DNA from: Candidatus Melainabacteria bacterium 17Bon1m
GTDB taxonomy: Bacteria > Cyanobacteriota > Vampirovibrionia > Obscuribacterales > Obscuribacteraceae
Direction: 5' to 3'
Length of the DNA stretch: 64,000 bases
NCBI GenBank assembly: GCA_032128875.1
Contig: JAVLKG010000003.1
Location: forward strand, 193,008-257,007
This document shows, piece by piece, positions 1 to 64,000 of this stretch. The translations under genes were made by a program, and so were the position numbers. The notes beneath the pieces were generated by a model, which worked only from the letters and a program-made list of their open reading frames with translations, was not told the origin of the DNA and did no database searches. Position 1 is the stretch's first letter; every line of letters begins with the position of its first letter.

Positions 1-110
1 AGCGCCTCTTTGTACAACTGTTCGGTCTCATCATAATTGCCGTCTTCAAGACACACATCTGCCTGTTTCATCAATTGCTTCCAGGACAGTGCGTGCGACA
101 AAGAATTCAT
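1..110 (-). CDS. N-terminal part of a TPR-like protein (runs off the window)
   Basis: Manual translation from ATG at 110: MNSLSHALSWKQLMKQADVCLEDGNYDETEQLYKEAL, a TPR-like GxY..AE.LY..AL pattern; frame open to position 1. Confidence 0.6.
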   Translation of the reverse strand, partial: MNSLSHALSWKQLMKQADVCLEDGNYDETEQLYKEA

Positions 111-384
111 TCTGAGATGGGTATTCAGTTTTAAAGGTGGAAGACGACTCAAATACTAATGCATGCACTCCTGAGCCTAAAGTGCTTGTATCGAAATCTT
201 ATCACTGCGGATCTTCCCATTGAAGCTGATTGTGAGAGCGATTTCACGAATTCGATTGGCGACGAAGCAAGCCTTTTTGGTTCCAGACAGCTATCTAACC
301 TGGCATGCAGCAGAACCCAGCGGTGGCGGGAACTTGCGGGCTTGTGCCGCGTCCCACTCTAAGCCAAAAGAAAGTGGGAAGACG

Positions 385-1692
385 ATGAGTGAATTTATTG
401 CGCCAAAGCCTGACCCGATAACGCTCAATATTGTGAAGGCGATTGTGCCTTTGTATTTGAAGTCGGAGAATTTAGCTGTTCGCCCGAGTGAGCACTGCAT
501 CTCCGTAATTCAGTCGCAGAAAGGCATTCCAGCTGTTCTTGCGCTCAATCATATCGATAGATGCGACCCCGCTGTCGCCGCGATGCTTTCTACAATGTGC
601 GGTGAGGAGAATTACTATCTCGCTGCGCGGGAATTGTTTGACGAAAACTTCGGCATTCGTGGCTGGCTGATGCAGCATTGCGGAGTTTATTCCGTGATAC
701 GTGGATTGCCTGAGGATGCGGAGTCTCGTAAGGCGACTGTCAACCTAATTGCGGAAGGAAAGCATAAGCTTGTAATGTTTCCCGAAGGTGATGTTACAGG
801 CAGAGACGACATTATCTCGCCGCTTAAGAAAGATGGAATCAGAAATATCTTTGAAGCACAGGAAAAATCGCTGCGCATCAATGAACAGCGCGCTGTGCAT
901 GTAATACCGACTGCAATTTATTATCAGGTGCACGAGGATGCGTGGGACCCCTTGCGCAGTTGTCTGGCTCAGATTGAAGGTTGTCTGGGTATCGTCGAAA
1001 GCACCGCGCCAATTGAAATTAGAATCCAGCGCGCTGTCGAGCGCATGTTGCAACGCCTCGAAGCTAATTATGGCGTTGTTGCGGAAAAACATGCGCACGG
1101 CGCACATTCGAGTATTCAGCACAATTCGACCAGGACAAGCCTCTCAACGAACGCGCGATTGGTCAATTTGTGCCGCCACATTATAACTTCCGTGGCTAAT
1201 ATCACTGGTGCGCAGGTTCTGGAGAATCCTTCCATTCATGTGTTTCTCTACTCCGTGCGCGGCAAGCTTATAAGAATGAAGGAGGTCGTCAACGATTTGG
1301 ACGGCACCTTTGATGACCGCTTGCACGCAGAAACCATTGAGCGTCTCGATTCTTGCGATCGCGATTTGGAGCGCGTGCAAAACTTGCTTATTCTTGCTTC
1401 CACTCTGCATCAGAAACCCCGCACGCTGGATGTTTTGTGGCGAATTATCGATAGGTTGGAGAACCTTGTGCTTGGGCGTGTTTCTGCTAAAGGGCATCGC
1501 ACCGCCTGGATTGAAGCCGGAGAGCCCATTAGTTTGATACGCCGCAGCAGAGACTATAGAGTGCACCCTACAACTGCTGTTGAGCGTGCGGAAAAACGCA
1601 TTCGCGCCGCCATGCAGGCTGTCCTGGATGACCTGAAAAAACCTCAAGAGGGCGAGAAGAAGCCGGCGCAAGCAGACGAGAAAGCTTCCTAA
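385..1692 (+). CDS. PlsC-family phospholipid/glycerol acyltransferase with C-terminal extension
   Basis: NHIDRCD (NHx4D) and FPEG motifs; ATG 385 preferred over the TTG at 220. Confidence 0.85.
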   Translation: MSEFIAPKPDPITLNIVKAIVPLYLKSENLAVRPSEHCISVIQSQKGIPAVLALNHIDRCDPAVAAMLSTMCGEENYYLAARELFDENFGIRGWLMQHCGVYSVIRGLPEDAESRKATVNLIAEGKHKLVMFPEGDVTGRDDIISPLKKDGIRNIFEAQEKSLRINEQRAVHVIPTAIYYQVHEDAWDPLRSCLAQIEGCLGIVESTAPIEIRIQRAVERMLQRLEANYGVVAEKHAHGAHSSIQHNSTRTSLSTNARLVNLCRHIITSVANITGAQVLENPSIHVFLYSVRGKLIRMKEVVNDLDGTFDDRLHAETIERLDSCDRDLERVQNLLILASTLHQKPRTLDVLWRIIDRLENLVLGRVSAKGHRTAWIEAGEPISLIRRSRDYRVHPTTAVERAEKRIRAAMQAVLDDLKKPQEGEKKPAQADEKAS

Positions 1693-1699
1693 TTCAAAC

Positions 1700-3091
1700 C
1701 TAACTATCGATCATCTTGCCGCAAGGCTTTGGCATGAAGAATGACACGACTGTGCCGAGCAAAAAGATGCCCGCAACTGACGATGCTGCCATCGCGTATG
1801 AACCGCCAAACACCTTGATGAGCTCGCCGCTAATCAATGTCGCAACTGCAGCAACAATTCTTCCAACGTTATATGTGACACCAAAGGCGGTGCTGCGCAT
1901 GCGGGTGGCGTACAGCTCGGGAATGTAACCCCAGAGCAGTACGAAAGGCACGTGGGCAAAGAAACCTACGGCAAAAATGAACGGGAAGATCATCGGCGTG
2001 AATGATTTGAACGACATAAACATTCCGACCGTCGCGATAAACGCGAGTGCAAATGTCCAGCCCATGCATTTTCTGTAGCCAAGTTTTGTGATGATTAATC
2101 CGCCCAACAGACCGGACATAATCATTCCGATGTCTTTGAAGAACATTACGTGACTGCGCTGTTCGATTGCCAGGTCGCCGGTTATCTGATTGATCCAGGA
2201 AGGAATCCACGATAAAACCGCCCACCATGCGATGATTGCGCAGCTCGTGAGGGCGGAAACGATGCATGTTTTACGGAGATTTTCTTTCGAGACAAGTGAC
2301 TTGAACGCCGATTTCAGCAGTTCGTGCTGTTCTTCAGTGCGTTCGGTGTGATGAACTTGCAAAGCTTCTGCTCTGAGCTCTTGCACCCGATTAAAGTGTT
2401 CAGGCTCTTTGAGTTTTGACCGAATGTAGAGAGTGAGGAAGGCCGGCATGATGCCTGCGACGAAAAGCCAGCGCCATCCAAAACCACCGATGAGCAGGTT
2501 GAGGCTAGCTGTAAGCAGATAGCCGCAGCCCAGCGAAGTAGCCATGATGCCGACAGCATGGATGCGCGACTTCTTCGGCCAGCATTCTGAGAGAAACACA
2601 GCGCCAATGCCCATCTCGCCACCAATTCCGGCGCCGACGAGAAAACGGTACAAGCCCATTTCCCACCAGCTGTGGGCGGTTGCGCAGAGCCCTGTGCATA
2701 GCGCGTAGACGAGAATTGTCAGTGTAAGGGTCTTTGCTCTGCCTATTTTGTCAGCGAGCGCGCCGAAGAATGCTGCGCCGATTGCCCAGCCGACCAGGAA
2801 GAGCGCGATAACGTAAGACCCATAAACGCCAACTTCGGATGGCGATTTTGAGCCAATCAGCTCAGACATCGCCGGAAAGAGGACCATTGCAAAAATAGAT
2901 GAATCGAAGCCGTCAAAGACTCCGCCCAACCACGTCGCCAGCAGTACGTGCCAGGGCTTTGGACCGTCTTCGTTGACCGGTTGATGCTCTTGGAGCTGAA
3001 CTGCCTGTGTCACTTTGTTCTCTTCCTGTGCTGCAGGGGGTGATTCGAGAACCGAACTTGTTGCGCCTTCTATTTTTAATCCGCCAGCCAT
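1700..3091 (-). CDS. MFS transporter (aromatic acid/sialate-like)
   Basis: About 12 hydrophobic helices, DGFD, GALADKIGRAK motif A, ELYATRMRSTA. Confidence 0.9.
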   Translation of the reverse strand: MAGGLKIEGATSSVLESPPAAQEENKVTQAVQLQEHQPVNEDGPKPWHVLLATWLGGVFDGFDSSIFAMVLFPAMSELIGSKSPSEVGVYGSYVIALFLVGWAIGAAFFGALADKIGRAKTLTLTILVYALCTGLCATAHSWWEMGLYRFLVGAGIGGEMGIGAVFLSECWPKKSRIHAVGIMATSLGCGYLLTASLNLLIGGFGWRWLFVAGIMPAFLTLYIRSKLKEPEHFNRVQELRAEALQVHHTERTEEQHELLKSAFKSLVSKENLRKTCIVSALTSCAIIAWWAVLSWIPSWINQITGDLAIEQRSHVMFFKDIGMIMSGLLGGLIITKLGYRKCMGWTFALAFIATVGMFMSFKSFTPMIFPFIFAVGFFAHVPFVLLWGYIPELYATRMRSTAFGVTYNVGRIVAAVATLISGELIKVFGGSYAMAASSVAGIFLLGTVVSFFMPKPCGKMIDS

Positions 3092-3432
3092 GACGTGACT
3101 CCTTGGGAGGAAATTCCGGGCTTCCTGGTTGGACTTTGGCAGGCAAAAACGCCGCCTGCGCTAGGCGAGGGGGTCTTATAGTAGTAAATAGCCAGGATCT
3201 ACGTATTAAATAAATCCTCTATATGCAAATCCGCCGCTGGCAGGTTGAGGTGGGGCGGCGGTGTTCTGGCGCCCGCATTAGGGCCGCGAAACTCTCTGGG
3301 TTTTGGGGAATTTTGAAAGGTTTCCTCCACCAAAAAATTGCTGTCGCAAAATCTCACGTCATTTTTATGCAGTGAAAGGCAAAGTGAAAGCATCCCCTTT
3401 GGCCCTCCCTTTCACACAGCAGGTACTACTCT

Positions 3433-3960
3433 ATGTTTAGAGATAACTTCGACGTCGCCGAATCCACCGCTAAAGCTCCTAGAGAAACCTCAGCGCTTAG
3501 CAGTGATGCTGATTTGAGCCAATATTCATCGTTAGTCGGCAACGGCAAGAAATTAGACACTGACAAATTAGGGATCGCTGGCGACACCGAGCTGCTCATG
3601 GCGTTGAATGACCAACGCGAAGCGTCGGACGACCAAAGCCAATCTGGCTTAGATAGTCATTCTCAAGAGATTGCAAAGCTGTTGAAAGGCGCATCGCCGG
3701 AAGATGCCGCTGAGGCCTTTGCCGACTACATTGACCAGAATGGTGATGCCATGTATGCAGCAGCTGAAGCGGCTGATCCTAATGATCCTCTAGGCTGTCT
3801 CGAAAGTCAGTTAAATCAAGAACTTAAAGACACCGACTATACGGCCTACGGTGACCGACAAGCGGCGGAGTTGTCTCTCTATAGCAAGGGCGGCGATTTC
3901 ATAACAAATGTTCCAATAGGTCCATCGAACTCTGATATGTTCGGAATTCCCAAAAACTAA
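3433..3960 (+). CDS. Acidic hypothetical protein
   Basis: 175-aa ORF with CAGGT SD-like sequence and a downstream terminator hairpin. Confidence 0.7.
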   Translation: MFRDNFDVAESTAKAPRETSALSSDADLSQYSSLVGNGKKLDTDKLGIAGDTELLMALNDQREASDDQSQSGLDSHSQEIAKLLKGASPEDAAEAFADYIDQNGDAMYAAAEAADPNDPLGCLESQLNQELKDTDYTAYGDRQAAELSLYSKGGDFITNVPIGPSNSDMFGIPKN

Positions 3961-4003
3961 ATGGGATTGCCGCCTACCTAATACGCAGACTTACGCAAAG
4001 GGA

Positions 4004-4033
4004 ACCGCCGCCTGGATTATTCCAAGCGGCGGT
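4004..4033 (+). terminator. Probable intrinsic terminator hairpin
   Basis: accgccgcctgga-ttat-tccaagcggcggt inverted repeat downstream of 3960. Confidence 0.55.
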
Positions 4034-4244
4034 AATGCGTTGTGTTTGGTCCGAGAAATGATTTCGCGTGTACATATGCCCAAAAGGTTGGAGTCCACAC
4101 GGAAGCCTGAAGACGCCGCCGCGAAAAGTTATGTTCCCGAAGGCTTGGTCTGCCCTTTTCTCTTGGTTATTGGTTCGTATTGAACGGTCTATACGCTAAT
4201 CTTGCAAACTGGTACGTTCTGCTGATTCAATAGACGCGGATTAA

Positions 4245-5765
4245 TTGGACTCGCGTTTGATACTGACAAGCTCTGCCAGCAAAACACAGACAAAATCGAG
4301 ACAGCGCTTTGCATGTTTTGCAAAGATTGTCTCGCTCGCATTGAGCTTGCAGATTGTTTTCGCTTCTACTTACACTACTGCAGCGTTTTCATATTCGCCA
4401 GAAATAACTGCTGAAGAAGCGCATGTAGAAGAGGTCACCAACGAGATTTTTCACAAGTTGGTTGCTTTGGAGCGGTACTACCTGCAGTATCGCAAGATTG
4501 GCACTGCTACTCCGAAGTTGAGGCGCATTCGATATTTCCTTGCGCAGGTCGCGTCCAGTTCTACGACGATGGCGTCGAACATTATGCTCACCGACGTTGC
4601 GCGAAAAGGTTTGAAAGACAACAAAATTACTAACTTCGGTCGCGGCGATGGAGATGTGGATCCCCCGGGCACTTCTGCGCCGACGTCTGGTATTGCTAAC
4701 ACCAACGGTGAGGTACGCCGTGCTCTTGTTCTGGCGATCATCGGTACGGTCCTGGGTCCCGGAAGCTCACTGATGGAGCTTTGTTCGAACGGTTATACTG
4801 CGGCAAAAAACGTAAAACAAGGAAAGAATCCCGCAACCGCGGTGAAAAACGTCCAAGCGCGACTGAAGGAGATCGACGCGCTCATGGAGGAGCGCAGGAG
4901 TTTTCTTGACGCGCATCCCGAATTGCGTGCTCTTGCAATCAACAAAGCAGAGCATGCGGTTCTACACGCTTTTCGCGATTGGTGCGTTGCTGAATTTGTC
5001 GAAATTTATTCTGATGTGAAGGCGGGTCAAAGGGGGGCGAATGTCTACTATGCTCTCGATGCGACCAATGGTAGTTTGGGGTTGACCGGACAAATTCTCG
5101 GTTTGAAGTCAACGTATCCGAATTACGACCATCTTGCTGGCCCGTCTGCGACGGTCTCGGTGGTAGGTGATGCTTTCAGCTTGATTAGCGCGCCTGCAAG
5201 TGCGTACGCCGGTAAAAAGTTCAAAGCCCACTACAAGAAAATTGCGCAAAATACCTTCAAAGATCATTTGAAACTTGGTGAAGTTGAAGCGAAAGCTTCA
5301 ATGGCGCAGCTTCGAAAGATTGTTGATTTTGCCGACCCGCTGGCTGCTTCTGCGTCCACTGACGTAGAATCGCGCATGGCCGGCTATTTGATGTGGTCAG
5401 TCAGGTCTCACGATATTATTGCTCGAGAAGAAGTCGAACTTTCTCACCGCAGTAAAGTTGCTCATCAAGGTCAGCGCATTGGACCTTTGATTGCCGGAAG
5501 CGGAATGGCGCAAGATATCCTGGCTGACATTGCTTTCTACGGCTATCCGAATAACGAGCGCCGCGGTGCAAGTCTTGCCTACGCGGGCGGTATTTCAGCG
5601 ACGAGCGGCAACGCTGCAGCGCTCGCGTACACCAACTATAATTTCGTTAGCGAATATCTGTACAGGCGAAAACTGCGTAGTCAGCGGCTGCTTCCTCAGC
5701 AGCTACTAGATGAGCGGCTGCGTCTGCTGGACCAAGTTGACTTGATGTTGCCAAAAGGAAAATAG
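4245..5765 (+). CDS. Hypothetical exported, mainly helical protein
   Basis: 506-aa ORF, N-terminal signal-like hydrophobic stretch, several Gly/Ala-rich hydrophobic segments; 2 nt from galM. Confidence 0.7.
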   Translation: MDSRLILTSSASKTQTKSRQRFACFAKIVSLALSLQIVFASTYTTAAFSYSPEITAEEAHVEEVTNEIFHKLVALERYYLQYRKIGTATPKLRRIRYFLAQVASSSTTMASNIMLTDVARKGLKDNKITNFGRGDGDVDPPGTSAPTSGIANTNGEVRRALVLAIIGTVLGPGSSLMELCSNGYTAAKNVKQGKNPATAVKNVQARLKEIDALMEERRSFLDAHPELRALAINKAEHAVLHAFRDWCVAEFVEIYSDVKAGQRGANVYYALDATNGSLGLTGQILGLKSTYPNYDHLAGPSATVSVVGDAFSLISAPASAYAGKKFKAHYKKIAQNTFKDHLKLGEVEAKASMAQLRKIVDFADPLAASASTDVESRMAGYLMWSVRSHDIIAREEVELSHRSKVAHQGQRIGPLIAGSGMAQDILADIAFYGYPNNERRGASLAYAGGISATSGNAAALAYTNYNFVSEYLYRRKLRSQRLLPQQLLDERLRLLDQVDLMLPKGK

Positions 5766-5767
5766 AA

Positions 5768-6820
5768 ATGAACGCTGTTTGCACGGAAAGAGAGTTCGGA
5801 ACAATGCCTTCAGGTGAGAAGGTGTCGCTGTTCGAGTTGAAAAACTCCCGCGGAATGGTTGCTCGTGTCACCAATTACGGTGCCATTCTGACTGAGCTTC
5901 ATGTGCCGGACAAAAACGGAAAAGTTGCAAATGTTGTTCTTGGGTTTGATGCGTTTGCGCCGTATTTGGCTAAGCACCCACACTTTGGTGGAACGATTGG
6001 CCGCTATGCGAATCGCATTGCGGGTGGCACTTTTGATCTGGATGGAGAAACCTACACGCTCGCGAAAAACAATGGCGAGAATTGTTTGCATGGTGGAATC
6101 AAGGGTTTTGATAAGCAATTGTGGAAGGTCGAGAGCGCAGGCGAGTCGGTAAAACTGTCGTATTTTAGTGCTGATATGGAAGAGGGATTTCCTGGAAATC
6201 TGACGGTACATTTGACGTACACGTTGACAGAAAACAACGCTTTGCGAATGGAATATCGTGCCACCACCGACAAAGCTACGCCGATCAATTTCACCAACCA
6301 CACGTATTTCAATCTTAAGGGCGCTGGCAATGGTGATGTTCTCGATCACGAACTTCAGCTAAACGCGGACCAGTACACCCCTTTTAATGAGAAGCAAATA
6401 CCCACTGGAGATGTGGCTTCGGTTGAAGGTACTGCGCTAGACTTCCGCAACTTGCATCCGGTGAAAGACCGAATTGCGGAAGTTGACTTTGGTGGCTACG
6501 ACCACAATTTTGTTTTGCGCGGTTCTGATGGAAAAGCTAAGGGAAACAGTGGTGAATTGACCGTTGCTGCAGTGGTATTTGAACCTGTTTCAGGACGAAA
6601 ACTTACCGTGCATACGACTGAACCCGGTATTCAAATTTATACCGGCAACAGTCTGAATGGTTCCGTCACTGGGCTCGGCGGCGCATACCAAAAGTATTAC
6701 GCCATCTGCACAGAGACGCAGCATTACCCTGATTCCATGCACCATCCGCAATTCCCCAACGTCATTCTCAGACCCGGCGAAGAATATCGTCAGACGACGA
6801 TTTTTGATTTCGGCGCGTAA
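5768..6820 (+). CDS. galM: Aldose 1-epimerase (galactose mutarotase)
   Basis: GRYANRI, LHGG, NFTNHTYFNL, GYDHNF and ETQHYPD motifs. Confidence 0.95.
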   Translation: MNAVCTEREFGTMPSGEKVSLFELKNSRGMVARVTNYGAILTELHVPDKNGKVANVVLGFDAFAPYLAKHPHFGGTIGRYANRIAGGTFDLDGETYTLAKNNGENCLHGGIKGFDKQLWKVESAGESVKLSYFSADMEEGFPGNLTVHLTYTLTENNALRMEYRATTDKATPINFTNHTYFNLKGAGNGDVLDHELQLNADQYTPFNEKQIPTGDVASVEGTALDFRNLHPVKDRIAEVDFGGYDHNFVLRGSDGKAKGNSGELTVAAVVFEPVSGRKLTVHTTEPGIQIYTGNSLNGSVTGLGGAYQKYYAICTETQHYPDSMHHPQFPNVILRPGEEYRQTTIFDFGA

Positions 6821-6835
6821 TTTCGATTTTTCTTT

Positions 6836-6930
6836 GTAAGGGAAGCGCATGCGCTTCCCTTGCAGGGAGCCGCATGCGGCTCCCCTACGGCATGGTTAAA
6901 GCCAGCGCATGCGGCTCAGCTATGGCATGG
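6836..6930. repeat. REP-like palindrome cluster
   Basis: gggaagcgcatgcgcttccc and gggagccgcatgcggctcccctac between convergent genes. Confidence 0.8.
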
Positions 6931-6931
6931 T

Positions 6932-8245
6932 TTAAGCCAGCACCTGCGCGGCTACTTTCTTGAACGCGGCGATGATGTCTTCGACATCTTTGTCGGTAAG
7001 TGTCGAAGCGATTGCCAGCATCGCGCTGCGCTCTGCTAGCTCGTCGCACTTCGGCAGCGTTCCTTTCTCATACGAAATGGATTTGCCGAATTCGTTCGAC
7101 GGATGGGTCCACGGGAATCCATCTGCCGAGATAGAGCGCTTCTTCACGAGGCTCGGGTTGTTGTAATACCAGTGCATACCCCAGTCCGACATCGGAATAC
7201 AGGTCAAGCTGCCGTCCGGTCCTTTGATACCTTCAGCTTGCAGTGCTTTGGTGAATTCCAAGCACTTCTCTTTGGACGGATACATCGTAATGAGGAAAGG
7301 TCCGCTGTCGCCATCCGGATCGATGATGTTGCGGAATTCGAGACCGGGCGTTCCTTCCAGAGCACGGCGGATTTTCCACTTCGCTGTGCGCATGGCACCA
7401 GTGATTTTGTCGAGCTTTCCAAGCTGTGCCAGGAGCATCGCCCCTGCCAACTCGTTCAATCTGCAACCGAATCCCCACATCTGGAAATTCTCGTCGTTGG
7501 GCATCAAGCGACCTTCGTTGCTTCTTGCATATCCCAAGTCGTGAATGGCGACGCAGCGCTTGTACAGCGTGTCGTCGTCGCACAAGATCAAGCCGCCTTC
7601 GCCGCTTGTGATGTTTTTGTTCAATTGAAAACTGAAGATCGCAATGTCACCGTGGCTGCCGGCGGGTTTTCCATTTTGGCTGGAGCCACAAGCTTGTGCG
7701 CAATCTTCGAGAACTTTGACGCCCTTCTCGTGCGCGATTTTTGTGATTTTTTCGATGTGACCGGGCGCGCCGCTCATGTTGACTACGAGCACTGCCTTGG
7801 TCTTTGGACCGATTTTGGCAGCCATGTCATTTGGGTCCATGCAGAAGGTTTCGTCAATGTCGACGAGTTTTGGAATAGCTCCTTGCAGCACTATCGCGCC
7901 AATGCAGCTCACCCACATGTAGCCGGGGAGCAATACTTCATCGCCAGGTCCAACATTAAATGCAGCCAGCGCGATACGCAGCGCCGCTGTTCCGCTCGAA
8001 ACACCCAGCGCGTGCTTGCGATTCCAGCGCGTGGTGAATGTTTCTTCGACCTTAGCCACCATCTGTTGGCTGTCGAGTCCGTAGAAGCGGAATGGGCTCT
8101 GCGCCTTAACCACTTTGCTGACAAGGTCGAGTTCTTCATCAGCGATCCAGTGAGCACCAGGCAATTCCCAAGGCAGCGGTGCTTTGCGAACCGGCTCGCC
8201 ACCATTGATGGCAAGTACTGCTTCACTCTCTTTGACTTTGGTCAT
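6932..8245 (-). CDS. DegT/DnrJ/EryC1/StrS PLP-dependent sugar aminotransferase
   Basis: SSGTAAL, EDCAQA, FSFQLNKNITSGEGG (PLP lysine); ATG 8245 with CAGGAG SD. Confidence 0.92.
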   Translation of the reverse strand: MTKVKESEAVLAINGGEPVRKAPLPWELPGAHWIADEELDLVSKVVKAQSPFRFYGLDSQQMVAKVEETFTTRWNRKHALGVSSGTAALRIALAAFNVGPGDEVLLPGYMWVSCIGAIVLQGAIPKLVDIDETFCMDPNDMAAKIGPKTKAVLVVNMSGAPGHIEKITKIAHEKGVKVLEDCAQACGSSQNGKPAGSHGDIAIFSFQLNKNITSGEGGLILCDDDTLYKRCVAIHDLGYARSNEGRLMPNDENFQMWGFGCRLNELAGAMLLAQLGKLDKITGAMRTAKWKIRRALEGTPGLEFRNIIDPDGDSGPFLITMYPSKEKCLEFTKALQAEGIKGPDGSLTCIPMSDWGMHWYYNNPSLVKKRSISADGFPWTHPSNEFGKSISYEKGTLPKCDELAERSAMLAIASTLTDKDVEDIIAAFKKVAAQVLA

Positions 8246-8391
8246 CGCTTCGCTCCTGTGGATGGGCGGAAATTGCCCCGCTTCGCGCCGGACAACTGGA
8301 ATTGGGTGCATAGTATACTGCATGCTCGTGCGCGCGAAATCGGTTTTTAATCGTTGCGATTGCAGTTTCATCTGTAGCCTGGAGAATACGA

Positions 8392-9900
8392 ATGCTTGCG
8401 TCCGTTCTTGAAAGTGATATCGAATTCGTTGTGAAAGGTGCGGACAAAGTTGATTACTTTGTCATCGGCAGCGGCACGGCAGGCGTTACAAGCGCGCTGG
8501 AGCTAGCAAAAGGCGGATTCAACGTTGTCATCATCGAAGCAGGACCGTTCATCACCGCCAATCACGTCGGCACCTCGCCGTTTCGCAGCCAGCCGGAAAT
8601 TGTGCCCAAGATTCACGGATTGGTGAAGTATGAAACCGCTTGGGTGCCCGAAGAGAGCTTCAACTGTCGCGACACTAATCCCTATGTTTCCAACAACACC
8701 GCCTGGTCTTTGGTGGGTGGTCGGACCGTTTTCTGGGGAGGATGCGCGCCGCGTTTTATCGACAGCGATTTTGAGCATTGGCCTTTTAGCTACAAGGATT
8801 TCGCGCCGTACTACGATGAAGCCGAGGAGATGATTCACGTCTCTGGCACAGCGCCGACGCGCCCGCCATTCATTCGCAGCGACTGGCAGACTCTCGCAAT
8901 GGAGCGCTTGAATCGAAACGGATTCAAAGCGATGCATGCGCCGGTGAGTGTTGATACGAATAATGTGGCCAACGGTTATATCTCTCAGGGATTTGACAGC
9001 TCGGTTGCGCGGTTGTTGCGCAGCGGAAGGCTTGTTCAATTTGGCGAGAAACAGGGTGTGAGCCTGGTGGCGAACACCTGCGTGACGAAGATTGAGGGTG
9101 ACAATGGAAAAGTCACCAAGCTTCATTTGCTGCAACCCGCGAGCGGGAAACTTTATGAAGTTACGCCGAAGAATGTCATTCTGGCGTGTGGTGGAATTCA
9201 ATCGACGCGACTTGTGATGTCGTCTGGTTTGGAAAAAGACAGCGATGTATTAGGCAAATACATTGGCGACCACATTTTTGTGCAAGGGCTGATGCGTTTG
9301 AAAAAGCCGCTTGGACTTCCGCTTTATATTCTCATTCACGCAACGCAGAAGATGCCGTTTCAAGTCCAAATCCAAGGTTCGTTCGAAGCTGATTGGTATA
9401 GCCCATATCACTCGACCGTTTGGCTGGATCACCAATCGAATGGTTTGAACGTTCTTTTCTACTGCTTCGGTATCGCAACTGTTGAGAAGAACAACCGCGT
9501 TGCGCTATTGGACGACGCCGGTTGCAAACGCGGTGGCGCCAGCAATTACTGCGTCATTTACGATCGCAGCGAGCAAGACAAACTTTTGATCAAACAAATG
9601 ATGGATAGCATGCCTGAGGTTGCAAAACAACTCGATGCCGAAGTTATTCGCATTCAGGAAAACCCGCCGGGAAGCGCGTTGCACGAGATTGGAGGATTGC
9701 GCATGGGCGACGATCCAAACACCAGCATCACAGATCAATACGGTAGATTTTGGCGCTACAAAAATCTCTATTCTGCTGATTCAAGCACGTGGAGAAACCA
9801 GGGCGCCGCAAATCCATATCTGACGATCACCGCATACGCATTGCGCGTTGCGCGTAAGCTCGTGGCAGAAAAACGCGCGAGTCTGTCGGTGAGTTCATGA
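8392..9900 (+). CDS. GMC-family FAD oxidoreductase
   Basis: VIGSGTAG dinucleotide fold, VGGRTVFWGG, HEIGGLRMG, NPYLTI. Confidence 0.9.
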   Translation: MLASVLESDIEFVVKGADKVDYFVIGSGTAGVTSALELAKGGFNVVIIEAGPFITANHVGTSPFRSQPEIVPKIHGLVKYETAWVPEESFNCRDTNPYVSNNTAWSLVGGRTVFWGGCAPRFIDSDFEHWPFSYKDFAPYYDEAEEMIHVSGTAPTRPPFIRSDWQTLAMERLNRNGFKAMHAPVSVDTNNVANGYISQGFDSSVARLLRSGRLVQFGEKQGVSLVANTCVTKIEGDNGKVTKLHLLQPASGKLYEVTPKNVILACGGIQSTRLVMSSGLEKDSDVLGKYIGDHIFVQGLMRLKKPLGLPLYILIHATQKMPFQVQIQGSFEADWYSPYHSTVWLDHQSNGLNVLFYCFGIATVEKNNRVALLDDAGCKRGGASNYCVIYDRSEQDKLLIKQMMDSMPEVAKQLDAEVIRIQENPPGSALHEIGGLRMGDDPNTSITDQYGRFWRYKNLYSADSSTWRNQGAANPYLTITAYALRVARKLVAEKRASLSVSS

Positions 9901-11285
9901 CAGACACAGCTTCGTCAAAAAGCACAGAAGCTTCCAAAAACATACTTTTGCTGCTCGGCGCAATTCCTGCGCTTGGTGGTTTGCTTGTTGGCTACAACAC
10001 GGCCGTCGTCGCTGGCGCACTCGAATTTATAACAAAGGACTTCACGCTCAATACAGTTTTTCAAGAACTGGTTGTAACCTCTGTCCTTGCAGGAGCACTT
10101 CTGGGTGCGTTCTTGAGCGGACCACTGACGGACAAGTTGGGACAGAGAAAGGTCATTCAGTTTGCGGGGCTGATTTGCACGGTTGGCGCCGTCGGGCTTT
10201 TTTTTGCGCCAAACGTGATGATGCTAATTGCTTTCCGCTCGTTGCTAGGCATCGCATGTGGTATCGCGACCATGGTTGCGCCATTGTATGTGGCTGAGAC
10301 AGCGCCCGCGAAGTATCGCGGTATGTTCGTCTCCTTCGTGCAGTTGGCTATTACTATCGGAATCTTTCTTTCCTACATCACAGACTTCCTTTTTTCGAAC
10401 GCAGGCAACTGGAAAGCGATGTTAGGGCTCGGTGCGCTGCCTGGATTTTGTCTCATGCTGGGCATGTTGGCGTTGCCGGAAAGCCCTCGTTGGTTGGCAA
10501 TGAAAGGGCGCATAGATGAGGCAAAAACTGTTCTCGCACGTTTGGGCAACCAGGACGATTCTGAGATTTTTGCAGATAGTGGAAAACCTGCGGAAGCCGC
10601 GTCATGGGGAGAACTTTTTAGCGGGCGCGTTGTGGCTGCGTCTATAACCGCTTCAGTTTTGTTCTTGGTGCAAAACTTGTCCGGCATTGATGGTGTTTTG
10701 TACTACGCACCAACCATTTTCAAGATTGTCGGCTTCGAAGGAACGACCGCGCAAATCCTTGCAACTGCTGGACTTGGCGCTGTAAATGTAATCGCCACGG
10801 TTATCGCTACCGGTTTTGTAGATCGCGCAGGGCGACGCCCTTTGCTGTTGGGCGGATTAGGTGTAATGGTTGTTTCGTTGGCAGTGCTCAGCTTTAGCTT
10901 GATGCAGGCGCACGCTGGTCCCATGCTTAGCTACATTGCCGCCGGTTCTTTGGCTGTTTTCGTTGCAGCGTTTGCGGTCAGCCTCGGACCAATTCCGTAC
11001 GTAATCATGTCTGAGATTTTTCCATTGCGTGTGCGCAGCATGGGAATGAGCCTCGCTGCGGCGTCGGCGTGGGGCTGCAACATGGTGGTCACTGTGACTT
11101 TCCTCAGCCTTCTCGAAGCGCTCGGGCAGGCGAATGTTTTCTGGTTGTACTGCGCAATCTGTCTCGGCGGGCTCGTCTTCTCGTATTTCAATGTTCCAGA
11201 AACCAACAATTGCTCGCTTGAAGACATCGAAGCAAACTTGATGGAAGGCGTGCCCAGTCGGCATCTCGGAAGGAAACGCGCATGA
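9897..11285 (+). CDS. Sugar porter family MFS transporter
   Basis: GYNTAV, DKLGQRK, PESPRWL, YYAPTIF, VPET motifs; 4-nt overlap with the GMC gene. Confidence 0.93.
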   Translation: MTDTASSKSTEASKNILLLLGAIPALGGLLVGYNTAVVAGALEFITKDFTLNTVFQELVVTSVLAGALLGAFLSGPLTDKLGQRKVIQFAGLICTVGAVGLFFAPNVMMLIAFRSLLGIACGIATMVAPLYVAETAPAKYRGMFVSFVQLAITIGIFLSYITDFLFSNAGNWKAMLGLGALPGFCLMLGMLALPESPRWLAMKGRIDEAKTVLARLGNQDDSEIFADSGKPAEAASWGELFSGRVVAASITASVLFLVQNLSGIDGVLYYAPTIFKIVGFEGTTAQILATAGLGAVNVIATVIATGFVDRAGRRPLLLGGLGVMVVSLAVLSFSLMQAHAGPMLSYIAAGSLAVFVAAFAVSLGPIPYVIMSEIFPLRVRSMGMSLAAASAWGCNMVVTVTFLSLLEALGQANVFWLYCAICLGGLVFSYFNVPETNNCSLEDIEANLMEGVPSRHLGRKRA

Positions 11286-11405
11286 GAAGACTAAATTGAA
11301 AGTCACCCTCTTCAGAAGTATGACACCAGCTATAATGGAATTTATAGTTTGCTTTTGAGTTAGGTCAGTATTCGTAGGACGGAACCCATTTAAGAGGTCT
11401 CCGGG

Positions 11406-12050
11406 ATGACACATTCAAGGCGCCAGTTTTTGAAGATTTTGGCAGCAGCCCCGTCGTTCCTGATCGCGGGAATGACCGTTTCGCCTGTTTTCCGGTATTT
11501 AAAACCCACGATGAAGCCGCTCGGCTTTCTTGATCCTCCAGATTTTCCGGTCCCTAGTGAAGCCGTGTCTTTTCCCGCGGAAGTTTTCAACCAGCCATGG
11601 GTTTGTATTCCATTCGTCTACAAAATGAAGATATCCGAGTTCAATCCTGAAAAGGAAGAAGTTCGAGAAGTCCTTGGTTTCATGATTAGCTTAGGCAATA
11701 AAGAAGTGGTTGCTTACAGCAGGCTCTGCCCCGCTCACGGTAACGAATCTCCGTACATAGATGACGCTTTTGGCTGTCGTAGATGTGTTCCTCACAAATG
11801 TCCTCTAAACTATCTTGCTGACGACGATCTCTGCCATGCCGGATGTTTTCTGCCACTGAAAGACTGTAAGTGCTCAAAGAAGATTGCGAACCCTGTCCTT
11901 TACTGTGCGTGCACGGGAGCGACATACGATTTGGCGAATGAGCCACGCGCCAGTGCCGGCTGTCGACAGGCGGCGCAAAAATTCATTTTGAGAAGGATTG
12001 GAGACACAATCACGGTCGAAGGGCTCATGGGCGACGAGCGTATACTTTAG
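11406..12050 (+). CDS. Tat-exported atypical Rieske-like Cys-rich protein
   Basis: SRRQFLK twin-arginine signal; AYSRLCPAH and YCACTGATYD resemble Rieske boxes 1 and 2. Confidence 0.7.
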   Translation: MTHSRRQFLKILAAAPSFLIAGMTVSPVFRYLKPTMKPLGFLDPPDFPVPSEAVSFPAEVFNQPWVCIPFVYKMKISEFNPEKEEVREVLGFMISLGNKEVVAYSRLCPAHGNESPYIDDAFGCRRCVPHKCPLNYLADDDLCHAGCFLPLKDCKCSKKIANPVLYCACTGATYDLANEPRASAGCRQAAQKFILRRIGDTITVEGLMGDERIL

Positions 12051-12117
12051 AAGGCATCTCTGAGAACTTTGGTCCGCGAGTGGTTAAGCTCGTCGCAAGC
12101 TGTTGTCTTTTATCGAG

Positions 12118-12168
12118 TATTTTGATATACATCTAATTAGATGAGTATCAAAATAGATGACCGTCGAA
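12118..12168. promoter_or_regulatory. Tandem palindromic operator array upstream of ArsR-family gene
   Basis: Three abutting 16-bp imperfect palindromes: tttgatatacatctaa, ttagatgagtatcaaa, atagatgaccgtcgaa. Confidence 0.75.
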
Positions 12169-12192
12169 ATAAGGATGTGAAAAAGTGCAATC

Positions 12193-12750
12193 ATGGCTAG
12201 TGTTGAATTCTCAAAAGTTCTGAATTTTTTCAAGGCGCTGTCTGACGAAAGCCGCCTGAAGATAGTTGGGGCGCTGGCGTCGAACGAGCGCAGTGTGGAA
12301 GAGCTTGCGACATTGCTCGAGCTGAAGGCTCCGACTGTTTCTCATCACCTGGCAAAACTGAAAGAAGTCGGGTTGGTCGACATGCGTTCTGAAGGGACGA
12401 CGCACATCTACCATCTGGTGATGTCGGAAATGCGTTCGCTTGCGAAGCGCGTTCTCTCGCTCGACACAATGGAGACGTTTACGGAGGAAGTTGTTGCTGA
12501 CGCCTGGGAACGCAAGATTCTTGGAGACTTCTTTGTCGGTCAAAAGTTGAAAGAGATTCCTGCCAGTCGCAAAAAGCGCGAGGTGGTTTTGCGTTGGTTG
12601 GTGGAACGCTTCAACTCCGGGAAGCGCTATACAGAGAAGGAAGTGAACGCCATCATCGGGAAACATCATCCGGACTTCGCTACTTTGCGACGCGAGTTGA
12701 TTTGTGCGAAATTGTTAGCGCGAGAATCTGGTATTTACTGGCGTACGTAA
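12193..12750 (+). CDS. ArsR-family HTH regulator with C-terminal DUF2087-like domain
   Basis: FKALSDESRLKI...PTVSHHLAKL HTH; IPASRKKR...YTEKEVN...DFATLRRELI. Confidence 0.88.
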   Translation: MASVEFSKVLNFFKALSDESRLKIVGALASNERSVEELATLLELKAPTVSHHLAKLKEVGLVDMRSEGTTHIYHLVMSEMRSLAKRVLSLDTMETFTEEVVADAWERKILGDFFVGQKLKEIPASRKKREVVLRWLVERFNSGKRYTEKEVNAIIGKHHPDFATLRRELICAKLLARESGIYWRT

Positions 12751-12769
12751 GGACGCAAATAAGAACTGC

Positions 12770-12794
12770 GGGCGACGCATGGCGTCGCCCCTAC
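12770..12794. repeat. GTAG-type REP element
   Basis: gggcgacgcatggcgtcgcccctac. Confidence 0.8.
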
Positions 12795-12823
12795 GCTTCG
12801 CAACCTATGTAGCGCCCAGATCG

Positions 12824-14086
12824 CTACCTGCGTAGCAGCCAGAGTTTGCGCTCTTTCAAATCGATGTTGTACTGCCAGCCTTCGAAGAAGTCGTGGCCAA
12901 GCAAAGGCGCTTCGGAGTCACTGAGCGCGTCCACGTTGGCGCTCACCCGGACGTTGCTCTTGTCTATTGGTCCCAATTTCAATCTCGTTGCTGTGTATTC
13001 CAGTGCTTTTCCAGAGCCTGACACACCAGTGTGAGTTGATGTCTCTGCATCTGCCGGAGGCTTGCATCCGTAGGAAGTCGCTTGCTGGGTGCTCATGAAT
13101 TTGACTGTGCATGCGGAATTCCCGGTATCGAGCATCATCGGTAACTTCTTGCCGTTCAACTCAACTTCTACGATTATCCGATTGCCTGCCTCTTGGAAGA
13201 TAAACGGAACCGCGATGCCAGACTTCGAAGCCGTTGAGCTCGCGCTGCCCTTGCGCCTGAAGCGGATGCAGTGGGCACTCTGGTCTACTGTGTAATCGAA
13301 GAATTGAAGAAATGCCTGACCGAGAAGCGGCGACGCGTAGTTGTTGGCCACAACTTTCACGGACGCATTTTTTACTGTGAAAGGACCGACGCGCAGGTTC
13401 GCAGGCATAAGCCAAAAACTCTGCACGCTGCTGTTGCTCGAGCCGCCTGATACGCCATGTGCGTCACCGTCTGGGGGACGAATACCTGCTGCTTCGAGTT
13501 GGTTTTTTCCCAAAAAAACCGTTGGTGCCCCGGTATCAAGTTCCATCTCTATAGTTCGATTGTTTATTTCTACCGGCACCCAAATTTGTCTGTTGGTTTC
13601 TCGATAATAAACGGAGCCTTCATCGGGTCCTGATAGTGTGCCTTCCTCCCCGCTCGATTTAAATGGAGGCGCCGATGAACCACCGCCCGATCCCATGCTA
13701 GAGCTTGGACTATAACTAGACCCTGCGCCTGCATATTGTGAGCCTGGGTCGAGTTTGCTCAAAACGCCCTTCGCATACTGCGCGATTGTGCTGTTGGGAG
13801 AAAGGTAAACAACTTGCTTGTAGAGTGTCTTTGCTTTACTGGTATTGCCGGCAAAGTGGTTGCTTAGTGCCGCGTAATAGCAAACGTTCGGGTCCGGCTG
13901 CGGAGTGTTCGCGAAAAACTCGAACATCTGCGCCGCCTCTTTGTAGCGTTTTTCCTGATAGAGCTTGTACGCTTGCGCGACGCTGTCTGCCGCGTACGCT
14001 TCACTCAATCCAACAAATGTCGACGCCAACGCCAATGCGCAACCAGCGGCTGCAACTAGAGGCGTGAGCGATTTGCGATGTTTCAA
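12824..14086 (-). CDS. Exported TPR protein with two retropepsin-like aspartyl protease domains
   Basis: Signal peptide, TPR segment, two DTG motifs (LDTGA, LDTGN) each followed by an LLG..F motif. Confidence 0.88.
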   Translation of the reverse strand: MKHRKSLTPLVAAAGCALALASTFVGLSEAYAADSVAQAYKLYQEKRYKEAAQMFEFFANTPQPDPNVCYYAALSNHFAGNTSKAKTLYKQVVYLSPNSTIAQYAKGVLSKLDPGSQYAGAGSSYSPSSSMGSGGGSSAPPFKSSGEEGTLSGPDEGSVYYRETNRQIWVPVEINNRTIEMELDTGAPTVFLGKNQLEAAGIRPPDGDAHGVSGGSSNSSVQSFWLMPANLRVGPFTVKNASVKVVANNYASPLLGQAFLQFFDYTVDQSAHCIRFRRKGSASSTASKSGIAVPFIFQEAGNRIIVEVELNGKKLPMMLDTGNSACTVKFMSTQQATSYGCKPPADAETSTHTGVSGSGKALEYTATRLKLGPIDKSNVRVSANVDALSDSEAPLLGHDFFEGWQYNIDLKERKLWLLRR

Positions 14087-14160
14087 AGCGGCGAGTCTCG
14101 GCGATGTGTGACCGCTCAGGACCGAATGGGTTCTGACTTTGTTATTTTAAAACAGAATCG

Positions 14161-14574
14161 CTAAGAAGCCTCGCCGACAACTTCCGGCACTTTGGCTGTT
14201 TCTCTGTCGCCGCAACCATTGGCTGCCGCTACAACCTTGGCGCGCGCCGCCATCAGTTCTTCGGCATGCTCTTGCGCCCATACTTCTAAGTGATCGAGCA
14301 CGGGAATGAGCGTCTGCCCCAGCTCGGTCAATGTGTATTCGACCCTCGGCGGAACTTCCGCAAAAATAGTGCGTTTGACTAACCCGTCAGCTTCTAATTC
14401 ACGCAACTGATGCGTCAAAACTCGTTGTGTTACGCCCTTCAGCTCTCGCCGCAATTCGTTGAATCTGAGAGTGCCCTTCTTCAACTTACATATGATAAGT
14501 ACCTTCCATTTATCGGAAATCATGGCCATAGTTGCCATGATCGGGCATTCAAGCTTTGCGTACATATTGGTCAC
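14161..14574 (-). CDS. HxlR-family transcriptional regulator
   Basis: CP...ISDKWK, RFNEL, LRELEADGLV, PPRVEYTLT. Confidence 0.93.
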   Translation of the reverse strand: MTNMYAKLECPIMATMAMISDKWKVLIICKLKKGTLRFNELRRELKGVTQRVLTHQLRELEADGLVKRTIFAEVPPRVEYTLTELGQTLIPVLDHLEVWAQEHAEELMAARAKVVAAANGCGDRETAKVPEVVGEAS

Positions 14575-14861
14575 CTGGTATCGAAATGGATACTACACTA
14601 CTTTTGTGTTCCTGCGTGCAGTTGTATACCATTCGATTCTAGTACGCCGCTTACGATCTCGACAACACCTTTAAGGTGAAATTTGACATTGGTAACTTTT
14701 CGACCCTGTTTAGGGCGTGGCAGCCGTTTTGCCGCCTATTGATGCCTTTGAGCAAGATCTATAAACCAACTATGCCAAAATAATGGCTTCCGTAATGCAC
14801 GGGACCATGTTTTGAAAATTGACGTCTTTGATTTAGTACTTAGGAATCCGATAGGAGAGAG

Positions 14862-15488
14862 ATGATGATTAGAAAGAGTGCTGTACTGGCTCTCGTGGCT
14901 TTTGGGCTCGTAACGCCCAGCGCTCATGCGGCTGATACCTGGACTATTGACCCGATGCACACTGCTGCCAATTTCAGCATCAAACACATGATGATATCGA
15001 CTGTGCGCGGAGGGTTCGGAAAAGTAAGCGGTACTGTCGAATACGACGGCAAGAATTTGGCCAAAGCCAAGGTTGACGCGACAATTGATGCCAGCACCAT
15101 CAATACCAACGAAGCAAAGCGCGACGAACATCTTCGCGGCAAAGATTTCTTCGATACTGAGAAATTCCCGAAAATCACCTTCAAGTCGACCGGCATCAAG
15201 CCGAAAGGCAAAGACAAATTTGCTATGACCGGCGATTTGACGATGCATGGCGTGACCAAACCGGTAACGCTCGATGTTGACGGTCCGAGCCCGGTCATCA
15301 AAGACAAACAAGGCAACCACAAGGTCGGGTTTTCTGCCCGCGGAACGATCAAGAGAAAAGACTTCGGCATCACCTACAACTCTGTCCTTGATGGCGGTGG
15401 CGTAGCGTTGGGTGAAGAAGTGCCGATCACCTTAGACGTAGAAATGTCTAAGCCTGCCGATGATGCAAAACCGGCAGCCAAAGGCTAA
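14862..15488 (+). CDS. YceI-family polyisoprenoid-binding exported protein
   Basis: Signal peptide, WTIDPMHT, RDEHLRGKDFFD, RKDFGI. Confidence 0.93.
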   Translation: MMIRKSAVLALVAFGLVTPSAHAADTWTIDPMHTAANFSIKHMMISTVRGGFGKVSGTVEYDGKNLAKAKVDATIDASTINTNEAKRDEHLRGKDFFDTEKFPKITFKSTGIKPKGKDKFAMTGDLTMHGVTKPVTLDVDGPSPVIKDKQGNHKVGFSARGTIKRKDFGITYNSVLDGGGVALGEEVPITLDVEMSKPADDAKPAAKG

Positions 15489-15497
15489 AAAGTAAGG

Positions 15498-15535
15498 TCC
15501 GGCGGCGGGGTGCAGACCGAATCTCGCTGCCGGAA
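15498..15535 (+). terminator. Hairpin after yceI-like gene
   Basis: tccggcggcggg...ctcgctgccgga inverted repeat. Confidence 0.45.
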
Positions 15536-15562
15536 CCGAAAATAAATTTGCGTGGGAAAACA

Positions 15563-16237
15563 ATGAGCAAAGTACTCCTGGTGGAAGACGAAGCTGATCT
15601 CGCTTCACAGATCAAACTGTCATTGACTCGTGAGCACTACACCGTCGAACATGTCGACAACGGTCAATCCGCGCTAGATATGCTGCGTGTCTATCAGTAC
15701 GATGTCGTTGTACTCGATTGGGGTCTGCCTGGAATGACTGGGCTCGAAGTGATGAAGAAATTTCGCGAGAAAGGCGGTAAGACGCCGATTCTCATGCTCA
15801 CTGCCCGCTCTAGCGTTGACGATCGCGCTGAAGGTCTTGACTCTGGTGCTGACGACTATTTGCCTAAACCCTTTCACGCCAAAGAGCTAAACGCGCGATT
15901 GCGTGCATTGATTCGGCGCGCCTCTCAGAGCACAACCACTGTGTTGAACGTCGGAAATTTGTCTTTAGATCCGGTCGCACGCAAAGTTGAGCGGAACGGT
16001 GTTGAGTTGAAGTTGGAACCCAAAGAGTTCAACCTGCTCGAATTTTTGATGCGCAATCCTAATACAGTGTTCAGTGCAGAGGCGCTTATCGACAGAGTTT
16101 GGGAATCCGATACTCTCGTCAGCACAGATGCGATTCGCACTTACATCAAAGGCATTCGGAAAAAAGTCGACACCGATGGTGAACAGTCAATCATCTCCAC
16201 GGTACACGGCGTGGGCTACAGGTTGGACGCGAAGTAA
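15563..16237 (+). CDS. OmpR-family response regulator
   Basis: VEDE, LDWGLPG, GADDYLPKPF, winged-helix TVHGVGY. Confidence 0.95.
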   Translation: MSKVLLVEDEADLASQIKLSLTREHYTVEHVDNGQSALDMLRVYQYDVVVLDWGLPGMTGLEVMKKFREKGGKTPILMLTARSSVDDRAEGLDSGADDYLPKPFHAKELNARLRALIRRASQSTTTVLNVGNLSLDPVARKVERNGVELKLEPKEFNLLEFLMRNPNTVFSAEALIDRVWESDTLVSTDAIRTYIKGIRKKVDTDGEQSIISTVHGVGYRLDAK

Positions 16238-17463
16238 TGTTCAAAGGGCTGCGCATCCGACTGACGCTCTGGTTTATGCTTCTGTCCGGCGTTGCTTTTT
16301 TCATTCTCGCCATCGGCAACACATATCTTTTTCAGAAGTCGCTGACCCAACAGCTCGATGATGAGCTGAAAGCGCTAACTGAGCAAGTTGCGCCATTGGT
16401 TTATATCGTGCGCAATGACTTGCAAGCGCGTGGTTTAGTTGAGCAATTGCACAAAAGTCCCTTTGGATATAAAACTACCGTTCAGCTTTTCGACGCGCAT
16501 GGAAACATTGATGAAGAGCATGGGGAGAAAGGAGATCCCAAGCTTTTTCTGAACAACTGCGAGGTCGAAAGCGTCTCCGGTACGCTGCGCTCAAAGTCTG
16601 TTCCGTTGTTTCAAGATGGGCATCTTTTCGGCTATTTGCAAATTCAAATTCCTACGGCTCAGCGCGATCTCTCTGTCGATAAATTTGTTTTGTCGAAAAT
16701 TCTCCTAGGTCCCATTTTCCTTTTGGGTCTCACTTGGGCTGGTTATTTGGTCTCTGGAAAAGCCGTAGAGCCGGTGGAAGAGTCATATCGCATTCTGAAG
16801 ATGTTCGTTCAGGACGCCAGCCATGAGCTGAAGACACCGGTGGCTACGATTCAGATTACGGCAGAGAATTTGGCAGAGGATGTAAAAGAAGATCCTGATC
16901 TTAGCGAACGATTAGCCATCATTACTCGTAATACAGATCGTATGTCTAATTTGGTTTCTGACATGCTTACTCTTGCGAAAATGGAAGTTGTTCAAACAGA
17001 GGCTAAGCTGATAAGAACGTCTCTGAAAGCCATCCTTGAGCGCCAGACCGAAGAGTTTGCTCCGCGTTTTGAATCTAGTGAGAAGAGGCTAGATGTGCAT
17101 CTAGGTGAAACACCAGCAATCCTGGGTGACGCTGAGTCTCTGAATCATTTGTTTTCTAACTTGATCGAGAACGCGCTCAAATATTCCGAGAAAGGAGCGG
17201 TCGTCAAAGTTGTATTACGCACGCGCGACGGCAAGGCATGCGTGATTGTAGAGGACAATGGCTTAGGCATTCCGAAAGAGGCGATACCGCGCTTATTCGA
17301 TCGCTTTTACCGCGTTGATAAGAAAGCCGCGCGCGCAAAAGGCGGCACAGGTCTCGGCTTGTCCATCGTCAAAACCATCGCCGATATGCACCACGCCGTT
17401 ATCGAAGTCGCTAGTACTGAAGGCAAAGGCACAACCTTTACGGTGACGTTTCCATCCGCTTAA
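16237..17463 (+). CDS. Membrane sensor histidine kinase
   Basis: Two TM segments, H-box DASHELKTP, NLIENALKY, DNGLGI, GTGLGL; overlaps the regulator stop codon. Confidence 0.95.
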   Translation: MFKGLRIRLTLWFMLLSGVAFFILAIGNTYLFQKSLTQQLDDELKALTEQVAPLVYIVRNDLQARGLVEQLHKSPFGYKTTVQLFDAHGNIDEEHGEKGDPKLFLNNCEVESVSGTLRSKSVPLFQDGHLFGYLQIQIPTAQRDLSVDKFVLSKILLGPIFLLGLTWAGYLVSGKAVEPVEESYRILKMFVQDASHELKTPVATIQITAENLAEDVKEDPDLSERLAIITRNTDRMSNLVSDMLTLAKMEVVQTEAKLIRTSLKAILERQTEEFAPRFESSEKRLDVHLGETPAILGDAESLNHLFSNLIENALKYSEKGAVVKVVLRTRDGKACVIVEDNGLGIPKEAIPRLFDRFYRVDKKAARAKGGTGLGLSIVKTIADMHHAVIEVASTEGKGTTFTVTFPSA

Positions 17464-17552
17464 TCTCACGTAGGGGAGGCGCATGCGCTGAATCTTACGT
17501 AGGGGAGGCGCATGCGCCTCCCTGTGCAGGGCGCCGCATGCGGGGCCCCTAC
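17462..17552. repeat. GTAG-type REP cluster with a direct duplication (29-bp period)
   Basis: aatct(c/t)acgtaggggaggcgcatgcgc twice, then gggcgccgcatgcggggcccctac. Confidence 0.8.
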
Positions 17553-17631
17553 ATTTTCTCTTTATATTCGCCCTCACACGTCCCTCACGAACGCTCCGTA
17601 GGATTGCAGTATCGGTTGCGAGGCAGAGAAC

Positions 17632-19188
17632 GTGATGACGAACGGTGTCTACATCCAAAGAAGTTTAGAAGGTGTTCTTCCTGACGCGAATCTTCTGCAC
17701 GTGAAGGTTCGAACTAAGGAGATCCTCGAGAAGGAACTTCAGAGAAGGGAAATTGCCAGTAAGTATTACCCTGATCTGGAGTTCCAAACCGAGGGAACAG
17801 CGACCGCGGCTCGGACGAAGAGTTCTAAAACAAACAGTTCCAATACAAAGAATTCCAATACAAAGAATTCTAAATCTACGAGTTCTAGAGCTAATAGTTT
17901 GGCCAAGGAAGAGAGGCAGTGCAAGCAAAGTCTCATGGTTCATGGGGCTGATACCATGAAAAACCTTGCCGGCATCAAGCCTCTTCTTCCTTATGTGGTC
18001 GCGGTTTCAGTAACCGTTTTGTGCACGCTGGTTGGCATAGCAATGACACCAGTTGTTGACGAAGAGAACTTCTGCATGCTTTATCTGCTGGGCGTTGTTC
18101 TAGTCTCTTGCAGATATGGCTTAGGCGCATCGTTACTCACTGTTCTTTTGAGCGTGATCAGTTATGACTTCTTCGTTGTGTCTCCGCACTACACCTTGGT
18201 GAGGTTTGAAACGCCGTGCCTTCTTACCTTTGTTGCAATGCTAGTGGTGGCATTGACGATGAGCGGTCTGACCGCCAGAGTCAAACAGCACGCACGGCAA
18301 CTCGATACAAGAGTCAAAGAGCGCACATATGAGCTGGCTCTAGCTAACGAAGCTCTTAGGGTTGAAGTAGCTTCGAGAGCGCAAGCCGAAGAACGGCTCA
18401 AAGAGGCGGTTGAAGAACTGGCACGCTCAAATACTGCCCTGGCACAGTTTGCCAAAATAGCGTCGCACGATCTGCAAGAACCTTTGCGTTCGTTGCGCGG
18501 GTTCACAGATTTGTTGACACGACGCTATGAAGGCAAACTGGACACCAAAGCCGATGAGTTTATCGAGCACATCAATGACTGTGGCATCCGTATGGAACGC
18601 ATTATCGAAAGTGTACTGAGCCATGCGCGTGTCCAAGGATGTGACCGTCCGTTTACGAAGGTCGATCTCAATGACAGTGTGAAGGAGGCGATGAAAAACC
18701 TTGAGGTAGCTATCAAGGAAAGTGGAGCGAACATAAGTATTGATGAACTTCCAACAGTGAAGGGCGACGCTCTGCAACTGGTTCAACTTTTCCAAAACTT
18801 CTTGGCGAATGCGATCAAGTTCAGACGCGATGAGCCGCTCAGAGTGAAGATTTCTTGTGCCGAGTCCGTAGGTAGCGATGAAATGGCAGCTTACTTGGAC
18901 GTGGACGATGACTTGCCCAGAGCCTTCTGGCACGTGTCAATAAGAGACAACGGAACTGGGTTCGAAAGCCGTCACACGAAAGATGTCTTCACGATGTTCA
19001 AACGAGTCCACTCTGGTCAGGTGTATGCCGGTACGGGTATTGGCCTGGCGATCTGCAAAGCAATTGTAGAGCGGCATGGGGGGAACATCTGGGTGGACAC
19101 GATGAGGAACGGCGGCTCGACCTTTCACTTTACGATGCCGATAGTGACTGACTGCGAACAAAGTACTGACCGAGTAGAGACTAAGTAG
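17632..19188 (+). CDS. Histidine kinase with KdpD-like (DUF4118) four-helix membrane domain; alternative start 17956
   Basis: MLYLLGVV...SYDFFVVSPHY membrane domain, H-box ASHDLQEPLR, NAIKF, GTGIGLAIC. Confidence 0.9.
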   Translation: MMTNGVYIQRSLEGVLPDANLLHVKVRTKEILEKELQRREIASKYYPDLEFQTEGTATAARTKSSKTNSSNTKNSNTKNSKSTSSRANSLAKEERQCKQSLMVHGADTMKNLAGIKPLLPYVVAVSVTVLCTLVGIAMTPVVDEENFCMLYLLGVVLVSCRYGLGASLLTVLLSVISYDFFVVSPHYTLVRFETPCLLTFVAMLVVALTMSGLTARVKQHARQLDTRVKERTYELALANEALRVEVASRAQAEERLKEAVEELARSNTALAQFAKIASHDLQEPLRSLRGFTDLLTRRYEGKLDTKADEFIEHINDCGIRMERIIESVLSHARVQGCDRPFTKVDLNDSVKEAMKNLEVAIKESGANISIDELPTVKGDALQLVQLFQNFLANAIKFRRDEPLRVKISCAESVGSDEMAAYLDVDDDLPRAFWHVSIRDNGTGFESRHTKDVFTMFKRVHSGQVYAGTGIGLAICKAIVERHGGNIWVDTMRNGGSTFHFTMPIVTDCEQSTDRVETK

Positions 19189-19269
19189 AGACCGAGTAGA
19201 GAAAGTATAGGCACCAGTATGAGGATTGTTGAACCGTGGATATTGCAACTGATGAGGAGGAGGTTACCA

Positions 19270-19677
19270 ATGAATAAATTCATCGAAGTACTTTTGGTAG
19301 AAGACAGTCCGGCTGACGTAAGAATTGCAGAGGAGGCGATTATAGATGCAGGAATGAATGTCAACCTGCACGTGGTAAACGACGGTGAGGCGGCAGTTCG
19401 ATATCTAACTCAGCAGGCACCCTACAGCGATGCTGCGACACCAGATATAGTGCTGCTTGACCTAAACATGCCCAAAATGAATGGACACGATGTACTAGAG
19501 GAGATCCGGATTCAAAACAACATGAAAGATGTGCCAATTGTTCTGTTGACCGCTTCAGAAAGCTGTGATGATGTCGAAAAGGCTCACAGTTTGGGCATCA
19601 ACTACTACTTGAGGAAGCCGGTACAAGGACCAGGCTTAAGCGAACTGCTCACCGCTGTTCAAAGTCTCTGGCACTAA
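19270..19677 (+). CDS. Single-domain response regulator (Rcp1-like)
   Basis: LLVEDSPAD, PDIVLLDLNMPK, YLRKP; GGAGG SD. Confidence 0.92.
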   Translation: MNKFIEVLLVEDSPADVRIAEEAIIDAGMNVNLHVVNDGEAAVRYLTQQAPYSDAATPDIVLLDLNMPKMNGHDVLEEIRIQNNMKDVPIVLLTASESCDDVEKAHSLGINYYLRKPVQGPGLSELLTAVQSLWH

Positions 19678-19752
19678 TCGACCGCGTAGCGGCGCATTTT
19701 ATGCGCCTTTCAAAAATAGCTGTTATGTTGCTGAAAAATTGAGGATAGGACA

Positions 19753-20127
19753 ATGGATTTTTATTACATCTTCGCTGGAAGCCCAAATACACCCCAAAGA
19801 GTTTTGACCCGTCTGGCATTGAGCGGACAACAAAAAGTCCGTGGCCGAATTGCCGAAAACCGAGAGACTCCGGCAGATATTTTGCAAGTGCTGGCTGGTG
19901 ACGAAAATTGGGAAGTACGTGCGTCGGTGGCGACAAATCCGAGAGCACCACACGAGGTTGTCGAAATTCTCTCGCGCGATGAGAATGCCGATGTGCGCTA
20001 TTCGATGGCAGAATGCTATCACATGCCATTCCATGTATTGGATAGACTCGCGCAAGATGAAAATCCATACGTCGCGGAACGTGCGCGAATGACTCTAGAA
20101 GAAATGTTTGTTCGTCTAGCTATTTAA
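19753..20127 (+). CDS. LRV/HEAT-like repeat protein
   Basis: Repeated VR..(I/V)A.N..TP..VL..LA.DEN units. Confidence 0.85.
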   Translation: MDFYYIFAGSPNTPQRVLTRLALSGQQKVRGRIAENRETPADILQVLAGDENWEVRASVATNPRAPHEVVEILSRDENADVRYSMAECYHMPFHVLDRLAQDENPYVAERARMTLEEMFVRLAI

Positions 20128-20167
20128 GAACAGTGTTTCAAGTTTGATTAGCGACAGGCGCAGCTAG

Positions 20168-20206
20168 GGAAGAGAGGAGCGGTGAACTCCTCTCTTTCTT
20201 CTTTTT
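20168..20206 (+). terminator. Rho-independent terminator
   Basis: agagaggag-cggtgaa-ctcctctct followed by ttcttcttttt. Confidence 0.75.
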
Positions 20207-20298
20207 GAATGCGTTTTCAAGGGAGGGCGTTCTCAAAGGGTCGCAATCAGCGAGAGTTTGCGAGTATTATTGAATCTTGTGAATTTACCCTGTGGCTT

Positions 20299-21795
20299 AT
20301 GCAAATAAGAAAATTGTTTTTGCCAAAATGTCGAGCGTCCGCGCCCTCGATTAATGCATCCATTATTCCCGCGTCGACTATTTTGGTTGCTTCTGCTGCT
20401 TTGATTTTTGTACCCGCTCTTTTGTTGTCGGGTAGCGTTCCCGCCCAAGCTCACCAGTTTGCACATTGTTATAAGGTTTTGAAACCACTTGGTGCTCATG
20501 ATGCTGATGCGTCACTTACATCTGCTCGCGCGAAACTCGCGAAGAATCCCAATGACACAAAATCACTGTGGATTGAAGGCATGGTTCTACAGCTACAGTT
20601 GAAACCTATAGAGGCTGAGAGAGCGTTTTTGAAACTGCTCGATGCCGCGAAGAAGCAGAAAGCATCGAAAAAGGAACTCGCCGCCATTTATGGTGAGTTG
20701 AGTATTTTGCAAACGCAGAACGGCCACGGTCAGGATGCGACAGCGTCGTTCAAGAAGTCCTTGGAGTTAGACTCCCAATCAGAGAATTCGCATCTCATCC
20801 GAGGTTGGCAGCTTTGGCAAGAGATGAATAAAGATGCGCTTGCGGAATTCGACGATTACATAGCGATGGCAAAAGATGAAGATAGTTACGTCTCCAAGGC
20901 GCACTATTTATTCCAGATTGGGCGCAGAGAGGAGGGTTTCAAGCTCCTCGCGGAAGCGGATAAGAAGTTTCCCGATTCGCCATTCTTGAATTTCGAGCGC
21001 GCGTACATGTGTTTGATGCGCAATGATCTCATTGGCGCGGAAAAGTACGCAGACATGGCGCAGAAAAAACTTCGCATAGGCGGCTACATCTACGGCGATA
21101 TTGCGACACAGTACAAGCGCCAAGGCGATATCGAGAAGCAGCTGAGTGCCCTTCGCAAAATGGGAGTTTATTGGCCGCGTCCCGAAACCTACAGCGTCCT
21201 CGCACTCTATTTGCAACAGCGCGGAAAAATCGATGAAGCTGCAAAAGCACTCGATAAGGCGCATGAACTCTACCCTTCTATAGAAGAGTATGTGGATCGA
21301 AAATGCAAAATGTATCGAATGGCTGGTCGCTGGAAGGAAGCATTAGCGGTTGCACAGTACAAAGTCGAGAAGTTTCCAAAAACTACACACAGCTATATTG
21401 CGCGCGGGCTCTGCTATGAAGCACTGGGCGAATACAAGAAAGCCGTCGAAGATTTTGATCGTGGAATAGCTAAGAATGCAAACTGGCGCGAGGTCGTTAA
21501 TCGCGCGAAGTGCAATTTGATTTTGAAAAACTACAAACGAGTGCTGGATGATGCGAATGCAATGATTGCTAATCATCCTGGTCACATCACAGGGATTCAA
21601 TTGAAGGCGCGCGCCTATATGGGGATGGGCAAGTTGAATGAGGCTTTGGCTGAAGCAGATACTTTGTCAAAGATGAGCGCCGACAACGTTGAGTTTATTA
21701 AGTTGCGGGCGGAGGTTCTCCAGAAAATGGGGAGGACCAAAGAGGCAAGCGCAGAATTAGCGAAAATCAAAAAGATTAAGGCCGCATATGAGTAA
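20299..21795 (+). CDS. Exported TPR repeat protein
   Basis: Hydrophobic signal ending PAQA, many TPR units such as RGLCYEALGEYKKAVEDFD; start uncertain. Confidence 0.88.
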   Translation: MQIRKLFLPKCRASAPSINASIIPASTILVASAALIFVPALLLSGSVPAQAHQFAHCYKVLKPLGAHDADASLTSARAKLAKNPNDTKSLWIEGMVLQLQLKPIEAERAFLKLLDAAKKQKASKKELAAIYGELSILQTQNGHGQDATASFKKSLELDSQSENSHLIRGWQLWQEMNKDALAEFDDYIAMAKDEDSYVSKAHYLFQIGRREEGFKLLAEADKKFPDSPFLNFERAYMCLMRNDLIGAEKYADMAQKKLRIGGYIYGDIATQYKRQGDIEKQLSALRKMGVYWPRPETYSVLALYLQQRGKIDEAAKALDKAHELYPSIEEYVDRKCKMYRMAGRWKEALAVAQYKVEKFPKTTHSYIARGLCYEALGEYKKAVEDFDRGIAKNANWREVVNRAKCNLILKNYKRVLDDANAMIANHPGHITGIQLKARAYMGMGKLNEALAEADTLSKMSADNVEFIKLRAEVLQKMGRTKEASAELAKIKKIKAAYE

Positions 21796-21928
21796 CATTT
21801 CCGTAATTGGCTCGAGTGTCAGCCTGTTTGGGTTTGCGAGAAAATGAAAGGTTAGATTAGATTTGTATCTGATCGGCAACTTCTCGAGGTTCCCGCAGTC
21901 TCTAGCTTCGTAGACTGACAGGTGCAAC

Positions 21929-22348
21929 ATGCAAAAAGATCCCGCTCAGGCGAGCGAGAAAGACGAGGTTAGCGGGGAGAGGCCCCTTGTGCTGATCATC
22001 GATGACCAGCCGGAGTATGCGCGTTTGTTCGAACTCATTTCCGACAGCCTGGGAATTAGATCATATATAGTGAATAGCTGTGCGGAAGGTTTGAAAGCCC
22101 TTGAAACCGTCAAAGTGGACATCATCTTGATGGACTGGTTGATGCCGGACACTGATGGACCGGAGTGCGCCTGCAAGATACGTAAAATCGAGGAGACTGC
22201 TGGCGGACGTGTACCGATCATTGGCGTCAGCGGGTATGTGAAGGCGACTCGCCAGGAGTGTCTAAACGCAGGTATGGACGATTACCTGGCGATTCCCTTT
22301 ACGATGGAACAGCTACAGGCAACGCTGTCTAAGTGGTTGAAGCGATAG
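21929..22348 (+). CDS. Single-domain response regulator
   Basis: IIDDQ, ILMDWLMP, AGMDDYL; usual Lys-Pro replaced by Ile-Pro. Confidence 0.88.
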   Translation: MQKDPAQASEKDEVSGERPLVLIIDDQPEYARLFELISDSLGIRSYIVNSCAEGLKALETVKVDIILMDWLMPDTDGPECACKIRKIEETAGGRVPIIGVSGYVKATRQECLNAGMDDYLAIPFTMEQLQATLSKWLKR

Positions 22349-23440
22349 TTACTCACTTTGCGATTTATCAATGTCGGGAGGGAACTTTAACGGAACGCCA
22401 ACTTGTTTCTTGCGGAATTCAGGAGGGGGGCTTGTTGGATTTTTCTTGCGAGTATTGTTGATTTCGGCAGGGAAGTTTCTTTGCGCGGACCTGACGGACT
22501 TATTCCAGTTTGCGCCAGCGCCCAGCTCTTCTAGCTTAACTTCAAGTTCGGTAGCTTTAGTTTCTTCGCCCAGCTGTTCGTACGCGTGCATTTTTACTTG
22601 AAGCACTTGGATCTGGTCTCCCTTATTCAAGCTTTTGGTATTGATGACCTCAATTGCTTTCAAGGCCTCAGTTGGCTCTCTTAGGGCAAGATTCGATTTT
22701 GCGAACAAAATCCTAGCTTGCGTTTGGAATTCTGTGTCCACTTCCGGTGGACCAAATTTTCCGGCAACCGCAATCTCAAAGTTTTTCCGTGCTTCTAGAT
22801 TTCGACGTTTTGCATCCGCCGCATTGAGAGAGAGTTCTGCCGCCTGTGCTGTTTGCAAATAGGCCAACCCGATCTTTAGTCTTGAAACCAAACTGTTTGG
22901 ATTACTCGCTCTTTCTCTTTCAAGATCGATGAGGGCTATGTCCATATGTTTGATCGCATCAGCGTAGTTTCTTGCCATATAACAGTCGTATGCACAATGC
23001 GATTGTGCTTCTGTGCGTGCGCTTATTAAAGGTAGATCGTTCGGCGTTAAGTTTGCTGCTCTGTCAAGATCTGAAGCTGCGTCCGCGTACTGCTTAAGGG
23101 ATAAGTAAGTTAGACCTCTTTGTTTGTGTCCACGAGCACTATCAGAGTTTATAGCAATCGCCTTTGTGTAGCACTGGATAGCCTCTGCATCGCGGTGCAT
23201 TTCTCTAAGCAGTTTGCCCTTTTTCATTAAGGCTTGAAAGTCCTTCGGATCGGACTTCAGCGTTTCTTCCAGTACGCGAAGAGATTTAGCCTTCGCGGCA
23301 GAGTCATCGCCTTTGCCACGGAAGAAAATGAATTCGGATGGTGTGTCTGGGTCTGCAGTTAATGGATTGGCTGAGGAGCGTTGTACGGTCGCAATGGCAC
23401 AAAGCGCAGCGATGGCAGCAGTGATTCGCCGAATGCGCAT
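22349..23440 (-). CDS. Exported TPR repeat protein
   Basis: Signal peptide; EAIQCYTKAI and RGLTYLSLKQYADA TPR units. Confidence 0.85.
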   Translation of the reverse strand: MRIRRITAAIAALCAIATVQRSSANPLTADPDTPSEFIFFRGKGDDSAAKAKSLRVLEETLKSDPKDFQALMKKGKLLREMHRDAEAIQCYTKAIAINSDSARGHKQRGLTYLSLKQYADAASDLDRAANLTPNDLPLISARTEAQSHCAYDCYMARNYADAIKHMDIALIDLERERASNPNSLVSRLKIGLAYLQTAQAAELSLNAADAKRRNLEARKNFEIAVAGKFGPPEVDTEFQTQARILFAKSNLALREPTEALKAIEVINTKSLNKGDQIQVLQVKMHAYEQLGEETKATELEVKLEELGAGANWNKSVRSAQRNFPAEINNTRKKNPTSPPPEFRKKQVGVPLKFPPDIDKSQSE

Positions 23441-23466
23441 TGCAAAACGCGGCTCCTTTGCGTGGT

Positions 23467-24081
23467 CTAAGCCGGTGACTGTTTCTTCAATGCGGCAAGT
23501 TCGGCTTGCGCTGCGTCGGCTTCAGCCGCGAGTCCGTTAGCGCGTAAAACACCATCGTAAGTCGTGTAAACCATTTTTCGAGTGATAGGCTCGGCTGTTT
23601 TAGACCATTCCAGCACTTCGGCGAACATCAAACGGCATTTGTCCAAGTCTTTGACGTGCATTCCGTACATCTTCGCCAGATTCATCAGGCTCATCTTATA
23701 CTCGAATGAGTCCTGTCCATGTTTGGCGTGCATTTGCTGGGCGTCGGTGGTGAGTGCCTGTTCTAGCTCCGGAAGGCGTTGCTGCTTAACGAGCAAGCGC
23801 TCGAGGTCATTGAACGGCGAGACGGGCTCACGCGCGAGTCGGTCTGAGAATTGCCAGCGCAGTTGCAGAGCCTCTTTCAGCAGTTGCTCGCATTCTGCAA
23901 ATTCATCCAGCAACCTGAGCAGCCCTGCCAGCGCGCATTGACTGTAGTAAGCGTTGGACGGGTCGCTGCGCTGCATCGCATCTGCCAGCGCCTGCCGGTA
24001 GCAATCTTTCGCTTCGGCATAACGCCCGCCGCGTGCCGCTGATTCGGCATTAGCTGTCAGCGTCGACCAATTTTCGCCCAT
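23467..24081 (-). CDS. TPR-like protein
   Basis: GRYAEAKDCYRQAL and further helical repeats; GGGG SD. Confidence 0.8.
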   Translation of the reverse strand: MGENWSTLTANAESAARGGRYAEAKDCYRQALADAMQRSDPSNAYYSQCALAGLLRLLDEFAECEQLLKEALQLRWQFSDRLAREPVSPFNDLERLLVKQQRLPELEQALTTDAQQMHAKHGQDSFEYKMSLMNLAKMYGMHVKDLDKCRLMFAEVLEWSKTAEPITRKMVYTTYDGVLRANGLAAEADAAQAELAALKKQSPA

Positions 24082-24291
24082 AACGTTTCCCCCACTGGAA
24101 TCGTACTTTTGTCTTATGCCCGGTTATACCAAAGCCTGTTATGAAAGTGCGTACCTTTTTACATTGGAGCCGATACTTCTGAAGGCTCCATTTGGTAGAC
24201 AATTGTATTAGCAGAATTTGGAACTAAGCGGCGCCTCCTGCGTCTTCACTTCACCGTGGACAGTCGGGCAAACTCGTGGGCGGATAGTATC

Positions 24292-24807
24292 ATGCAAAAT
24301 AAGTCAATTCAAGAAGCAGCGGATGAGTTACTCTACGAGTCGGCGAAGTCGTCCGACCTGTTGATGCGCTTACGAAATGGTGTCGGTGATTTCGTGAAAG
24401 CAAAGCGCGCATATGTGGACACTGATGAGCTGCGCGAAACATATTTAGCTGGATTGGAACAGCTTTTGGCTGAGGGCAAAATTCAGCAGACGTTGGGATC
24501 GCGCGACATGACAGTGTTTCGTGTGACAGACGAAGGAAAGCGAAACAGAGTCACCTTCGAAATGGCGCGGACCACTTTGCTAGAAGCAGTAAAAGCAGAT
24601 GGGTTCATCGCCAAAGTGCATAGCCCTGACGGTGAGTATCTGCAGAGCGGAACCCAGGTCTATTCCGATGTAGACGAGGAGCGCATTCTGTATTTGGAAG
24701 CTTTCTGCGACCTGTTGCATCACGGATATGTGTTACCGACAAGCGAAACGAAAGAAATGTCGCTTTATTCATACGCAAATAAAAGTCCATTGAAGCGCGC
24801 GATATAG
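24292..24807 (+). CDS. Hypothetical protein with an apparent two-fold internal repeat
   Basis: YVDTDELRETYLAGLEQLLAEG versus YSDVDEERILYLEAFCDLLHHG. Confidence 0.75.
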   Translation: MQNKSIQEAADELLYESAKSSDLLMRLRNGVGDFVKAKRAYVDTDELRETYLAGLEQLLAEGKIQQTLGSRDMTVFRVTDEGKRNRVTFEMARTTLLEAVKADGFIAKVHSPDGEYLQSGTQVYSDVDEERILYLEAFCDLLHHGYVLPTSETKEMSLYSYANKSPLKRAI

Positions 24808-24815
24808 TTTGTTTC

Positions 24816-24868
24816 GTAGGGGCGGCATACATGCCGCCATGCCAGGGAGCCGCATGCGGCTCCCTTAC
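24816..24868. repeat. GTAG-type REP doublet
   Basis: gtaggggcggcatacatgccgcc and agggagccgcatgcggctcccttac. Confidence 0.8.
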
Positions 24869-24922
24869 TCAAGCTTTGAGAGATCGGCTAAAATACGGTT
24901 TTCCGACAGAGGGTATTTGTGT

Positions 24923-25387
24923 TTGCTAAAACCAGATTATTCGAATGATTGCGTGTTGGTGGATCTTGATGGCACGCTAGCCGATTGCGGGCATCGAATG
25001 CACTTCATTGAAAGAAGTCCAAAAAATTGGAAAGGTTTTCTCGATCCTTTTCTGGTAGCTGAAGATCCGCTGATAGAGCCTGTTGCACGGGTTGTGCGCA
25101 CATTGGGCGAGAAGTACCCGATTATTTATGTTTCTGGTCGAACCATAGACCTTTACGACACAACCAAGACATGGCTTACCAAACACGGATTTTGGACACA
25201 CCCGTTCTTGCTGTTTATGCGTCCAGCTAAAGACTTTCGCAGTGACGTCATTGTCAAACGCGAGCTGCTAAAGAAAATTCGCAAAGAATGGAATCCTTGG
25301 CTGGCAATTGATGATCGGACCGGTGTCGTTAAGATGTGGCGTGATGAAGGGATTACGTGCTTTCAAGTCAGTGATGAAACTGATTGA
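24923..25387 (+). CDS. HAD-family phosphatase resembling the 3'-phosphatase domain of T4 polynucleotide kinase
   Basis: DLDGTL, SGR, MRPAKDFRSD..VK, IDDR..VVKMWR.GITCFQV; TTG start after GAGGG (24917 or 24923). Confidence 0.85.
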   Translation: MLKPDYSNDCVLVDLDGTLADCGHRMHFIERSPKNWKGFLDPFLVAEDPLIEPVARVVRTLGEKYPIIYVSGRTIDLYDTTKTWLTKHGFWTHPFLLFMRPAKDFRSDVIVKRELLKKIRKEWNPWLAIDDRTGVVKMWRDEGITCFQVSDETD

Positions 25388-26880
25388 TTTCGCTCGTTTT
25401 TTGATTCGCTATCAGCAGGCTTAGCGCTTTCGCCTATCGGAATACGAAACCAAAATGTGCTTCCTTGCCCGTCTTTGCTAGTGGCGCCTATGGTGCCTCC
25501 GTGTGCTTCAACCAGTGCTTTGCAAATCGTCAACCCCAGTCCGCTTCCCTTCTTTTCTGCCTCGTTTTTACCGTCAACCTGATGGTAGCGTTCGAAGATT
25601 TTTACTTCTTCGCCCGCGGGCATTCCACGACCTTGATCTTTTACTTCGAACAGAATTTTGTTGCCTTCGACCGAAGTGGCGATAACAACTTTCGAATCGT
25701 CCGGGGAGAACTTTATCGCGTTTGATAGCAAATTGGTTATCACCCTGATAATCCGCTCTTCATCGCAATGCACGTCGATATTCGCTGGTCTGGCTTCGAT
25801 TGTAATTTTGCGAGCATCCGCGCTGTGTTGAATCAACTCGGTTGCTTGAGAGATCATCGATGCATCTTCGACCTCTTGAATGTCCAAGTTGAATCTGCCG
25901 GATTCTATTTTGTCGATGTCTAACAAATCGTTGATCAGCTGTATGAGTTTTCCCACTGATGAATCCGCGCGACTTAGCATGTTGCGTGCTTTTTCGCTCG
26001 AATTGTCCATTGATCCACTGGCTAACAAATTGAGAGTCAATTGCAACGACGTCAATGGTGAACGCAAATCATGCGTTATCATCGCCAGTACTTCTTGCTT
26101 CGAACGCTCTGCTTCCTGTAAGGCGCTAGAGACGGCGTGCACTACGTCATCCAGCATGGCTAGTTCATCTACGCCATCTAGGTGTTCTGGTATATTCTTG
26201 CCGGCTCCGAGGCTGACAATGTTTTTCGAAAGAGTATTGAAGCGCTTGGTTGTTCGATTGTTGAAGTACAAGAGCAAGCCCACGACAAGGGCAATGTTGA
26301 TTGTCAGTCCGCCATACACAATGCTGTTGACCCAAACCCGAAGTTCGGTTTCTCTCTTTTGATGCATAACGGATTTCGCTTCTTGCCTTTCAAGAAACTC
26401 GTCGTTGACTTTGTATAATCCGCGCGCTTGTTTTGAAATCTGTAGTACGGCAAACTTTTTTCCCTCTTCGTCAGAAGAATCAAAAATGTTTTGCACGTCT
26501 TTGAACAGCTTAAATGCTTGATCGAAGTTCTTCAGCATTTCATTGACTTCAAGTTGATCTTTAGCGTCGACCGGTATGCTTCTGAGTTCTTCTGCGCGCC
26601 TGGTGAGGTCTACCAAATCAGAATCGAAGCTACGCTTGAAAGCTTCATCCTTGTTGAACTGATACAAGCCCATGTGCGTCGCGAGACGCAAAAGAGTCGA
26701 GATAAGCCCATTACCGGCGGAGACCAATTTCTTCGAGCGCGCTTCTTCCTCGAGTTGCATCTCGAGCCTGTGATGCGCATATGCGAGCGTGCCAACGAAA
26801 GCGAGCTGAAATGCGAGCGCAATGCCGATGACCGCTGTCATTTGTTGGCTGAGGCTAAGTTTGCTCGGAGTGAAGCGCAT
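25363..26880 (-). CDS. Membrane sensor histidine kinase (CHASE3/HAMP-like input)
   Basis: Two TMs, THDLRSPL, NLLSNAIKF, GSGLGL. Confidence 0.93.
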   Translation of the reverse strand: MRFTPSKLSLSQQMTAVIGIALAFQLAFVGTLAYAHHRLEMQLEEEARSKKLVSAGNGLISTLLRLATHMGLYQFNKDEAFKRSFDSDLVDLTRRAEELRSIPVDAKDQLEVNEMLKNFDQAFKLFKDVQNIFDSSDEEGKKFAVLQISKQARGLYKVNDEFLERQEAKSVMHQKRETELRVWVNSIVYGGLTINIALVVGLLLYFNNRTTKRFNTLSKNIVSLGAGKNIPEHLDGVDELAMLDDVVHAVSSALQEAERSKQEVLAMITHDLRSPLTSLQLTLNLLASGSMDNSSEKARNMLSRADSSVGKLIQLINDLLDIDKIESGRFNLDIQEVEDASMISQATELIQHSADARKITIEARPANIDVHCDEERIIRVITNLLSNAIKFSPDDSKVVIATSVEGNKILFEVKDQGRGMPAGEEVKIFERYHQVDGKNEAEKKGSGLGLTICKALVEAHGGTIGATSKDGQGSTFWFRIPIGESAKPADSESKNERNQSVSSLT

Positions 26881-27043
26881 GCTGATTTGGGAGTTGCCTT
26901 TCTGGTTTTTGTGATTAAGTTAGAAAATCACTCGAATCTATGTCAAGGGGCGCCGCAGGGGCTCTTCGATATTATTGTGATTTGCCGGTTGGCTCTGTGT
27001 AAGTGTGGGAAGATAATTTTGGCGGGGAGAAATAGCGTAACGA

Positions 27044-27724
27044 ATGTCCAAAATTTTACTAGTCGAAGACGACGAACTTGTACTGGAGGCTGTTGCCGAC
27101 ACTCTGGAGACCAATAATTTTGTGGTCGAAAAGGTGCGAGACGGGCAGGAGGCCGCAGACCGCCTCAAGCTATATTCCTACGATTTGGCTATTTTAGACA
27201 TCGGACTGCCCAAGATTAACGGCATAGACGTCTGTCGAAACTACCGGGCAACAGGCGGAATCACGCCAATACTCATGCTTACGGGAAAAGGCGATATTGA
27301 AGATCGCGTGCAAGGGCTAGACTCAGGCGCTGATGATTATCTGCCTAAGCCTTTCCATATGCGCGAGCTCATCGCGCGTGTACGCACACTTTTGCGACGT
27401 CCAGTTGGATTAGTTGCAGATGTTTTGACAGTTCGCGATATCACTCTCAATCCTGCGACCGGCAAAGCGACAAGAGGCGGCGTGGAAATTGATTTGTTGG
27501 CAAAAGAGTTGGCGCTGATGGAGTTTCTCATGCGTCACAAGGATCAGATTTTCAGTGTAGATGATCTGCTCGACAAAGTTTGGCACTCGGAATCTGAGTC
27601 TTCGGAAGATGCTGTCAGGCAGTGTGTTACACGTGTACGCAAGAAGCTTGACGTTGACGGAAAGCCATCGATAATCACAACTGTCAAAGGCATGGGCTAC
27701 AAGATCGACAGCAGTTCGATCTAG
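27044..27724 (+). CDS. OmpR-family response regulator
   Basis: VEDD, LDIGLP, GADDYLPKPF, TVKGMGY; divergent from the kinase. Confidence 0.95.
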   Translation: MSKILLVEDDELVLEAVADTLETNNFVVEKVRDGQEAADRLKLYSYDLAILDIGLPKINGIDVCRNYRATGGITPILMLTGKGDIEDRVQGLDSGADDYLPKPFHMRELIARVRTLLRRPVGLVADVLTVRDITLNPATGKATRGGVEIDLLAKELALMEFLMRHKDQIFSVDDLLDKVWHSESESSEDAVRQCVTRVRKKLDVDGKPSIITTVKGMGYKIDSSSI

Positions 27725-27808
27725 CATTGTGCTGCAGGTAAAGTTGCGGCAACGCCAGGTTCGTGCGCGTGGTCTGTTCGTGTGAGTAGATGACGCGTCG
27801 TTAGGTCG

Positions 27809-27841
27809 TGTCAACTCCATGTCAGATTGCCGTATTACAAA
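27809..27841 (+). promoter_or_regulatory. TGTCA-N6-TGTCA tandem box with weak -10
   Basis: TGTCA actcca TGTCA + 11 nt + TACAAA. Confidence 0.5.
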
Positions 27842-27891
27842 GAGAGGACAGCGCGCCTCTCTCGGCATACTTTCTGCTCATTGCACAAATA

Positions 27892-28536
27892 ATGTTTCAA
27901 ACAACACCAACCGTTTATTTAACTTCAATTGTTGGTTCGCGCAGTTCTGACGGACAACCAAGTGCTGTTCAATCAGCGGTTGCTGCTGCGCCCACTACCA
28001 AACCATTTGGTGCGGTCGAAAGTTTGAGCGGGCTTTTGATTTCGCTCTGTACGAGCGATTGGGCCGAGTTTTTCTCAATGAAGAAAAAATTGTCGGACTT
28101 TGCAGCGTTGGAAGTATGCACGGAAGCCGCACGTCTGCTTGCCAAAAACTCGCGCAGCTTCAGGTTGTTGGCGGTCATTTCGCACCCTGAATTCTTTTCT
28201 GATTGGGAGGAAGTTGAGGCGAAACATCAAGTGGCTCTGTTCGGTGGACTGGCTGTGCATTCGTTAAATAAGAACATGAAAGAATGTGCTTTCCATCGTG
28301 TGGCAAAGGCTCTTAGAAAAGATTGTCTTTCGCAGCAAAACGTCTCCAAGCCGACGAAGCTGAGACTCAGGGATTGCCACACGCTTATTGGTCAATTCAT
28401 GCACGACTATGCGCTCATAAGCGATGTTAATCGCGCCATTGTATTGGCTGCGCTGGCGGAAGGCGAGCAGTCCGGATGTGGGCATTTGCCGAGCCAGCAA
28501 AGCGTCGCTTTAATGAAGAAATTGGGACGCGTCTGA
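27892..28536 (+). CDS. Hypothetical protein
   Basis: Long ORF with no recognisable motif; start uncertain. Confidence 0.6.
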   Translation: MFQTTPTVYLTSIVGSRSSDGQPSAVQSAVAAAPTTKPFGAVESLSGLLISLCTSDWAEFFSMKKKLSDFAALEVCTEAARLLAKNSRSFRLLAVISHPEFFSDWEEVEAKHQVALFGGLAVHSLNKNMKECAFHRVAKALRKDCLSQQNVSKPTKLRLRDCHTLIGQFMHDYALISDVNRAIVLAALAEGEQSGCGHLPSQQSVALMKKLGRV

Positions 28537-28779
28537 ACGATATTGTCCGAACACGTTTGAGCCTCTAATCAGTGTCCTAATCGATCAGTCTAAAGACTGA
28601 TTTTTGCCCGGGAAAATTTCATCCCTTAAACCCGATTTTTTTTGAAATTCTGAAAAGCCCGTGCGGCGGGAAAACGCTCACTCGGACGAGGGGTAAAGGG
28701 TCTGAGCGGGAATCTGTCAAGGGCGAGAACTGTTTTGTTGGTGACAGTATTTCTGTGAAACCCTGGGTATAAACGATCT

Positions 28780-28798
28780 ACGACAGACGGTCTGTCGT
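28780..28798. promoter_or_regulatory. Perfect 9-1-9 palindrome, candidate operator
   Basis: acgacagac-g-gtctgtcgt just downstream of TATAAA at 28768-28773. Confidence 0.55.
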
Positions 28799-29287
28799 TT
28801 TAGTAACATGTCTTGGTCTAGCCTGCCGGAGCCCTCGAGGTAATGGCAGGCTTTGCCATTTCAGGGGTTATTCTCTAACGATATTTACTAATTTCGCTAT
28901 GCGCGCTGTTAGCGAGTTGGTTCGCCTTGGCGCAATTAATGTTATGAACAACGCGAGTCGGGCCACTGATGCCGGGCTCACCTTATGAGCACTTTTACAC
29001 TGCCATATCGGCGCTCTTGGTATTACTTACCGATTTTTCACTGATGAAAGATGTTGAGAACGGTTAATTGCGCCAGCATTAAATTGAAAATGAATCGGAA
29101 GTGCGACACGTTCGATTTCTGAAAACCCTGAAGTGTGCAAAAGTTAGACGCACAGGCCCCCGCTTTCGTTGATTTGCAGAGACATCATCTGCAAGCCTTT
29201 GGCGTGTTTTTCTTTAGACCGCAAAGGAGTGTCTTCGCGCAAGCAGGCAAGTTTTCCGACTTAACGTCAACTGTGAATGGAGGTCGC

Positions 29288-30253
29288 ATGACCTTTCTCG
29301 AACCATACTATCTCGTCTTGATCGCGCTGCTCGTACCAATCTTGTGGTTGGGGGCAAAACGCAGAAACTCGCTCGGACACTCGCAAGTGAACATCCACAT
29401 GCGGGTGATCGGCTTTTCTGTCTTGCGTCAGGCTCCATGGTTTATCTTCGCTCTGTTTTGGATCGCTGCGTGTGCAGCGCTCGCTCGACCCGTCTTGCCG
29501 CAAGTTGCGGAAAGGCAGACAATCGAGACGCGTGACATTGTGATTCAGACGGACATCTCTGGCTCGATGAGTGATCCGGTGGAAGGTAGTCGGCAATGGC
29601 CGCCACCGGCGCCTGGAACTTCTCAGACACCCACACGTATCGCAGCTGCAAGAGCCGCGGTGATCGACTTTGTGCAACATCGCGAAGGAGATCGCGTCGC
29701 TCTGCTATTTTTCAACGACGAGTCGTTCTATGGCTGGCCTCTCAGTCGCGACCTCGCCGTTGTGCTTCGTCGAGTTAGTGACATAGAGCGCTACGTCACC
29801 GGCGGCACCAACTTTGACAGTCCGCGTGGGGCTATTCAGGGCGCGATCGATCACTTTCGCGAAATGAGCGACGCGCAATCGCGAGTGCTGATTCTCGTCA
29901 CTGACGGGGAAGCTTCTATGGACCACCAGCGCTCTCAAGAATTAGTTCGGCAAATCGCCGAGCTGAATATTCGGGTCTATGTTCTGGGCGTCGGACCCGG
30001 CTGGGTCAACAACTCTGCGATGACGCGCGATTTGCGGCGCGTTGTCGAAACCGTAAACGGCACTATCATCCCCGTCGGCAACGACGCAGAGATGCGTGCC
30101 GCCTTCGATACCATCAATCAACTCGAGCGCTCTTCGGTACAGATCGAGCGCTCCGTAACCCATCTCGAAATCTACGGGCTCTTCGCCATTGCCGCCGCAA
30201 TTCTGCTGCTGTGCTATCTGGCAATTGGTGCCCTGATTCTCGAAGATGCATGA
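29288..30253 (+). CDS. Membrane-anchored VWA protein (BatA/MxaC-like)
   Basis: MTFLEP N-terminus, ALARP, MIDAS DISGS, GDRVAL, LVTDGE, C-terminal TM; GGAGG SD. Confidence 0.88.
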   Translation: MTFLEPYYLVLIALLVPILWLGAKRRNSLGHSQVNIHMRVIGFSVLRQAPWFIFALFWIAACAALARPVLPQVAERQTIETRDIVIQTDISGSMSDPVEGSRQWPPPAPGTSQTPTRIAAARAAVIDFVQHREGDRVALLFFNDESFYGWPLSRDLAVVLRRVSDIERYVTGGTNFDSPRGAIQGAIDHFREMSDAQSRVLILVTDGEASMDHQRSQELVRQIAELNIRVYVLGVGPGWVNNSAMTRDLRRVVETVNGTIIPVGNDAEMRAAFDTINQLERSSVQIERSVTHLEIYGLFAIAAAILLLCYLAIGALILEDA

Positions 30254-30263
30254 GGAGACTTCG

Positions 30264-30842
30264 ATGAAGATGAGCAGAAAGACCAGGGTTTTAGCCTGGG
30301 CAACAATGATTGGTTTGGGCGCGCAGCTGACAATATACGGCGTCAACATGGCGCAGTGGCGCAGCGAGCAGATCGACTTCTTTAATGCGGGCGTGTCCGC
30401 CTATCAGGAGGGGAACGCCGAGAATGCAGTCGAGTTTTTCGATCGCAGTCTCAGTGCTTATCAGCGCACGCTCAGCGCACCTTGGATGGAGCGCTTCGCC
30501 TATCCTCGGGCGGATGTAGAACTCGCTGCACGTGCCGCTTTCCTTAAGGGCATGGCGCACATTCGCTCTCAGCAGGCGGAGCCGGCGGTGGCTGCTCTGC
30601 GGCACTCTCTTCGGTTGAATCCCGGCAGAATGAATGCCTATTACGCTGCGGACGGCGACCGATTGAGCGAATTGTCGATGTTCGCTCGCTTCAATTTGGA
30701 GCTGCTTTTCAATCAGCGCCCGGATCTGGCTTATGCACAGGGCGCCGGTCGCAATGCGTCCGAAGGAGGACCGGACGCACAGCGTTTACCGGGGCAAAAC
30801 CCAGGCAACATGCCTGGTCCCGGTAATCGCGATGACCTATGA
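30264..30842 (+). CDS. Membrane-anchored TPR protein (BatC/MxaK-like)
   Basis: N-terminal TM, FNAGVSAYQEG, SLRLNP, ARFNLELL; GAGGAG SD. Confidence 0.8.
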   Translation: MKMSRKTRVLAWATMIGLGAQLTIYGVNMAQWRSEQIDFFNAGVSAYQEGNAENAVEFFDRSLSAYQRTLSAPWMERFAYPRADVELAARAAFLKGMAHIRSQQAEPAVAALRHSLRLNPGRMNAYYAADGDRLSELSMFARFNLELLFNQRPDLAYAQGAGRNASEGGPDAQRLPGQNPGNMPGPGNRDDL

Positions 30843-30854
30843 GGAGTAAATGTC

Positions 30855-31928
30855 ATGTTCGGCATTACTTTTCAAACGCCCCTGTTCATCGGCGGTGCGT
30901 TATTGCTGTCCGTGGTCGCCTCGATCTTTTGGTGGCTCGGATTTCGAGCGCGACAGGCTGCCCGTGCTGCATACGGAGAGGCTGTCCTGGTAAATCGTTA
31001 CAGCTCACCACTCAACCCGCGCAAGGAGGTGCTCTTTCTTTCCGGCTACACGGCAACCATGCTTCTACTGGGAATAGCCGCCGCCGGTCCGGTAATGCAG
31101 GGCTCTCCGGTATCGGTCAGCGCCGGCGCAATCGATGTCGTCGTTGTCACTGACGTTTCTCCAAGCATGGCGAGTGAGGAATATCGCTCGTTTATGCCCA
31201 GTCGCGATGGGGTGGAACCGTCACAGGTGCGAGGCGCGTACGGCAGCAGGCTCGATTTTGTGAAACACACGATCGAGTCGCGCATTATGGCTGCACTCTC
31301 CAACAACCGGCTGGGCATCGTCACTTATTCCGGGCTTGGTTTTACTCAGGCAGAACTCACGCACGATCACCCGTCGTTGCGATGGATTCTCCGGCATTGG
31401 ATGCCGATTGGTGGTGCCCCCGGCAATGGCTCGGATTTTGCTTCCGGTCTCAGAGAAGCGCTGATGCTGTATGGTGATGAGGCGCGCGAACGCGTGATTA
31501 TCCTCTTTTCCGACGGTGGGTTTACCGGAAGCAGAGACGATCTGCGCCAGGTCGTTGCAGAACTCGAGCGACTCGGAGTGCGCCTGGTGATTGTGGGAGT
31601 CGGCAGTGACGAACCGTCTCCGATTCCGCAGTACTCTTCTCTGGGGGAGTTGCGCGGCAATCTCCTGCGAAACGGGCGACCTGTGCTCACTCACTTCGAG
31701 GAGGAGCCGTTACTCGCTTTGCGTGCTGCGACAAACGGTGAGTACATTCGAATGGCGCCCGGTGACGCGCTGAATATTCGCTGGGCTAATGTGCTTGCCG
31801 GAGAAAGAGTGGAAATGGGAGAGAGGCATCTCTTCGCATTTCCTCTCTCGGCGGCACTCTTGCTGTTGTGTCTTTTGCAGATGCGCGGCATCTTCCGCAA
31901 GACCGAATCAATGAAGGAGAATAGCTAA
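30855..31928 (+). CDS. Membrane-anchored VWA protein (BatB/MxaL-like)
   Basis: DVSPSM MIDAS, SRLD, LFSDGG, VGVGS; N- and C-terminal TMs. Confidence 0.88.
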   Translation: MFGITFQTPLFIGGALLLSVVASIFWWLGFRARQAARAAYGEAVLVNRYSSPLNPRKEVLFLSGYTATMLLLGIAAAGPVMQGSPVSVSAGAIDVVVVTDVSPSMASEEYRSFMPSRDGVEPSQVRGAYGSRLDFVKHTIESRIMAALSNNRLGIVTYSGLGFTQAELTHDHPSLRWILRHWMPIGGAPGNGSDFASGLREALMLYGDEARERVIILFSDGGFTGSRDDLRQVVAELERLGVRLVIVGVGSDEPSPIPQYSSLGELRGNLLRNGRPVLTHFEEEPLLALRAATNGEYIRMAPGDALNIRWANVLAGERVEMGERHLFAFPLSAALLLLCLLQMRGIFRKTESMKENS

Positions 31929-33214
31929 TGTACGAGCGTTGTCGACAAACTCTGCTCTGCTTGCTTTCCGGACTGGCGCTTGCAGTGATACTGTGCGCGG
32001 TGCCGGTCGTCGTGTCTGTTTCTGCGCAGCCGATGCAACCCGGAACTCAACCTGGTGGTCCTGTGCCAGGGGTGCAACCGGGAATTCAACCTGGTGGTCC
32101 TGTGACAGGGGTGCAGCCGGGAATTCAACCTGGTGGTCCTGTGCCAGGGATGCAACCCGGAACTCAGCCGAGCCCATCTCGTGCTCCGGCAGACGTACGT
32201 ACGTCTGCGCAACTTGTGCCTGGCGTGGCGCTTGGTGATTGTGGTGATGTGACAGAAGCGATGGTCCGCACCTACTTTGCTGGTCGGAGTCCTGCCCGTC
32301 CACCCAATCCCGCGACCAAAGCGTGTGAAGGTGGACGCATCCAAATGCGCGTCGAGGCTGCTCGGCACTTCGGTAATCGCATCATGGATCCTGTTCGCGT
32401 GACGGTTTTGCTCAATTTCGAGCCGACTACGATCATCGACCTTGACTCGCTGCGGAGAGGAACCCTCACTTTCAACGGACAGGAGTTCGATCTGGTTTGG
32501 CCGACTGCGCTGCTCTCCGGTCAGTCGCCCGTCAATGTTGAGATGCGGCATATGCGCAATGGCAGCGTTTTGCTGAAGATAGACCTTCTTCTGCAGAGTT
32601 CTGTTCCATCATCGGTGGCACCGTATTTGGTGTTTCGTTTGGACCTTCGCTATGCGATGGGCAACATTCGTGACGCTCAGGGGCAAGCAACGACATCTCC
32701 CGATTGGCGTGTTCTCTCGACACCGCTTCTTGGGTTGACCTTGTCACCAACCGCTACAGCCGGCGATCAATTCCGCGATTTCGCAGTTGAGCCTGTTCCG
32801 CAAGTCATGCCGTGGCCGACTTTGTGGTTGCTCATCGTGGGTATTGCTTCGGTGCTGTTCCTTCCCGGGCTTGTGGTTGTGCGATGGATCAATCGCCTTC
32901 GTCCGGGTCGGCAGGTTTCCCGCGAGGAAATCGCATGGCGCACAATCGACGCAGTGAACGCGTCAGCGAGAGAGAGCGATGGCTATCACAAGCCGCACTT
33001 TCGGCGTATTGCGGATGCTGTCCGTGCATATTTCGGACTGCGGTCGGCAACGATCTCCGAGGTGCAATCGCGTCTTTCAACACATCCGCATCTTGCGGAC
33101 ATTGTGGATGTACTTCGCTCATGTGACGGCATTCTGTTCGAAGATGGCGCCATCAATCAGCGCGAGGTGCAAGCACTTCGACGCAAGCTGGAGTTGATCA
33201 TCCCTCGTCCGTGA
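31928..33214 (+). CDS. Exported/membrane protein (MxaA/BatD-like)
   Basis: Signal peptide, Pro/Gly/Gln repeats, RHFGNRIMDPV segment, C-terminal TM plus helical tail. Confidence 0.7.
   Translation: MYERCRQTLLCLLSGLALAVILCAVPVVVSVSAQPMQPGTQPGGPVPGVQPGIQPGGPVTGVQPGIQPGGPVPGMQPGTQPSPSRAPADVRTSAQLVPGVALGDCGDVTEAMVRTYFAGRSPARPPNPATKACEGGRIQMRVEAARHFGNRIMDPVRVTVLLNFEPTTIIDLDSLRRGTLTFNGQEFDLVWPTALLSGQSPVNVEMRHMRNGSVLLKIDLLLQSSVPSSVAPYLVFRLDLRYAMGNIRDAQGQATTSPDWRVLSTPLLGLTLSPTATAGDQFRDFAVEPVPQVMPWPTLWLLIVGIASVLFLPGLVVVRWINRLRPGRQVSREEIAWRTIDAVNASARESDGYHKPHFRRIADAVRAYFGLRSATISEVQSRLSTHPHLADIVDVLRSCDGILFEDGAINQREVQALRRKLELIIPRP
32033..32170 (+). repeat. 36-bp coding tandem repeat, three full copies and one partial
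   Basis: Encodes (M/V)QPG(T/I)QPGGPV(P/T)G. Confidence 0.9.
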
Positions 33215-33227
33215 TTATCTGTCCGGT

Positions 33228-33269
33228 CGTGAAGTCCTCGGCAGTCTCTTCTGCAGAGGACTTCACGAC
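33228..33269 (+). terminator. Hairpin after the VWA operon
   Basis: cgtgaagtcctc...gaggacttcacg inverted repeat. Confidence 0.55.
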
Positions 33270-33316
33270 TTCACCAATGAAAAGACCGGAGCACTGTCTC
33301 TGGCATTGCGAAGCGA

Positions 33317-33400
33317 AGGGGCGACGCCATGCGTCGCCCTATACGCGTAGTGGCGCATTGCATGCGCCTTTCGCGCGGCCTGTATTAATGCCGCCCCTAC
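33317..33400. repeat. GTAG-type REP cluster
   Basis: gggcgacgccatgcgtcgccc, gtagtggcgcattgcatgcgcc, and gccgcccctac end. Confidence 0.8.
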
Positions 33401-33700
33401 GGAAAATCGCGCAACATTCGCAGCACCTTCTTTTGGAATTTGGCGTCAATTCTGAAACAACACAGGGCATCAACCCTGTTTGCTGAGTTCATATTTCCTT
33501 GCGCATGCGATACGAAAAGAGATAGTAGAGTTCTTTGTCCGCTCCCGTCAGGGTTTGCTCAATTTAAAGGACAGCGGCGTGGAAGAGCACTGGTAGTGAA
33601 ACAATGAACAGGTGAATCTGGTTCGGAAGAGGATTGCAATCAGAGTTATGCACGCCCAGAGCATGCCCTGATTTATTGGTGTAGAGAATAAGATCAACTA

Positions 33701-34471
33701 ATGACTAAGATTAGTACAGCTGAGTTATCGTCGCGCGAATCACTTAGACGTGAGTGCCTGATTAATAGGCCGTTCGGACAAGAAAGCTATCTGGAGTCAA
33801 TTGCGAAGACAGCGGCTCTCAAAGAAATAGAGTTGGGTGGCACTAAATGTGGCTATGTGCTTGTCAAAGACGAATGTATTGTCGAATTCTTTCTTTTCCC
33901 AAGCTGCGAAGCTAAAGTCCGCGAAGTGATGGTTGCGGTTGTTGAAACCACCGGCGCAAAAACAGCCCTTTGCCAGTCATTCGATGTTCCTCTAAGAGCT
34001 GCTTGTGAAGGGTTTTCTTGGGATTCAAAACCTGTCGGTTTTCTGTTTCGCGAATTCGACAAGTCCCTTTTAGGTTCCAACTTGATTGCCAAATTGGCTA
34101 ATCAATCTCAAATACCTGAGGTATTGTCGATTCATGACGGTTTTTTTGATGACGAGGATGAGATTTGTTTTTACCTCCAGCAAAACGCTAGACTTTTCAT
34201 ATATCGGCACGGTGAGACTCCAGTAGCATGCGGCATCGTCAAACAAGTAGTTGAATGTCGCAATGATTATGATGTTGGTATGGTGGTGGCACCAAATGAA
34301 AGGGGGAAGGGCTATGGAGCTCAGGTCGTCAACCATCTGAAGCATTTCTGTATTGCTCAAGGATGGAATCCCATCGCAGGTTGTAGTGTGGATAATCCTG
34401 CCTCTAAGCGCAGCTTGGAACGCGCTGGTTTCGTCAGCAAACATCAACTCATAAAATTTACTCGTAGCTGA
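33701..34471 (+). CDS. GNAT-family N-acetyltransferase
   Basis: VGMVVAPNERGKGYG and NPASKRSLERAGF. Confidence 0.88.
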   Translation: MTKISTAELSSRESLRRECLINRPFGQESYLESIAKTAALKEIELGGTKCGYVLVKDECIVEFFLFPSCEAKVREVMVAVVETTGAKTALCQSFDVPLRAACEGFSWDSKPVGFLFREFDKSLLGSNLIAKLANQSQIPEVLSIHDGFFDDEDEICFYLQQNARLFIYRHGETPVACGIVKQVVECRNDYDVGMVVAPNERGKGYGAQVVNHLKHFCIAQGWNPIAGCSVDNPASKRSLERAGFVSKHQLIKFTRS

Positions 34472-34537
34472 GTTCGTTGCGAATCGGGTGAATGATGTTT
34501 GTATTTCTCTGAAGAAACATACCTGGTATAAAGCGTG

Positions 34538-34650
34538 AATAAACGGCGAAGCCGTCGCTTCGCAGCGCCGGCTCACCTCCCTTTCTTTCCTTTGCAAAAC
34601 CTTTTGCTTAGCGCTTGCGAGTCGCGTTTCGCATCACGCAATCAATCCGT
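34538..34650 (-). ncRNA. Candidate small structured RNA
   Basis: Follows a conserved box plus -10; no conventional ORF; ends in hairpin GGUGAGCCG-G-CGCU-GCGA-AGCG-A-CGGCUUCGCC followed by GUUUAUU. Confidence 0.45.
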
Positions 34651-34656
34651 ATAAAC

Positions 34657-34689
34657 AGAATAGGCATCGAAGCTGACACCTAGTTGACA
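34657..34689 (-). promoter_or_regulatory. Tandem-box promoter, copy 1
   Basis: Minus strand TGTCA actagg TGTCA + 11 nt + TATTCT. Confidence 0.75.
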
Positions 34690-34729
34690 CCATATCCGGC
34701 ACTACGAAGTTTATCTCTCCGCATGCGAA

Positions 34730-34757
34730 TAACCGAGGCAGTAGCCTGCCCCGGTTA
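34730..34757 (-). terminator. Terminator-like hairpin after the LysM gene
   Basis: taaccgaggca-gtagcc-tgccccggtta inverted repeat. Confidence 0.6.
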
Positions 34758-34823
34758 TATCCCCTGCTGAGAAATCCGTTTGTTGTTAGTTACTCTTTAT
34801 TAGTTGTGCGTTGTTCTACGATG

Positions 34824-35870
34824 TCACTGGCGGCGCGTGACCCAGCCTGTAACTCTGCCGGTTCTGTCTGTGGCAATCACATGATTGTTGCCATCGCCGG
34901 TGGCGATTGTAGTTGTGTAATTACCAGTGCGCGGATCCATTACCGTTTCTGCAGAGCGCACACCTTGCAACTGACGTGTTCCGTATTGATCGCGAACATT
35001 CATGTCGATGCCTTCGCCGCTGTAGCGGACGTTAGAGCGAACGATTTCGCCTGTTCTGCGATCGGTCTCTTGCATCACTTGCGCTGTCGGCGGGCTGCTG
35101 AATAGGTAAGTGCCGTTTCTGACCGGAGCTTCGTATGTTCTCACATTGCGTTCACCGGCGGGCGCAGTGTAATCGTTCGTGCGTTCTCCTTCCCTCCAGC
35201 GAGCGCCGTTCTCGCGTCCTGGTTCAACCTGACCGGGCAATCGCATCGGGTGGTAATTTTCAGCACTCGGAGTCAGACCTGGATTGGTATCACCGACGCC
35301 GCGAGAAGCTTCCGGGCGTGCCCGGTCTCTAATCGATGGAATTGTCAGCTCTGTTCCGACGCGCACATTGTTGGTGTCGCGCAGGCGGTTGGCTTGACCG
35401 ATTGCTTGAACCTGTTCGTGAATGTCCCGGAGTGACGGTTCAGAGCCAGTTTCTGCTCTCAGTCGTTGGCGTGCGATGTGCGACAGCGTGTCGCCGGGAC
35501 GAATTGTGTAACGTGTCGATCCGTCACCCTGATCTCTAAAGTCACGTTCGCCATTCGGTGTGACGCGACCTTCCGGAGTGCGGCGTTCTGACACGACAGC
35601 GCCGGTTCTGCCATCACGAACTTGTTCGCTGCGACCATCTGAGCTGCGCGTGATCAACTGTCCGTTGTTTGCACCCATAATTTGAATGTCGTCATTGCCT
35701 GCAAATCCAAGGCGGCGCATGTCGACGCGATCGTTGATTGCCTGACGTTCGCGCGCCCACGATGCGGGGTTGCGCTGCAGTTCTTCGACCTGCCTTGTGA
35801 TGGCGCTGATGTCTCGTCCATCTGTTCTTTCGAGTGCTGTTGCAACTCTGTCCACTTCTTGGTTTCGCAT
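34824..35870 (-). CDS. LysM-domain protein, lysine-free, paralogue A
   Basis: YTIRPGDTLSHIAR...ANRLRDTNNVRVGTELTIP LysM; AGGAG SD; no signal peptide. Confidence 0.88.
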   Translation of the reverse strand: MRNQEVDRVATALERTDGRDISAITRQVEELQRNPASWARERQAINDRVDMRRLGFAGNDDIQIMGANNGQLITRSSDGRSEQVRDGRTGAVVSERRTPEGRVTPNGERDFRDQGDGSTRYTIRPGDTLSHIARQRLRAETGSEPSLRDIHEQVQAIGQANRLRDTNNVRVGTELTIPSIRDRARPEASRGVGDTNPGLTPSAENYHPMRLPGQVEPGRENGARWREGERTNDYTAPAGERNVRTYEAPVRNGTYLFSSPPTAQVMQETDRRTGEIVRSNVRYSGEGIDMNVRDQYGTRQLQGVRSAETVMDPRTGNYTTTIATGDGNNHVIATDRTGRVTGWVTRRQ

Positions 35871-35989
35871 TTGTGACTCTCCTGGTAAATAACTGCCGAG
35901 TGGCTTTCTATGGGGATGTCGGGGTGAGTAGGATCAGCGAACATGTAAGTTGTTCGCTTAGATTGCTGGGGGAAGTGCTTTCGATTATG

Positions 35990-36022
35990 AGATTATCATC
36001 GGTAGTTGCCACCAAGATGACA
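35990..36022 (-). promoter_or_regulatory. Tandem-box promoter, copy 2
   Basis: Minus strand TGTCA tcttgg TGGCA + 11 nt + TAATCT. Confidence 0.8.
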
Positions 36023-36080
36023 TGACCGAAAGCAGCTTCCTGCAACCTTTCTATGTTTCCCTGCGCTGCGTCTGCGCTCC

Positions 36081-37190
36081 TTAACGCGATTCGTAGTTGG
36101 TCACGCGACCCGATCTGCCGTCGGTGCGGAAGGTGTGACGACGTCCGCTTTGCTCGACAATCTCGGTTGTGTAGTTACCGTCTTGTCCGCGAGTCGTCGT
36201 TGCTGTGCGCGGTTCTGCAATGACCACATCATTGCGTCCACCGGCTCCTTGTGGAACCTGAACACGAATCGGTTCTACAATTTCCGGATACGTTACTTGT
36301 GAGCGAACGACATTACCTTGCCTGTCGAGAATGCGTTCAACACTGGATGGTGCAAATCCATTTCCTCCAACCGTCACTTGGTACTGTTGTCTAGTGGAGC
36401 CGTCCGGCAATTGTGTTTGACGCACGGACGCTGGATTTAGCCTTTCTTCGGGCAAACCACTGGTAGTGTTGTCGCGACCCGAGCCTGTTCTTCTAATTGT
36501 TTCTTGTCTCGCTGCTCCCGGCTCCGTGTTGAGTCCTGGGACAATCAACGGATGGCTGACATTGCGTGGTAATTCTTGTGCCTGACGTTGCAGGTCTGCT
36601 TGTCTCAGTGGCTGGACTTGTTCGCGCTGTGGTGTGCCGGCGGGCGGAGTTGCTTCAGGTGCGCGTTCTCCCGGTCGTGGGACGCGGATTTCTTGACCCG
36701 GGCGAATGCGATTAGGGTCTTGGATGCCGTTTAGCCTGGCAAGTTCTCTGTAATCGTTAGTAATTTCCTGCGGAGTAGGTGTGCGCCCGTGCTGAGCGGC
36801 CATGCGCTCCCTGGAGATACTCCAGAGCGTGTCACCTGGTCTAACTGAATAACGGGCGGTTCCATCTGGCTGTTGCTGAAACTCGCGCGGCGCTTGCGCT
36901 GAAACTATTTCAAAGGTTCGGCCATCTCTTTCGACGCGACGTCCGTCTGGATTTCTTGTTTGGACTCTGCCACCTTGCCCAAGACCAGTGATCTCGAAGT
37001 CGACGTTATCGGGAAAACCAAGTGCACGCATATCAACACGCTCATTGAGCGCGCGCAAATTCTGTGCAAACGCGCGAGGGTTTTCTCTCTGCATTTGCTG
37101 CAGTTCGGCCGTAACAGCTGAGAAGTCTTGACCCTGGCGGGTGTTTTCCAGGCGTCGTGTAACGTTTTCGAGTGGTTGTTCGGGAGGCAT
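36081..37190 (-). CDS. LysM-domain protein, lysine-free, paralogue B
   Basis: YSVRPGDTLWSISR...LNGIQDPNRIRPGQEIRVP LysM; AAGGAG SD; shares N(D/E)RVDMR.LGF and VRS.V.Y / GNYTT.I segments with paralogue A. Confidence 0.88.
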   Translation of the reverse strand: MPPEQPLENVTRRLENTRQGQDFSAVTAELQQMQRENPRAFAQNLRALNERVDMRALGFPDNVDFEITGLGQGGRVQTRNPDGRRVERDGRTFEIVSAQAPREFQQQPDGTARYSVRPGDTLWSISRERMAAQHGRTPTPQEITNDYRELARLNGIQDPNRIRPGQEIRVPRPGERAPEATPPAGTPQREQVQPLRQADLQRQAQELPRNVSHPLIVPGLNTEPGAARQETIRRTGSGRDNTTSGLPEERLNPASVRQTQLPDGSTRQQYQVTVGGNGFAPSSVERILDRQGNVVRSQVTYPEIVEPIRVQVPQGAGGRNDVVIAEPRTATTTRGQDGNYTTEIVEQSGRRHTFRTDGRSGRVTNYESR

Positions 37191-37296
37191 TAGCGATACT
37201 CCTTTAGGAACGTGAAAGCGGCAGCCTCACTCGAACTGACTCGATGTGTGAGATGCGCTGTAACAGGGGAGAGAGATAAAGAACTTCGATGCCTAA

Positions 37297-37329
37297 AGAT
37301 TACTGTTTGAAGTTGCCACCAAGTTGACA
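37297..37329 (-). promoter_or_regulatory. Tandem-box promoter, copy 3
   Basis: Minus strand TGTCA acttgg TGGCA + 11 nt + TAATCT. Confidence 0.8.
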
Positions 37330-37434
37330 TGGAAAGGGTTGGCGAAGAAAAACTCTCACCACACCAAAAAGAAGAGACGGGTCGCTGGGTCCATCTCTCC
37401 TATTGGCTGGTGCATTGGGCTGTCGAACAAAGCT

Positions 37435-38223
37435 TTAGAACTTTTCGCTGAGGGTTCGCGAGAAGGTCGGATTAATTGGCAGCCTGATGCGTGAAGGTGC
37501 ACCTAGCTGCTCGCTGCGCGCGGCAATGCTTTCAGGGCTGATATAGCGCCCTTCATCGCCGTTCCACAGGAAGTTGGCAATCGTATTGAAGAATCCATTG
37601 CTGTTGGCTAAAGCGGGCGCATCATTTAATAGCGTCCTTATCGCTGCGTGCTGTTGCTTGTTGAAATACTCTGGGTTTTGTCCGGCCGCCTCACGCAAGG
37701 CGCCAACCTGAATTTGGTTGTTGTCTGCGACACCGTCTGGATTTATCTTCCTCATCATCGCGACTAGATCATCATATTGTTTCGCCGCAGCTTGCGTACT
37801 GCGTGCCTCCGGCATCAAGCCATCTTTGATGCCGGCACGAACTTCGTCGCGTGTGATGTGGTCACGATTGGTTGCGGTCATGTAATCGAGAGCTCGTTGT
37901 GCTCCCATCACAGCCAAATTGTCGCGCGTCGATTCCGGCTGGCGTTGCTGGTTTCGGATGTAGCTAGTAAGTTCGTCGCGTTCGACAACACCGTTGCCGT
38001 TTCCACCTAAATCGATGCGGTTAAACCGCTGGTTAAGCGTTTCAATCATCAAACCACCAACCAGACCTTGCTCTTGCATTTGACGGGATTGGGCAACGAT
38101 TCTCTCCGCAGCAGAGCCAGGCGCCGCCGGCTGAGCGTAACTCATGGCGGCTAAAGACGCCCACGCGTCGCTGGATGCTGGAGGTGCAGCGCAGTCCTCC
38201 TGGATGTCCTTAAATTTGCTCAT
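37435..38223 (-). CDS. Hypothetical protein with EF-hand-like loop
   Basis: FNRIDLGGNGNGVVERDEL; GAGGAG SD. Confidence 0.75.
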   Translation of the reverse strand: MSKFKDIQEDCAAPPASSDAWASLAAMSYAQPAAPGSAAERIVAQSRQMQEQGLVGGLMIETLNQRFNRIDLGGNGNGVVERDELTSYIRNQQRQPESTRDNLAVMGAQRALDYMTATNRDHITRDEVRAGIKDGLMPEARSTQAAAKQYDDLVAMMRKINPDGVADNNQIQVGALREAAGQNPEYFNKQQHAAIRTLLNDAPALANSNGFFNTIANFLWNGDEGRYISPESIAARSEQLGAPSRIRLPINPTFSRTLSEKF

Positions 38224-38270
38224 CAAATCTCCTCTCAGCGCGAGCTGAAAAACAAGCGAGTGTTCTTGAA

Positions 38271-38573
38271 CTAGCGATACAAGTATGGAATTTCCAGCTC
38301 AGGAGTTTGAACTTGAGACTTCGGTCCACCATCACGCTGAACTTTGATCAAATTACCTTGCTCGTCTTGTTTGAACAAAATTGGATCGCACTTCATCGAA
38401 TATTCAGCTGAAGAGCCGCCCTTTTGAAAGCCTTCTTTCATTTTTAGGTTGAAGTTGGCAGTGGATTTGTCACACATCAGATCTGCTACTTGGTTGCTGA
38501 TTGCCATTGCATCTTCTGGTATGGCAGACACCCCAAGAGCGCATTTTTTCTCGTTGAATTCTAAGTGTTTCAT
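38271..38573 (-). CDS. Small hypothetical protein (100 aa)
   Basis: AAGGAA SD before ATG 38573; short gap to the next minus-strand gene. Confidence 0.65.
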   Translation of the reverse strand: MKHLEFNEKKCALGVSAIPEDAMAISNQVADLMCDKSTANFNLKMKEGFQKGGSSAEYSMKCDPILFKQDEQGNLIKVQRDGGPKSQVQTPELEIPYLYR

Positions 38574-38739
38574 TGTTATTTCCTTTATCAGTGTTTGATG
38601 AGCGTGCTTAGTGCGCATGGCGGGGTGTCGCGCACATGCTGCGGTGCATTGGGTTTTGAAGTCTTACTATCGAGCTATCGAAGGAGCGAACGGAGGATGT
38701 GCCTCCAAGCTTGATTGCGTTTAATCCAGCTGTACATGC

Positions 38740-38772
38740 AATTTACGATCCGTTTCTGACATGAACTTGACA
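38740..38772 (-). promoter_or_regulatory. Tandem-box promoter, copy 4
   Basis: Minus strand TGTCA agttca TGTCA + 11 nt + TAAATT. Confidence 0.75.
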
Positions 38773-39098
38773 CGGCTTGTCGGAAACGCGCGGAGGCTGA
38801 GCGTAGCAGCAAACCGTTGAAGTCGGACGAGAGAAGGGCGCCGAGGAGGCGTCCGTAGCGAGTAGAGGTAGCGCGCGGAAGATGAGCGTAGCGAATCTGG
38901 AGCGCTTATATAATGTCCAAAAGCGCCTAGCTGCATGCAGCCAGACGCTTATGAATGATCCCCGAAAGTTGGTTTTTTGTTTGGTAGGCGCAATCGCGCG
39001 CCTCGTGTAGAGCACCACAAATTTTGGTGCCATTACATATGGTGCCTCGTTTTGTCTAAGTTAGAATGGGGCTTAGTTGCCGAGGTAAGTGCAAGTTC

Positions 39099-39395
39099 TT
39101 AGTCGAGGGGGTGCCAGGCTCCATAACGGTCGCCCATCCAAAGTGAGCTATTCGCTGCGCGGACCATCGTGTAAGAGTCGAGATGGCGGACAAGGGCTCC
39201 AGAATCATAAGAGGCTGCTTTGATCTTGCCGGCTTCATCCTGTTCTACGAACAACTCTTGCATTCGCACTGCATTCGCCGTGTTCAGGTCGAGCGAATAC
39301 CTTTTATATTCTTGCGACTGCGGAGGGACAAAACTCAAGCTGCTGTGTTGAGAAGTTTCCGTATTGCTTGAGTGAATGTCGTTGGAATGAAACAT
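39099..39395 (-). CDS. Small hypothetical protein (98 aa)
   Basis: GAGAGG SD; lies downstream of promoter copy 5. Confidence 0.6.
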   Translation of the reverse strand: MFHSNDIHSSNTETSQHSSLSFVPPQSQEYKRYSLDLNTANAVRMQELFVEQDEAGKIKAASYDSGALVRHLDSYTMVRAANSSLWMGDRYGAWHPLD

Positions 39396-39565
39396 CGGGC
39401 TGCCTCTCGGGGTTCTTAAAAACTGGGGGGCTGTTGTTGGTATTTAATCGACTAATTGTTTCCGAGCCGTTAAACGCGTCTTGATGCACTCCAATCAATG
39501 CAACGCCTAGCTTCGCGGCTTGCGAGCGTTTATCAATTGGTGCGCTATCGGTTTTGGACACCCTT

Positions 39566-39598
39566 AACGTATCAAATGAATTTGACATTGAGATGACA
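39566..39598 (-). promoter_or_regulatory. Tandem-box promoter, copy 5
   Basis: Minus strand TGTCA tctcaa TGTCA + 11 nt + TACGTT. Confidence 0.72.
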
Positions 39599-39705
39599 TA
39601 GGTAAAAACGCCACCAGCGCCAGAATTCTTTGAGCTTTTGGTCGGACGAGCAATAAAAATGAAACAACCGGCGATTACATTTAGCCTATTACTAGGATTC
39701 ATGCC

Positions 39706-41172
39706 ATGCCCTCAACTCACCGAGCGAACGATAATGTCGCGCCAGGCGGCGATAACTATAGAGCTCCAAACCGTTTGGAGACCGAAGGTGTCGGCTACAT
39801 CTCCGGTGGCTGAGGCGGCGGTGGCTGCCGCCCACCAGGTGGTGGGTCCGAAGTTCCAAGAGGTTCGTTGCCCGGTCTGGAGATAAGCCAGGGCACGATT
39901 AATCCGGAAGCGAATCAGACTTGGTTTGGACCTGACGGTGAGATCAAGTATGGAACTGCCATCGAGAAAGCTCAATTCGACGCAACTGTAGGCGTCCAGG
40001 GTTCTGAGAAAGCAAAGAAAGCGAAAGCAGGGAAGCCCGAAGGCGCCGCGGATGAGAAAGAAGCCGAAGGCGATGGCAAAAACGGCGAAACCGCCACTGA
40101 AAAGTCTGAAGAAGAGAAGCTCCAAGATGCATTGAAAGCCGCTTACGATAGGGGTGTTCCTGCGGTCGTCGCATTTGGTTCGCAATCTGCCAAAGATACT
40201 GAAAAACTTCTTGGCACTCTCGACCAAAACATGAAAAATGGGAAAGCAGACTTTATATATGCCGACACGGACAAGCTTGACCCCAATTCAGAACTGGGGC
40301 AAGTCGCTCGTCGCAGCGAAGAAAAGGGACAGGGGCTTGGTGCTGATGGAAAGGCAGACCTGGCTTTCACTGGCGTCTATAAAGTCGAAAAGGGCGCAGA
40401 CGGCAAGTACCACATTGGAAATTCTGTAGCTACTTTCTGGGGCGGTCGCCCGGAAATCGCCGGAATCATGAATGATCAACTCAAGTATGCGTCGCGCGAT
40501 GTTTCTGAGGGCAACGGCTCTGATGTAAGACCTGCACCGGGAGCCGATGTTCGCCCACCTGGTGGAGACGGTGGTAACGGCTCTTCCAATGGAGAACGTC
40601 CAGCAATTGAACCTCCAAAGACAGAAGAAGAAAAAGCGGCCGCAGAAGAAAAGGCAAAAGCAGAAGCTGCTGAAAGAGCAAAAGCCACTGAAGAGAAAGC
40701 CGCGAAAGAGGCTGCTGAAGCCGAACGCGTAAAACAGTTTTCCGACAAACCTTATTCTATGGACCAGTATAAGGAAGGTTGGGGCCGAGCTTTAGATCGT
40801 GCTGGAATGGAAGCCGGACCTATGAGGGATGCTGTCGATAAGCTCGGTCAACAAGTGTTATCCGGTCAATTAGATGGAAAAGAAATTGCTGGGCTAATGG
40901 GTCAGTTAGAAGGGCTAGAGCGTGGAGAGGCAGCCCAGATGCTGGCTGGTGTAAATCAAGAACTGAAAGATCGTGGTGTTGCGATCAGTGCCACGGTCAA
41001 AGACGGCAAGATTCAATCTATGGAAATGCGCGCTGATAATGGAAACGTTTTGGTGCGTGTCGATCAAAATGGCAACGTGACTGCCACCAACAAGGGAAGT
41101 GCAAATCCGGAAAGCCCTGAACAAATTTCTCTGCGTCTGGCTAAGAAAATTGAGCCGGACGCATGCCCCTGA
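39706..41172 (+). CDS. Hypothetical protein with degenerate thioredoxin-like segment; one in-frame TGA at 39811-39813
   Basis: AGGA SD 8 nt before ATG 39706, in frame with ORF 39868-41172; AAYDRGVPAVVAFGSQSAKD...FIYADTD lacks CxxC. Confidence 0.6.
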
Positions 41173-41299
41173 AACGGCTAGCGACACTTGAAACCGTGCG
41201 TTTCAATAACTAATTTCAAATGAATTATCTTAGACTACCAACGAAGTTTTGCCTTCGCTTGGCGCTAAGGGGTGGGAAGAGTAGAGCATCGTGCGCCTC

Positions 41300-41848
41300 T
41301 CAAGAAAATAGCCGTTCTGCGGTTGCCCAGTAAAGGCACTCTTCGGCATTGCAACGCATAGCATAGTCAACCATCTCTGCAAGTTCTGGGGGAACCAAGC
41401 TTATCAGTTTGCCCTCGCCACAATAAGCAGGGAAATACATTAGCCAAGTATCCCACGGAGGAATATTCTCCAGATCGAAGTATCCGTTACTGACTGAGGC
41501 TGCTGCGCCATCTGAAAGGTTTGTCCCCGGAAGATACACAAGAAATTTGTGGGTTGTATCGTTTACAGAGGCTGTCGCTGGATGTCCGCCCGCATCGGCA
41601 AGGAGTTTCGCACGACGATCTGACAGAGTATCCACCCACGATCGTCGACTATCTTCATTAGCACGTAACTGATTCCAATCAGAGGCAGAACGCGTTACAT
41701 CCCAGGACGGTGCCCAGTCAAATGGTACTGGTGGTGTGCCAAACTCGATGCTCCTCAGGCTGTTGTGCAAATCGTTAACCGAGAGACGCATAGCGCACCA
41801 CTCTCGAGTTTCTGCAACTCGCTGCCAAAATACTTGTTCACTACCCAT
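41300..41848 (-). CDS. Hypothetical protein
   Basis: 182-aa ORF with NLSDGAA...GYFDLENIPPWDTW motif-like stretch. Confidence 0.7.
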   Translation of the reverse strand: MGSEQVFWQRVAETREWCAMRLSVNDLHNSLRSIEFGTPPVPFDWAPSWDVTRSASDWNQLRANEDSRRSWVDTLSDRRAKLLADAGGHPATASVNDTTHKFLVYLPGTNLSDGAAASVSNGYFDLENIPPWDTWLMYFPAYCGEGKLISLVPPELAEMVDYAMRCNAEECLYWATAERLFS

Positions 41849-41962
41849 GTATCATTACTCAGAATCTCGGCTTTGATAAGTTTTGGCTTGCCCGATAGCG
41901 CTGTTGAGATTGATAGAACAAGAGCTTTTAAATCAATCAAAATGATGTTTCGCTTGATGAAT

Positions 41963-43408
41963 TCAGTTCGCCTTCGAGCACGCCACGTCGCGGACTTGTC
42001 CCTTAAGGACGGGAACTAATTTCTCGTCGATCATTTTTTCCGCTTTCTTCAAATCAATCTCTTCTGCACTTTTGATGCCTTTGCAGAGTTCTCCGACAAT
42101 TTCATCAATGATGACGCCTGCGTCGCGACACACAGAATAGGGTGTGTGCGTGAAGGTAACAAGCGCATAGCGAGATGCAAACTTGTCGGGGAAGTTTTTC
42201 TCCAACACTTTTTCTGCGGCTTTCTGAAGCAAGAATTCTGGTTGCCCTACTTTGTCGCGCATTTCGATGAAGTTTTCGATTGCCATTTGCGCAATCGCAT
42301 CGGCATTAGGTTTTCTCGACTCGTCGAATTCGAGAAAGAGAGCTTCCCAATCCAAAACATCATCAGGCTGCAAATATTTTGTCAGCAAATCTTCGAATAC
42401 GGTAAGGTCTTCGAACGCGCAGTTGGCACCTTGTCCGAAGAATGGCACGATTGCGTGAGCGGCGTCACCGACTAGAAGAACTCTGTCTTTGTAGTGCCAT
42501 GGTTTTGTCGTAACGGTGACCATGCTGCCGGTGGGGTTGTGGAAGAAAGTTTCTTCCGGTTTGTCGAACATTCCATAGGCGTCTGCAAAGTCTGTTTTGA
42601 AGAAGTTGCTGACGGCGTGCTCGTCTTTGAGTTTTTCAAAACACGGCGAGCCGTTGATGGATTCATAGGGAAGGAAGAGTGTGCAGGTGAAACTGCCATC
42701 GAAGTTAGGCAGGGCGATGATCATATAAAGCCCGCGCGGCCAGATGTGGAGAACGTTCTTCTCCATGGCAAATTTGCCGTCTTCGAGAGGCAATACAGCG
42801 AGTTCTTTGTATCCGTAATTCAAATAGTCTTGCTTGCACGGATAGCCGGCTTTCTCTGTCATCGTTTCGCGAATCTGTGATGCAGAGCCGTCAGTGCCGA
42901 TGATGAGGTCGAATGTTTCTTCGTGCTGAGTTTTGTCTTCTTCGTTTTGGATTGTAAGTGTGTTTGTTTCCAAATCGATATTTGTAACGCGCTGGTTGAA
43001 TTTAATTGTCACTGCACCGGCTTTCTCCGCAGCGGTCATGAGGGTTTTGTTCAACTCCCCGCGTGAGACTGAATTGCCAAATTCTGAATCATCTCGACCG
43101 TAAGGTTGATAGGTTGTTTCTCCCGTTCTCGAATGCATTAGACGTCCCATCATGGGCACTGAGTCCTTGAGAATTGTTGCTTCCAGCCCTGCTTTCTGAA
43201 GCGCTCGCAGTCCCCGACGCGTGATGTTCAAGTTGATCGAACGTCCCGCGCTGATTTCCGCGACACGCATATCAGGACGTCTTTCGAGCATGGTAACTTT
43301 CATGCCGCGGCGAGCTAGGAAGACCGCCAAAAGCGAGCCTGTAAGGCCGGCACCGACAACGCAGACGTGTGTGTCGGACAATTTCTTCGTGAGTTTTTTA
43401 AGTGACAT
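41963..43408 (-). CDS. kmo: Kynurenine 3-monooxygenase
   Basis: VGAGLTG, GRSINL, LHIWPRG..M.IALPN.DGSFTCTLF, GDAAHAIVPFFGQG. Confidence 0.95.
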   Translation of the reverse strand: MSLKKLTKKLSDTHVCVVGAGLTGSLLAVFLARRGMKVTMLERRPDMRVAEISAGRSINLNITRRGLRALQKAGLEATILKDSVPMMGRLMHSRTGETTYQPYGRDDSEFGNSVSRGELNKTLMTAAEKAGAVTIKFNQRVTNIDLETNTLTIQNEEDKTQHEETFDLIIGTDGSASQIRETMTEKAGYPCKQDYLNYGYKELAVLPLEDGKFAMEKNVLHIWPRGLYMIIALPNFDGSFTCTLFLPYESINGSPCFEKLKDEHAVSNFFKTDFADAYGMFDKPEETFFHNPTGSMVTVTTKPWHYKDRVLLVGDAAHAIVPFFGQGANCAFEDLTVFEDLLTKYLQPDDVLDWEALFLEFDESRKPNADAIAQMAIENFIEMRDKVGQPEFLLQKAAEKVLEKNFPDKFASRYALVTFTHTPYSVCRDAGVIIDEIVGELCKGIKSAEEIDLKKAEKMIDEKLVPVLKGQVRDVACSKAN

Positions 43409-44714
43409 GCTCGCCTACTGCTTTTGCAAAGTGGTATACATCTTCGAAGGTGTTGTACATCGGTGTTGGTGCGGCCCGCATAATGTCGGGCTCGCGGAAA
43501 TCGCAAATGACGCCCTTTTCGCCAAGTTTTTTGACGAAGTCTTTTGGCTGTGTTTTCAGTTTGATCGAAAGTTGCGAACCTCTTTGTGCAATATCTTGCG
43601 GCGTGATGACTTTGAAAAAGTCACCGCCAATATCGCTCAGCAAGAATTCCAAATATGCTGTGAGCACATCTCCTTTGCGCCGGAGATTAGCCATTCCAGC
43701 CTTGTCGAATAGTTCCATTGAAGCGCGCAATGCTGCCAATTGAAAAATGGGCGGGTTGCTCAGTTGCCAGCCTTCGGCACCAGGGATAGGGTCAAAAGTT
43801 GGTCCCATTTGGAAGCGAGTCTTCTTGTCGTGCCCCCACCAACCGGCAAATCTAGGCAGCGAAGTGTCTCTCGAATGCCGCTCGTGGACAAAACATCCGG
43901 CAAGTGAACCAGGACCGGAGTTGAGATATTTGTAGCTGCACCACATCGCAAAATCGACATCGTCGTCGTGCAATTTTAGATGCAGATTGCCTGCGCCGTG
44001 CGCTAAATTGAAACCAGCTAATGCGCCGACCGAATGCGCTTTCGCAGCAATCGCCTTCATGTCGAATGCTTGACCGGTCAAGTAATTGACGTTGCCCAGC
44101 ATGACGAGTGCAAGTGATTGGCCTTCCTTTTCGATCGCCTGCAAAATGTCCTCGGGGCGTAGCGTATACTCCCCGTCGCGCGGCTTCAGTGCGACGACAG
44201 CGGTGCTCGGATCGAAGCCGTGAAATTTTGCTTGCGAATCTACAGCGTATCTATCAGATGGAAATGCATCTGCTTCGATGATGATTTTGTAGCGTTCTTT
44301 TGTAGGGCGATAAAAGGAAACCATCATCAAGTGCAGGTTTACCGTGAGGGTGTTCATGATCACCACCTCAATCGGTTTGGCACCAACCAATCGAGCTGCC
44401 ATTTCAGTCAAGTTTTCGTGGTATGGCAACCAGGGGTGACGAGCATCCCAATGCCCTTCAACGCCGTGCTTAGCCCAATCATCGAGTTCTGCGCCTATGT
44501 ATTCACGCACTCGCACCGGCTGCAAGCCCAAAGAGTTTCCCGCCATGTAAATCCATTCCTTGCCGTCTTTGGTCTTCGGAATCAGATATTCTTTGCGAAA
44601 CTCCGCGAGTTCGTCCTTCTTATCCAGACTGCGAGCAAATTCCAAATCGTTCTTGAATTGATGCTTTGAAATAGTTTCGGACGATTCTGCTAATTCTGCT
44701 CGCTGACTAGACAT
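43398..44714 (-). CDS. kynU: Kynureninase
   Basis: GNSLGLQP, MNTLTVNLHL, FPSD, WCSYKYLNSGPG, GWWGH; probable start MSSQ at 44714. Confidence 0.95.
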   Translation of the reverse strand: MSSQRAELAESSETISKHQFKNDLEFARSLDKKDELAEFRKEYLIPKTKDGKEWIYMAGNSLGLQPVRVREYIGAELDDWAKHGVEGHWDARHPWLPYHENLTEMAARLVGAKPIEVVIMNTLTVNLHLMMVSFYRPTKERYKIIIEADAFPSDRYAVDSQAKFHGFDPSTAVVALKPRDGEYTLRPEDILQAIEKEGQSLALVMLGNVNYLTGQAFDMKAIAAKAHSVGALAGFNLAHGAGNLHLKLHDDDVDFAMWCSYKYLNSGPGSLAGCFVHERHSRDTSLPRFAGWWGHDKKTRFQMGPTFDPIPGAEGWQLSNPPIFQLAALRASMELFDKAGMANLRRKGDVLTAYLEFLLSDIGGDFFKVITPQDIAQRGSQLSIKLKTQPKDFVKKLGEKGVICDFREPDIMRAAPTPMYNTFEDVYHFAKAVGEHVT

Positions 44715-44749
44715 CTGTTTGCTCCGTCTCGGCGTGTATAAGTGTCGTC

Positions 44750-45265
44750 CTATTTGCTCGGCGCTTTCGTCTTCGTGCCGCACTTTTTGCAAGTGGAGTG
44801 ATCGCTGTTGTAGAAGCGATCGAAGATCGGCGGAAACTGTTTGACAATATCAGTCAGATGAAAGTGCTCCTCGTAGAGCTTTTCATCGCAGTTTTCACAA
44901 AGCCAGACAAAACCGTCTTGCTCCCCTTCAGCGCGCTTTCTCTCAATAACAAGTCCGACAGTGTTGGCAGGGCGGCGCGGAGAGTGCGGCATATTGGCTG
45001 GGAGGAGAAAAATCTCCCCTTCTTTTATCGGAACATCCTTTGGCTTGCCGTCTTCGATGACGCGCAAGACGATGTCGCCTTCGATTTGATAAAAGAATTC
45101 CTCTCCCGAGTTAACGTGATAATCGGTGCGGCTATTCGGACCTCCGACCACCATGATGATAAACTCGCGGTCTTCCCAAACCAGTTTGTTACCGACTGGC
45201 GGTTTTAACTGGCTGCGATTCTCTTCGATCCAAGATTTAAAATTTAGCGGCATAAGCGCGGGCAT
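44750..45265 (-). CDS. nbaC: 3-hydroxyanthranilate 3,4-dioxygenase
   Basis: LKPPVGN, VGGPNSRTDYH, EEFFYQ, PHSP, rubredoxin-like CENC/CKKC. Confidence 0.95.
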   Translation of the reverse strand: MPALMPLNFKSWIEENRSQLKPPVGNKLVWEDREFIIMVVGGPNSRTDYHVNSGEEFFYQIEGDIVLRVIEDGKPKDVPIKEGEIFLLPANMPHSPRRPANTVGLVIERKRAEGEQDGFVWLCENCDEKLYEEHFHLTDIVKQFPPIFDRFYNSDHSTCKKCGTKTKAPSK

Positions 45266-45490
45266 CGCTCTGTTTTCTCCCTGTTGGAAAGGTGACTAGA
45301 TCAGGCGTTTGCGAGCCAAGCCTGTAGTTTCCCGTACTTGAATTAGCGTGTCAAAGGCGATTTATCTGACGCCGGGTTGTGCAAATCCGGCATACAGTAT
45401 GAGAAGAACCGATATCTAATGGGTTTATTTAGGGTAATAAGAGCTAAGGAGCTAGTTATTAGGGCCGTTAGAGTCCTTAACATTTGGTAG

Positions 45491-48400
45491 ATGACTGATT
45501 CGGGACACATGCAAGATTCTGGAGCCGGAGGTGGCGGAGACGTCGTCCGGCTGATTACTCAGGCGCGCGCGTCTATGAAAGCGCGGGATTACGAAGCTGC
45601 CAAGGCTGGGTTCAAAAACATTTATGACTTCTTGAGCCGGCGAGGGCTGGGCGAAGGGTTGGAGGCGATGGAATGCCTCGCGGACCTTGGCGCCAGCCAT
45701 ATGGCTCTTAAGGAGTATGACTCCGCGCTTTCGGAATACGCGCGCTTGGCTTCGATTATGGAGCGTAATCTTGGTGAGGCGAATGCCGAGTTGCGGCAAC
45801 ACTTGCGTCGATACGCACAAGCTTGTGATGTCGCCGGCAAGGTTAATGAGGCGAAACAGCTTTACAGCCGCGCTAATGACCTTGAGCGACGCTATGGCGC
45901 CGTGCCGGCAAGAAGCAATGCAGGCAGTCTGACTGGACGTTCGCAGTCCGGAGCACAGAGTGCGCTATCGCAAGAGGCAGCCTCTGGCGGCGGTTCGACC
46001 TTCGCTGAGGCTATTCAAGATGCTGTGGCTCGCTCTATGGCAAAGCTCGACAACCGAGCTAAGCCTTTCGATCCGGCTACATCTCAGCCACCTAAGCAGG
46101 CCCCGCTGGGACCGCGTCCGTTTGTTTCCTCTCCGCTTCCGCCCTCGCCTTTCCAGAATCTTGTCAGTGAGGTGACGAAACCCAGAGATGCTGGCGGAGC
46201 CGGTCACTCAGGTGGTGGTGTCCCCGGGCAATCCCAGGGGCAGACGCCACTTCAGCCGCAAGGGCAAATGCAGCAGCAGGGGCAAATGCAACCGCAAGGG
46301 CAAATGCAACCGCAAGGACAAAGTCAATCTGAGGCGCAAGGGCAGGCTCAAGGGCAGGGGCAAACTTCGCCGCAGCCGCAAGGTCAGAATGCCGCGCAGC
46401 CGCTTATGCCGCAGGGTTTTACAGGGTCGCCTGCGATGCCGCAGGATGTGGCGATTCCAGCCTTCAAAGTCCCGAGAGAACTTTCCGATAGTCAATTTAT
46501 CTATCGACCCAAAGGCAATGCGGGTCGGCAAACTGGTGACCAGTCCAGCACTAGCACCGGTGGACATTCCGCCACTTCAACCGGTGGACAGTCCGCCACT
46601 AGCACGGGCGGACATTCCGGCACCTCAACAGGTGGTAGTCAAAGCGGACTGGGCCCGACGAGTTCTGGTGGAATGCGAGTAAGCGGCGGGCAACCTGTCG
46701 CTCCGAAACCTCAAGCCAAGGCCGATCCTGAAGCGGTGCAACGCGCGATTGCTGAGCATACCGCTGCCAAACATGCTGCAGCGCAGCAAGCAGAACAACA
46801 AGCCGCTTCGGAGTTTTCATCTGGTTGGGCAGAGTCTGCGCGAAATAATTTTCCACAACAAGCCGAAGAACAAGCATCGTCTATCGTGCAGGAATCTGAG
46901 GTTCCTTGGGCAGACACGCAAGATGCGACTGCGGCCCCTGGCGTTGGTCAGAGTGGAACTCATTGGCGTGCGCCGCGTCAGCCAGGCACCACCAGTGGTG
47001 ATATGTCTTCGATCTCGCAAGATCGACCGATTATAGAAGAAGGCAACTTTGAGCCAATTTCCGGCGCTCGCCCTAATAATCATCAAAGTGTTGAAGAGAG
47101 CCTTGATAAAGTTTTTGGTCAAAATGCCGGACCCGAACAAGAGCGCGGCTCCAGCATTTATGCGGATCAACAAAGCGCGCATCAAGTTGGTCCCGGATCG
47201 GTTTCTGGTGAAGCTGGTAATTCCCCAGTTCGCCGCACCAACCCAAGTCTTAATTCATCGAAGCTAAGACAGATGCAAAACCGAGGCACTACACCAGAAC
47301 CAAGACCTGGTTTGCGCGAAGATGTCGAGGAAACCACCAGTGCTGAATCATTCAATACGTTGGCGCCACTAGGATATGATCCCGCCGACTATGATCCTTC
47401 TGTGCCGACTCATCCTTGGGCAGCTCCTGGTCAGGCGCCGCCCCCGTCGTCCGATGAGTCGCGACGTCCTGGTGCTAAACGCGCTACTGCGGAGTGGCAA
47501 GTTGACCCGGTCGACGACATACCAGAATCCAGTGTCGACATCGCCGATCCGCACCTGCCAACAGAAGCGCACCCAGACAGCGATTCATCAAAGGCGATGG
47601 CGCAGTGGGGCGTCACTATCAGCGATCAACCCGAAGAGCATTACCCACCTATTCGTCAGGACGATCGAAGACAAGGTCTGCAGCCTGTTGAAGAAGCAAC
47701 TCCTGCAGGCGTGCCAAAGCCTTTCGACAGGCGGCAAAAGCCAAAGTCGATGAAGAATTTGCGCAGTCGTTTTGGGCAAATAGACCCTGCGACAGAAGTT
47801 GATGATGCCGAGTTTGCGGAATCGGAAGTGATGAATCCGCACAGCGCTACGGGGCAACCGTTAGTCAGTCCTGTCGGTCCATACGAAGAAGACAGCCCAT
47901 TGGGCGAACCGCGCTCATTGCCGCCACAAACGCCTCCGCGCCGACTCGCCGACAATTCGATTTCCAACATGACACCACCGGAATTGCCACCCGATCAAAT
48001 GTTGACGCAATTGCCACCAGAAATGCCTCCACCGCCTCCTCCTTCTATGAAAGGGCGCGGTCCGCGTGGTTTGCTCGAAAGCAGTGGTTCTTTTGCAGAA
48101 GCAAGCCGGCAATCTGAGTTCGAGCCGCAAGTGCAGCAGGATCAAACGCCTTCTTTTGATGAAGGCGCGCCCGACGACAATAGACCGTCTTCGATGTTTT
48201 CGCGGTTGGTCAGCAAACGGCAGCATGATACTTCGCTACAAAACGCCAACCCGAGTTTTGCTTCAGATGAGCTTCAGGTGCCGCCGCGCATTCGCTCTAT
48301 GGTAGATGCTGCGCGCGCCAACATCAGTGACGGAAAGCACGCTGATGCCGCGCGGCTGATGCAGAAGGTGGTCAATGATTTGGCTGAGGGCGGCTTGAAG

Positions 48401-49861
48401 GATAGCCGCTATGTGGCAGATTGTATGCTGATTTTGAGTGAAGCATATGAAGCCTCCGGACAGCTTGGTCCAGCGATTACTTCTTTCCACCAGCACGCGT
48501 TGATGGTGGAAAAACGCGTCGGTGTCAAAGATTACGAGAGTATCGGCAATTGGTACAGGTTGGCGGTCTTGCTCGAGAAGGCGGGCGAAAAAGATGATGC
48601 ACGCACCATGTACGAGCATGCGCTCGCACTTGCTGTACAACATCTTGATCAAGATGATGAGCTGACTGCGAGCATTAAGTCATCGTACGAAGAGTTTCTC
48701 ACCAATCCCGATAAAGCGACGAGAAAACCTGCGCCTGCGACTGAGTACTCTAAAGAGGAGGTTCTTGCGCAGAATAAAGAACTCCGCACATCTGCGCTCC
48801 AGCAACAAGAAAAACCTCGTAACAACGGTGTGGTCATATGGAGCACCGTATCAGTCATTGTTCTAATCGCAGCTGGGTTCTGGTTCTTTACCCTGATGGG
48901 CAGCATGAACAAATCAATAGGCAATATTGATTCTGTTTCAACCGGCACCATCCCTGAGCAAGTCTTCGCAAATACCGATGGCGACGGGCTCTTGCGCTTC
49001 ACTGGTACCGACAATTTAGAAGTCACCATCGACGGCAAATTGCGTCAGGTCAAATACATCGTTTTGAAAAACGATCTTAGCGACCTGGCGACAATGTTTG
49101 TCAATGCCGGCGCGAAGCAGACCGTCTGGATTCGCAAAGCGGCAGACGGGATGCTGGTTAACGACAACACCATGTTCTTCCAAAAGGACGCTCCTGAGCT
49201 TGCAATGGCTAACGAGATGCGTCGCATCGGTCAGCGCGTCGAAGAATACTATCAACTCAATCGATCGTATCCACGCTATCGCCAAGATTGGTCGGAAGAT
49301 CCAGCCTTCGGTTTCATCAATCCTACAACTCACAAAGGGGAAGCTTCCCTTTTTCATGTCTTTCCGAAATCAGCAACACAAGCGGCATTGTTTGGTGGTT
49401 CCAAAACACCTGATGAAATTGCCAGTTACCTCGAGAGTGGCGAAACCTGGGTTGGAGAGCCCGAGTTAAAACCGTGTTCGATCAGTGTTGCTGTTAAGCA
49501 TTCGGGCGAAAAAGCCAACAACAAGCCGATCGTGCAAGAGTTTTTCATGCACGCCACCGACCAAAACAATAAATACCTGCCTGCTTCAAAGCCAAAGACC
49601 GTGAGCGTAGTGCTTTTGATTCAAGGCCGAAATATCGGCAACTTCGACTTGCATCCTCAGGACTTTAGCAAGTTAGAGCTCCAGCCAATGCCTGATGGCA
49701 TTGCTTACGTCAATATGAGCGAGACGCCGCTGTTTGGTACTGACGTGCTTAAATCGGTCGTTCCAGTTACCTTCATCAGCCTCGCTGCAATATTCTTCTT
49801 TGGTCTTCTAATTACCGTTGCCACCCTTAGAAGCAACAAAAAGGGTACGAAGAAAAAGTAG
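45491..49861 (+). CDS. Large membrane protein: TPR, long low-complexity linker, TPR, TM, extracytoplasmic domain, TM
   Basis: 1456-aa ORF; Q/P/G-rich repeats, two TPR-like blocks, two hydrophobic helices. Confidence 0.8.
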   Translation: MTDSGHMQDSGAGGGGDVVRLITQARASMKARDYEAAKAGFKNIYDFLSRRGLGEGLEAMECLADLGASHMALKEYDSALSEYARLASIMERNLGEANAELRQHLRRYAQACDVAGKVNEAKQLYSRANDLERRYGAVPARSNAGSLTGRSQSGAQSALSQEAASGGGSTFAEAIQDAVARSMAKLDNRAKPFDPATSQPPKQAPLGPRPFVSSPLPPSPFQNLVSEVTKPRDAGGAGHSGGGVPGQSQGQTPLQPQGQMQQQGQMQPQGQMQPQGQSQSEAQGQAQGQGQTSPQPQGQNAAQPLMPQGFTGSPAMPQDVAIPAFKVPRELSDSQFIYRPKGNAGRQTGDQSSTSTGGHSATSTGGQSATSTGGHSGTSTGGSQSGLGPTSSGGMRVSGGQPVAPKPQAKADPEAVQRAIAEHTAAKHAAAQQAEQQAASEFSSGWAESARNNFPQQAEEQASSIVQESEVPWADTQDATAAPGVGQSGTHWRAPRQPGTTSGDMSSISQDRPIIEEGNFEPISGARPNNHQSVEESLDKVFGQNAGPEQERGSSIYADQQSAHQVGPGSVSGEAGNSPVRRTNPSLNSSKLRQMQNRGTTPEPRPGLREDVEETTSAESFNTLAPLGYDPADYDPSVPTHPWAAPGQAPPPSSDESRRPGAKRATAEWQVDPVDDIPESSVDIADPHLPTEAHPDSDSSKAMAQWGVTISDQPEEHYPPIRQDDRRQGLQPVEEATPAGVPKPFDRRQKPKSMKNLRSRFGQIDPATEVDDAEFAESEVMNPHSATGQPLVSPVGPYEEDSPLGEPRSLPPQTPPRRLADNSISNMTPPELPPDQMLTQLPPEMPPPPPPSMKGRGPRGLLESSGSFAEASRQSEFEPQVQQDQTPSFDEGAPDDNRPSSMFSRLVSKRQHDTSLQNANPSFASDELQVPPRIRSMVDAARANISDGKHADAARLMQKVVNDLAEGGLKDSRYVADCMLILSEAYEASGQLGPAITSFHQHALMVEKRVGVKDYESIGNWYRLAVLLEKAGEKDDARTMYEHALALAVQHLDQDDELTASIKSSYEEFLTNPDKATRKPAPATEYSKEEVLAQNKELRTSALQQQEKPRNNGVVIWSTVSVIVLIAAGFWFFTLMGSMNKSIGNIDSVSTGTIPEQVFANTDGDGLLRFTGTDNLEVTIDGKLRQVKYIVLKNDLSDLATMFVNAGAKQTVWIRKAADGMLVNDNTMFFQKDAPELAMANEMRRIGQRVEEYYQLNRSYPRYRQDWSEDPAFGFINPTTHKGEASLFHVFPKSATQAALFGGSKTPDEIASYLESGETWVGEPELKPCSISVAVKHSGEKANNKPIVQEFFMHATDQNNKYLPASKPKTVSVVLLIQGRNIGNFDLHPQDFSKLELQPMPDGIAYVNMSETPLFGTDVLKSVVPVTFISLAAIFFFGLLITVATLRSNKKGTKKK
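46250..46640 (+). repeat. Coding tandem repeats (18-bp QPQGQM and 24-bp STGG(H/Q)S(A/G)T units)
   Basis: Directly visible in DNA and translation. Confidence 0.8.
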
Positions 49862-49927
49862 CGCGGACGCGGGTATAGTAAACAAAGGAGCGCGAGAAGG
49901 CTTTTCTTGCAGTGTCGGACGGGCTAA

Positions 49928-50608
49928 ATGGCAAAAATTGTCGTTGTAGAAGATGACAAAGACCTGGTCAACCTGATCAAGGGTATCCTTTCGGTCGAAA
50001 GGCATACGATTGACAGCGTGCACGACGGACACGAAGCGCTGGCGATTATTCAAATGCATCCTTATGACTTGGTCATCCTCGATTGGATGTTGCCGGGCAG
50101 AACAGGCACTGAGATTTGCAAAGACTACCGTGCCCGTGGTGGTGCTGCGCCTATTTTGATGCTGACTGCCAAGTCTACGATTGACGATCGTGCCGAAGGG
50201 CTTGATTCAGGCGCAGACGACTATTTGACGAAACCTTTTCACCCCAAAGAGTTCACCGCGCGGGTGCGGGCACTGCTGAGGCGCCCTCAAGCCGTGATGG
50301 CAAAAACAATGAAAGCCGCCGATATTGAACTTGATCCCAGTCAGATCAAAGTTTTCAAAGCGAATAAAGAGATTCATTTGCTGCCGAAAGAGTTCGCGCT
50401 GTTGGAGTTGTTTCTCCGTTATCCTACCCAAGTTTTTTCTGCTGAGGCACTTCTCGACCGCGTTTGGAATACGGATTCTTCCGCTTCGCTCGATACTGTA
50501 CGCACCTACATTAAGACGCTACGCAAGAAGATTGACACGAATCCAAAGGACTCTTTGATTCGCACCGTCCATGGTGTCGGATACAGTCTAAGCAATAAAA
50601 GCGAATAG
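49928..50608 (+). CDS. OmpR-family response regulator (no adjacent kinase)
   Basis: VEDD, LDWMLPG, GADDYLTKPF, TVHGVGY. Confidence 0.95.
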   Translation: MAKIVVVEDDKDLVNLIKGILSVERHTIDSVHDGHEALAIIQMHPYDLVILDWMLPGRTGTEICKDYRARGGAAPILMLTAKSTIDDRAEGLDSGADDYLTKPFHPKEFTARVRALLRRPQAVMAKTMKAADIELDPSQIKVFKANKEIHLLPKEFALLELFLRYPTQVFSAEALLDRVWNTDSSASLDTVRTYIKTLRKKIDTNPKDSLIRTVHGVGYSLSNKSE

Positions 50609-50845
50609 TAGTTCTGTTTGCTTGTATTAGTAGCGCATTGTCTGCATCTTGTTCTTTGGGAAACATTTTGTAGCGCCTCGCAAACGCTCAAATGTTAGAA
50701 GGCATTTTGCAAACATCGGGGACCCGAATGAGAGCGTAGATGAGAGTTTTGGTTAACGGTCTGGGAAAAACCCCACTGACCAGCTAGGCATATATGGTTT
50801 TTCCTATATGATCTCATCTGTACGTCAATCGGATTGCGCTTATCA

Positions 50846-51712
50846 ATGAGTACACTCGGACACAGCGGTCAAAGTGGCCACGGTGGACATGGCGGACAGG
50901 GTGGACACGGCGGTCAATCAGGACCCGGTCAACACGGCAACCATGGACACGGGCATCACGGACACTCCGGCGGAAACGCCATGGGTGGCGGCGGGCAGCA
51001 GCAAACGTGGGCGTCTATCTTTAACGAAACTCGCTTCTCCGGCGATGGGTTTCGGTCACCGCTGTTTGGGCTCATCGCGTATGGCATGGTTTTTCTATCG
51101 ATTGTCTTAGTGATTTGCTTAGCTGACAACAATCTTCTCGATTTTGCGGTGAGCCAGCATCGTGAGTCGCAGCAGAAGCACGCGCGCGAACTCGCTGAGG
51201 CAGAGACGAAAGCTGAGGAAGAAGCCCTTGCAAAAGCGGGTGCGACGCAACAGCAAGGTGATGCTCAATCAGCAGCACAAGAGGGTTTTGCTCAGCAAAC
51301 TGCCGCGCCTCAGGACAATGGACAACAAAATCTCTTGCCGCCATCGCAGCAACAAAATGTCGCGCAACCGGACGTGTCGCAGCAGCCATCGCAACCTGGC
51401 TACCTGCAGCAAAGCCTTATGCAGCAAATGCAACCTGGTTATTCTCAGCAAGGTTATGCACCGCAAGCATATGCAGCTCCGAATCAATATCAACAGGCGG
51501 CCGCGCCAGGATTTCCGCAAGGTGGTTTCCAGCAAGGCTTTAGTGGAGCAATGCAACAACCAGGATTTGCTCCAGCGCAAAACGGTGGTGCTGGCTATCC
51601 ACAGCGAACCGGCGCATATCAACACTCAGGCGCGTATTATCAGGGCGGATACAAGACTGGTCCTGACGGTACAACGCAAGTGCCGATGAATCGCATGGTT
51701 GTGAACCGCTAA
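50846..51712 (+). CDS. Single-pass membrane protein with His/Gly-rich N-terminus and Gln/Pro-rich tail
   Basis: GHGGHGGQGGHG...HGNHGHGHHGH, one TM, Q/P/G/Y-rich C-terminus. Confidence 0.75.
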   Translation: MSTLGHSGQSGHGGHGGQGGHGGQSGPGQHGNHGHGHHGHSGGNAMGGGGQQQTWASIFNETRFSGDGFRSPLFGLIAYGMVFLSIVLVICLADNNLLDFAVSQHRESQQKHARELAEAETKAEEEALAKAGATQQQGDAQSAAQEGFAQQTAAPQDNGQQNLLPPSQQQNVAQPDVSQQPSQPGYLQQSLMQQMQPGYSQQGYAPQAYAAPNQYQQAAAPGFPQGGFQQGFSGAMQQPGFAPAQNGGAGYPQRTGAYQHSGAYYQGGYKTGPDGTTQVPMNRMVVNR

Positions 51713-51745
51713 ACTGCGATCGAATGTTTTGGATTGAGTTAAAAA

Positions 51746-52807
51746 TCACACTTCACTGACACGCTCGAAAATGCGTTCTGTGATGCGGCTCTTCTCGCCA
51801 CGCGAGATTTGTTTGAAGTAATCTGTGAGAAAACTGGTATAGCTTGGTCGAAGCAAATAGCGTTGCCGATACTCGTCGTCGCTTTGCAAAAGCTTGTGAA
51901 GCTGCGGCAAATAGTAGTGCGGCACAGACGGGAAGAAATGATGCTCTGCGTGAAAGTGAAACTCAAGACCAGTGAAGAAGAGTCTATCTATAAATGATGG
52001 CAGCGGAACGCTAATCAATCTTCCCTCGGAGAGAACTGCATCATCAGTGGCTAAGCGCGCGTGATCGATAAATCCACGGATGTAACCTAGCAGTGTTCCG
52101 AGTGTGAAAATCGGCACAAGCCATAATGCGAAATAAGCCCACCAAAATCCGGTGACTAACCAGAAAAGGGCAAAGACACTTGCTTGCACTGGGATTAGGT
52201 TCAATATTTCCGGATAAGAACGACGCGGCATAACGACAAGCGCGGAAGTGTTTCTGCTCGAATGAATGTTGTTTTCTTCCGATTGCTTATTGTTTTTCTC
52301 GCGCAAAAAGCCGTTGACGATTATTGAAGTCCAGAGCTGACCACCAAGAACGAGCTTTGCTAAGTAAAGCGCAAATTGTGCCGGATCGCTTTTATCTTGT
52401 TCGTTATGAAAATGCCGGTCTGGATCGGCTGTAGTGTTCAGATACTTGTGATGTGCAAGATGCACAGCCCGAGACGATCCCCAGATGGAGCCAACAGGAT
52501 ACGCGCATAACCATGAGCCGACGAAGTCATTCGCCCGCTTGTTTTTTAGGAGTGCAGAATGCTGCGATTCGTGCGAGAGATTGACCAGGACGCCCATGCC
52601 GCTGGTGATTATGTAGACAGAAAGTAAGTATATAGCTGGATTTGGAAACAGTTTGAACAACATCAAACCGCATGCAATGCGAAGATAACCGTTGAAGATC
52701 AAATCAAAAATAGTGCGGTGTGCTTTTGGTTTTGCAGACTTCAGAAACTCATTGATGCTGCCGGAAATTGGCTCGGCTGGCAGATTTGAGTTGACTATCG
52801 ATTCCAT
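51746..52807 (-). CDS. Membrane fatty acid desaturase family protein
   Basis: Three His boxes HESQH, HLAHH, HAEHH. Confidence 0.9.
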   Translation of the reverse strand: MESIVNSNLPAEPISGSINEFLKSAKPKAHRTIFDLIFNGYLRIACGLMLFKLFPNPAIYLLSVYIITSGMGVLVNLSHESQHSALLKNKRANDFVGSWLCAYPVGSIWGSSRAVHLAHHKYLNTTADPDRHFHNEQDKSDPAQFALYLAKLVLGGQLWTSIIVNGFLREKNNKQSEENNIHSSRNTSALVVMPRRSYPEILNLIPVQASVFALFWLVTGFWWAYFALWLVPIFTLGTLLGYIRGFIDHARLATDDAVLSEGRLISVPLPSFIDRLFFTGLEFHFHAEHHFFPSVPHYYLPQLHKLLQSDDEYRQRYLLRPSYTSFLTDYFKQISRGEKSRITERIFERVSEV

Positions 52808-52921
52808 GTCTTGTTTTGGCTCATAAACAAAAGAGCGTTGGAGCTCCTATCTATTCTAGATGCCAAAACTATTATTGGCGAAAATCGGAGAGCCTAATCG
52901 CTCGACTTTCGCCTGTTTTGT

Positions 52922-52946
52922 GTAGGAGCGATGCCTTGCATCGTCC
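52922..52946. repeat. Degenerate GTAG-type REP
   Basis: gtaggagcgatgccttgcatcgtcc. Confidence 0.55.
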
Positions 52947-53026
52947 GGCGGATGCTATCTATCCCCCGGTCTAATGCCATGCATCATCCAGCGGATTCAG
53001 TACTAATTTGGAAACGTTGTGAATGC

Positions 53027-53196
53027 GAGGGATTTGGACAGCGGTGGTGCACCGAGAAACTGCTTGATGTATAACCGTCGAAAAACATCCGGGCCAAGGC
53101 AGGAGGAGTAGAGCTTTTAACTCCCGGACACTTACTAAGGCTCGACACTGCATGCCCGGTTTCCCAGGCAAATGGTAGCTCCCGGCGCAACCTCCG
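53027..53196 (+). ncRNA. ssrS: Probable 6S RNA (cyanobacterial type)
   Basis: Nested pairings gagg/cctc, accg/cggt, gtcga/tcgac, tccggg/cccgga form a long irregular hairpin with a central bubble; ACCGAGAAACTGCT and CACTGC..CCCGGT resemble cyanobacterial 6S as I recall it, not confirmed by search; ends approximate. Confidence 0.68.
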
Positions 53197-53322
53197 TCTG
53201 CTGACCACGTTCCAAATACTACGGATTTGGAGGTTGTAAAGATATGGGGTTTCGCCTAGGTTTTTAAACTCAAAGGCCTAGATGCGCGCTATCATCTGCT
53301 ACGTTTTGACCGGAAAGAAATA

Positions 53323-53928
53323 CTAGTTGTCGACGCCGAGCACTTGCGTGAAGAAGATTTGGCGGAAGATTTTCATTGGCTTCGTGTCGCGCAAAACCTT
53401 CGAGCGCATGACTGCACCTTCGAAGGAGCACAAGAAGAACTCAGCGGCTTCAGATGTTTTGACCGACTTCGGAATTTCTCCTGCAGCCTTTGCTTCATTG
53501 AGCACAGCGGTGAACGTGGCTGCGCGCCTCTGCATGATTTCCTTCAGGCGCATGCGAAAGACTTCATTTTGGTCCGCCATCTCCTGGCTGAGATTGGCGA
53601 TGAGGCATCCGCGACTGCATTGACGCTTTTCTGCTTTCTCTATGGCACCATCTATATAGTTTTTGATGCGCTTGAGCGGCGTGACCTTGGGGTCGGTGAG
53701 TGCTTTGTCCAGCTCTTGAACATAGTGTTCGTCGAAGGTGTTAATGACAGAGAGACCGAAGTCTTCCTTGCTGGAAAAGTAATGGTAAAAGGAACCCTTT
53801 GGCACATTGCACGCGGTCAGCACTTCGTTAATGCCCGTGGCGTTGTAGCCCTTTTCGAGCATGACGTCGATGCCTGTCTCGATGAGAAGGCACTTGGTAT
53901 TTTGCTTGGTTGATACTTTTGGAGACAT
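53323..53928 (-). CDS. TetR-family regulator, NemR/AcuR-like
   Basis: GYNATGINEVL...VPKGSFYHYFSSKEDFG, GCLIANLSQEM. Confidence 0.93.
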   Translation of the reverse strand: MSPKVSTKQNTKCLLIETGIDVMLEKGYNATGINEVLTACNVPKGSFYHYFSSKEDFGLSVINTFDEHYVQELDKALTDPKVTPLKRIKNYIDGAIEKAEKRQCSRGCLIANLSQEMADQNEVFRMRLKEIMQRRAATFTAVLNEAKAAGEIPKSVKTSEAAEFFLCSFEGAVMRSKVLRDTKPMKIFRQIFFTQVLGVDN

Positions 53929-53939
53929 GATGGATATAT

Positions 53940-53955
53940 TAGACCAGTCGGTCTA
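53940..53955. promoter_or_regulatory. TetR operator inside the tetR promoter
   Basis: TAGACC-agtc-GGTCTA (NemR-type box) between minus-strand TTGACA and TAATAT. Confidence 0.88.
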
Positions 53956-54039
53956 AATATGTCAATACTTCCTAAGGCTGAGTGGCGGTAGTTTTACGAG
54001 CTTTTTGCACAAGCGTGTAACGCGAGCCAAAAGATCTTG

Positions 54040-54095
54040 TTGACAGGTGGTAGACGACCGGTCTATTATCGGGTGGTTGGTAGACGACTGGTCTA
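54040..54095 (+). promoter_or_regulatory. Sigma70 promoter with two TetR operators
   Basis: TTGACA 54040-45, TATTAT 54064-69; tagacgaccggtcta 54051-65 and tagacgactggtcta 54081-95. Confidence 0.88.
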
Positions 54096-54133
54096 ATACA
54101 AATTCAAAATCCTAACGGAAAAGGAGGTACGAA

Positions 54134-54307
54134 ATGAATTGCTTTAGTTTTCCAATGGCAATGCAGACGCAACCCGGTTACAACCCGAATGAAGACGGCA
54201 GCTTCGAGGGCAACTTGATAGGCGAAGTGGTCGTACTTCTCTTGGAGGCGCTGGCATCTTTCAAGGCTGAGCTGAGAGCGCGACTCATTGATTGGGTCAA
54301 TTCGTAA
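54134..54307 (+). CDS. Unannotated 57-aa protein
   Basis: AAGGAGGT SD; MNCFSFPMAMQTQPGYNPNEDGSFEGNLIGEVVVLLLEALASFKAELRARLIDWVNS; below the ORF track cutoff. Confidence 0.75.
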   Translation: MNCFSFPMAMQTQPGYNPNEDGSFEGNLIGEVVVLLLEALASFKAELRARLIDWVNS

Positions 54308-54314
54308 TTCAGAT

Positions 54315-54368
54315 GTAGGTGAGCCGCATGCGGCTCCCTTACCAGGATGGCGCCTGCGCCACCCCTAC
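54315..54368. repeat. GTAG-type REP doublet
   Basis: gtaggtgagccgcatgcggctcccttac ... gccacccctac. Confidence 0.8.
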
Positions 54369-54418
54369 GAAATCGTTAAGCTCGAGGCACGAGCCGGCGA
54401 GCCGCCGGCGCTCCCAGG

Positions 54419-56845
54419 TTAGACGGCACCCAGGGGGACTTGTGAAAGCAGGTCCTCTTTCATTTTGTCTGCGTTAGCGTAGCGCTTTTCCGTGTCGAGT
54501 TGGGTTGCGCGGAATATGATTTCGTCCAGGCTATTTGATACCGTGAGACTCTTTTCCCGTGGGCGCGATGCGGAAATTGGCTCCGGATCTTCACCTATCA
54601 AAGCGAAATAGAGCGAAGCCCCCAGCGCGTAGATGTCGCTCTGCGGCGATGCCTTTCCACGGAATTGCTCGGGCGGAATGTATGAGTGCTTGCCGACCAC
54701 AGTCCGCGTAGCCGTTGATTCCGACTGTCTTGCAACGTTGAAGTCGATCAACTTGGGGGTTCCATCCTCTGCGATTATGATGTTTTCCGGCGTAAAGTCG
54801 CGGTGGATGACGGGCGGTGACATCGAGTGCAAGTGGGAAAGAATGCCCAGCAGTTGTACCGCCAAATCCATTGTTTCCAGATCTGAAAGTGGACCGTTTT
54901 CGTTGACCAGTGTGCGAAGCGAATTTCCTTGCACGTGTTCTAGGACGAGGTAAAACCGATGGTCTTCAATAAAGTTGTCCTTGAGTTTGACTACGTATGG
55001 ATGGTCTATGCTTTGCAGCAACTCGCATTCGCGATGCACTGAATCAAGTGCCTTAGCCTGCGCGATTTGTCCGGCGTGCGACGGAATGATGAATTCCTTG
55101 AGCACGACAAGCTCAGCGTTATCGACTCCGCCTTCGATGCAAGCTGCCTGATACGCGATACCCTGACCGCCGGCACCGATCTGTTTCACCACCTTGTACC
55201 TCCCATCGCCAATGAGGTCGCCAGGTTCAAGCGGTTCTGTTCTGACGCGCTCTTTTGTCAGCGAGCTGAGCCACAGCGATGTGAAATTGTTCTCCACCGG
55301 CGGGTGCAGTCGGTCGATCATTATTGGGTCGATTCGCTCTTGGGGTACGAAGCGCAGGAGAGCCTCGTGAAACATTTTGGTTTGCGCACCATAGAGCAGT
55401 CCGCTTTCAATCAATGTGATACGCACATGATTGCTTGTCGAGAAAAACGGTTGGAAGAAGGAGAAGTAAAACAGTCTTTGCGAGCGTGGCATGGAATCAG
55501 GCTGGAGATGGAAATTGATTAGTTCGTTGACTGCCCAGCTCTTCGCTGGTTTTGAAAAACTCACGAATGAAATGCTGTTCCATGGAATTCCAGGCGAAGA
55601 AAATTTCACCCAACCTCGCTGCCAATTTAGGCGCATGCCCTCTTGCGACAGTGCGATTGTGGAAGGACTTGTAAAACTGAAGAGCAGCAGTAAGAGTGGA
55701 ATACCCGTTATAACGCACACCATCAGCGGAATGTAGGCTTGCAGCTCTAGCATTTGCAGCATTACGCCGAGGAGTATCAATGGCAGTGAAATGAAAAAGA
55801 AAGTGAGTGGACCGCTGCGTTCAACGGTTTCGAGCATTGGGCGCAACATACGCAGTGGCTTGTAGTGAAGAACTACTTCATCGCCATCTGCGCCTGAAAA
55901 GTGAACTTGATGGTCCAACACTTCTCCGGGTTTGAGTCCGAGCGTGTTGCGCACTTTTTCTTTCATGATGGAACGCGGCAGAAGGCGAGCCATTTTCGGA
56001 ATATATTCGCTCAGCTCGGCGATATTAGTCGGGTTTTCGAAGTCGAGAGAATTCCGGCTCACCTGCATTCGTTCTTGTTCGGTCAACATCGAACATGCAA
56101 TATCGAAAGCGTTTCGTTTTTCAACTGAAAGTGGAAAACGTGGGTCAAGAGCACGCAATACATCCGCATGAACGGAGCCGGCTGGAAGATTCTCGTGCAG
56201 CGACTTGGCGAAAAACTCGCGGTCTGCTTGGTGAGTGATGCCGGAGACAAGTACGCGCAATTGAAAATCTGCATTGCGCAAACGCTCTCTCCAAATGCTT
56301 TGCGTCAGAAATTTATATGAATATTCAAAGGGCGAAGTCTTCGGGAGTTTTTTGACCGTTAAGAGAATCGATTCGTTGATTTTGTCATCTGAGTCTTCAT
56401 CAATCTCAGCTTTGGATATCGTCGTCCACGGAATCATTGGTGAGGCTAGTTGGAAAAGAAAATTACTCCAGCCAAGAGACATGCCATTTTGCATTACCCT
56501 GATTTGATCAGGTAGCAAACAATCCATAGCCGTATGGTGAAGCCAGGCGCAAAAGAGCGAAGTCAAAACCATCAAGACTTGGTAGCTGTTCACGTCGTAC
56601 CACATCTTTGCCATCAACAGATAAATGGCGATGTACGTCATCACACCGATTATGAGCGATGACGCTCGCGGCACAAGCGTTGGACGCGCTCTATAGTCGA
56701 GTGTCACTAAGTCGGAAACTTCCTCATCGGTGCGCGTTGTATCGACCTCGGCAAAAGAATTGTCTTTGTCGTCGTATCCGGCACCGTTAAGCATGTATGT
56801 CGACATATCAATCGTCTCCAATTTCACTCCATAGGGGCGGGGCAT
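54419..56845 (-). CDS. Membrane Ser/Thr protein kinase with C-terminal kinase domain
   Basis: GAGGQG, VLKE, HRDFTPEN, DFN, YIPPEQ, SDIYALG; two N-terminal TM-pair modules. Confidence 0.92.
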   Translation of the reverse strand: MPRPYGVKLETIDMSTYMLNGAGYDDKDNSFAEVDTTRTDEEVSDLVTLDYRARPTLVPRASSLIIGVMTYIAIYLLMAKMWYDVNSYQVLMVLTSLFCAWLHHTAMDCLLPDQIRVMQNGMSLGWSNFLFQLASPMIPWTTISKAEIDEDSDDKINESILLTVKKLPKTSPFEYSYKFLTQSIWRERLRNADFQLRVLVSGITHQADREFFAKSLHENLPAGSVHADVLRALDPRFPLSVEKRNAFDIACSMLTEQERMQVSRNSLDFENPTNIAELSEYIPKMARLLPRSIMKEKVRNTLGLKPGEVLDHQVHFSGADGDEVVLHYKPLRMLRPMLETVERSGPLTFFFISLPLILLGVMLQMLELQAYIPLMVCVITGIPLLLLLFSFTSPSTIALSQEGMRLNWQRGWVKFSSPGIPWNSISFVSFSKPAKSWAVNELINFHLQPDSMPRSQRLFYFSFFQPFFSTSNHVRITLIESGLLYGAQTKMFHEALLRFVPQERIDPIMIDRLHPPVENNFTSLWLSSLTKERVRTEPLEPGDLIGDGRYKVVKQIGAGGQGIAYQAACIEGGVDNAELVVLKEFIIPSHAGQIAQAKALDSVHRECELLQSIDHPYVVKLKDNFIEDHRFYLVLEHVQGNSLRTLVNENGPLSDLETMDLAVQLLGILSHLHSMSPPVIHRDFTPENIIIAEDGTPKLIDFNVARQSESTATRTVVGKHSYIPPEQFRGKASPQSDIYALGASLYFALIGEDPEPISASRPREKSLTVSNSLDEIIFRATQLDTEKRYANADKMKEDLLSQVPLGAV

Positions 56846-56854
56846 GCGTCGTCC

Positions 56855-58450
56855 TTACGAATGACGTCCAGCAGCTGTCCCAGTCATAGCGTCAATCGCA
56901 TCGCTCAGCGCGCGAGCTGATTGAATTCGCTCGCTTGTCGAAAGTGCTGTGCAGGAAGCCACCAGTCGATCGACTTCTTCGGAGAGTTCGCTTCTCGCTT
57001 TGCGTGGATGAGAAGGTGACAGCGGTTCTGGATCATCGCCTGTCAGAAGGAAATTTAGTGTGCCGCCCAGCGCGTAAATATCGCTTGAGGGCTCAGCTTT
57101 CCCTCTGAATTGTTCAGGTGAAATGTATGACTGCTTTCCGATCAGAGTGCCGGTGGCTTGCCCCACGTACTCGTTGGCTGCACCGAAGTCGATTAGTACA
57201 AGCGTGCCATCTTTGCGCAAGACAACATTGTCCGGTGTTACGTCCCTGTGCACCACGGGCGGTGAGAGTTCGTGCAGGTACGTGAGAGTAGATGCAAGCT
57301 CTTGCGCCCATGCGAGCACTTGTTTCTCACCGCATGGTCCGTGCATTCTCACATGTTGTCGCAAACTCGTACCCGGCACGTATTCCAAAAGCATATAGTC
57401 GCGCCCGTTTTCGACTAGATGATCTTTGACCTTCGCGATTGCCGGATGGTCGAGTTTCATCAACAAACTTGCTTCTCTGCGGAATAGCTCTTTCGCCTTC
57501 TCTTTGGTTTTCTCATCGACAGAATGCGGTATAACCGATTCCTTGAGAATTGACAGCCCGCCTGTGTTTTGTTCGACGAGATAAACGGCAGACAATCCGC
57601 CTGATGCAATCATACTGATGACTTTCAATCTGCCATTTTGCAGCGTAGAACCTTTAGTAAGCGGCACAAAAGTCGTCGCCCCTAAATGAGATTGCATCTC
57701 TTCTTCCCACATCGCTGTGTACGTTACAGGAGCGTCGGGCTTCGCTTCCGGCACATCGACTTGAATGACCTTCTTGATCAATTCCATTGCTTCATTGGAG
57801 ATTACTGCTTCTTTACCCCAGTCGCTGAGCGCGCGGCAGAGTTGTTCTAGGTCTTTCTTTGACAGCCGCTTTAGATTTAGCGCGGTGTTGCCGCCGGAGC
57901 GGAAGTACAGTCGCAGCGTCCAGTTCATCATCGACTCCATATCGTAAGGGTCGTTGTTTGCACGTACCATTTTCTTTGAGAGCGAAACAGATCCGAGATC
58001 TGACCAGCTTCGTGTGCGGCGGAAGAGCAGAGACGGTGACATCAGCAACGGAAAGGAGAGCCGAGATTCTGTGAGTAAAATGCGTGTGTGCTGTCCCGCA
58101 ATCATGAACAGAAAAGCCAGCGCTGCAAAAACGCAGTAGGCGCCGGCAAGAACATATTCTTCCGTGCGGTAAGGCTCTGTCATCGATGAATAGCGCGTGC
58201 AACAGACGCAAATGGCACCGCAGTGGCAGTTGCTGCAAGTCATCGGCGCCGAAGTCTTCACCGTCTTCACATGTGAGACGTTGATTCCAGCCTGCGGTCC
58301 GTATTTGATGACATCAAATGTCTTGCGCGCTGCTTCGATTGGCACGGTCTTGATTCCGGCGGCAACCAGAAATAGGCTTATCGTCAAGAACAGCGAGAAT
58401 AGCCAGACAGGCAGTACGTGATACCGAAGGGCAAATTTCTTGCGATTCAC
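56855..58450 (-). CDS. Membrane Ser/Thr protein kinase with Cys-rich loop
   Basis: ASGGLS, ILKE, HRDVTPDN, DFG, YISPEQ; two N-terminal TMs flanking CSNCHCGAICVCC. Confidence 0.92.
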   Translation of the reverse strand: MNRKKFALRYHVLPVWLFSLFLTISLFLVAAGIKTVPIEAARKTFDVIKYGPQAGINVSHVKTVKTSAPMTCSNCHCGAICVCCTRYSSMTEPYRTEEYVLAGAYCVFAALAFLFMIAGQHTRILLTESRLSFPLLMSPSLLFRRTRSWSDLGSVSLSKKMVRANNDPYDMESMMNWTLRLYFRSGGNTALNLKRLSKKDLEQLCRALSDWGKEAVISNEAMELIKKVIQVDVPEAKPDAPVTYTAMWEEEMQSHLGATTFVPLTKGSTLQNGRLKVISMIASGGLSAVYLVEQNTGGLSILKESVIPHSVDEKTKEKAKELFRREASLLMKLDHPAIAKVKDHLVENGRDYMLLEYVPGTSLRQHVRMHGPCGEKQVLAWAQELASTLTYLHELSPPVVHRDVTPDNVVLRKDGTLVLIDFGAANEYVGQATGTLIGKQSYISPEQFRGKAEPSSDIYALGGTLNFLLTGDDPEPLSPSHPRKARSELSEEVDRLVASCTALSTSERIQSARALSDAIDAMTGTAAGRHS

Positions 58451-58563
58451 CGCTCAATCCTCGAAACAGGGCATTCTGTTTCGATAATATGATTGTGCGA
58501 GTCGCGAATACAGATGGCTAGGTGCGACCTAGTATCAGGACTTCGGATAGAGAAGTTCTGGGG

Positions 58564-59379
58564 TTATGGATAGTACCGATGAATTCTGCGGAGTTGAAGA
58601 CCATTTACTGCTTGCGGATCAATGTCGTAAGTGAAGGCGCAGTTGTGGTCGAAGAGCGGAACAGTGTTTTCGTTGCGTACTAATCGCAATCTTCTTTCCA
58701 GCATCCTCACGACTCTGCTGTTTTCATCACAACCGCATTTGTCTTTGGACATTTGCAGTGCAACTGAGAATTCCTGCTCTGCATTCTCCCAGTCGCCAGC
58801 ACGCGAAGCAAATTTGCCTGCCTCAATGTGCAGGTCGCGACTGCGGGATGGCTTGTCGGCTGTATGCTCTTCGGCGCAGGCGATACCGCCGCGGATAAAC
58901 ATTTGTGCCAGCTTGTAATTGTGCTTCCATCCATAAATGCGTGCTGCGCGGCGATATTCGCGCTGCGCCATTCTGTGTCCAAAGACTTTGTGGTCGAAAT
59001 TGATGACCGCGTAAGTGCGGGCGACGCTTTCCGGGCTGCCGTCCAAAGCAAAGTAGGTTAGTCCGGACATGAAAAACAGCGAGTATGCGAGCAGAGGTAC
59101 AGGAAGGAGAAGCCCGAGTGTTCGAATGAAATTGGCTGTGCCAATGGACATGCCGAAATCAGCAGGGTCGATGTATGCCGGAGGACGCTTGAAGTCCTCC
59201 ATACCATGATGCGCGAGGGCGCTATACAGCAAGAATGGAGCGGTCAACAGTAGCAAAGCTACACCGCAACAACTGATCGAGGCATGTACCATCACCACAA
59301 AACCGGTGAGGACTGCTGTGGTCAGGAAATATGCGGATGTGAGGCCGATTGAGATTCTTCTCTTGCGTTCGAAGCTCAT
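58564..59379 (-). CDS. Membrane protein with TPR-like C-terminus
   Basis: Three hydrophobic segments then AGDWENAEQEFSVAL; GGAG SD. Confidence 0.7.
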   Translation of the reverse strand: MSFERKRRISIGLTSAYFLTTAVLTGFVVMVHASISCCGVALLLLTAPFLLYSALAHHGMEDFKRPPAYIDPADFGMSIGTANFIRTLGLLLPVPLLAYSLFFMSGLTYFALDGSPESVARTYAVINFDHKVFGHRMAQREYRRAARIYGWKHNYKLAQMFIRGGIACAEEHTADKPSRSRDLHIEAGKFASRAGDWENAEQEFSVALQMSKDKCGCDENSRVVRMLERRLRLVRNENTVPLFDHNCAFTYDIDPQAVNGLQLRRIHRYYP

Positions 59380-59511
59380 GATGCGTTCTCCATTGTTGGC
59401 CCTGTGGTGCCAATCGGACTTTGACTAGCAGGGACACTGCTGCGTAATCTATTTATGCCCCGATGTACTCGCGCGGCAGCGATTAAGCCAAAGATCTAAG
59501 TATTAAAAGTC

Positions 59512-60504
59512 TCAGCGCTTTCTTGGTCTGCCGTATTCGTCAATTTCCGGGCGCACAAACTGACGGGTCCATTCTTCGGCGTACGCAGAGAAAGTGCCTT
59601 TGCCCCGCAGTTCGCGCAAAGCTTTTAACTGACCTTCAGAGGCATAGATATCGCCTTTGTTGATCCCCAAGACGAGCAATGCACCGCGAAATGCTATTTC
59701 GCCCGCCACCGAACGCTTCGTGTCATCGGAGCCGTCTTCATGCGCTTGAATGGCTTTGGTTGCCTCCTCTGGCGTTTTGTTAATGAGGAAATTTCCGTGA
59801 TAGCCGTCGTCCATGCGGATTAACGCGTGACCGGGATCTTTCACCCCATGCCAACTGTCGATCATCTCTGGTTTTTCATCTTTGTCGAGAAGCGACACGC
59901 CGCCCAACTTCCCTCGAACCTCCGACCAGAGCCGACACTTCTCTACTTCGGTGAGATTTTCCATCTTCCCGATGTCTTTCATGATGTTGGATATGTCATT
60001 GAAGCTGATTTGTCCGTCTTTCTTGCCGTCCGGTGTCAGTCCGTCTTTGTACTTGCTAATCAGACCGTCCGCCTGGCTGTTGACCTGTTTCAGGCGCCAG
60101 TCCGGTATGCCTGAAAAATCGACAGGCAGCTTTGTGATTTTGTTGTCTGGAAAGCGATGCGCTTGCCCTTTGTCGTCATAAGCCACGACATTGTCGACGC
60201 CGCATTCCATTTTTTCGCGGACGACTTTTCCGTTTTGGGAAACAGCTGAAACTACGTCGTTTTTGCCATTGTTATTGGCGTCGCGGCAGGTCGCGCCGTC
60301 ACCCACGATAACTGGCGGACCGTTTTGCCCGTCGAACGCCCTTGTCGCCGCATCCGAGCCGCTCTGACCGGCGGTCGCTACCCGGAGAGTCGTGCCGAAG
60401 TCTTTGGGATTGCTGCGCAGATCGCCACCCAGTTGCAGGTCGCCACTAGGCGCCGGATTGCCAATCCGGGTTTCGGTTGCTTCGTTGCCTGCGTGCGTGG
60501 ACAT
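59512..60504 (-). CDS. Hypothetical protein with EF-hand-like loops
   Basis: DANNNGKND and DGKKDGQISFNDI. Confidence 0.7.
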   Translation of the reverse strand: MSTHAGNEATETRIGNPAPSGDLQLGGDLRSNPKDFGTTLRVATAGQSGSDAATRAFDGQNGPPVIVGDGATCRDANNNGKNDVVSAVSQNGKVVREKMECGVDNVVAYDDKGQAHRFPDNKITKLPVDFSGIPDWRLKQVNSQADGLISKYKDGLTPDGKKDGQISFNDISNIMKDIGKMENLTEVEKCRLWSEVRGKLGGVSLLDKDEKPEMIDSWHGVKDPGHALIRMDDGYHGNFLINKTPEEATKAIQAHEDGSDDTKRSVAGEIAFRGALLVLGINKGDIYASEGQLKALRELRGKGTFSAYAEEWTRQFVRPEIDEYGRPRKR

Positions 60505-60675
60505 AGTAAGGTGATTCCGCGAAGCTTTCTATTTCATTCCCGCAATTGCTTTTGCGGTCACGGCGTTGGGGACTTAACGCACCCTTAGTTTGCATAGAAA
60601 TTGTGGCAAGAGTGTGAAGTCAGATTAGAAAAAGACAGCGCGCAGCGCTCCTCTTTTGCGCTTTATACTTGTGGC

Positions 60676-60948
60676 ATGAACGATTCAAGAGCCAAAACGG
60701 CTAAATCCAGTTTTCTGTGGCAGTTTCTTATTGTGGCCGTAGTCTCGGTAAGCTGTTTTCTTTTGGGGGGCGGATGGCATCTGGATATCAACGACTTTCA
60801 TCCTCATCGTGCCCAAGGTGATGACTTCTTGGATGACATCTTTTCCTATGCCGTTTTGTTTTACTATCGGGGAGGCGCTGCCGCGGTGGCTGGTGGCGCA
60901 CTTGCGGTAATTACTCTGTTTGTAATTCAAAAGCGCAACACGACTTAA
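60676..60948 (+). CDS. Small two-TM membrane protein
   Basis: Two hydrophobic helices; converges on the next gene with a 4-nt overlap. Confidence 0.55.
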   Translation: MNDSRAKTAKSSFLWQFLIVAVVSVSCFLLGGGWHLDINDFHPHRAQGDDFLDDIFSYAVLFYYRGGAAAVAGGALAVITLFVIQKRNTT

Positions 60949-62162
60949 TCCCAGTCGGGCGCCTTGATGTTATCTAGCTGAGTAAAGACATGTAGAATTT
61001 GGTCTGCATGGGGATTATAGGCGATTATTAGAGCTTCGTTTCGCTCTCCTTTTTCCCAGTGCTTGTTTATGTTCTCCCATGTTTTAGCTGTTATATAGTC
61101 AGGCTTTTGCTTGGTTTCAATGCCATGAATTACATCAGCAAAGTACGCTCCCACGAAAAAAGGCGCGTGATGAAAATCTTCTGCATTGCGCACAGCATCA
61201 GCGACTTCGCCTAACTGTTTGGGATAATCATGCGCAAACCGATTGATATTACGGACTTGAATTTGTGCTGGACCGATAGACTCGCGTTGATCGAATGGCC
61301 AGTTTCCATGCGCTTTTACATAATGATCAGGTCCGGTGTCTTTCACGTTCATGTAATAAAATTGTTCATTCCGAATAGTTGCTGCAATCAAGTCTGGATC
61401 TATTTTTCCAAAACCATCTCCGATGTACTTCTTCAGTGATGGAAAGGCTGTGTTCGCTTTGGAGCAAGCGTCGTAGTCAATAAATTCATCCTCTCTACCG
61501 CGATGCGGATATGCGCTGTCGCCTCCAAACGGTGGCTCTTCTCCTTCTCTCAATTCGGGATTCTGAGCAGCCTGACCAACTCTTTCAATTCCTTTCTTGA
61601 TTAATGCTCTCCAATCTTGAGCAACAACTGCATCCGGTCCCACCTCTACAGAGTCGCCCTGAATCTCCTCAATGTGATGCGTCTGGCCAACATCTGGCGC
61701 TGCCAGCGTTAAATTCGACGCTATCAAAACTTCCTCAGAAGCGGGTTTTTTCAAGGCTGCTAGAGCTTCTTTCCCTTTGCGCTCCATGTACTCGATCGAG
61801 AATCGTCCTTGTGCTTCTTCGTCGTCTCCAATTGCTCTAAGTCCATTAATAAAGGAAGGCCGTGGGTCAACGGAGATTTTCGTCTTTGCGGGCGCTTCAA
61901 TTCCCGCTCCCGTAATTGTGGAATCATCTGTCATCCTAATTCCAAATGACTGATACTCGGCCTTTGCATCAGTCAGACTTTTTCCGTCCTTAATCGTCGG
62001 AAGATTAGTCATAGATTCGAACTTGTTCGGGTTTGTGTTTTGGATGTCCTTTACTTCAGAGGCGCTGGCGTTTCGTGCTGCATTAACATCACCAGTGCTG
62101 AGCGCTTTCTTTTCAGCGCCTTCTTCGACTGCTTGCGATCTCTCTGTCTTATCCTCTGACAT
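60945..62162 (-). CDS. Hypothetical protein with C-terminal lysozyme/lytic-transglycosylase-like domain
   Basis: IDPDLIAATIRNE, SIGPAQI, GAYF, IIAYN. Confidence 0.7.
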   Translation of the reverse strand: MSEDKTERSQAVEEGAEKKALSTGDVNAARNASASEVKDIQNTNPNKFESMTNLPTIKDGKSLTDAKAEYQSFGIRMTDDSTITGAGIEAPAKTKISVDPRPSFINGLRAIGDDEEAQGRFSIEYMERKGKEALAALKKPASEEVLIASNLTLAAPDVGQTHHIEEIQGDSVEVGPDAVVAQDWRALIKKGIERVGQAAQNPELREGEEPPFGGDSAYPHRGREDEFIDYDACSKANTAFPSLKKYIGDGFGKIDPDLIAATIRNEQFYYMNVKDTGPDHYVKAHGNWPFDQRESIGPAQIQVRNINRFAHDYPKQLGEVADAVRNAEDFHHAPFFVGAYFADVIHGIETKQKPDYITAKTWENINKHWEKGERNEALIIAYNPHADQILHVFTQLDNIKAPDWD

Positions 62163-62349
62163 AAGACTATTTTTCCCCGAGCAGCCAAAAACGACTAGAC
62201 TGCCTCATCATTATGGAAGAGTGGAGATTTTGCGGATCGCCAATGATAATCCTTCGCACTATTTGGACGATCTTTATGTGATCGCTAATGTGTACGATGG
62301 ACTTCTGTCTATGCCTGGCCTCTCTGCGGAATGACTAATTGCGCAATCA

Positions 62350-62754
62350 CTATTCAGGGCTGTATTCCGGGCGCTGTTTTGGAGCTTTCTCGTCAAGTTT
62401 TAAATGTGGCATCAGCTCCAAAAACAACTCATCAATCGTTTTTGGATTTGAGATAACCTTCTTGGCTCCAAGGTCTAGTGCCTTTTGCTCGTCTTTGCCG
62501 TTTCTGCCAATAAACAAGATTGGAATCACACCAAGCTCTTCATCTGTGCCCAACTCAGACAACAGATCATAGCCGCTACCATTGATCAGCTCTTCATCAG
62601 TAACGATCAAATCAGGCATATTTTTGTTGGTCAGATACAGCGCGAGCGAAAGATCAGCAGCCACAACAACATTGTAATCCAGCGATTGGACTGCTTCTTT
62701 GACAAGCTCGCCAATTCGCTTGTCCTTGCTGGCGATTAGTATGTGTCTGCTCAT
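62350..62754 (-). CDS. Atypical single-domain receiver protein
   Basis: PDLIVTD, IPILFI, ALDLGA; acidic pocket and conserved Lys degenerate. Confidence 0.8.
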   Translation of the reverse strand: MSRHILIASKDKRIGELVKEAVQSLDYNVVVAADLSLALYLTNKNMPDLIVTDEELINGSGYDLLSELGTDEELGVIPILFIGRNGKDEQKALDLGAKKVISNPKTIDELFLELMPHLKLDEKAPKQRPEYSPE

Positions 62755-62795
62755 TTGCTTGCCGGATACCTTGATTCTTTGTTGTGGTCGGGGTT

Positions 62796-64000
62796 TTAGT
62801 CGGGCAGCGACCAAACTCGAATTGATTTGTCGTTGCTTCCCGTCAATGCTTGGCGGCGGTCAGGTGTGAAAGCTTCGCTCCAGATGCCGAAGTTGAGCCC
62901 TTTGAATTCAACCAATTCTTTGCCCGAAGAAAGCTCCCAGGTGCGAATCGTTTGGTCCAAACTGCCTGTAATCGCGCGATCTGAGCCCTCTACGAAAGCG
63001 ACTTTTACTACCCAATCTTTGTGCCCGTCGAGCGCTTGAGTTGTTTCTCCCTTATCGACGTCCCACACTTTTGCGCTCAGGTCGCGACTTCCGGTAAGGA
63101 CTTTCATGCCGTCACCCGACACTGCGACTGAGAGAATGCTGTCACCGTGCGCGTTTACCGAGCGAATTTCTTTTTGTGTTCCGAGATCCCAGACCTTCAT
63201 TACACCGTCGTCGGAGCCCGTCACAGCTCTGTTATTGGAGAGAAACGCGACGCAGCGCACTGGTTGTGTGTGCCCAGCGAGCACCATAACTTCTTTGGCA
63301 TCTGGCAGTGAAAGCACTCGGGCTGTGCGATCGAAGCATCCGGTGATTGCGCGCTTGCCATCTGCAGAAATGTCGACGCTCGTTATTAGGTTGTTGTAAC
63401 CACGAAAGCATGCGACTTGATTGCCGCTATCAACCTCGAAAACGCGCACAGTGCAATCGTCTGAGCCTGAGACTATATATCTCTCGTCAGGCGTGAAGGC
63501 GACGCAGTTGACCTGATTTGTGTGGCCCGGATACATGCGAATCTGCTTACCCTGAGAGAGATCCCACAAGCGAACAGAGTTGTCTGCGCCGCCGGAAATG
63601 GCTTTGGTGCCATCCTTTGAGCAGGCGATGCTCTTTACCCAATTGATGTGCCCGTTCATCTGCCTCATCTCGGTGGCCGTCTTTGTTGGCGCAGAAGATG
63701 TTGATGATGAGTCGTAAGAACTGGTTGTTTCCGGCTCGATCTTTGGCTCGGCCGCAGTCGCAGTTGGAGTTGCAATTGCAGTCGGAGTCGGGGCTACAGA
63801 CGTGGTTGTCGGCTCAGCTGTTGCTGTACCTGTATTTGGTGCAACGGTCGCGGAACCATCAGCATCGTGAGTTGCCATAGTCGGCATTGGATACGATGAG
63901 ACCGGCGTTTCTGGATTTGCCGATGTCTTCGCAGCCTCGGCTTTCGCTTCGTTGCTCGCTACCATCCACTCCGGCTTGGGTTTTGCCGCATCAATAGCTG
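62796..64000 (-). CDS. WD40 repeat protein (5' end beyond the window)
   Basis: About seven GH...WD repeats after a Pro/Thr-rich linker; frame stays open to 64000. Confidence 0.93.
   Translation of the reverse strand, partial: AIDAAKPKPEWMVASNEAKAEAAKTSANPETPVSSYPMPTMATHDADGSATVAPNTGTATAEPTTTSVAPTPTAIATPTATAAEPKIEPETTSSYDSSSTSSAPTKTATEMRQMNGHINWVKSIACSKDGTKAISGGADNSVRLWDLSQGKQIRMYPGHTNQVNCVAFTPDERYIVSGSDDCTVRVFEVDSGNQVACFRGYNNLITSVDISADGKRAITGCFDRTARVLSLPDAKEVMVLAGHTQPVRCVAFLSNNRAVTGSDDGVMKVWDLGTQKEIRSVNAHGDSILSVAVSGDGMKVLTGSRDLSAKVWDVDKGETTQALDGHKDWVVKVAFVEGSDRAITGSLDQTIRTWELSSGKELVEFKGLNFGIWSEAFTPDRRQALTGSNDKSIRVWSLPD

Follow-up and report, generated by a model that had tools for sequence, protein, structure and literature searches.

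The window, by which we mean the whole 64-kb stretch of DNA analysed here, contains a run of minus-strand genes, most of them orphans, that lie behind short repeats of one common design, and this raises the question of what these repeats are, which genes they serve and which regulator might act on them. A sequence-only reading had taken them for promoters of the PhoB/OmpR-activated type, possibly controlled by one of three OmpR regulators in the window.

Geometry and conservation of the TGTCA-repeat boxes

An exact-pattern search of the window for TGTCA-N6-TG(T/G)CA-N11-TAnnnT returned five minus-strand sites and no others, and thereby recovered every site of the sequence-only reading. Promoter A (39566..39598) consists of box TGTCATCTCAATGTCA at 39598-39583, N11 and the −10 element TACGTT at 39571-39566, and is located ahead of the gene P98, while promoter B (38740..38772; box TGTCAAGTTCATGTCA, −10 TAAATT) precedes a two-gene unit. 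Promoters C (37297..37329; box TGTCAACTTGGTGGCA, −10 TAATCT) and D (35990..36022; box TGTCATCTTGGTGGCA, −10 TAATCT) precede the genes of a 369-aa and a 348-aa LysM protein, respectively. Promoter E (34657..34689; box TGTCAACTAGGTGTCA, −10 TATTCT) is the weakest member, and the earlier description of its downstream region as ORF-less held, as no conserved ORF follows it. The direct-repeat half-sites TGTCA and TG(T/G)CA were present in 5/5 sites, and the N11 between the proximal half-site and the −10 element was invariant in 5/5. The gap from the −10 element to the start codon measured 170 nt for A, 166 nt for B (121 nt if an upstream ATG is used), 106 nt for C and 119 nt for D, in agreement with the 105-170 nt proposed for these four sites. 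The claim that all five are intergenic also stands once spurious ORFs are set aside: those at 39304-39702 and 38743-39033, which extend over boxes A and B, were rejected as shadow ORFs, and relatives match them in fragments only. Comparison with shuffled sequence came out in favour of the motif, with 0 matches in 100 dinucleotide-preserving shuffles of the window.

Across the whole genome (7.55 Mb, both strands), the motif occurred 12 times, 5 of them in the window, and a 5 × 5 grid of spacings assigned 12 exact matches to N6/N11 and 0-2 to each of the other 24 combinations. An iterated matrix, which like the box classes was derived from the very sites that it describes, captured 28 sites of at least 18 bits in the genome vs 2 in the reversed genome. 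The matches in 61 Obscuribacterales genomes summed to 171 vs 18 for the backwards-read control, and each of the 6 genomes of the genus contained 5-12; the scan of this genome and its relatives that the sequence-only reading had suggested thus shows a motif that recurs in the order. A core pattern written post hoc from the six window boxes (the five above and box F, described below) was found eight times in the genome, with six of the eight inside the window. Since the crude gene map over-calls ORFs (90% 'coding'), the 'coding' labels of some sites are unreliable.

Boxes A-D were found again in related Obscuribacterales as islands amid diverged intergenic DNA, and alignments of the regions upstream of orthologues revealed the box together with its −10 element as a conserved island. 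For group A, both were kept in 5/5 genomes with diverged flanks; one relative (L035) has boxes A-D and another (L037) has C-D. Boxes A-D, conserved in orthologous promoters, therefore appear to be under selection. Two further same-genus genomes contain the region of box E; G011 retains the box, and G032 has none at the corresponding position. As the two LysM paralogues are just 33% identical, the near-alike boxes in front of them do not go back to a recent duplication.

In Escherichia coli, the pho box stands in for the −35 element, and PhoB contacts region 4 of sigma-70. Direct repeats before a TAnnnT −10 element are also the arrangement of the cyanobacterial OmpR-type boxes (RpaB HLR1, SphR pho boxes and CopR boxes), which come from the same phylum-level neighbourhood as the host here; to our knowledge, the half-sites of RpaB HLR1, SphR and CopR are not TGTCA. 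Two reports (PMC4447250; PMC2648988) describe the PhoB target as a pair of 11-bp tandem repeats, both of which contain a TGTCA tract. The window boxes share with this E. coli pho box a pair of direct repeats that are phased by 11 bp and built on a TGTCA core; they differ from it in the 4-bp part of the repeat (ACTT or CTTG), which lacks AT-richness. As we read it, the E. coli pstS promoter is TTACA-N6-TGTCA-N11-TATTTT, so that in both systems the proximal TGTCA stands 11 nt ahead of a TAnnnT −10 element without a −35 element. No −35-like hexamer was found at the proper distance at the five window sites, and the region has fewer canonical −35/−10 promoters than expected (1 vs 3.6). The shared pstS geometry, the scarcity of canonical promoters and the conserved island of box and −10 element all speak for the PhoB/OmpR-type activated-promoter layout proposed before.

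The same geometry bears on two other explanations. The repeats might be operators of a repressor or a non-OmpR regulator over constitutive promoters, since they cover the −35 region, where repressors bind too; we consider this improbable, because the −35-like hexamer of such promoters is missing at the proper distance, the 11-bp-period direct repeats end 11 nt before the −10 element as in E. coli pstS, and boxes lie near OmpR-type regulator genes more often than by chance. Very little weight falls on the idea that an alternative sigma factor recognises the motif as its −35 element, which would account for a fixed two-part promoter design common to many unlinked genes: the half-sites end 11 and 22 nt before the −10 element, neither of which fits the 16-18 nt of the sigma-70 family, and the −10 element is an ordinary TAnnnT. 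Sigma-54 promoters (TGGCAC-N5-TTGCW, −24/−12) were considered separately and rejected, as the TGGCAA of boxes C and D has no TTGC at that distance in this genome (G000) or in the orthologues.

Predicted transcription units behind the boxes

P98 (39099..39395, minus strand) encodes a 98-aa hydrophilic orphan without a Pfam family, which is 65-92% identical to four relatives and conserved end to end. The two-gene unit behind promoter B comprises P100 (38271..38573, minus strand; ~100 aa, without a Pfam family) and EF262 (37435..38223, minus strand). For P100 the start at MKHLEF was preferred over the ATG at 38618, the alignment of relatives beginning at the MKHLEF residue. EF262 has EF-hand-like loops and no signal peptide; just 4 close homologues were found, and its AlphaFold2 model, built from a 7-row alignment, had a mean pLDDT of 49.3. 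In a protein atlas, rows at 0.88-0.90 for this protein, below the bar of the tool and thus a lead only, had either no name or the label 'Type III secretion effector protein'. The 369-aa LysM protein (36081..37190, minus strand) is hydrophilic, lacks an N-terminal signal and scored 42.7 bits against a LysM cut-off of 20.9; for this protein the atlas gave no usable feature match, and structural rows stayed at TM <0.36. Its 348-aa paralogue is encoded at 34824..35870 (minus strand). The targets are on the whole hydrophilic orphans without signal peptides, LysM or EF-hand-like domains among them, and they fall in recurring paralogous families.

Hairpins part units B/C and D/E. The first (~37370..37401, minus strand), between EF262 and promoter C, is terminator-like, with a U run after its 11-bp stem (z = −2.2). 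The second (~34728..34757, minus strand) is a strong hairpin with a 13-bp stem, located 3′ of the 348-aa LysM gene and just upstream of promoter E; its folding (z = −5.7) was equalled in 0/200 shuffles, and it is kept in two relatives. Another terminator-like hairpin (34546..34563, minus strand), kept in G011 and G032, lies ~100 nt behind promoter E and would bound a short transcript from it. No Rfam family matched anywhere in the window, and the fold behind box E was not significant (z = −1.4). The inclusion of one RNA in the regulon could accordingly not be upheld: the unit has no Rfam match and no significant fold, and its box is absent in one (G032) of two same-genus genomes. A 175-aa ORF behind box E (34070-34597) was treated as spurious because it is antisense to a GNAT gene and the ORF map of G011 has nothing comparable on the minus strand. 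Four sequencing runs labelled RNA-Seq covered 33500-40500 as contigs of 21-38 kb with a flat depth of ~23, and therefore behave as DNA.

A regulator gene beside a sixth box

An OmpR-family response regulator is encoded at 27044..27724 on the plus strand, divergent from a sensor histidine kinase gene (25363..26880, minus strand) whose product has two membrane segments around a periplasmic part of ~150 aa. Box F (27809..27841, plus strand), consisting of TGTCAACTCCATGTCA, N11 and the poor −10 element TACAAA, lies 85 nt past the stop codon of the regulator gene and is followed by a 214-aa gene without a Pfam family (27892..28536, plus strand). The box is found right after the regulator gene in 4/4 same-genus genomes examined (G000, G011, G032 and G049), and homologues of the 214-aa gene adjoin the regulator in G032 and G049. 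In the genus g6, the best matches to the regulator reach 62% and 60% identity (next paralogues 51%), and a TGTCAACTTCATGTCAAC box lies 3.3 kb from the regulator orthologue in 2/2 genomes; the kinase alignment there is confined to the 243-246 aa of the catalytic core, and the genes that the boxes drive are not homologous to those of the window. The best match in G050 (57%) had no box in the 19 kb examined. Upstream of the regulator gene in the window we found no box or TGTCA repeat, only one TGTCA and a GGGGC repeat, and autoregulation was rejected on this ground.

In a tree of 73 regulators, the 27044 regulator groups with four others with modest support (0.786), and its pairing with C10_45737 has a support of 0.90, the recognition helices of the two being nearly identical. 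A strong box of this type lies within 3 kb of 4/5 members of this clade, namely the 27044 regulator and those on contigs C6, C16 and C5; the member on C10 has just one 16.5-bit site, 4.5 kb off. Among 21 box loci, 5 have a regulator gene of this kind no more than 3 kb away, where the mean for random placement is 1.26 (P = 0.008). The two other window regulators, at 15548 and 49928, belong to a distant clade and have another recognition helix. Of the solved structures, those of DrrD and MtrA come closest to the 27044 regulator, with RpaA lower in the ranking.

These results narrow down the proposal that one of three OmpR regulators is in control: the regulator at 27044-27724 is the likely activator among them, favoured because box F adjoins it, the adjacency is conserved and members of its clade sit beside such boxes, and the part of the proposal that allowed for the regulators at 15548 and 49928 gained no support. 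On balance we lean towards the 27044-27724 regulator, working with the membrane kinase at 25363-26880, as the activator itself. A less probable arrangement has the same promoter type served by another paralogue of the clade (C10_45737, or the regulator on contig C6 beside triple CGTCAAACGAATGTCAT boxes), or several paralogues cross-regulating one TGTCA regulon of ~30 promoters. One matrix does capture all box classes (the 28 sites of at least 18 bits), recognition helices are similar throughout the clade, above all in C10_45737, and the targets come from recurring paralogous families. Set against this, every box variant, as judged from positions, stays with a neighbouring regulator of its own in the genomes of the genus, the window-type core is nearly restricted to the window, and box F stays next to the 27044 regulator in all four genomes.

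The half-site TGTCA and its spacing, which agree with E. coli pstS, might also suggest true pho boxes and a phosphate-starvation regulon under a PhoB orthologue. We regard this as highly unlikely, because the TIGR02154 cut-off of 296.2 bits was unreached (genome best 225.6, 27044 regulator 185.5), the sole PstS-like gene has no box (best matrix score −0.1 bit), 0/21 scanned box-driven proteins are phosphate-acquisition proteins, and the recognition helix of the clade is unlike that of the most PhoB-like regulator of the genome. The PhoB cut-off, the boxless PstS-like gene and the target set thus all agree with the earlier remark that the inducing signal need not be phosphate. Unlike the E. coli Pho system, the one described here belongs to an Obscuribacterales host, its candidate activator is not a PhoB orthologue and has a different recognition helix, and its targets are orphan LysM and EF-hand-like proteins instead of phosphate genes.

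A proposed regulon and its place in the Obscuribacterales

We propose, with a probability of about 0.8 for the general mechanism, that a phosphorylated OmpR-family regulator activates transcription at these phased half-sites. Each of the five sites, and box F, would be an activator-dependent promoter of the sigma-70 type, with a TAnnnT −10 element and no −35 element, in which the 11-bp-phased half-sites TGTCA and then TG(T/G)CA occupy the −35 position; the regulator would bind them as a head-to-tail dimer that brings in RNA polymerase in the manner of PhoB at pho boxes. From the geometry, conservation and regulator adjacency we infer such binding and activation, and with them the co-expression of the units. 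The 27044 regulator and its kinase would run a regulon that is small and largely local, with its six promoters inside 12 kb, and whose output would be two small orphans, the EF-hand-like protein, two LysM proteins, the 214-aa protein and possibly a short RNA, and the inducing signal would be extracytoplasmic and other than phosphate starvation.

As a speculation to which we give little credence, the Obscuribacterales may have expanded a set of paralogous modules, each with a sensor kinase, a regulator, a TGTC(A/C)-repeat box and a target. In this scenario the targets are very hydrophilic proteins that lack a Sec signal and carry glycan- or calcium-binding parts, namely LysM, EF-hand loops and a ~100-aa domain that is borne elsewhere by GH75 chitosanase proteins and giant proteins. 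Switched on by an envelope signal and exported non-classically, they would act on the walls of foreign cells (algae, fungi or bacteria) in a contact or prey response.

Among the literature matches listed for Obscuribacter response regulators and for Melainabacteria two-component systems and promoters, there was no such motif and no earlier description of transcription control in the non-photosynthetic relatives of cyanobacteria. The control mode is ordinary, and the gene set under it is new and lineage-specific. The mechanism is a textbook one; the finding is of value for annotation and as a way into what the orphan LysM and EF-hand proteins do. For a two-component system of these uncultured bacteria it supplies a specific regulon that can be put to the test, it connects about ten orphan genes with a single switch, and it shows joint diversification of a paralogous regulator clade, its box variants and their paralogous targets.

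Geometry and placement of the five boxes

Searching the 64-kb window for TGTCA-N6-TG(T/G)CA-N11-TAnnnT returned exactly five matches, all on the minus strand, at 39566-39598 (box A), 38740-38772 (box B), 37297-37329 (box C), 35990-36022 (box D) and 34657-34689 (box E). The same pattern had no match in 100 dinucleotide-preserving shuffles of the window, so the shared design of five sites proposed in the sequence-only reading was borne out. The assembly (7.55 Mb in 35 contigs; the window is C3:193008-257007) contains 12 matches on both strands together. In a 5 x 5 spacing grid, the N6/N11 combination was matched 12 times exactly and 26 times when up to one mismatch was allowed; for the remaining 24 combinations the counts were 0-2 (exact) and 3-18 (one mismatch). 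The signal is therefore tied to the geometry, and the words alone are insufficient. A co-oriented ORF starts no more than about 170 nt downstream of 11 of the 12 exact sites, the exception being that at 34657. The crude ORF map, which over-calls genes, placed box A inside an ORF at 39304-39702 and box B inside another at 38743-39033. These two ORFs have only fragmentary matches in relatives, and the real neighbours, the 98-aa gene at 39099-39395 and the divergent gene at 39868-41172, are conserved over their full length in the relatives compared, so all five sites are intergenic, as had been claimed.

To the base, the geometry of the boxes is identical to that of the pstS promoter of E. coli K-12, which reads TTACA-N6-TGTCA-N11-TATTTT and in which we take TATTTT to be the −10 element. 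A consensus scan of 34300-39800 found one canonical −35/−10 promoter versus 3.6 expected, and the hexamers 17 nt upstream of TAnnnT bear no resemblance to TTGACA. The idea that either half-site serves as a −35 box was rejected, the proximal half-site ending 11 nt and the distal one 22 nt before the −10. According to passages of PMC4447250 (also PMC2648988, PMC3131613, PMC4415409), PhoB contacts a tandem pair of 11-bp repeats, both of which contain a TGTCA tract. The assignment of the boxes to a putative PhoB/OmpR-type activated promoter set, already made from their architecture, is well supported by this comparison. Hairpins with U-rich tails or strong stems separate unit B from C (z = −2.2) and D from E (z = −5.7), which fits separate transcription units; no significant fold was found in the C-D segment or in the 126 nt upstream of box B. 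In runs X1-X4, filed as RNA-Seq cDNA, window positions 33500-40500 appear as 21-38 kb contigs of even depth, like a DNA library. A second long contig from these runs carries the 40-nt stretch upstream of box B (38824-38863) with two differences, so this stretch is a dispersed repeat.

Box E is a weak member of the set, which is kept in the related genome G011; in G032, another relative, it is missing, with a hairpin at that place and the downstream hairpin kept. The fifth site had been described as preceding an ORF-less region, and one RNA had been counted in the regulon. The first part held, as no conserved ORF was found behind box E. The RNA gained no support: nothing in the window matched Rfam, the 181-nt stretch behind the box folds no better than shuffles (z = −1.4) and the box is missing in G032. 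The terminator-like hairpin about 100 nt downstream, at 34563-34546, may just end transcription of the GNAT gene that converges on it; box E might still drive an antisense RNA or a short transcript, a reading that is unsupported.

Conservation and genome-wide variants of the box

At least one exact match was present in 41 of 61 genomes of the order, and matches summed over the 61 genomes numbered 171, versus 18 for the pattern read backwards. Each of the six same-genus genomes holds 5-12 matches; the three genomes of a second family hold none. The gene cluster with its boxes was also found in four relatives (G011, G032, G049 and G040), and boxes A-D in locus L035 and C-D in locus L037, whose source genomes may overlap with those just named. 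Alignments of orthologous upstream regions revealed a conserved island from the first TGTCA through TAnnnT, with flanks diverged or unalignable, in groups A-C; group D, comprising three close sequences, is less informative. The LysM proteins behind boxes C and D (369 and 348 aa) are just 33% identical, and their boxes are nearly identical (CATGTCAnCTTGGTGGCAACT), which argues that the boxes were kept by selection and are no remnant of a recent duplication. The shared design is thus real and specific, and it is conserved.

An iterated matrix seeded with the sites gave the consensus TGTCAAacgAATGTCAt-N10-TAnnnT and upheld the motif genome-wide: 28 sites reached 18 bits versus 2 in the reversed genome, and 39 versus 4 reached 16 bits, the seed being circular with regard to its own sites and the reversed-genome control not. 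These sites include a main class (YGTCAAACGAATGTCAT, 9 sites in the genome), a TGTCC class (5 sites) and a window class, TGTCA(A/T)(C/G)T...TG(T/G)CA(A/G), with 8 sites. Six of the latter eight lie between window positions 27.8 and 39.6 kb, and the reversed control gave 0, under a definition written after seeing the sites.

The 7.55-Mb genome carries 73 OmpR-type regulator-like loci, full length in 71. A box lies within 3 kb of such a gene at 5 of 21 box loci, versus 1.26 on average at random (P = 0.008; the control used single positions, with a slight bias toward loci with several boxes). On contig C5, a box and an EF-hand-family gene come directly after a regulator and kinase. On C16, the divergent box of a regulator-kinase operon precedes a LysM paralogue, and a second box lies behind the operon; the locus (C16:14521-18050, L040) shows the box class TGTCCAAC.AATGTCCA, with three more copies elsewhere in the genome. 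An EF-hand-family gene on C6, convergent with a regulator, has three boxes ahead of it. They are tandem main-class boxes, CGTCAA(A/G)CGAATGTCAT-N10-TAnnnT, within 500 bp ahead of this 283-aa gene (C6:306577-307075; L039 3578-4076), and their 17-mer occurs ahead of no fewer than six unlinked genes. Two unlinked genes have a third repeat type, TGTGATGTGATTGTGATG, at C19:36301-36339 and C13:50694-50732, with the same distance to a TAnnnT-like hexamer. A parallel array occurs in another genus, where positions 7882-10493 of locus L026 (G050, contig C53) contain five co-oriented boxes, TGTCAC..(G/C)CATGTCAAGAAG...TAAATT, about 500 bp apart, some of which precede ORFs of about 100 aa on the crude map.

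Candidate activator and inducing signal

Control by one of the three OmpR-family regulators in the window had been proposed. The regulator gene at 27044-27724 is followed, 85 nt past its stop codon, by a sixth box (box F, 27809-27841, plus strand, −10 TACAAA), behind which lies a 214-aa gene. A box at this place was also found in G011, G032 and G049, hence in four of four same-genus genomes examined at that flank. The 27044 regulator has its best matches in genus g6 (62% and 60% identity; next paralogues 51%) paired divergently with a kinase, and both genomes have a TGTCAACTTCATGTCAAC box at a distance of 3.3 kb, immediately past the kinase operon. Among 73 regulators (FastTree), the 27044 protein clusters with C10_45737, C5_543104, C16_17277 and C6_308062 (support 0.786), pairing with C10_45737 (0.90). 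A strong box lies within 3 kb of three of these four; for C10_45737 the only site scores 16.5 bits and lies 4.5 kb off. The clade shares the recognition-helix pattern (E/V)DA(V/I)(R/W)(Q/K)(C/T). The 27044 protein has DrrD and MtrA, and not PhoB, as its nearest solved relatives. The other two window regulators, 15548 and 49928, belong to a distant clade with the helix pattern D(A/T)(I/V)RTYIK, and C1_387414, the fifth box-adjoining regulator, also falls outside the 27044 clade.

Several observations count against assigning the boxes to the 27044 regulator. In G050, there is no box within 19 kb of the regulator's best match (57%), no box precedes the regulator's own gene, and the helix of C10_45737 is almost identical to that of the 27044 protein. 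Moreover, the g6 kinases align over the catalytic core only, and the g6 target genes are not homologous to those of the window. With moderate confidence, the three window candidates for the activator can be narrowed to the 27044 regulator; the adjacent box and the clade support the proposal for this protein and not for 15548 and 49928. The divergent kinase (25363-26880, minus strand) has a periplasmic part of about 150 aa between two membrane segments, so the inducing signal is probably extracytoplasmic.

Other repeats were noted near these genes. CCTCAC-N5-CCTCAC-N11-TAGGAT (17572-17604, plus strand) immediately follows the kinase gene 16237-17463 and precedes gene 17632-19188; it may represent the box of the first two-component system in the window. 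Upstream of the 27044 regulator gene, the divergent region contains an 11-bp-phased GGGGC repeat followed by TATTAT (26946-26978, plus strand). In G049, a 477-aa LysM-protein paralogue (L033 5137-6570) has been inserted, with the orthologue of the 27044 regulator on one side and that of the kinase on the other.

The promoter resemblance raises the possibility of phosphate control. No regulator in the whole genome reached the PhoB model cut-off of 296.2 bits (best 225.6; 27044 regulator 185.5), and the sole PstS-like gene has no box, the best nearby matrix score being −0.1 bit. Of 21 proteins scanned behind the best boxes, 12 had no Pfam family at E ≤ 0.01, the others showed weak EF-hand or LysM matches, clostripain-like peptidase, YfdX, prolyl oligopeptidase and similar families, and none was a phosphate-acquisition protein. 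A phosphate regulon was rejected on these three counts; phosphate control appears excluded as far as sequence allows, in line with the earlier remark that the signal need not be phosphate. On the crude gene map, no co-oriented pstCAB-type genes follow the PstS-like gene.

Putative target proteins and the proposed regulator-box-target family

The five window products (the 98-aa, about 100-aa, EF-hand-like and two LysM proteins) all lack an N-terminal hydrophobic stretch and are strongly hydrophilic, with GRAVY values from −0.55 to −1.06, as is the case for most targets of the other box classes. A word-indexed search returned only four homologues of the EF-hand-like protein (79-93% identity), and its G040 counterpart aligns with a recurrent target family of EF-hand loops plus a C-terminal domain of about 100 aa, with members at C6:307142, C1:318674 and C5:545787 and 71 representatives among 1.84 billion proteins. 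The C-terminal domain (L005 residues 175-283; grouped with P0036, P0052, P0065, P0038, P0046, P0048 and P0067) stands ahead of GH75 chitosanase domains in three of nine matches scanned, and also occurs inside proteins of 4788-7200 aa. The three GH75 proteins likewise have no signal peptide. These features suggest proteins that may bind cell-wall glycans and exit the cell by a non-Sec route.

Full-length OmpR-family regulators number about 71 in this 7.55-Mb genome, and a single PstS-like gene was found. The proposed mechanism is of a known kind; the novelty lies in the lineage, in the set of orphan genes and in a family of regulator-box-target modules that have co-diversified.

Follow-up and report, generated by a model that had tools for sequence, protein, structure and literature searches.

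The window, by which we mean the whole 64,000-nucleotide stretch analysed here, contains two LysM genes on the minus strand, paralogue A (34824-35870, 348 aa) and paralogue B (36081-37190, 369 aa), as defined by their open reading frames and composition. Neither protein contains a single lysine or cysteine; A has 53 Arg and 21 Asn residues and a gene GC of 0.566, B has 51 Arg and 19 Asn residues and a gene GC of 0.549, and the two are 33% identical along their full length. The earlier note, which had drawn attention to this Arg-rich pair with zero Lys and Cys, was exact in its coordinates and counts, and the observation turned out to be stronger than first stated. The genome as a whole comprises 7.55 Mb at 50% GC and is 93% complete; over the 5767 ORF-genes returned by a crude gene caller, Lys makes up 6.06% and Arg 5.34% of residues. 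The binomial probability of K = 0 is 3.6e-10 for A and 9.6e-11 for B. The neighbouring gene at 39868-41172, already singled out as a contrast to the pair, encodes 41 Lys in 434 residues and that at 41963-43408 encodes 37 in 481, so both are Lys-normal. In three 'RNA' runs the region was recovered in contigs of 21-38 kb with flat depth, which resembles DNA and may represent the source sample, and a lake metatranscriptome yielded only four short contigs from it.

Our Pfam scan of A and B identified LysM (PF01476) as the sole domain, with no recognisable catalytic domain. The matches cover residues 121-178 of A (35337-35510, minus strand; E 5.6e-8, 33 bits) and residues 114-171 of B (36678-36851, minus strand; E 5.3e-11, 42.7 bits), the curated cut-off being 20.9 bits. 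The AlphaFold2 model (mean pLDDT 79) places the LysM domain of B in a beta-alpha-alpha-beta fold (strand 112-115, helices 122-134 and 140-153, strand 167-170), which matched 4uz2_A with Z 7.3, rmsd 1.2 A and 44% identity over 48 aligned residues. On the N-terminal side, residues 6-57 of B (37020-37175, minus strand) were modelled as a helical bundle (helices 6-16, 24-36, 38-51 and 54-57; block pLDDT 68-88), and N49, V52, D53, G58 and F59 (B numbering) are near-invariant in the family alignment. Residues 249-368 (36087-36446, minus strand) were modelled as a C-terminal antiparallel beta-sheet domain of ten strands (pLDDT 80-95). No solved structure was a clear relative of this domain (best Z 6.3, Foldseek E at least 4e-3, Atlas TM <0.5) or of the N-terminal flanking domain. 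Both proteins are read as having the same layout, in which a helical bundle at the N-terminus is followed by beta hairpins and a single LysM domain, and a proline-rich linker then leads to the C-terminal beta-sheet domain. Membership of the LysM family by itself suggests that A and B may bind GlcNAc-containing glycans such as peptidoglycan or chitin.

No signal peptide was found for A or B, either as a hydrophobic N-terminus or in the upstream frame. The maximum Kyte-Doolittle 19-residue means for the pair are -0.03 and 0.27, indicating no hydrophobic segment, and in-frame stops directly upstream of both starts show that no signal peptide is hidden 5' of A or B; the earlier reading that both proteins lack a signal therefore holds. 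Lys-normal members of the same family also lack signal peptides, so localisation alone fails to separate the Lys-free from the Lys-normal proteins.

An AGGAG motif lies 9 nt 5' of the ATG of A and is kept in all five species compared. Further upstream, a promoter-like block (CATGTCATCTTGGTGGCAACT ... TAATCT ... ATCGAAAG; 35977-36024, minus strand), recognised by its conservation, is near-invariant in 5/5 species while its flanks diverge, and a sigma-70 scan predicted GTGGCA-17-CATAAT at 36012-35984. A second such block (CATGTCAACTTGGTGGCAACT ... TAATCT ... ATCGAAG; 37284-37331, minus strand), likewise conserved in 5/5 species, lies 5' of B. The possibility that the two genes are chance or non-coding ORFs, for which only the commonness of spurious ORFs in general could be cited, is already refuted by the binomial probability of about 1e-10 per protein, the significant Pfam LysM matches, the confident AlphaFold2 model and the conservation of orthologues, ribosome-binding sites and promoter blocks; we consider its probability virtually nil.

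The upstream neighbour (37435-38226, minus strand) encodes a Lys-poor protein of 263 aa (K7, R21) with an EF-hand-like loop and adjoins the pair in 5/5 species. The corresponding EF-hand_6 Pfam match was sub-threshold (E 0.065). A homologue of this neighbour also adjoins a Lys-free family member in another genome (G090, L049), and a piece of it is fused into the LysM-family member of genome G068 (L023). The GNAT gene at 33701-34471 was considered as a possible Lys-acetylating partner; it is missing from the loci of all four relatives and so lies outside the system.

Orthologues of A in four other species share 89-98% identity and have zero or one Lys, the single Lys among them being located in an upstream ORF extension; orthologues of B contain no Lys at 84-98% identity and one Lys in a single case at 68% identity. 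The pair is syntenic and, bar a stray single Lys, Lys-free in five species. Lys occurred in only 1 of the 330 variable orthologue columns (0/190 + 1/140), compared with 64 of 488 (13%) in seven flanking control genes, and Arg was exchanged with Lys in 1/104 cases in the pair compared with 19/68 in the controls. Codons one step from AAA or AAG make up 30-33% of those in the pair. Purifying selection against Lys, as the earlier note had proposed, is therefore well supported: it keeps Lys out both across species and across the paralogue split at about 30% identity.

We found the LysM family only in Obscuribacterales (Melainabacteria). Among 38 full-length members, 18 have at most two Lys and 16 have 17-43, and the distant Lys-normal homologues include paralogues within the same genomes. 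Clustering at 50% identity left 33 full-length representatives, whose K/(K+R) values were distributed over successive bins of 0.1 as 8, 1, 0, 2, 1, 7, 6, 6, 1 and 1. Lys-free members contain 0.1% Lys and 13.5% Arg, and Lys-normal members 7.1% and 5.4%; the sum of the two residues is 13.6% and 12.5%, respectively, and all other residues differ by at most 2.6 points. At 14 columns that are mostly Lys in the Lys-normal members, Arg clearly predominates in the Lys-free members (127), with Gln a distant second (30). The LysM motif itself reads Y-V-T-K-x-G-D-T-L-W-S-I-A-K in the Lys-normal members and Y-S-V-R-P-G-D-T-L-W-S-I-S-R in the pair, so the claim that Arg occupies positions usually held by Lys is borne out by the family alignment. 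Given the bimodal distribution within the family and the steady K+R total, the change amounts to a one-for-one swap of Lys for Arg. On a family tree computed after recoding K as R, five changes of the Lys-free label are required, at least three of them forced by well-supported branches, and the Lys-free clades lie within a background of Lys-normal homologues from their own order. Within a single deep clade of the LysM family, every lysine was exchanged for Arg while total K+R stayed the same.

These data bear on two further explanations. A compositional artefact, whether through recent import from a high-GC donor or through a plain GC trend, would be in keeping with the gene GC of 0.55-0.57 against 0.50 for the genome, with the slightly GC-rich 30-38 kb stretch of the window and with the neighbouring vWA/TPR operon, which is Lys-poor as well. 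However, genes of the same genome with GC 0.54-0.58 still encode 4.7-5.0% Lys, which puts the pair far off the GC trend, as the earlier argument against GC bias had implied; the use of Arg codons is that of the genome (AGR share 25-31% in the pair and 26% in the genome); and a Lys-free state that is syntenic in five species and nested among Lys-normal homologues of the same order contradicts an import. Replacing AAR with CGN or AGR would by itself produce the raised GC of the pair, and we regard an artefact as very improbable. Alternatively, the proteins may need Arg for biophysical reasons, the guanidinium group rather than charge being required throughout, for instance for contacts with acidic or phosphate-rich polymers such as polyphosphate, wall polymers or nucleic acids, or for Arg-Tyr condensation. 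The constancy of K+R as K falls to zero fits this idea, as do the polymer-binding habit of LysM proteins and the fact that several members of the Lys-free class described below are Arg/Tyr/Asp/Gly-rich repeat proteins. Such a need should produce a graded shift, whereas the family shows an all-or-none gap; in addition, Lys is absent from all variable surface positions of folded domains, and the same purge is seen in enzymes of three different folds, making this explanation improbable.

The distribution of K/(K+R) over the proteome, which the earlier note had recommended as a check for a separate Lys-free class, did reveal one, as a bump of 23 proteins at 0-0.10 followed by only 15 at 0.10-0.20. 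From 31 ORFs with K/(K+R) <0.12, 12 were kept by eye as the class. Their genes are scattered singletons amid Lys-normal genes, and their domains include Trypsin_2, Ntox44, Peptidase_C2 with EF-hands, glycine zippers and a papain fold. The HtrA-like protease family has zero to three Lys in five loci and 15-35 in 17, and the papain-fold peptidase family has zero or one Lys in four full-length orthologues and 20-63 in 20 distant members; thus, at least two unrelated families besides LysM have paired Lys-free and Lys-normal versions.

We also sought a lysine-directed enzyme within the class. The Lys-free Trypsin_2 protein best matched HtrA proteases in a PDB search (E 4.7e-7), which returned no lysyl endopeptidase, and its identity as a Lys-specific protease was rejected. 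The Lys-free papain-fold protein has invariant Q175, C180, H403 and D420; its identity as a transglutaminase was likewise rejected, as many clan-CA folds match about equally (Z 9-11.6), among them Alr0975, C39 peptidases, PeiR, a CdiA-CT toxin and UfSP/ZUFSP, and leave no basis for a specific assignment. As for features common to the class, the TGTCA promoter element suggested earlier was recovered in the form TGTCA-N2-3-TTG upstream of the Lys-free versions of three unrelated families (LysM, HtrA-like and papain-fold), with statistics that are post hoc, and its occurrence across the three suggests co-regulation. The proposed N-terminal module shared between the LysM and glycine-zipper families failed, the hhalign match (E 0.008, probability 4.8%) being not significant, and the motif [LIVMF]EL[FVILM]D of three class members was dropped because 31 proteins of all kinds carry it.

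Co-regulation would also be expected if the Lys-free proteins were lysine-sparing isoforms, that is, a regulon translated when lysine or charged or intact tRNA-Lys is scarce, for example through starvation or anticodon-nuclease attack. Three unrelated families each combine Lys-free with Lys-normal paralogues in one genome, no export route would be required, in keeping with the missing signal peptides, and peptidases together with lytic or toxic proteins would suit amino-acid foraging. However, LysA and DapA are both encoded, which excludes lysine auxotrophy, and their ordinary Lys contents (5.8% and 8.3%, respectively) give no sign of lysine economy in the pathway. Our Rfam search of positions 26000-46000 of the window detected no riboswitch or other element, and the set has no housekeeping, biosynthetic or uptake function. 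We therefore consider lysine sparing rather unlikely.

Searches of the 93%-complete genome for machinery that might export the proteins or act on lysine were largely negative. The Pup ligase PafA/Dop (PF03136) gave no matches, with a positive control in Corynebacterium, and neither did Prok-JAB. T6SS VipB, T4SS VirB4 (CagE_TrbE_VirB) and Phage_sheath_1 each gave none with positive controls, and the T7SS marker WXG100 was likewise without a match. The C39 peptidase of ABC exporters (PF03412), which would handle substrates with a double-glycine leader, had no match in the genome, while the control was positive in seven genomes; the expanded papain-fold family structurally resembles C39 domains (Z 10.3-11.2), raising the possibility of a divergent equivalent of C39 exporters. 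Aspzincin M35 and Peptidase_C25 were without matches in this genome and equally in the control genomes. Four YkuD L,D-transpeptidases were present; these are common and not discriminating. The selection against Lys put forward in the earlier note was upheld. The causes it offered, namely exported effectors evading ubiquitin, a lysine-directed protease or cross-linker, or limiting Lys-tRNA, are candidates that our results in part weaken: we found no T4SS, T6SS or contractile-sheath genes and no Lys-directed protease, and LysA and DapA are present with ordinary Lys content.

Our best guess, plausible if short of probable, is that the Lys-free proteins act outside the cytoplasm, where the lack of Lys would shield them from lysine-directed cleavage, tagging or cross-linking. 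Two features point to an extracytoplasmic acting site, namely the LysM domain and the lack of Cys in nearly all family members. On this view, the peptidases, the toxin-domain protein, the glycine-zipper proteins and the wall binders that lack Lys would all belong to a single co-regulated set. Its members may leave the cell non-classically, possibly through lysis, and would act either on the cell wall or on or inside other cells. There, the epsilon-amino group would be a liability in the face of a lysine-directed covalent process, and the LysM pair would be what anchors the set to the wall or to chitin. Among such processes, cutting at Lys by a peptidase, whether co-released or foreign, appears unlikely, ubiquitin-type tagging inside a eukaryotic target quite unlikely, and cross-linking to peptidoglycan or other proteins has a slim chance. 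Ubiquitin evasion is weakened by the lack of T4SS, T6SS or contractile-sheath genes and of a signal peptide; the lineage is not known to have a eukaryotic host or prey, and the literature matches listed contained nothing on one for Obscuribacterales. Against the extracytoplasmic reading as a whole, no export route was found and no lysine-specific peptidase was identified, and proteins with 14-15% Arg would be highly susceptible to common trypsin-like enzymes. A bolder and more doubtful proposal is that Obscuribacterales may keep a co-regulated Lys-free 'shadow' toolkit, in which peptidases of three kinds stand beside wall binders, pore-type glycine-zipper proteins and a toxin-domain protein and every member has a Lys-normal twin, for antagonistic or predatory use where lysines are attacked, for example by ubiquitin-tagging eukaryotic prey or by the organism's own lysine-cutting enzyme.

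The usual explanations for Lys-free proteins are GC bias and the avoidance of ubiquitin or Pup. A literature search of texts other than supplements turned up no report of such proteins in Melainabacteria. The present genome offers a natural control, having 50% GC and three families with Lys-free and Lys-normal versions side by side; together with the one-for-one swap and the demonstrable selection, this makes the purpose of lysine avoidance directly testable by Arg-to-Lys swaps. The findings suggest that widespread but uncultured bacteria of groundwater and drinking water harbour a hidden functional class, probably one under common regulation. The 'shadow' toolkit, if real, would be the first GC-independent, multi-family adaptive eradication of lysine in bacteria and would supply a sequence mark by which such toolkits could be recognised in uncultured lineages.

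Several known systems resemble the pair in part. The N-terminal LysM domains of the Thermus thermophilus NlpC/P60 endopeptidase (PDB 4uz2, 4xcm) share its LysM fold and sequence motif; however, the pair lacks an enzyme domain and a signal peptide, and its flanking domains are without a clear solved relative. The fungal LysM effectors Ecp6 and Mg1LysM have only the LysM fold in common with it (Z 6.1-6.3): they have a signal peptide, are rich in disulphides and consist of LysM repeats only, whereas the pair has no signal peptide, no Cys and one LysM with extra domains. The catalytic chains of toxins that use ERAD, such as pertussis S1, cholera A1 and ricin A, are Lys-poor. They resemble the pair in lacking almost all Lys while keeping Arg, and they act in a foreign cell; on the other hand, they have signal peptides, binding subunits and known catalytic domains, whereas the LysM pair has neither a signal peptide nor a recognisable catalytic domain and no known eukaryotic target. 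Cyanobacteria under sulphur starvation make sulphur-depleted isoforms in which Met and Cys are eradicated from phycobiliproteins, and lysine-sparing isoforms would be their counterpart for lysine. Normal and depleted paralogue pairs in one genome, apparent co-regulation and near-complete removal of a residue are common to both cases, but there the missing residue matches the limiting element, whereas here lysine synthesis is intact and its enzymes are not Lys-poor.

Lysine deserts, on which Szulc et al. in 2023 reportedly worked, are a further comparison. According to a 2026 review, a protein counts as a desert if it has an uninterrupted Lys-free stretch that is 150 residues or longer, or that spans 50% or more of its length (PMC13696103); A and B, Lys-free over all 348 and 369 residues, qualify on either count. 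The review describes such long Lys-free regions in eukaryotic ubiquitin-system proteins and in Actinobacteria and their phages, links the bacterial ones to Pup and regards those of high-GC Actinobacteria as not yet separable from GC bias (PMC13696103). The pair shares with these deserts a long or whole-protein absence of Lys that is evolutionarily conserved and read as avoidance of lysine-directed tagging; it differs in belonging to a genome of 50% GC in which no Pup ligase was found, Lys-normal paralogues occur alongside and at least three unrelated families are Lys-free.

The two tandem LysM genes lie on the minus strand at 34824-35870 (paralogue A; 348 aa, 53 Arg) and 36081-37190 (paralogue B; 369 aa, 51 Arg), and ORF composition confirmed that neither protein contains Lys or Cys, as the earlier note had claimed. 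Over the full length the proteins share 33% identity, and each carries one LysM domain scoring over the Pfam cut-off. A conserved AGGAG precedes both ATG codons, in-frame stops lie directly upstream of both starts, and neither protein has a hydrophobic stretch. An AlphaFold2 model of B (42-row alignment, mean pLDDT 79.4) comprised a helical bundle (residues 6-57), beta hairpins (66-115), the LysM domain (about 112-170), a disordered Pro-rich linker (176-190) and a ten-stranded C-terminal sheet (249-368). Solved relatives were clear for the LysM part alone (4uz2_A, Z 7.3, rmsd 1.2 A); the C-terminal domain had no clear solved relative (best Z 6.3, Foldseek E >= 4e-3, Atlas TM <0.5).

The window spans 193008-257007 of contig C3 in the source genome. 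That genome (7.55 Mb, 35 contigs, GC 0.499) yielded 5767 ORF-genes when ORFs of at least 100 aa were scored by codon usage and overlaps were thinned greedily, a crude procedure compared with a proper gene caller. Lys and Arg make up 6.06% and 5.34% of residues over these genes, and the probability of zero Lys is 3.6e-10 for A and 9.6e-11 for B. Lys still accounts for 4.7-5.0% of residues in genes of the GC bins 0.54-0.58, which places the LysM genes off the GC trend. The pair uses Arg codons as the genome does (AGR share 25% and 31% versus 26%), and 106 and 121 of its codons (30-33%, versus 21% genome-wide) could become a Lys codon by a single mutation; therefore, mutation supplies Lys amply, and the codon dialect is that of the genome itself. 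The absence of Lys exceeds what chance or GC bias gives.

Records for the relatives of this genome label them Candidatus Melainabacteria or Obscuribacterales MAGs. Four further species of the genus carry the tandem pair in synteny, again free of Lys (MAG contigs L001-L004, also G087, G092, G088 and G097); their copies are 89-98% identical to A and 84-98% identical to B. Database orthologues P0002-P0004 also have no Lys, P0005 (68% identity) has one, and L020, a 48% identical relative of A, has none and 56 Arg. Lys occurred in 0/190 variable columns of A and 1/140 of B versus 64/488 in seven Lys-normal flanking genes at the same loci, and Arg-Lys exchange in 1/104 versus 19/68, a contrast that is still very large given that columns and species are not independent. 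These results make purifying selection against lysine, as the earlier note had proposed, highly probable.

The four-gene operon at 29135-33214 (+), which we take to be Bat-like, encodes vWA, TPR and vWA proteins and a proline-rich membrane protein and is likewise Lys-poor, with 3-4 Lys per 198-428 aa in the source genome, 0-6 in relatives, and Lys in 3-7% of variable columns versus 13% in controls. Between it and A lies a GNAT acetyltransferase gene (33701-34471, +; Acetyltransf_1, E 2e-10), which looks like a strain-specific insertion because the syntenic loci of four relatives have no counterpart. A recurring module, in which a G-L-x-(I/L)-(E/D) or P-E-L-x-I-x-G-(G/A) motif is joined to an EF-hand-like loop, occurs in the 263-aa neighbour (37435-38226), in a calpain-like protein and in large Lys-rich LysM proteins, the further sites being C3:157591-159207 and C11:118061-124497 of the source genome and locus L023. 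By eye, the motif resembles double-glycine leaders, and in one relative (G068) the LysM family member carries a fused fragment of this 263-aa neighbour. Runs X2-X4, filed as transcriptomic RNA-Seq, look like DNA rather than RNA, since the region sits within 21-38 kb contigs at a flat depth of about 24.

Matches to the LysM family were found in 60 of 107 genomes searched from the order, many being LysM-only, and the homologue set comprised 54 ORFs from 50 loci. Among 38 full-architecture members, almost all of which lack Cys, 18 had at most two Lys (36-59 Arg), 16 had 17-43 and four had 8-10; genomes with the Lys-free pair also hold Lys-normal paralogues. For the tree, Lys was recoded as Arg beforehand, so that the trait could not group rows. 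One clade (SH-aLRT 99) held 15 of the 18 Lys-free rows together with two Lys-normal and one Lys-low, and a second, Lys-free clade united L013, L015 and L017, with L018 as sister. The Lys-free label requires five changes, at least three of them forced by well-supported branches, versus a mean of 13.0 over 500 shuffles, none as low as five. A profile of the family, run against 1.84 billion representatives, had 77 hits at E<=1e-30; for the 33 counted as full-length (one match across most of the profile), K/(K+R), the Lys share of Lys plus Arg, fell in successive 0.1 bins as 8, 1, 0, 2, 1, 7, 6, 6, 1 and 1, with a clear gap. The compositional difference between Lys-free and Lys-normal members is essentially Lys to Arg (Lys 0.1% versus 7.1%, Arg 13.5% versus 5.4%, sum 13.6% versus 12.5%), all other residues being at most 2.6 points apart. 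L018 (G019, contig C25, ORF 985-2160; cluster P0021), a full-length member, is the mirror image; because it has 38 Lys and two Arg, Arg avoidance may also occur in the family.

Among proteins of 200 aa or more, the K/(K+R) histogram showed 23 at 0-0.10 and only 15 at 0.10-0.20, pointing to the separate Lys-free class that had been anticipated. From 31 ORFs (at least 150 aa, K/(K+R) <0.12) we kept by eye 12 that were hydrophilic, with Arg of at least 7.4% and gene GC of at most 0.57; the 19 dropped were three membrane proteins of the vWA/TPR operon, possible antisense or contaminant ORFs (GC about 0.59 and above) and short or Arg-poor ORFs. The 12 genes are singletons dispersed among Lys-normal genes, and none of the proteins has an obvious signal peptide. 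Pfam detected Trypsin_2, Ntox44, Peptidase_C2 with EF-hands, and glycine zippers in two, and no domain in five. Two class members were traced across relatives. The HtrA-like protease (C5:260993-261904) has 0-3 Lys at five loci (down to 39% identity) and 2-7 in four further ORFs; 17 more distant homologues, a paralogue from the source genome with 22 among them, have 15-35. The 534-aa papain-fold protein (C10:39402-41006) has 0-1 Lys in four full-length orthologues (60-87% identity), 0 and 2 in two ORF pieces of a fifth genome, and 20-63 in 20 homologues at 29-34% identity. Its Q175, C180, H403 and D420 are invariant, and its fold matches several clan-CA peptidases (Z 9-11.6). Since both families divide as the LysM family does, the Lys-free/Lys-normal split is supported in all three families tested.

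The papain-fold domain of C10:39402-41006 (homologues L089-L113) has no Pfam family and is massively expanded in this bacterial family: 94 of 104 genomes contain it, more than 650 matches in all, with as many as 14 scored in a single genome. Sometimes one protein of 1000-1200 aa contains both this domain and LysM. Its structural neighbours are C39 leader peptidases, UfSP or ZUFSP isopeptidases, PeiR and a CdiA toxin. Four Lys-poor repeat proteins (C6:21565-23091, C11:148608-149795, C1:1025602-1026861 and C5:23312-24313) consist mostly of short Arg/Tyr/Asp/Gly/Gln-rich repeats such as RDQYG and YDRYGR, most without a Pfam hit. Many of the other Lys-poor ORFs have a GC far over the genome mean, several on contigs C7, C8, C13 and C19 reaching 0.59-0.66; these could be antisense ORFs or come from contaminant contigs (contamination estimate 4.5%), and they were left out of the class.

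Both LysM genes are preceded, 120-155 nt upstream, by the block CATGTCA(A/T)(C/G)TTGGTGGCAACT, then TAATCT, then ATCGAA, which hardly varies across five species, in contrast to its diverging flanks. A related element, (C/T)(A/G)TGTCA-N2-3-TTG, is conserved upstream of the protease and papain-fold orthologues. As to a TGTCA promoter common to the class, CATGTC precedes 5/12 class genes versus 189/5767 overall, and [AG]TGTCA.{2,3}TTG 3/12 versus 22/5767. The evidence for a common element is suggestive only, because both patterns were picked post hoc and two of the hits are paralogues. By our own reading the element resembles a direct repeat (GTCAAC and GGCAAC, 11 bp apart); this may point to a regulator of the OmpR/PhoB type, of which the window encodes one (27044-27724).

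That the pattern is all-or-none, that Lys plus Arg stays constant and that Lys is kept out of even the variable positions argues that these proteins are harmed by any single epsilon-amino group. A covalent process (cleavage, tagging or cross-linking) fits better than a graded binding preference. Economy of lysine, including the suggestion that the proteins are made when Lys-tRNA is limiting, is weakened as an explanation, because the lysine pathway is intact and the Lys content of its enzymes is ordinary. Searches of the genome for known lysine-directed systems found neither a Pup ligase nor a JAB-type ubiquitin-like system; M35 and C25 peptidases gave 0 matches, with the controls equally silent; and none of the export or injection systems sought was found. 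The Lys-free protease itself resembles HtrA. Because the class comprises about five peptidases, a toxin domain, pore-type zippers and wall binders, we suggest that it could be a released, outward-acting toolkit, our preferred reading, at somewhat below even odds.

Lysine deserts and lysine-poor toxin chains are already known. According to a 2026 review (PMC13696103), GC confounds the bacterial enrichment of lysine deserts seen in Actinobacteria and mycobacteriophages, and adaptation to Pup is so far a hypothesis. In contrast, the genome studied here is GC-neutral, several of its families are Lys-free, and Lys-free and Lys-normal paralogues are paired, with a suggestive shared cis element.
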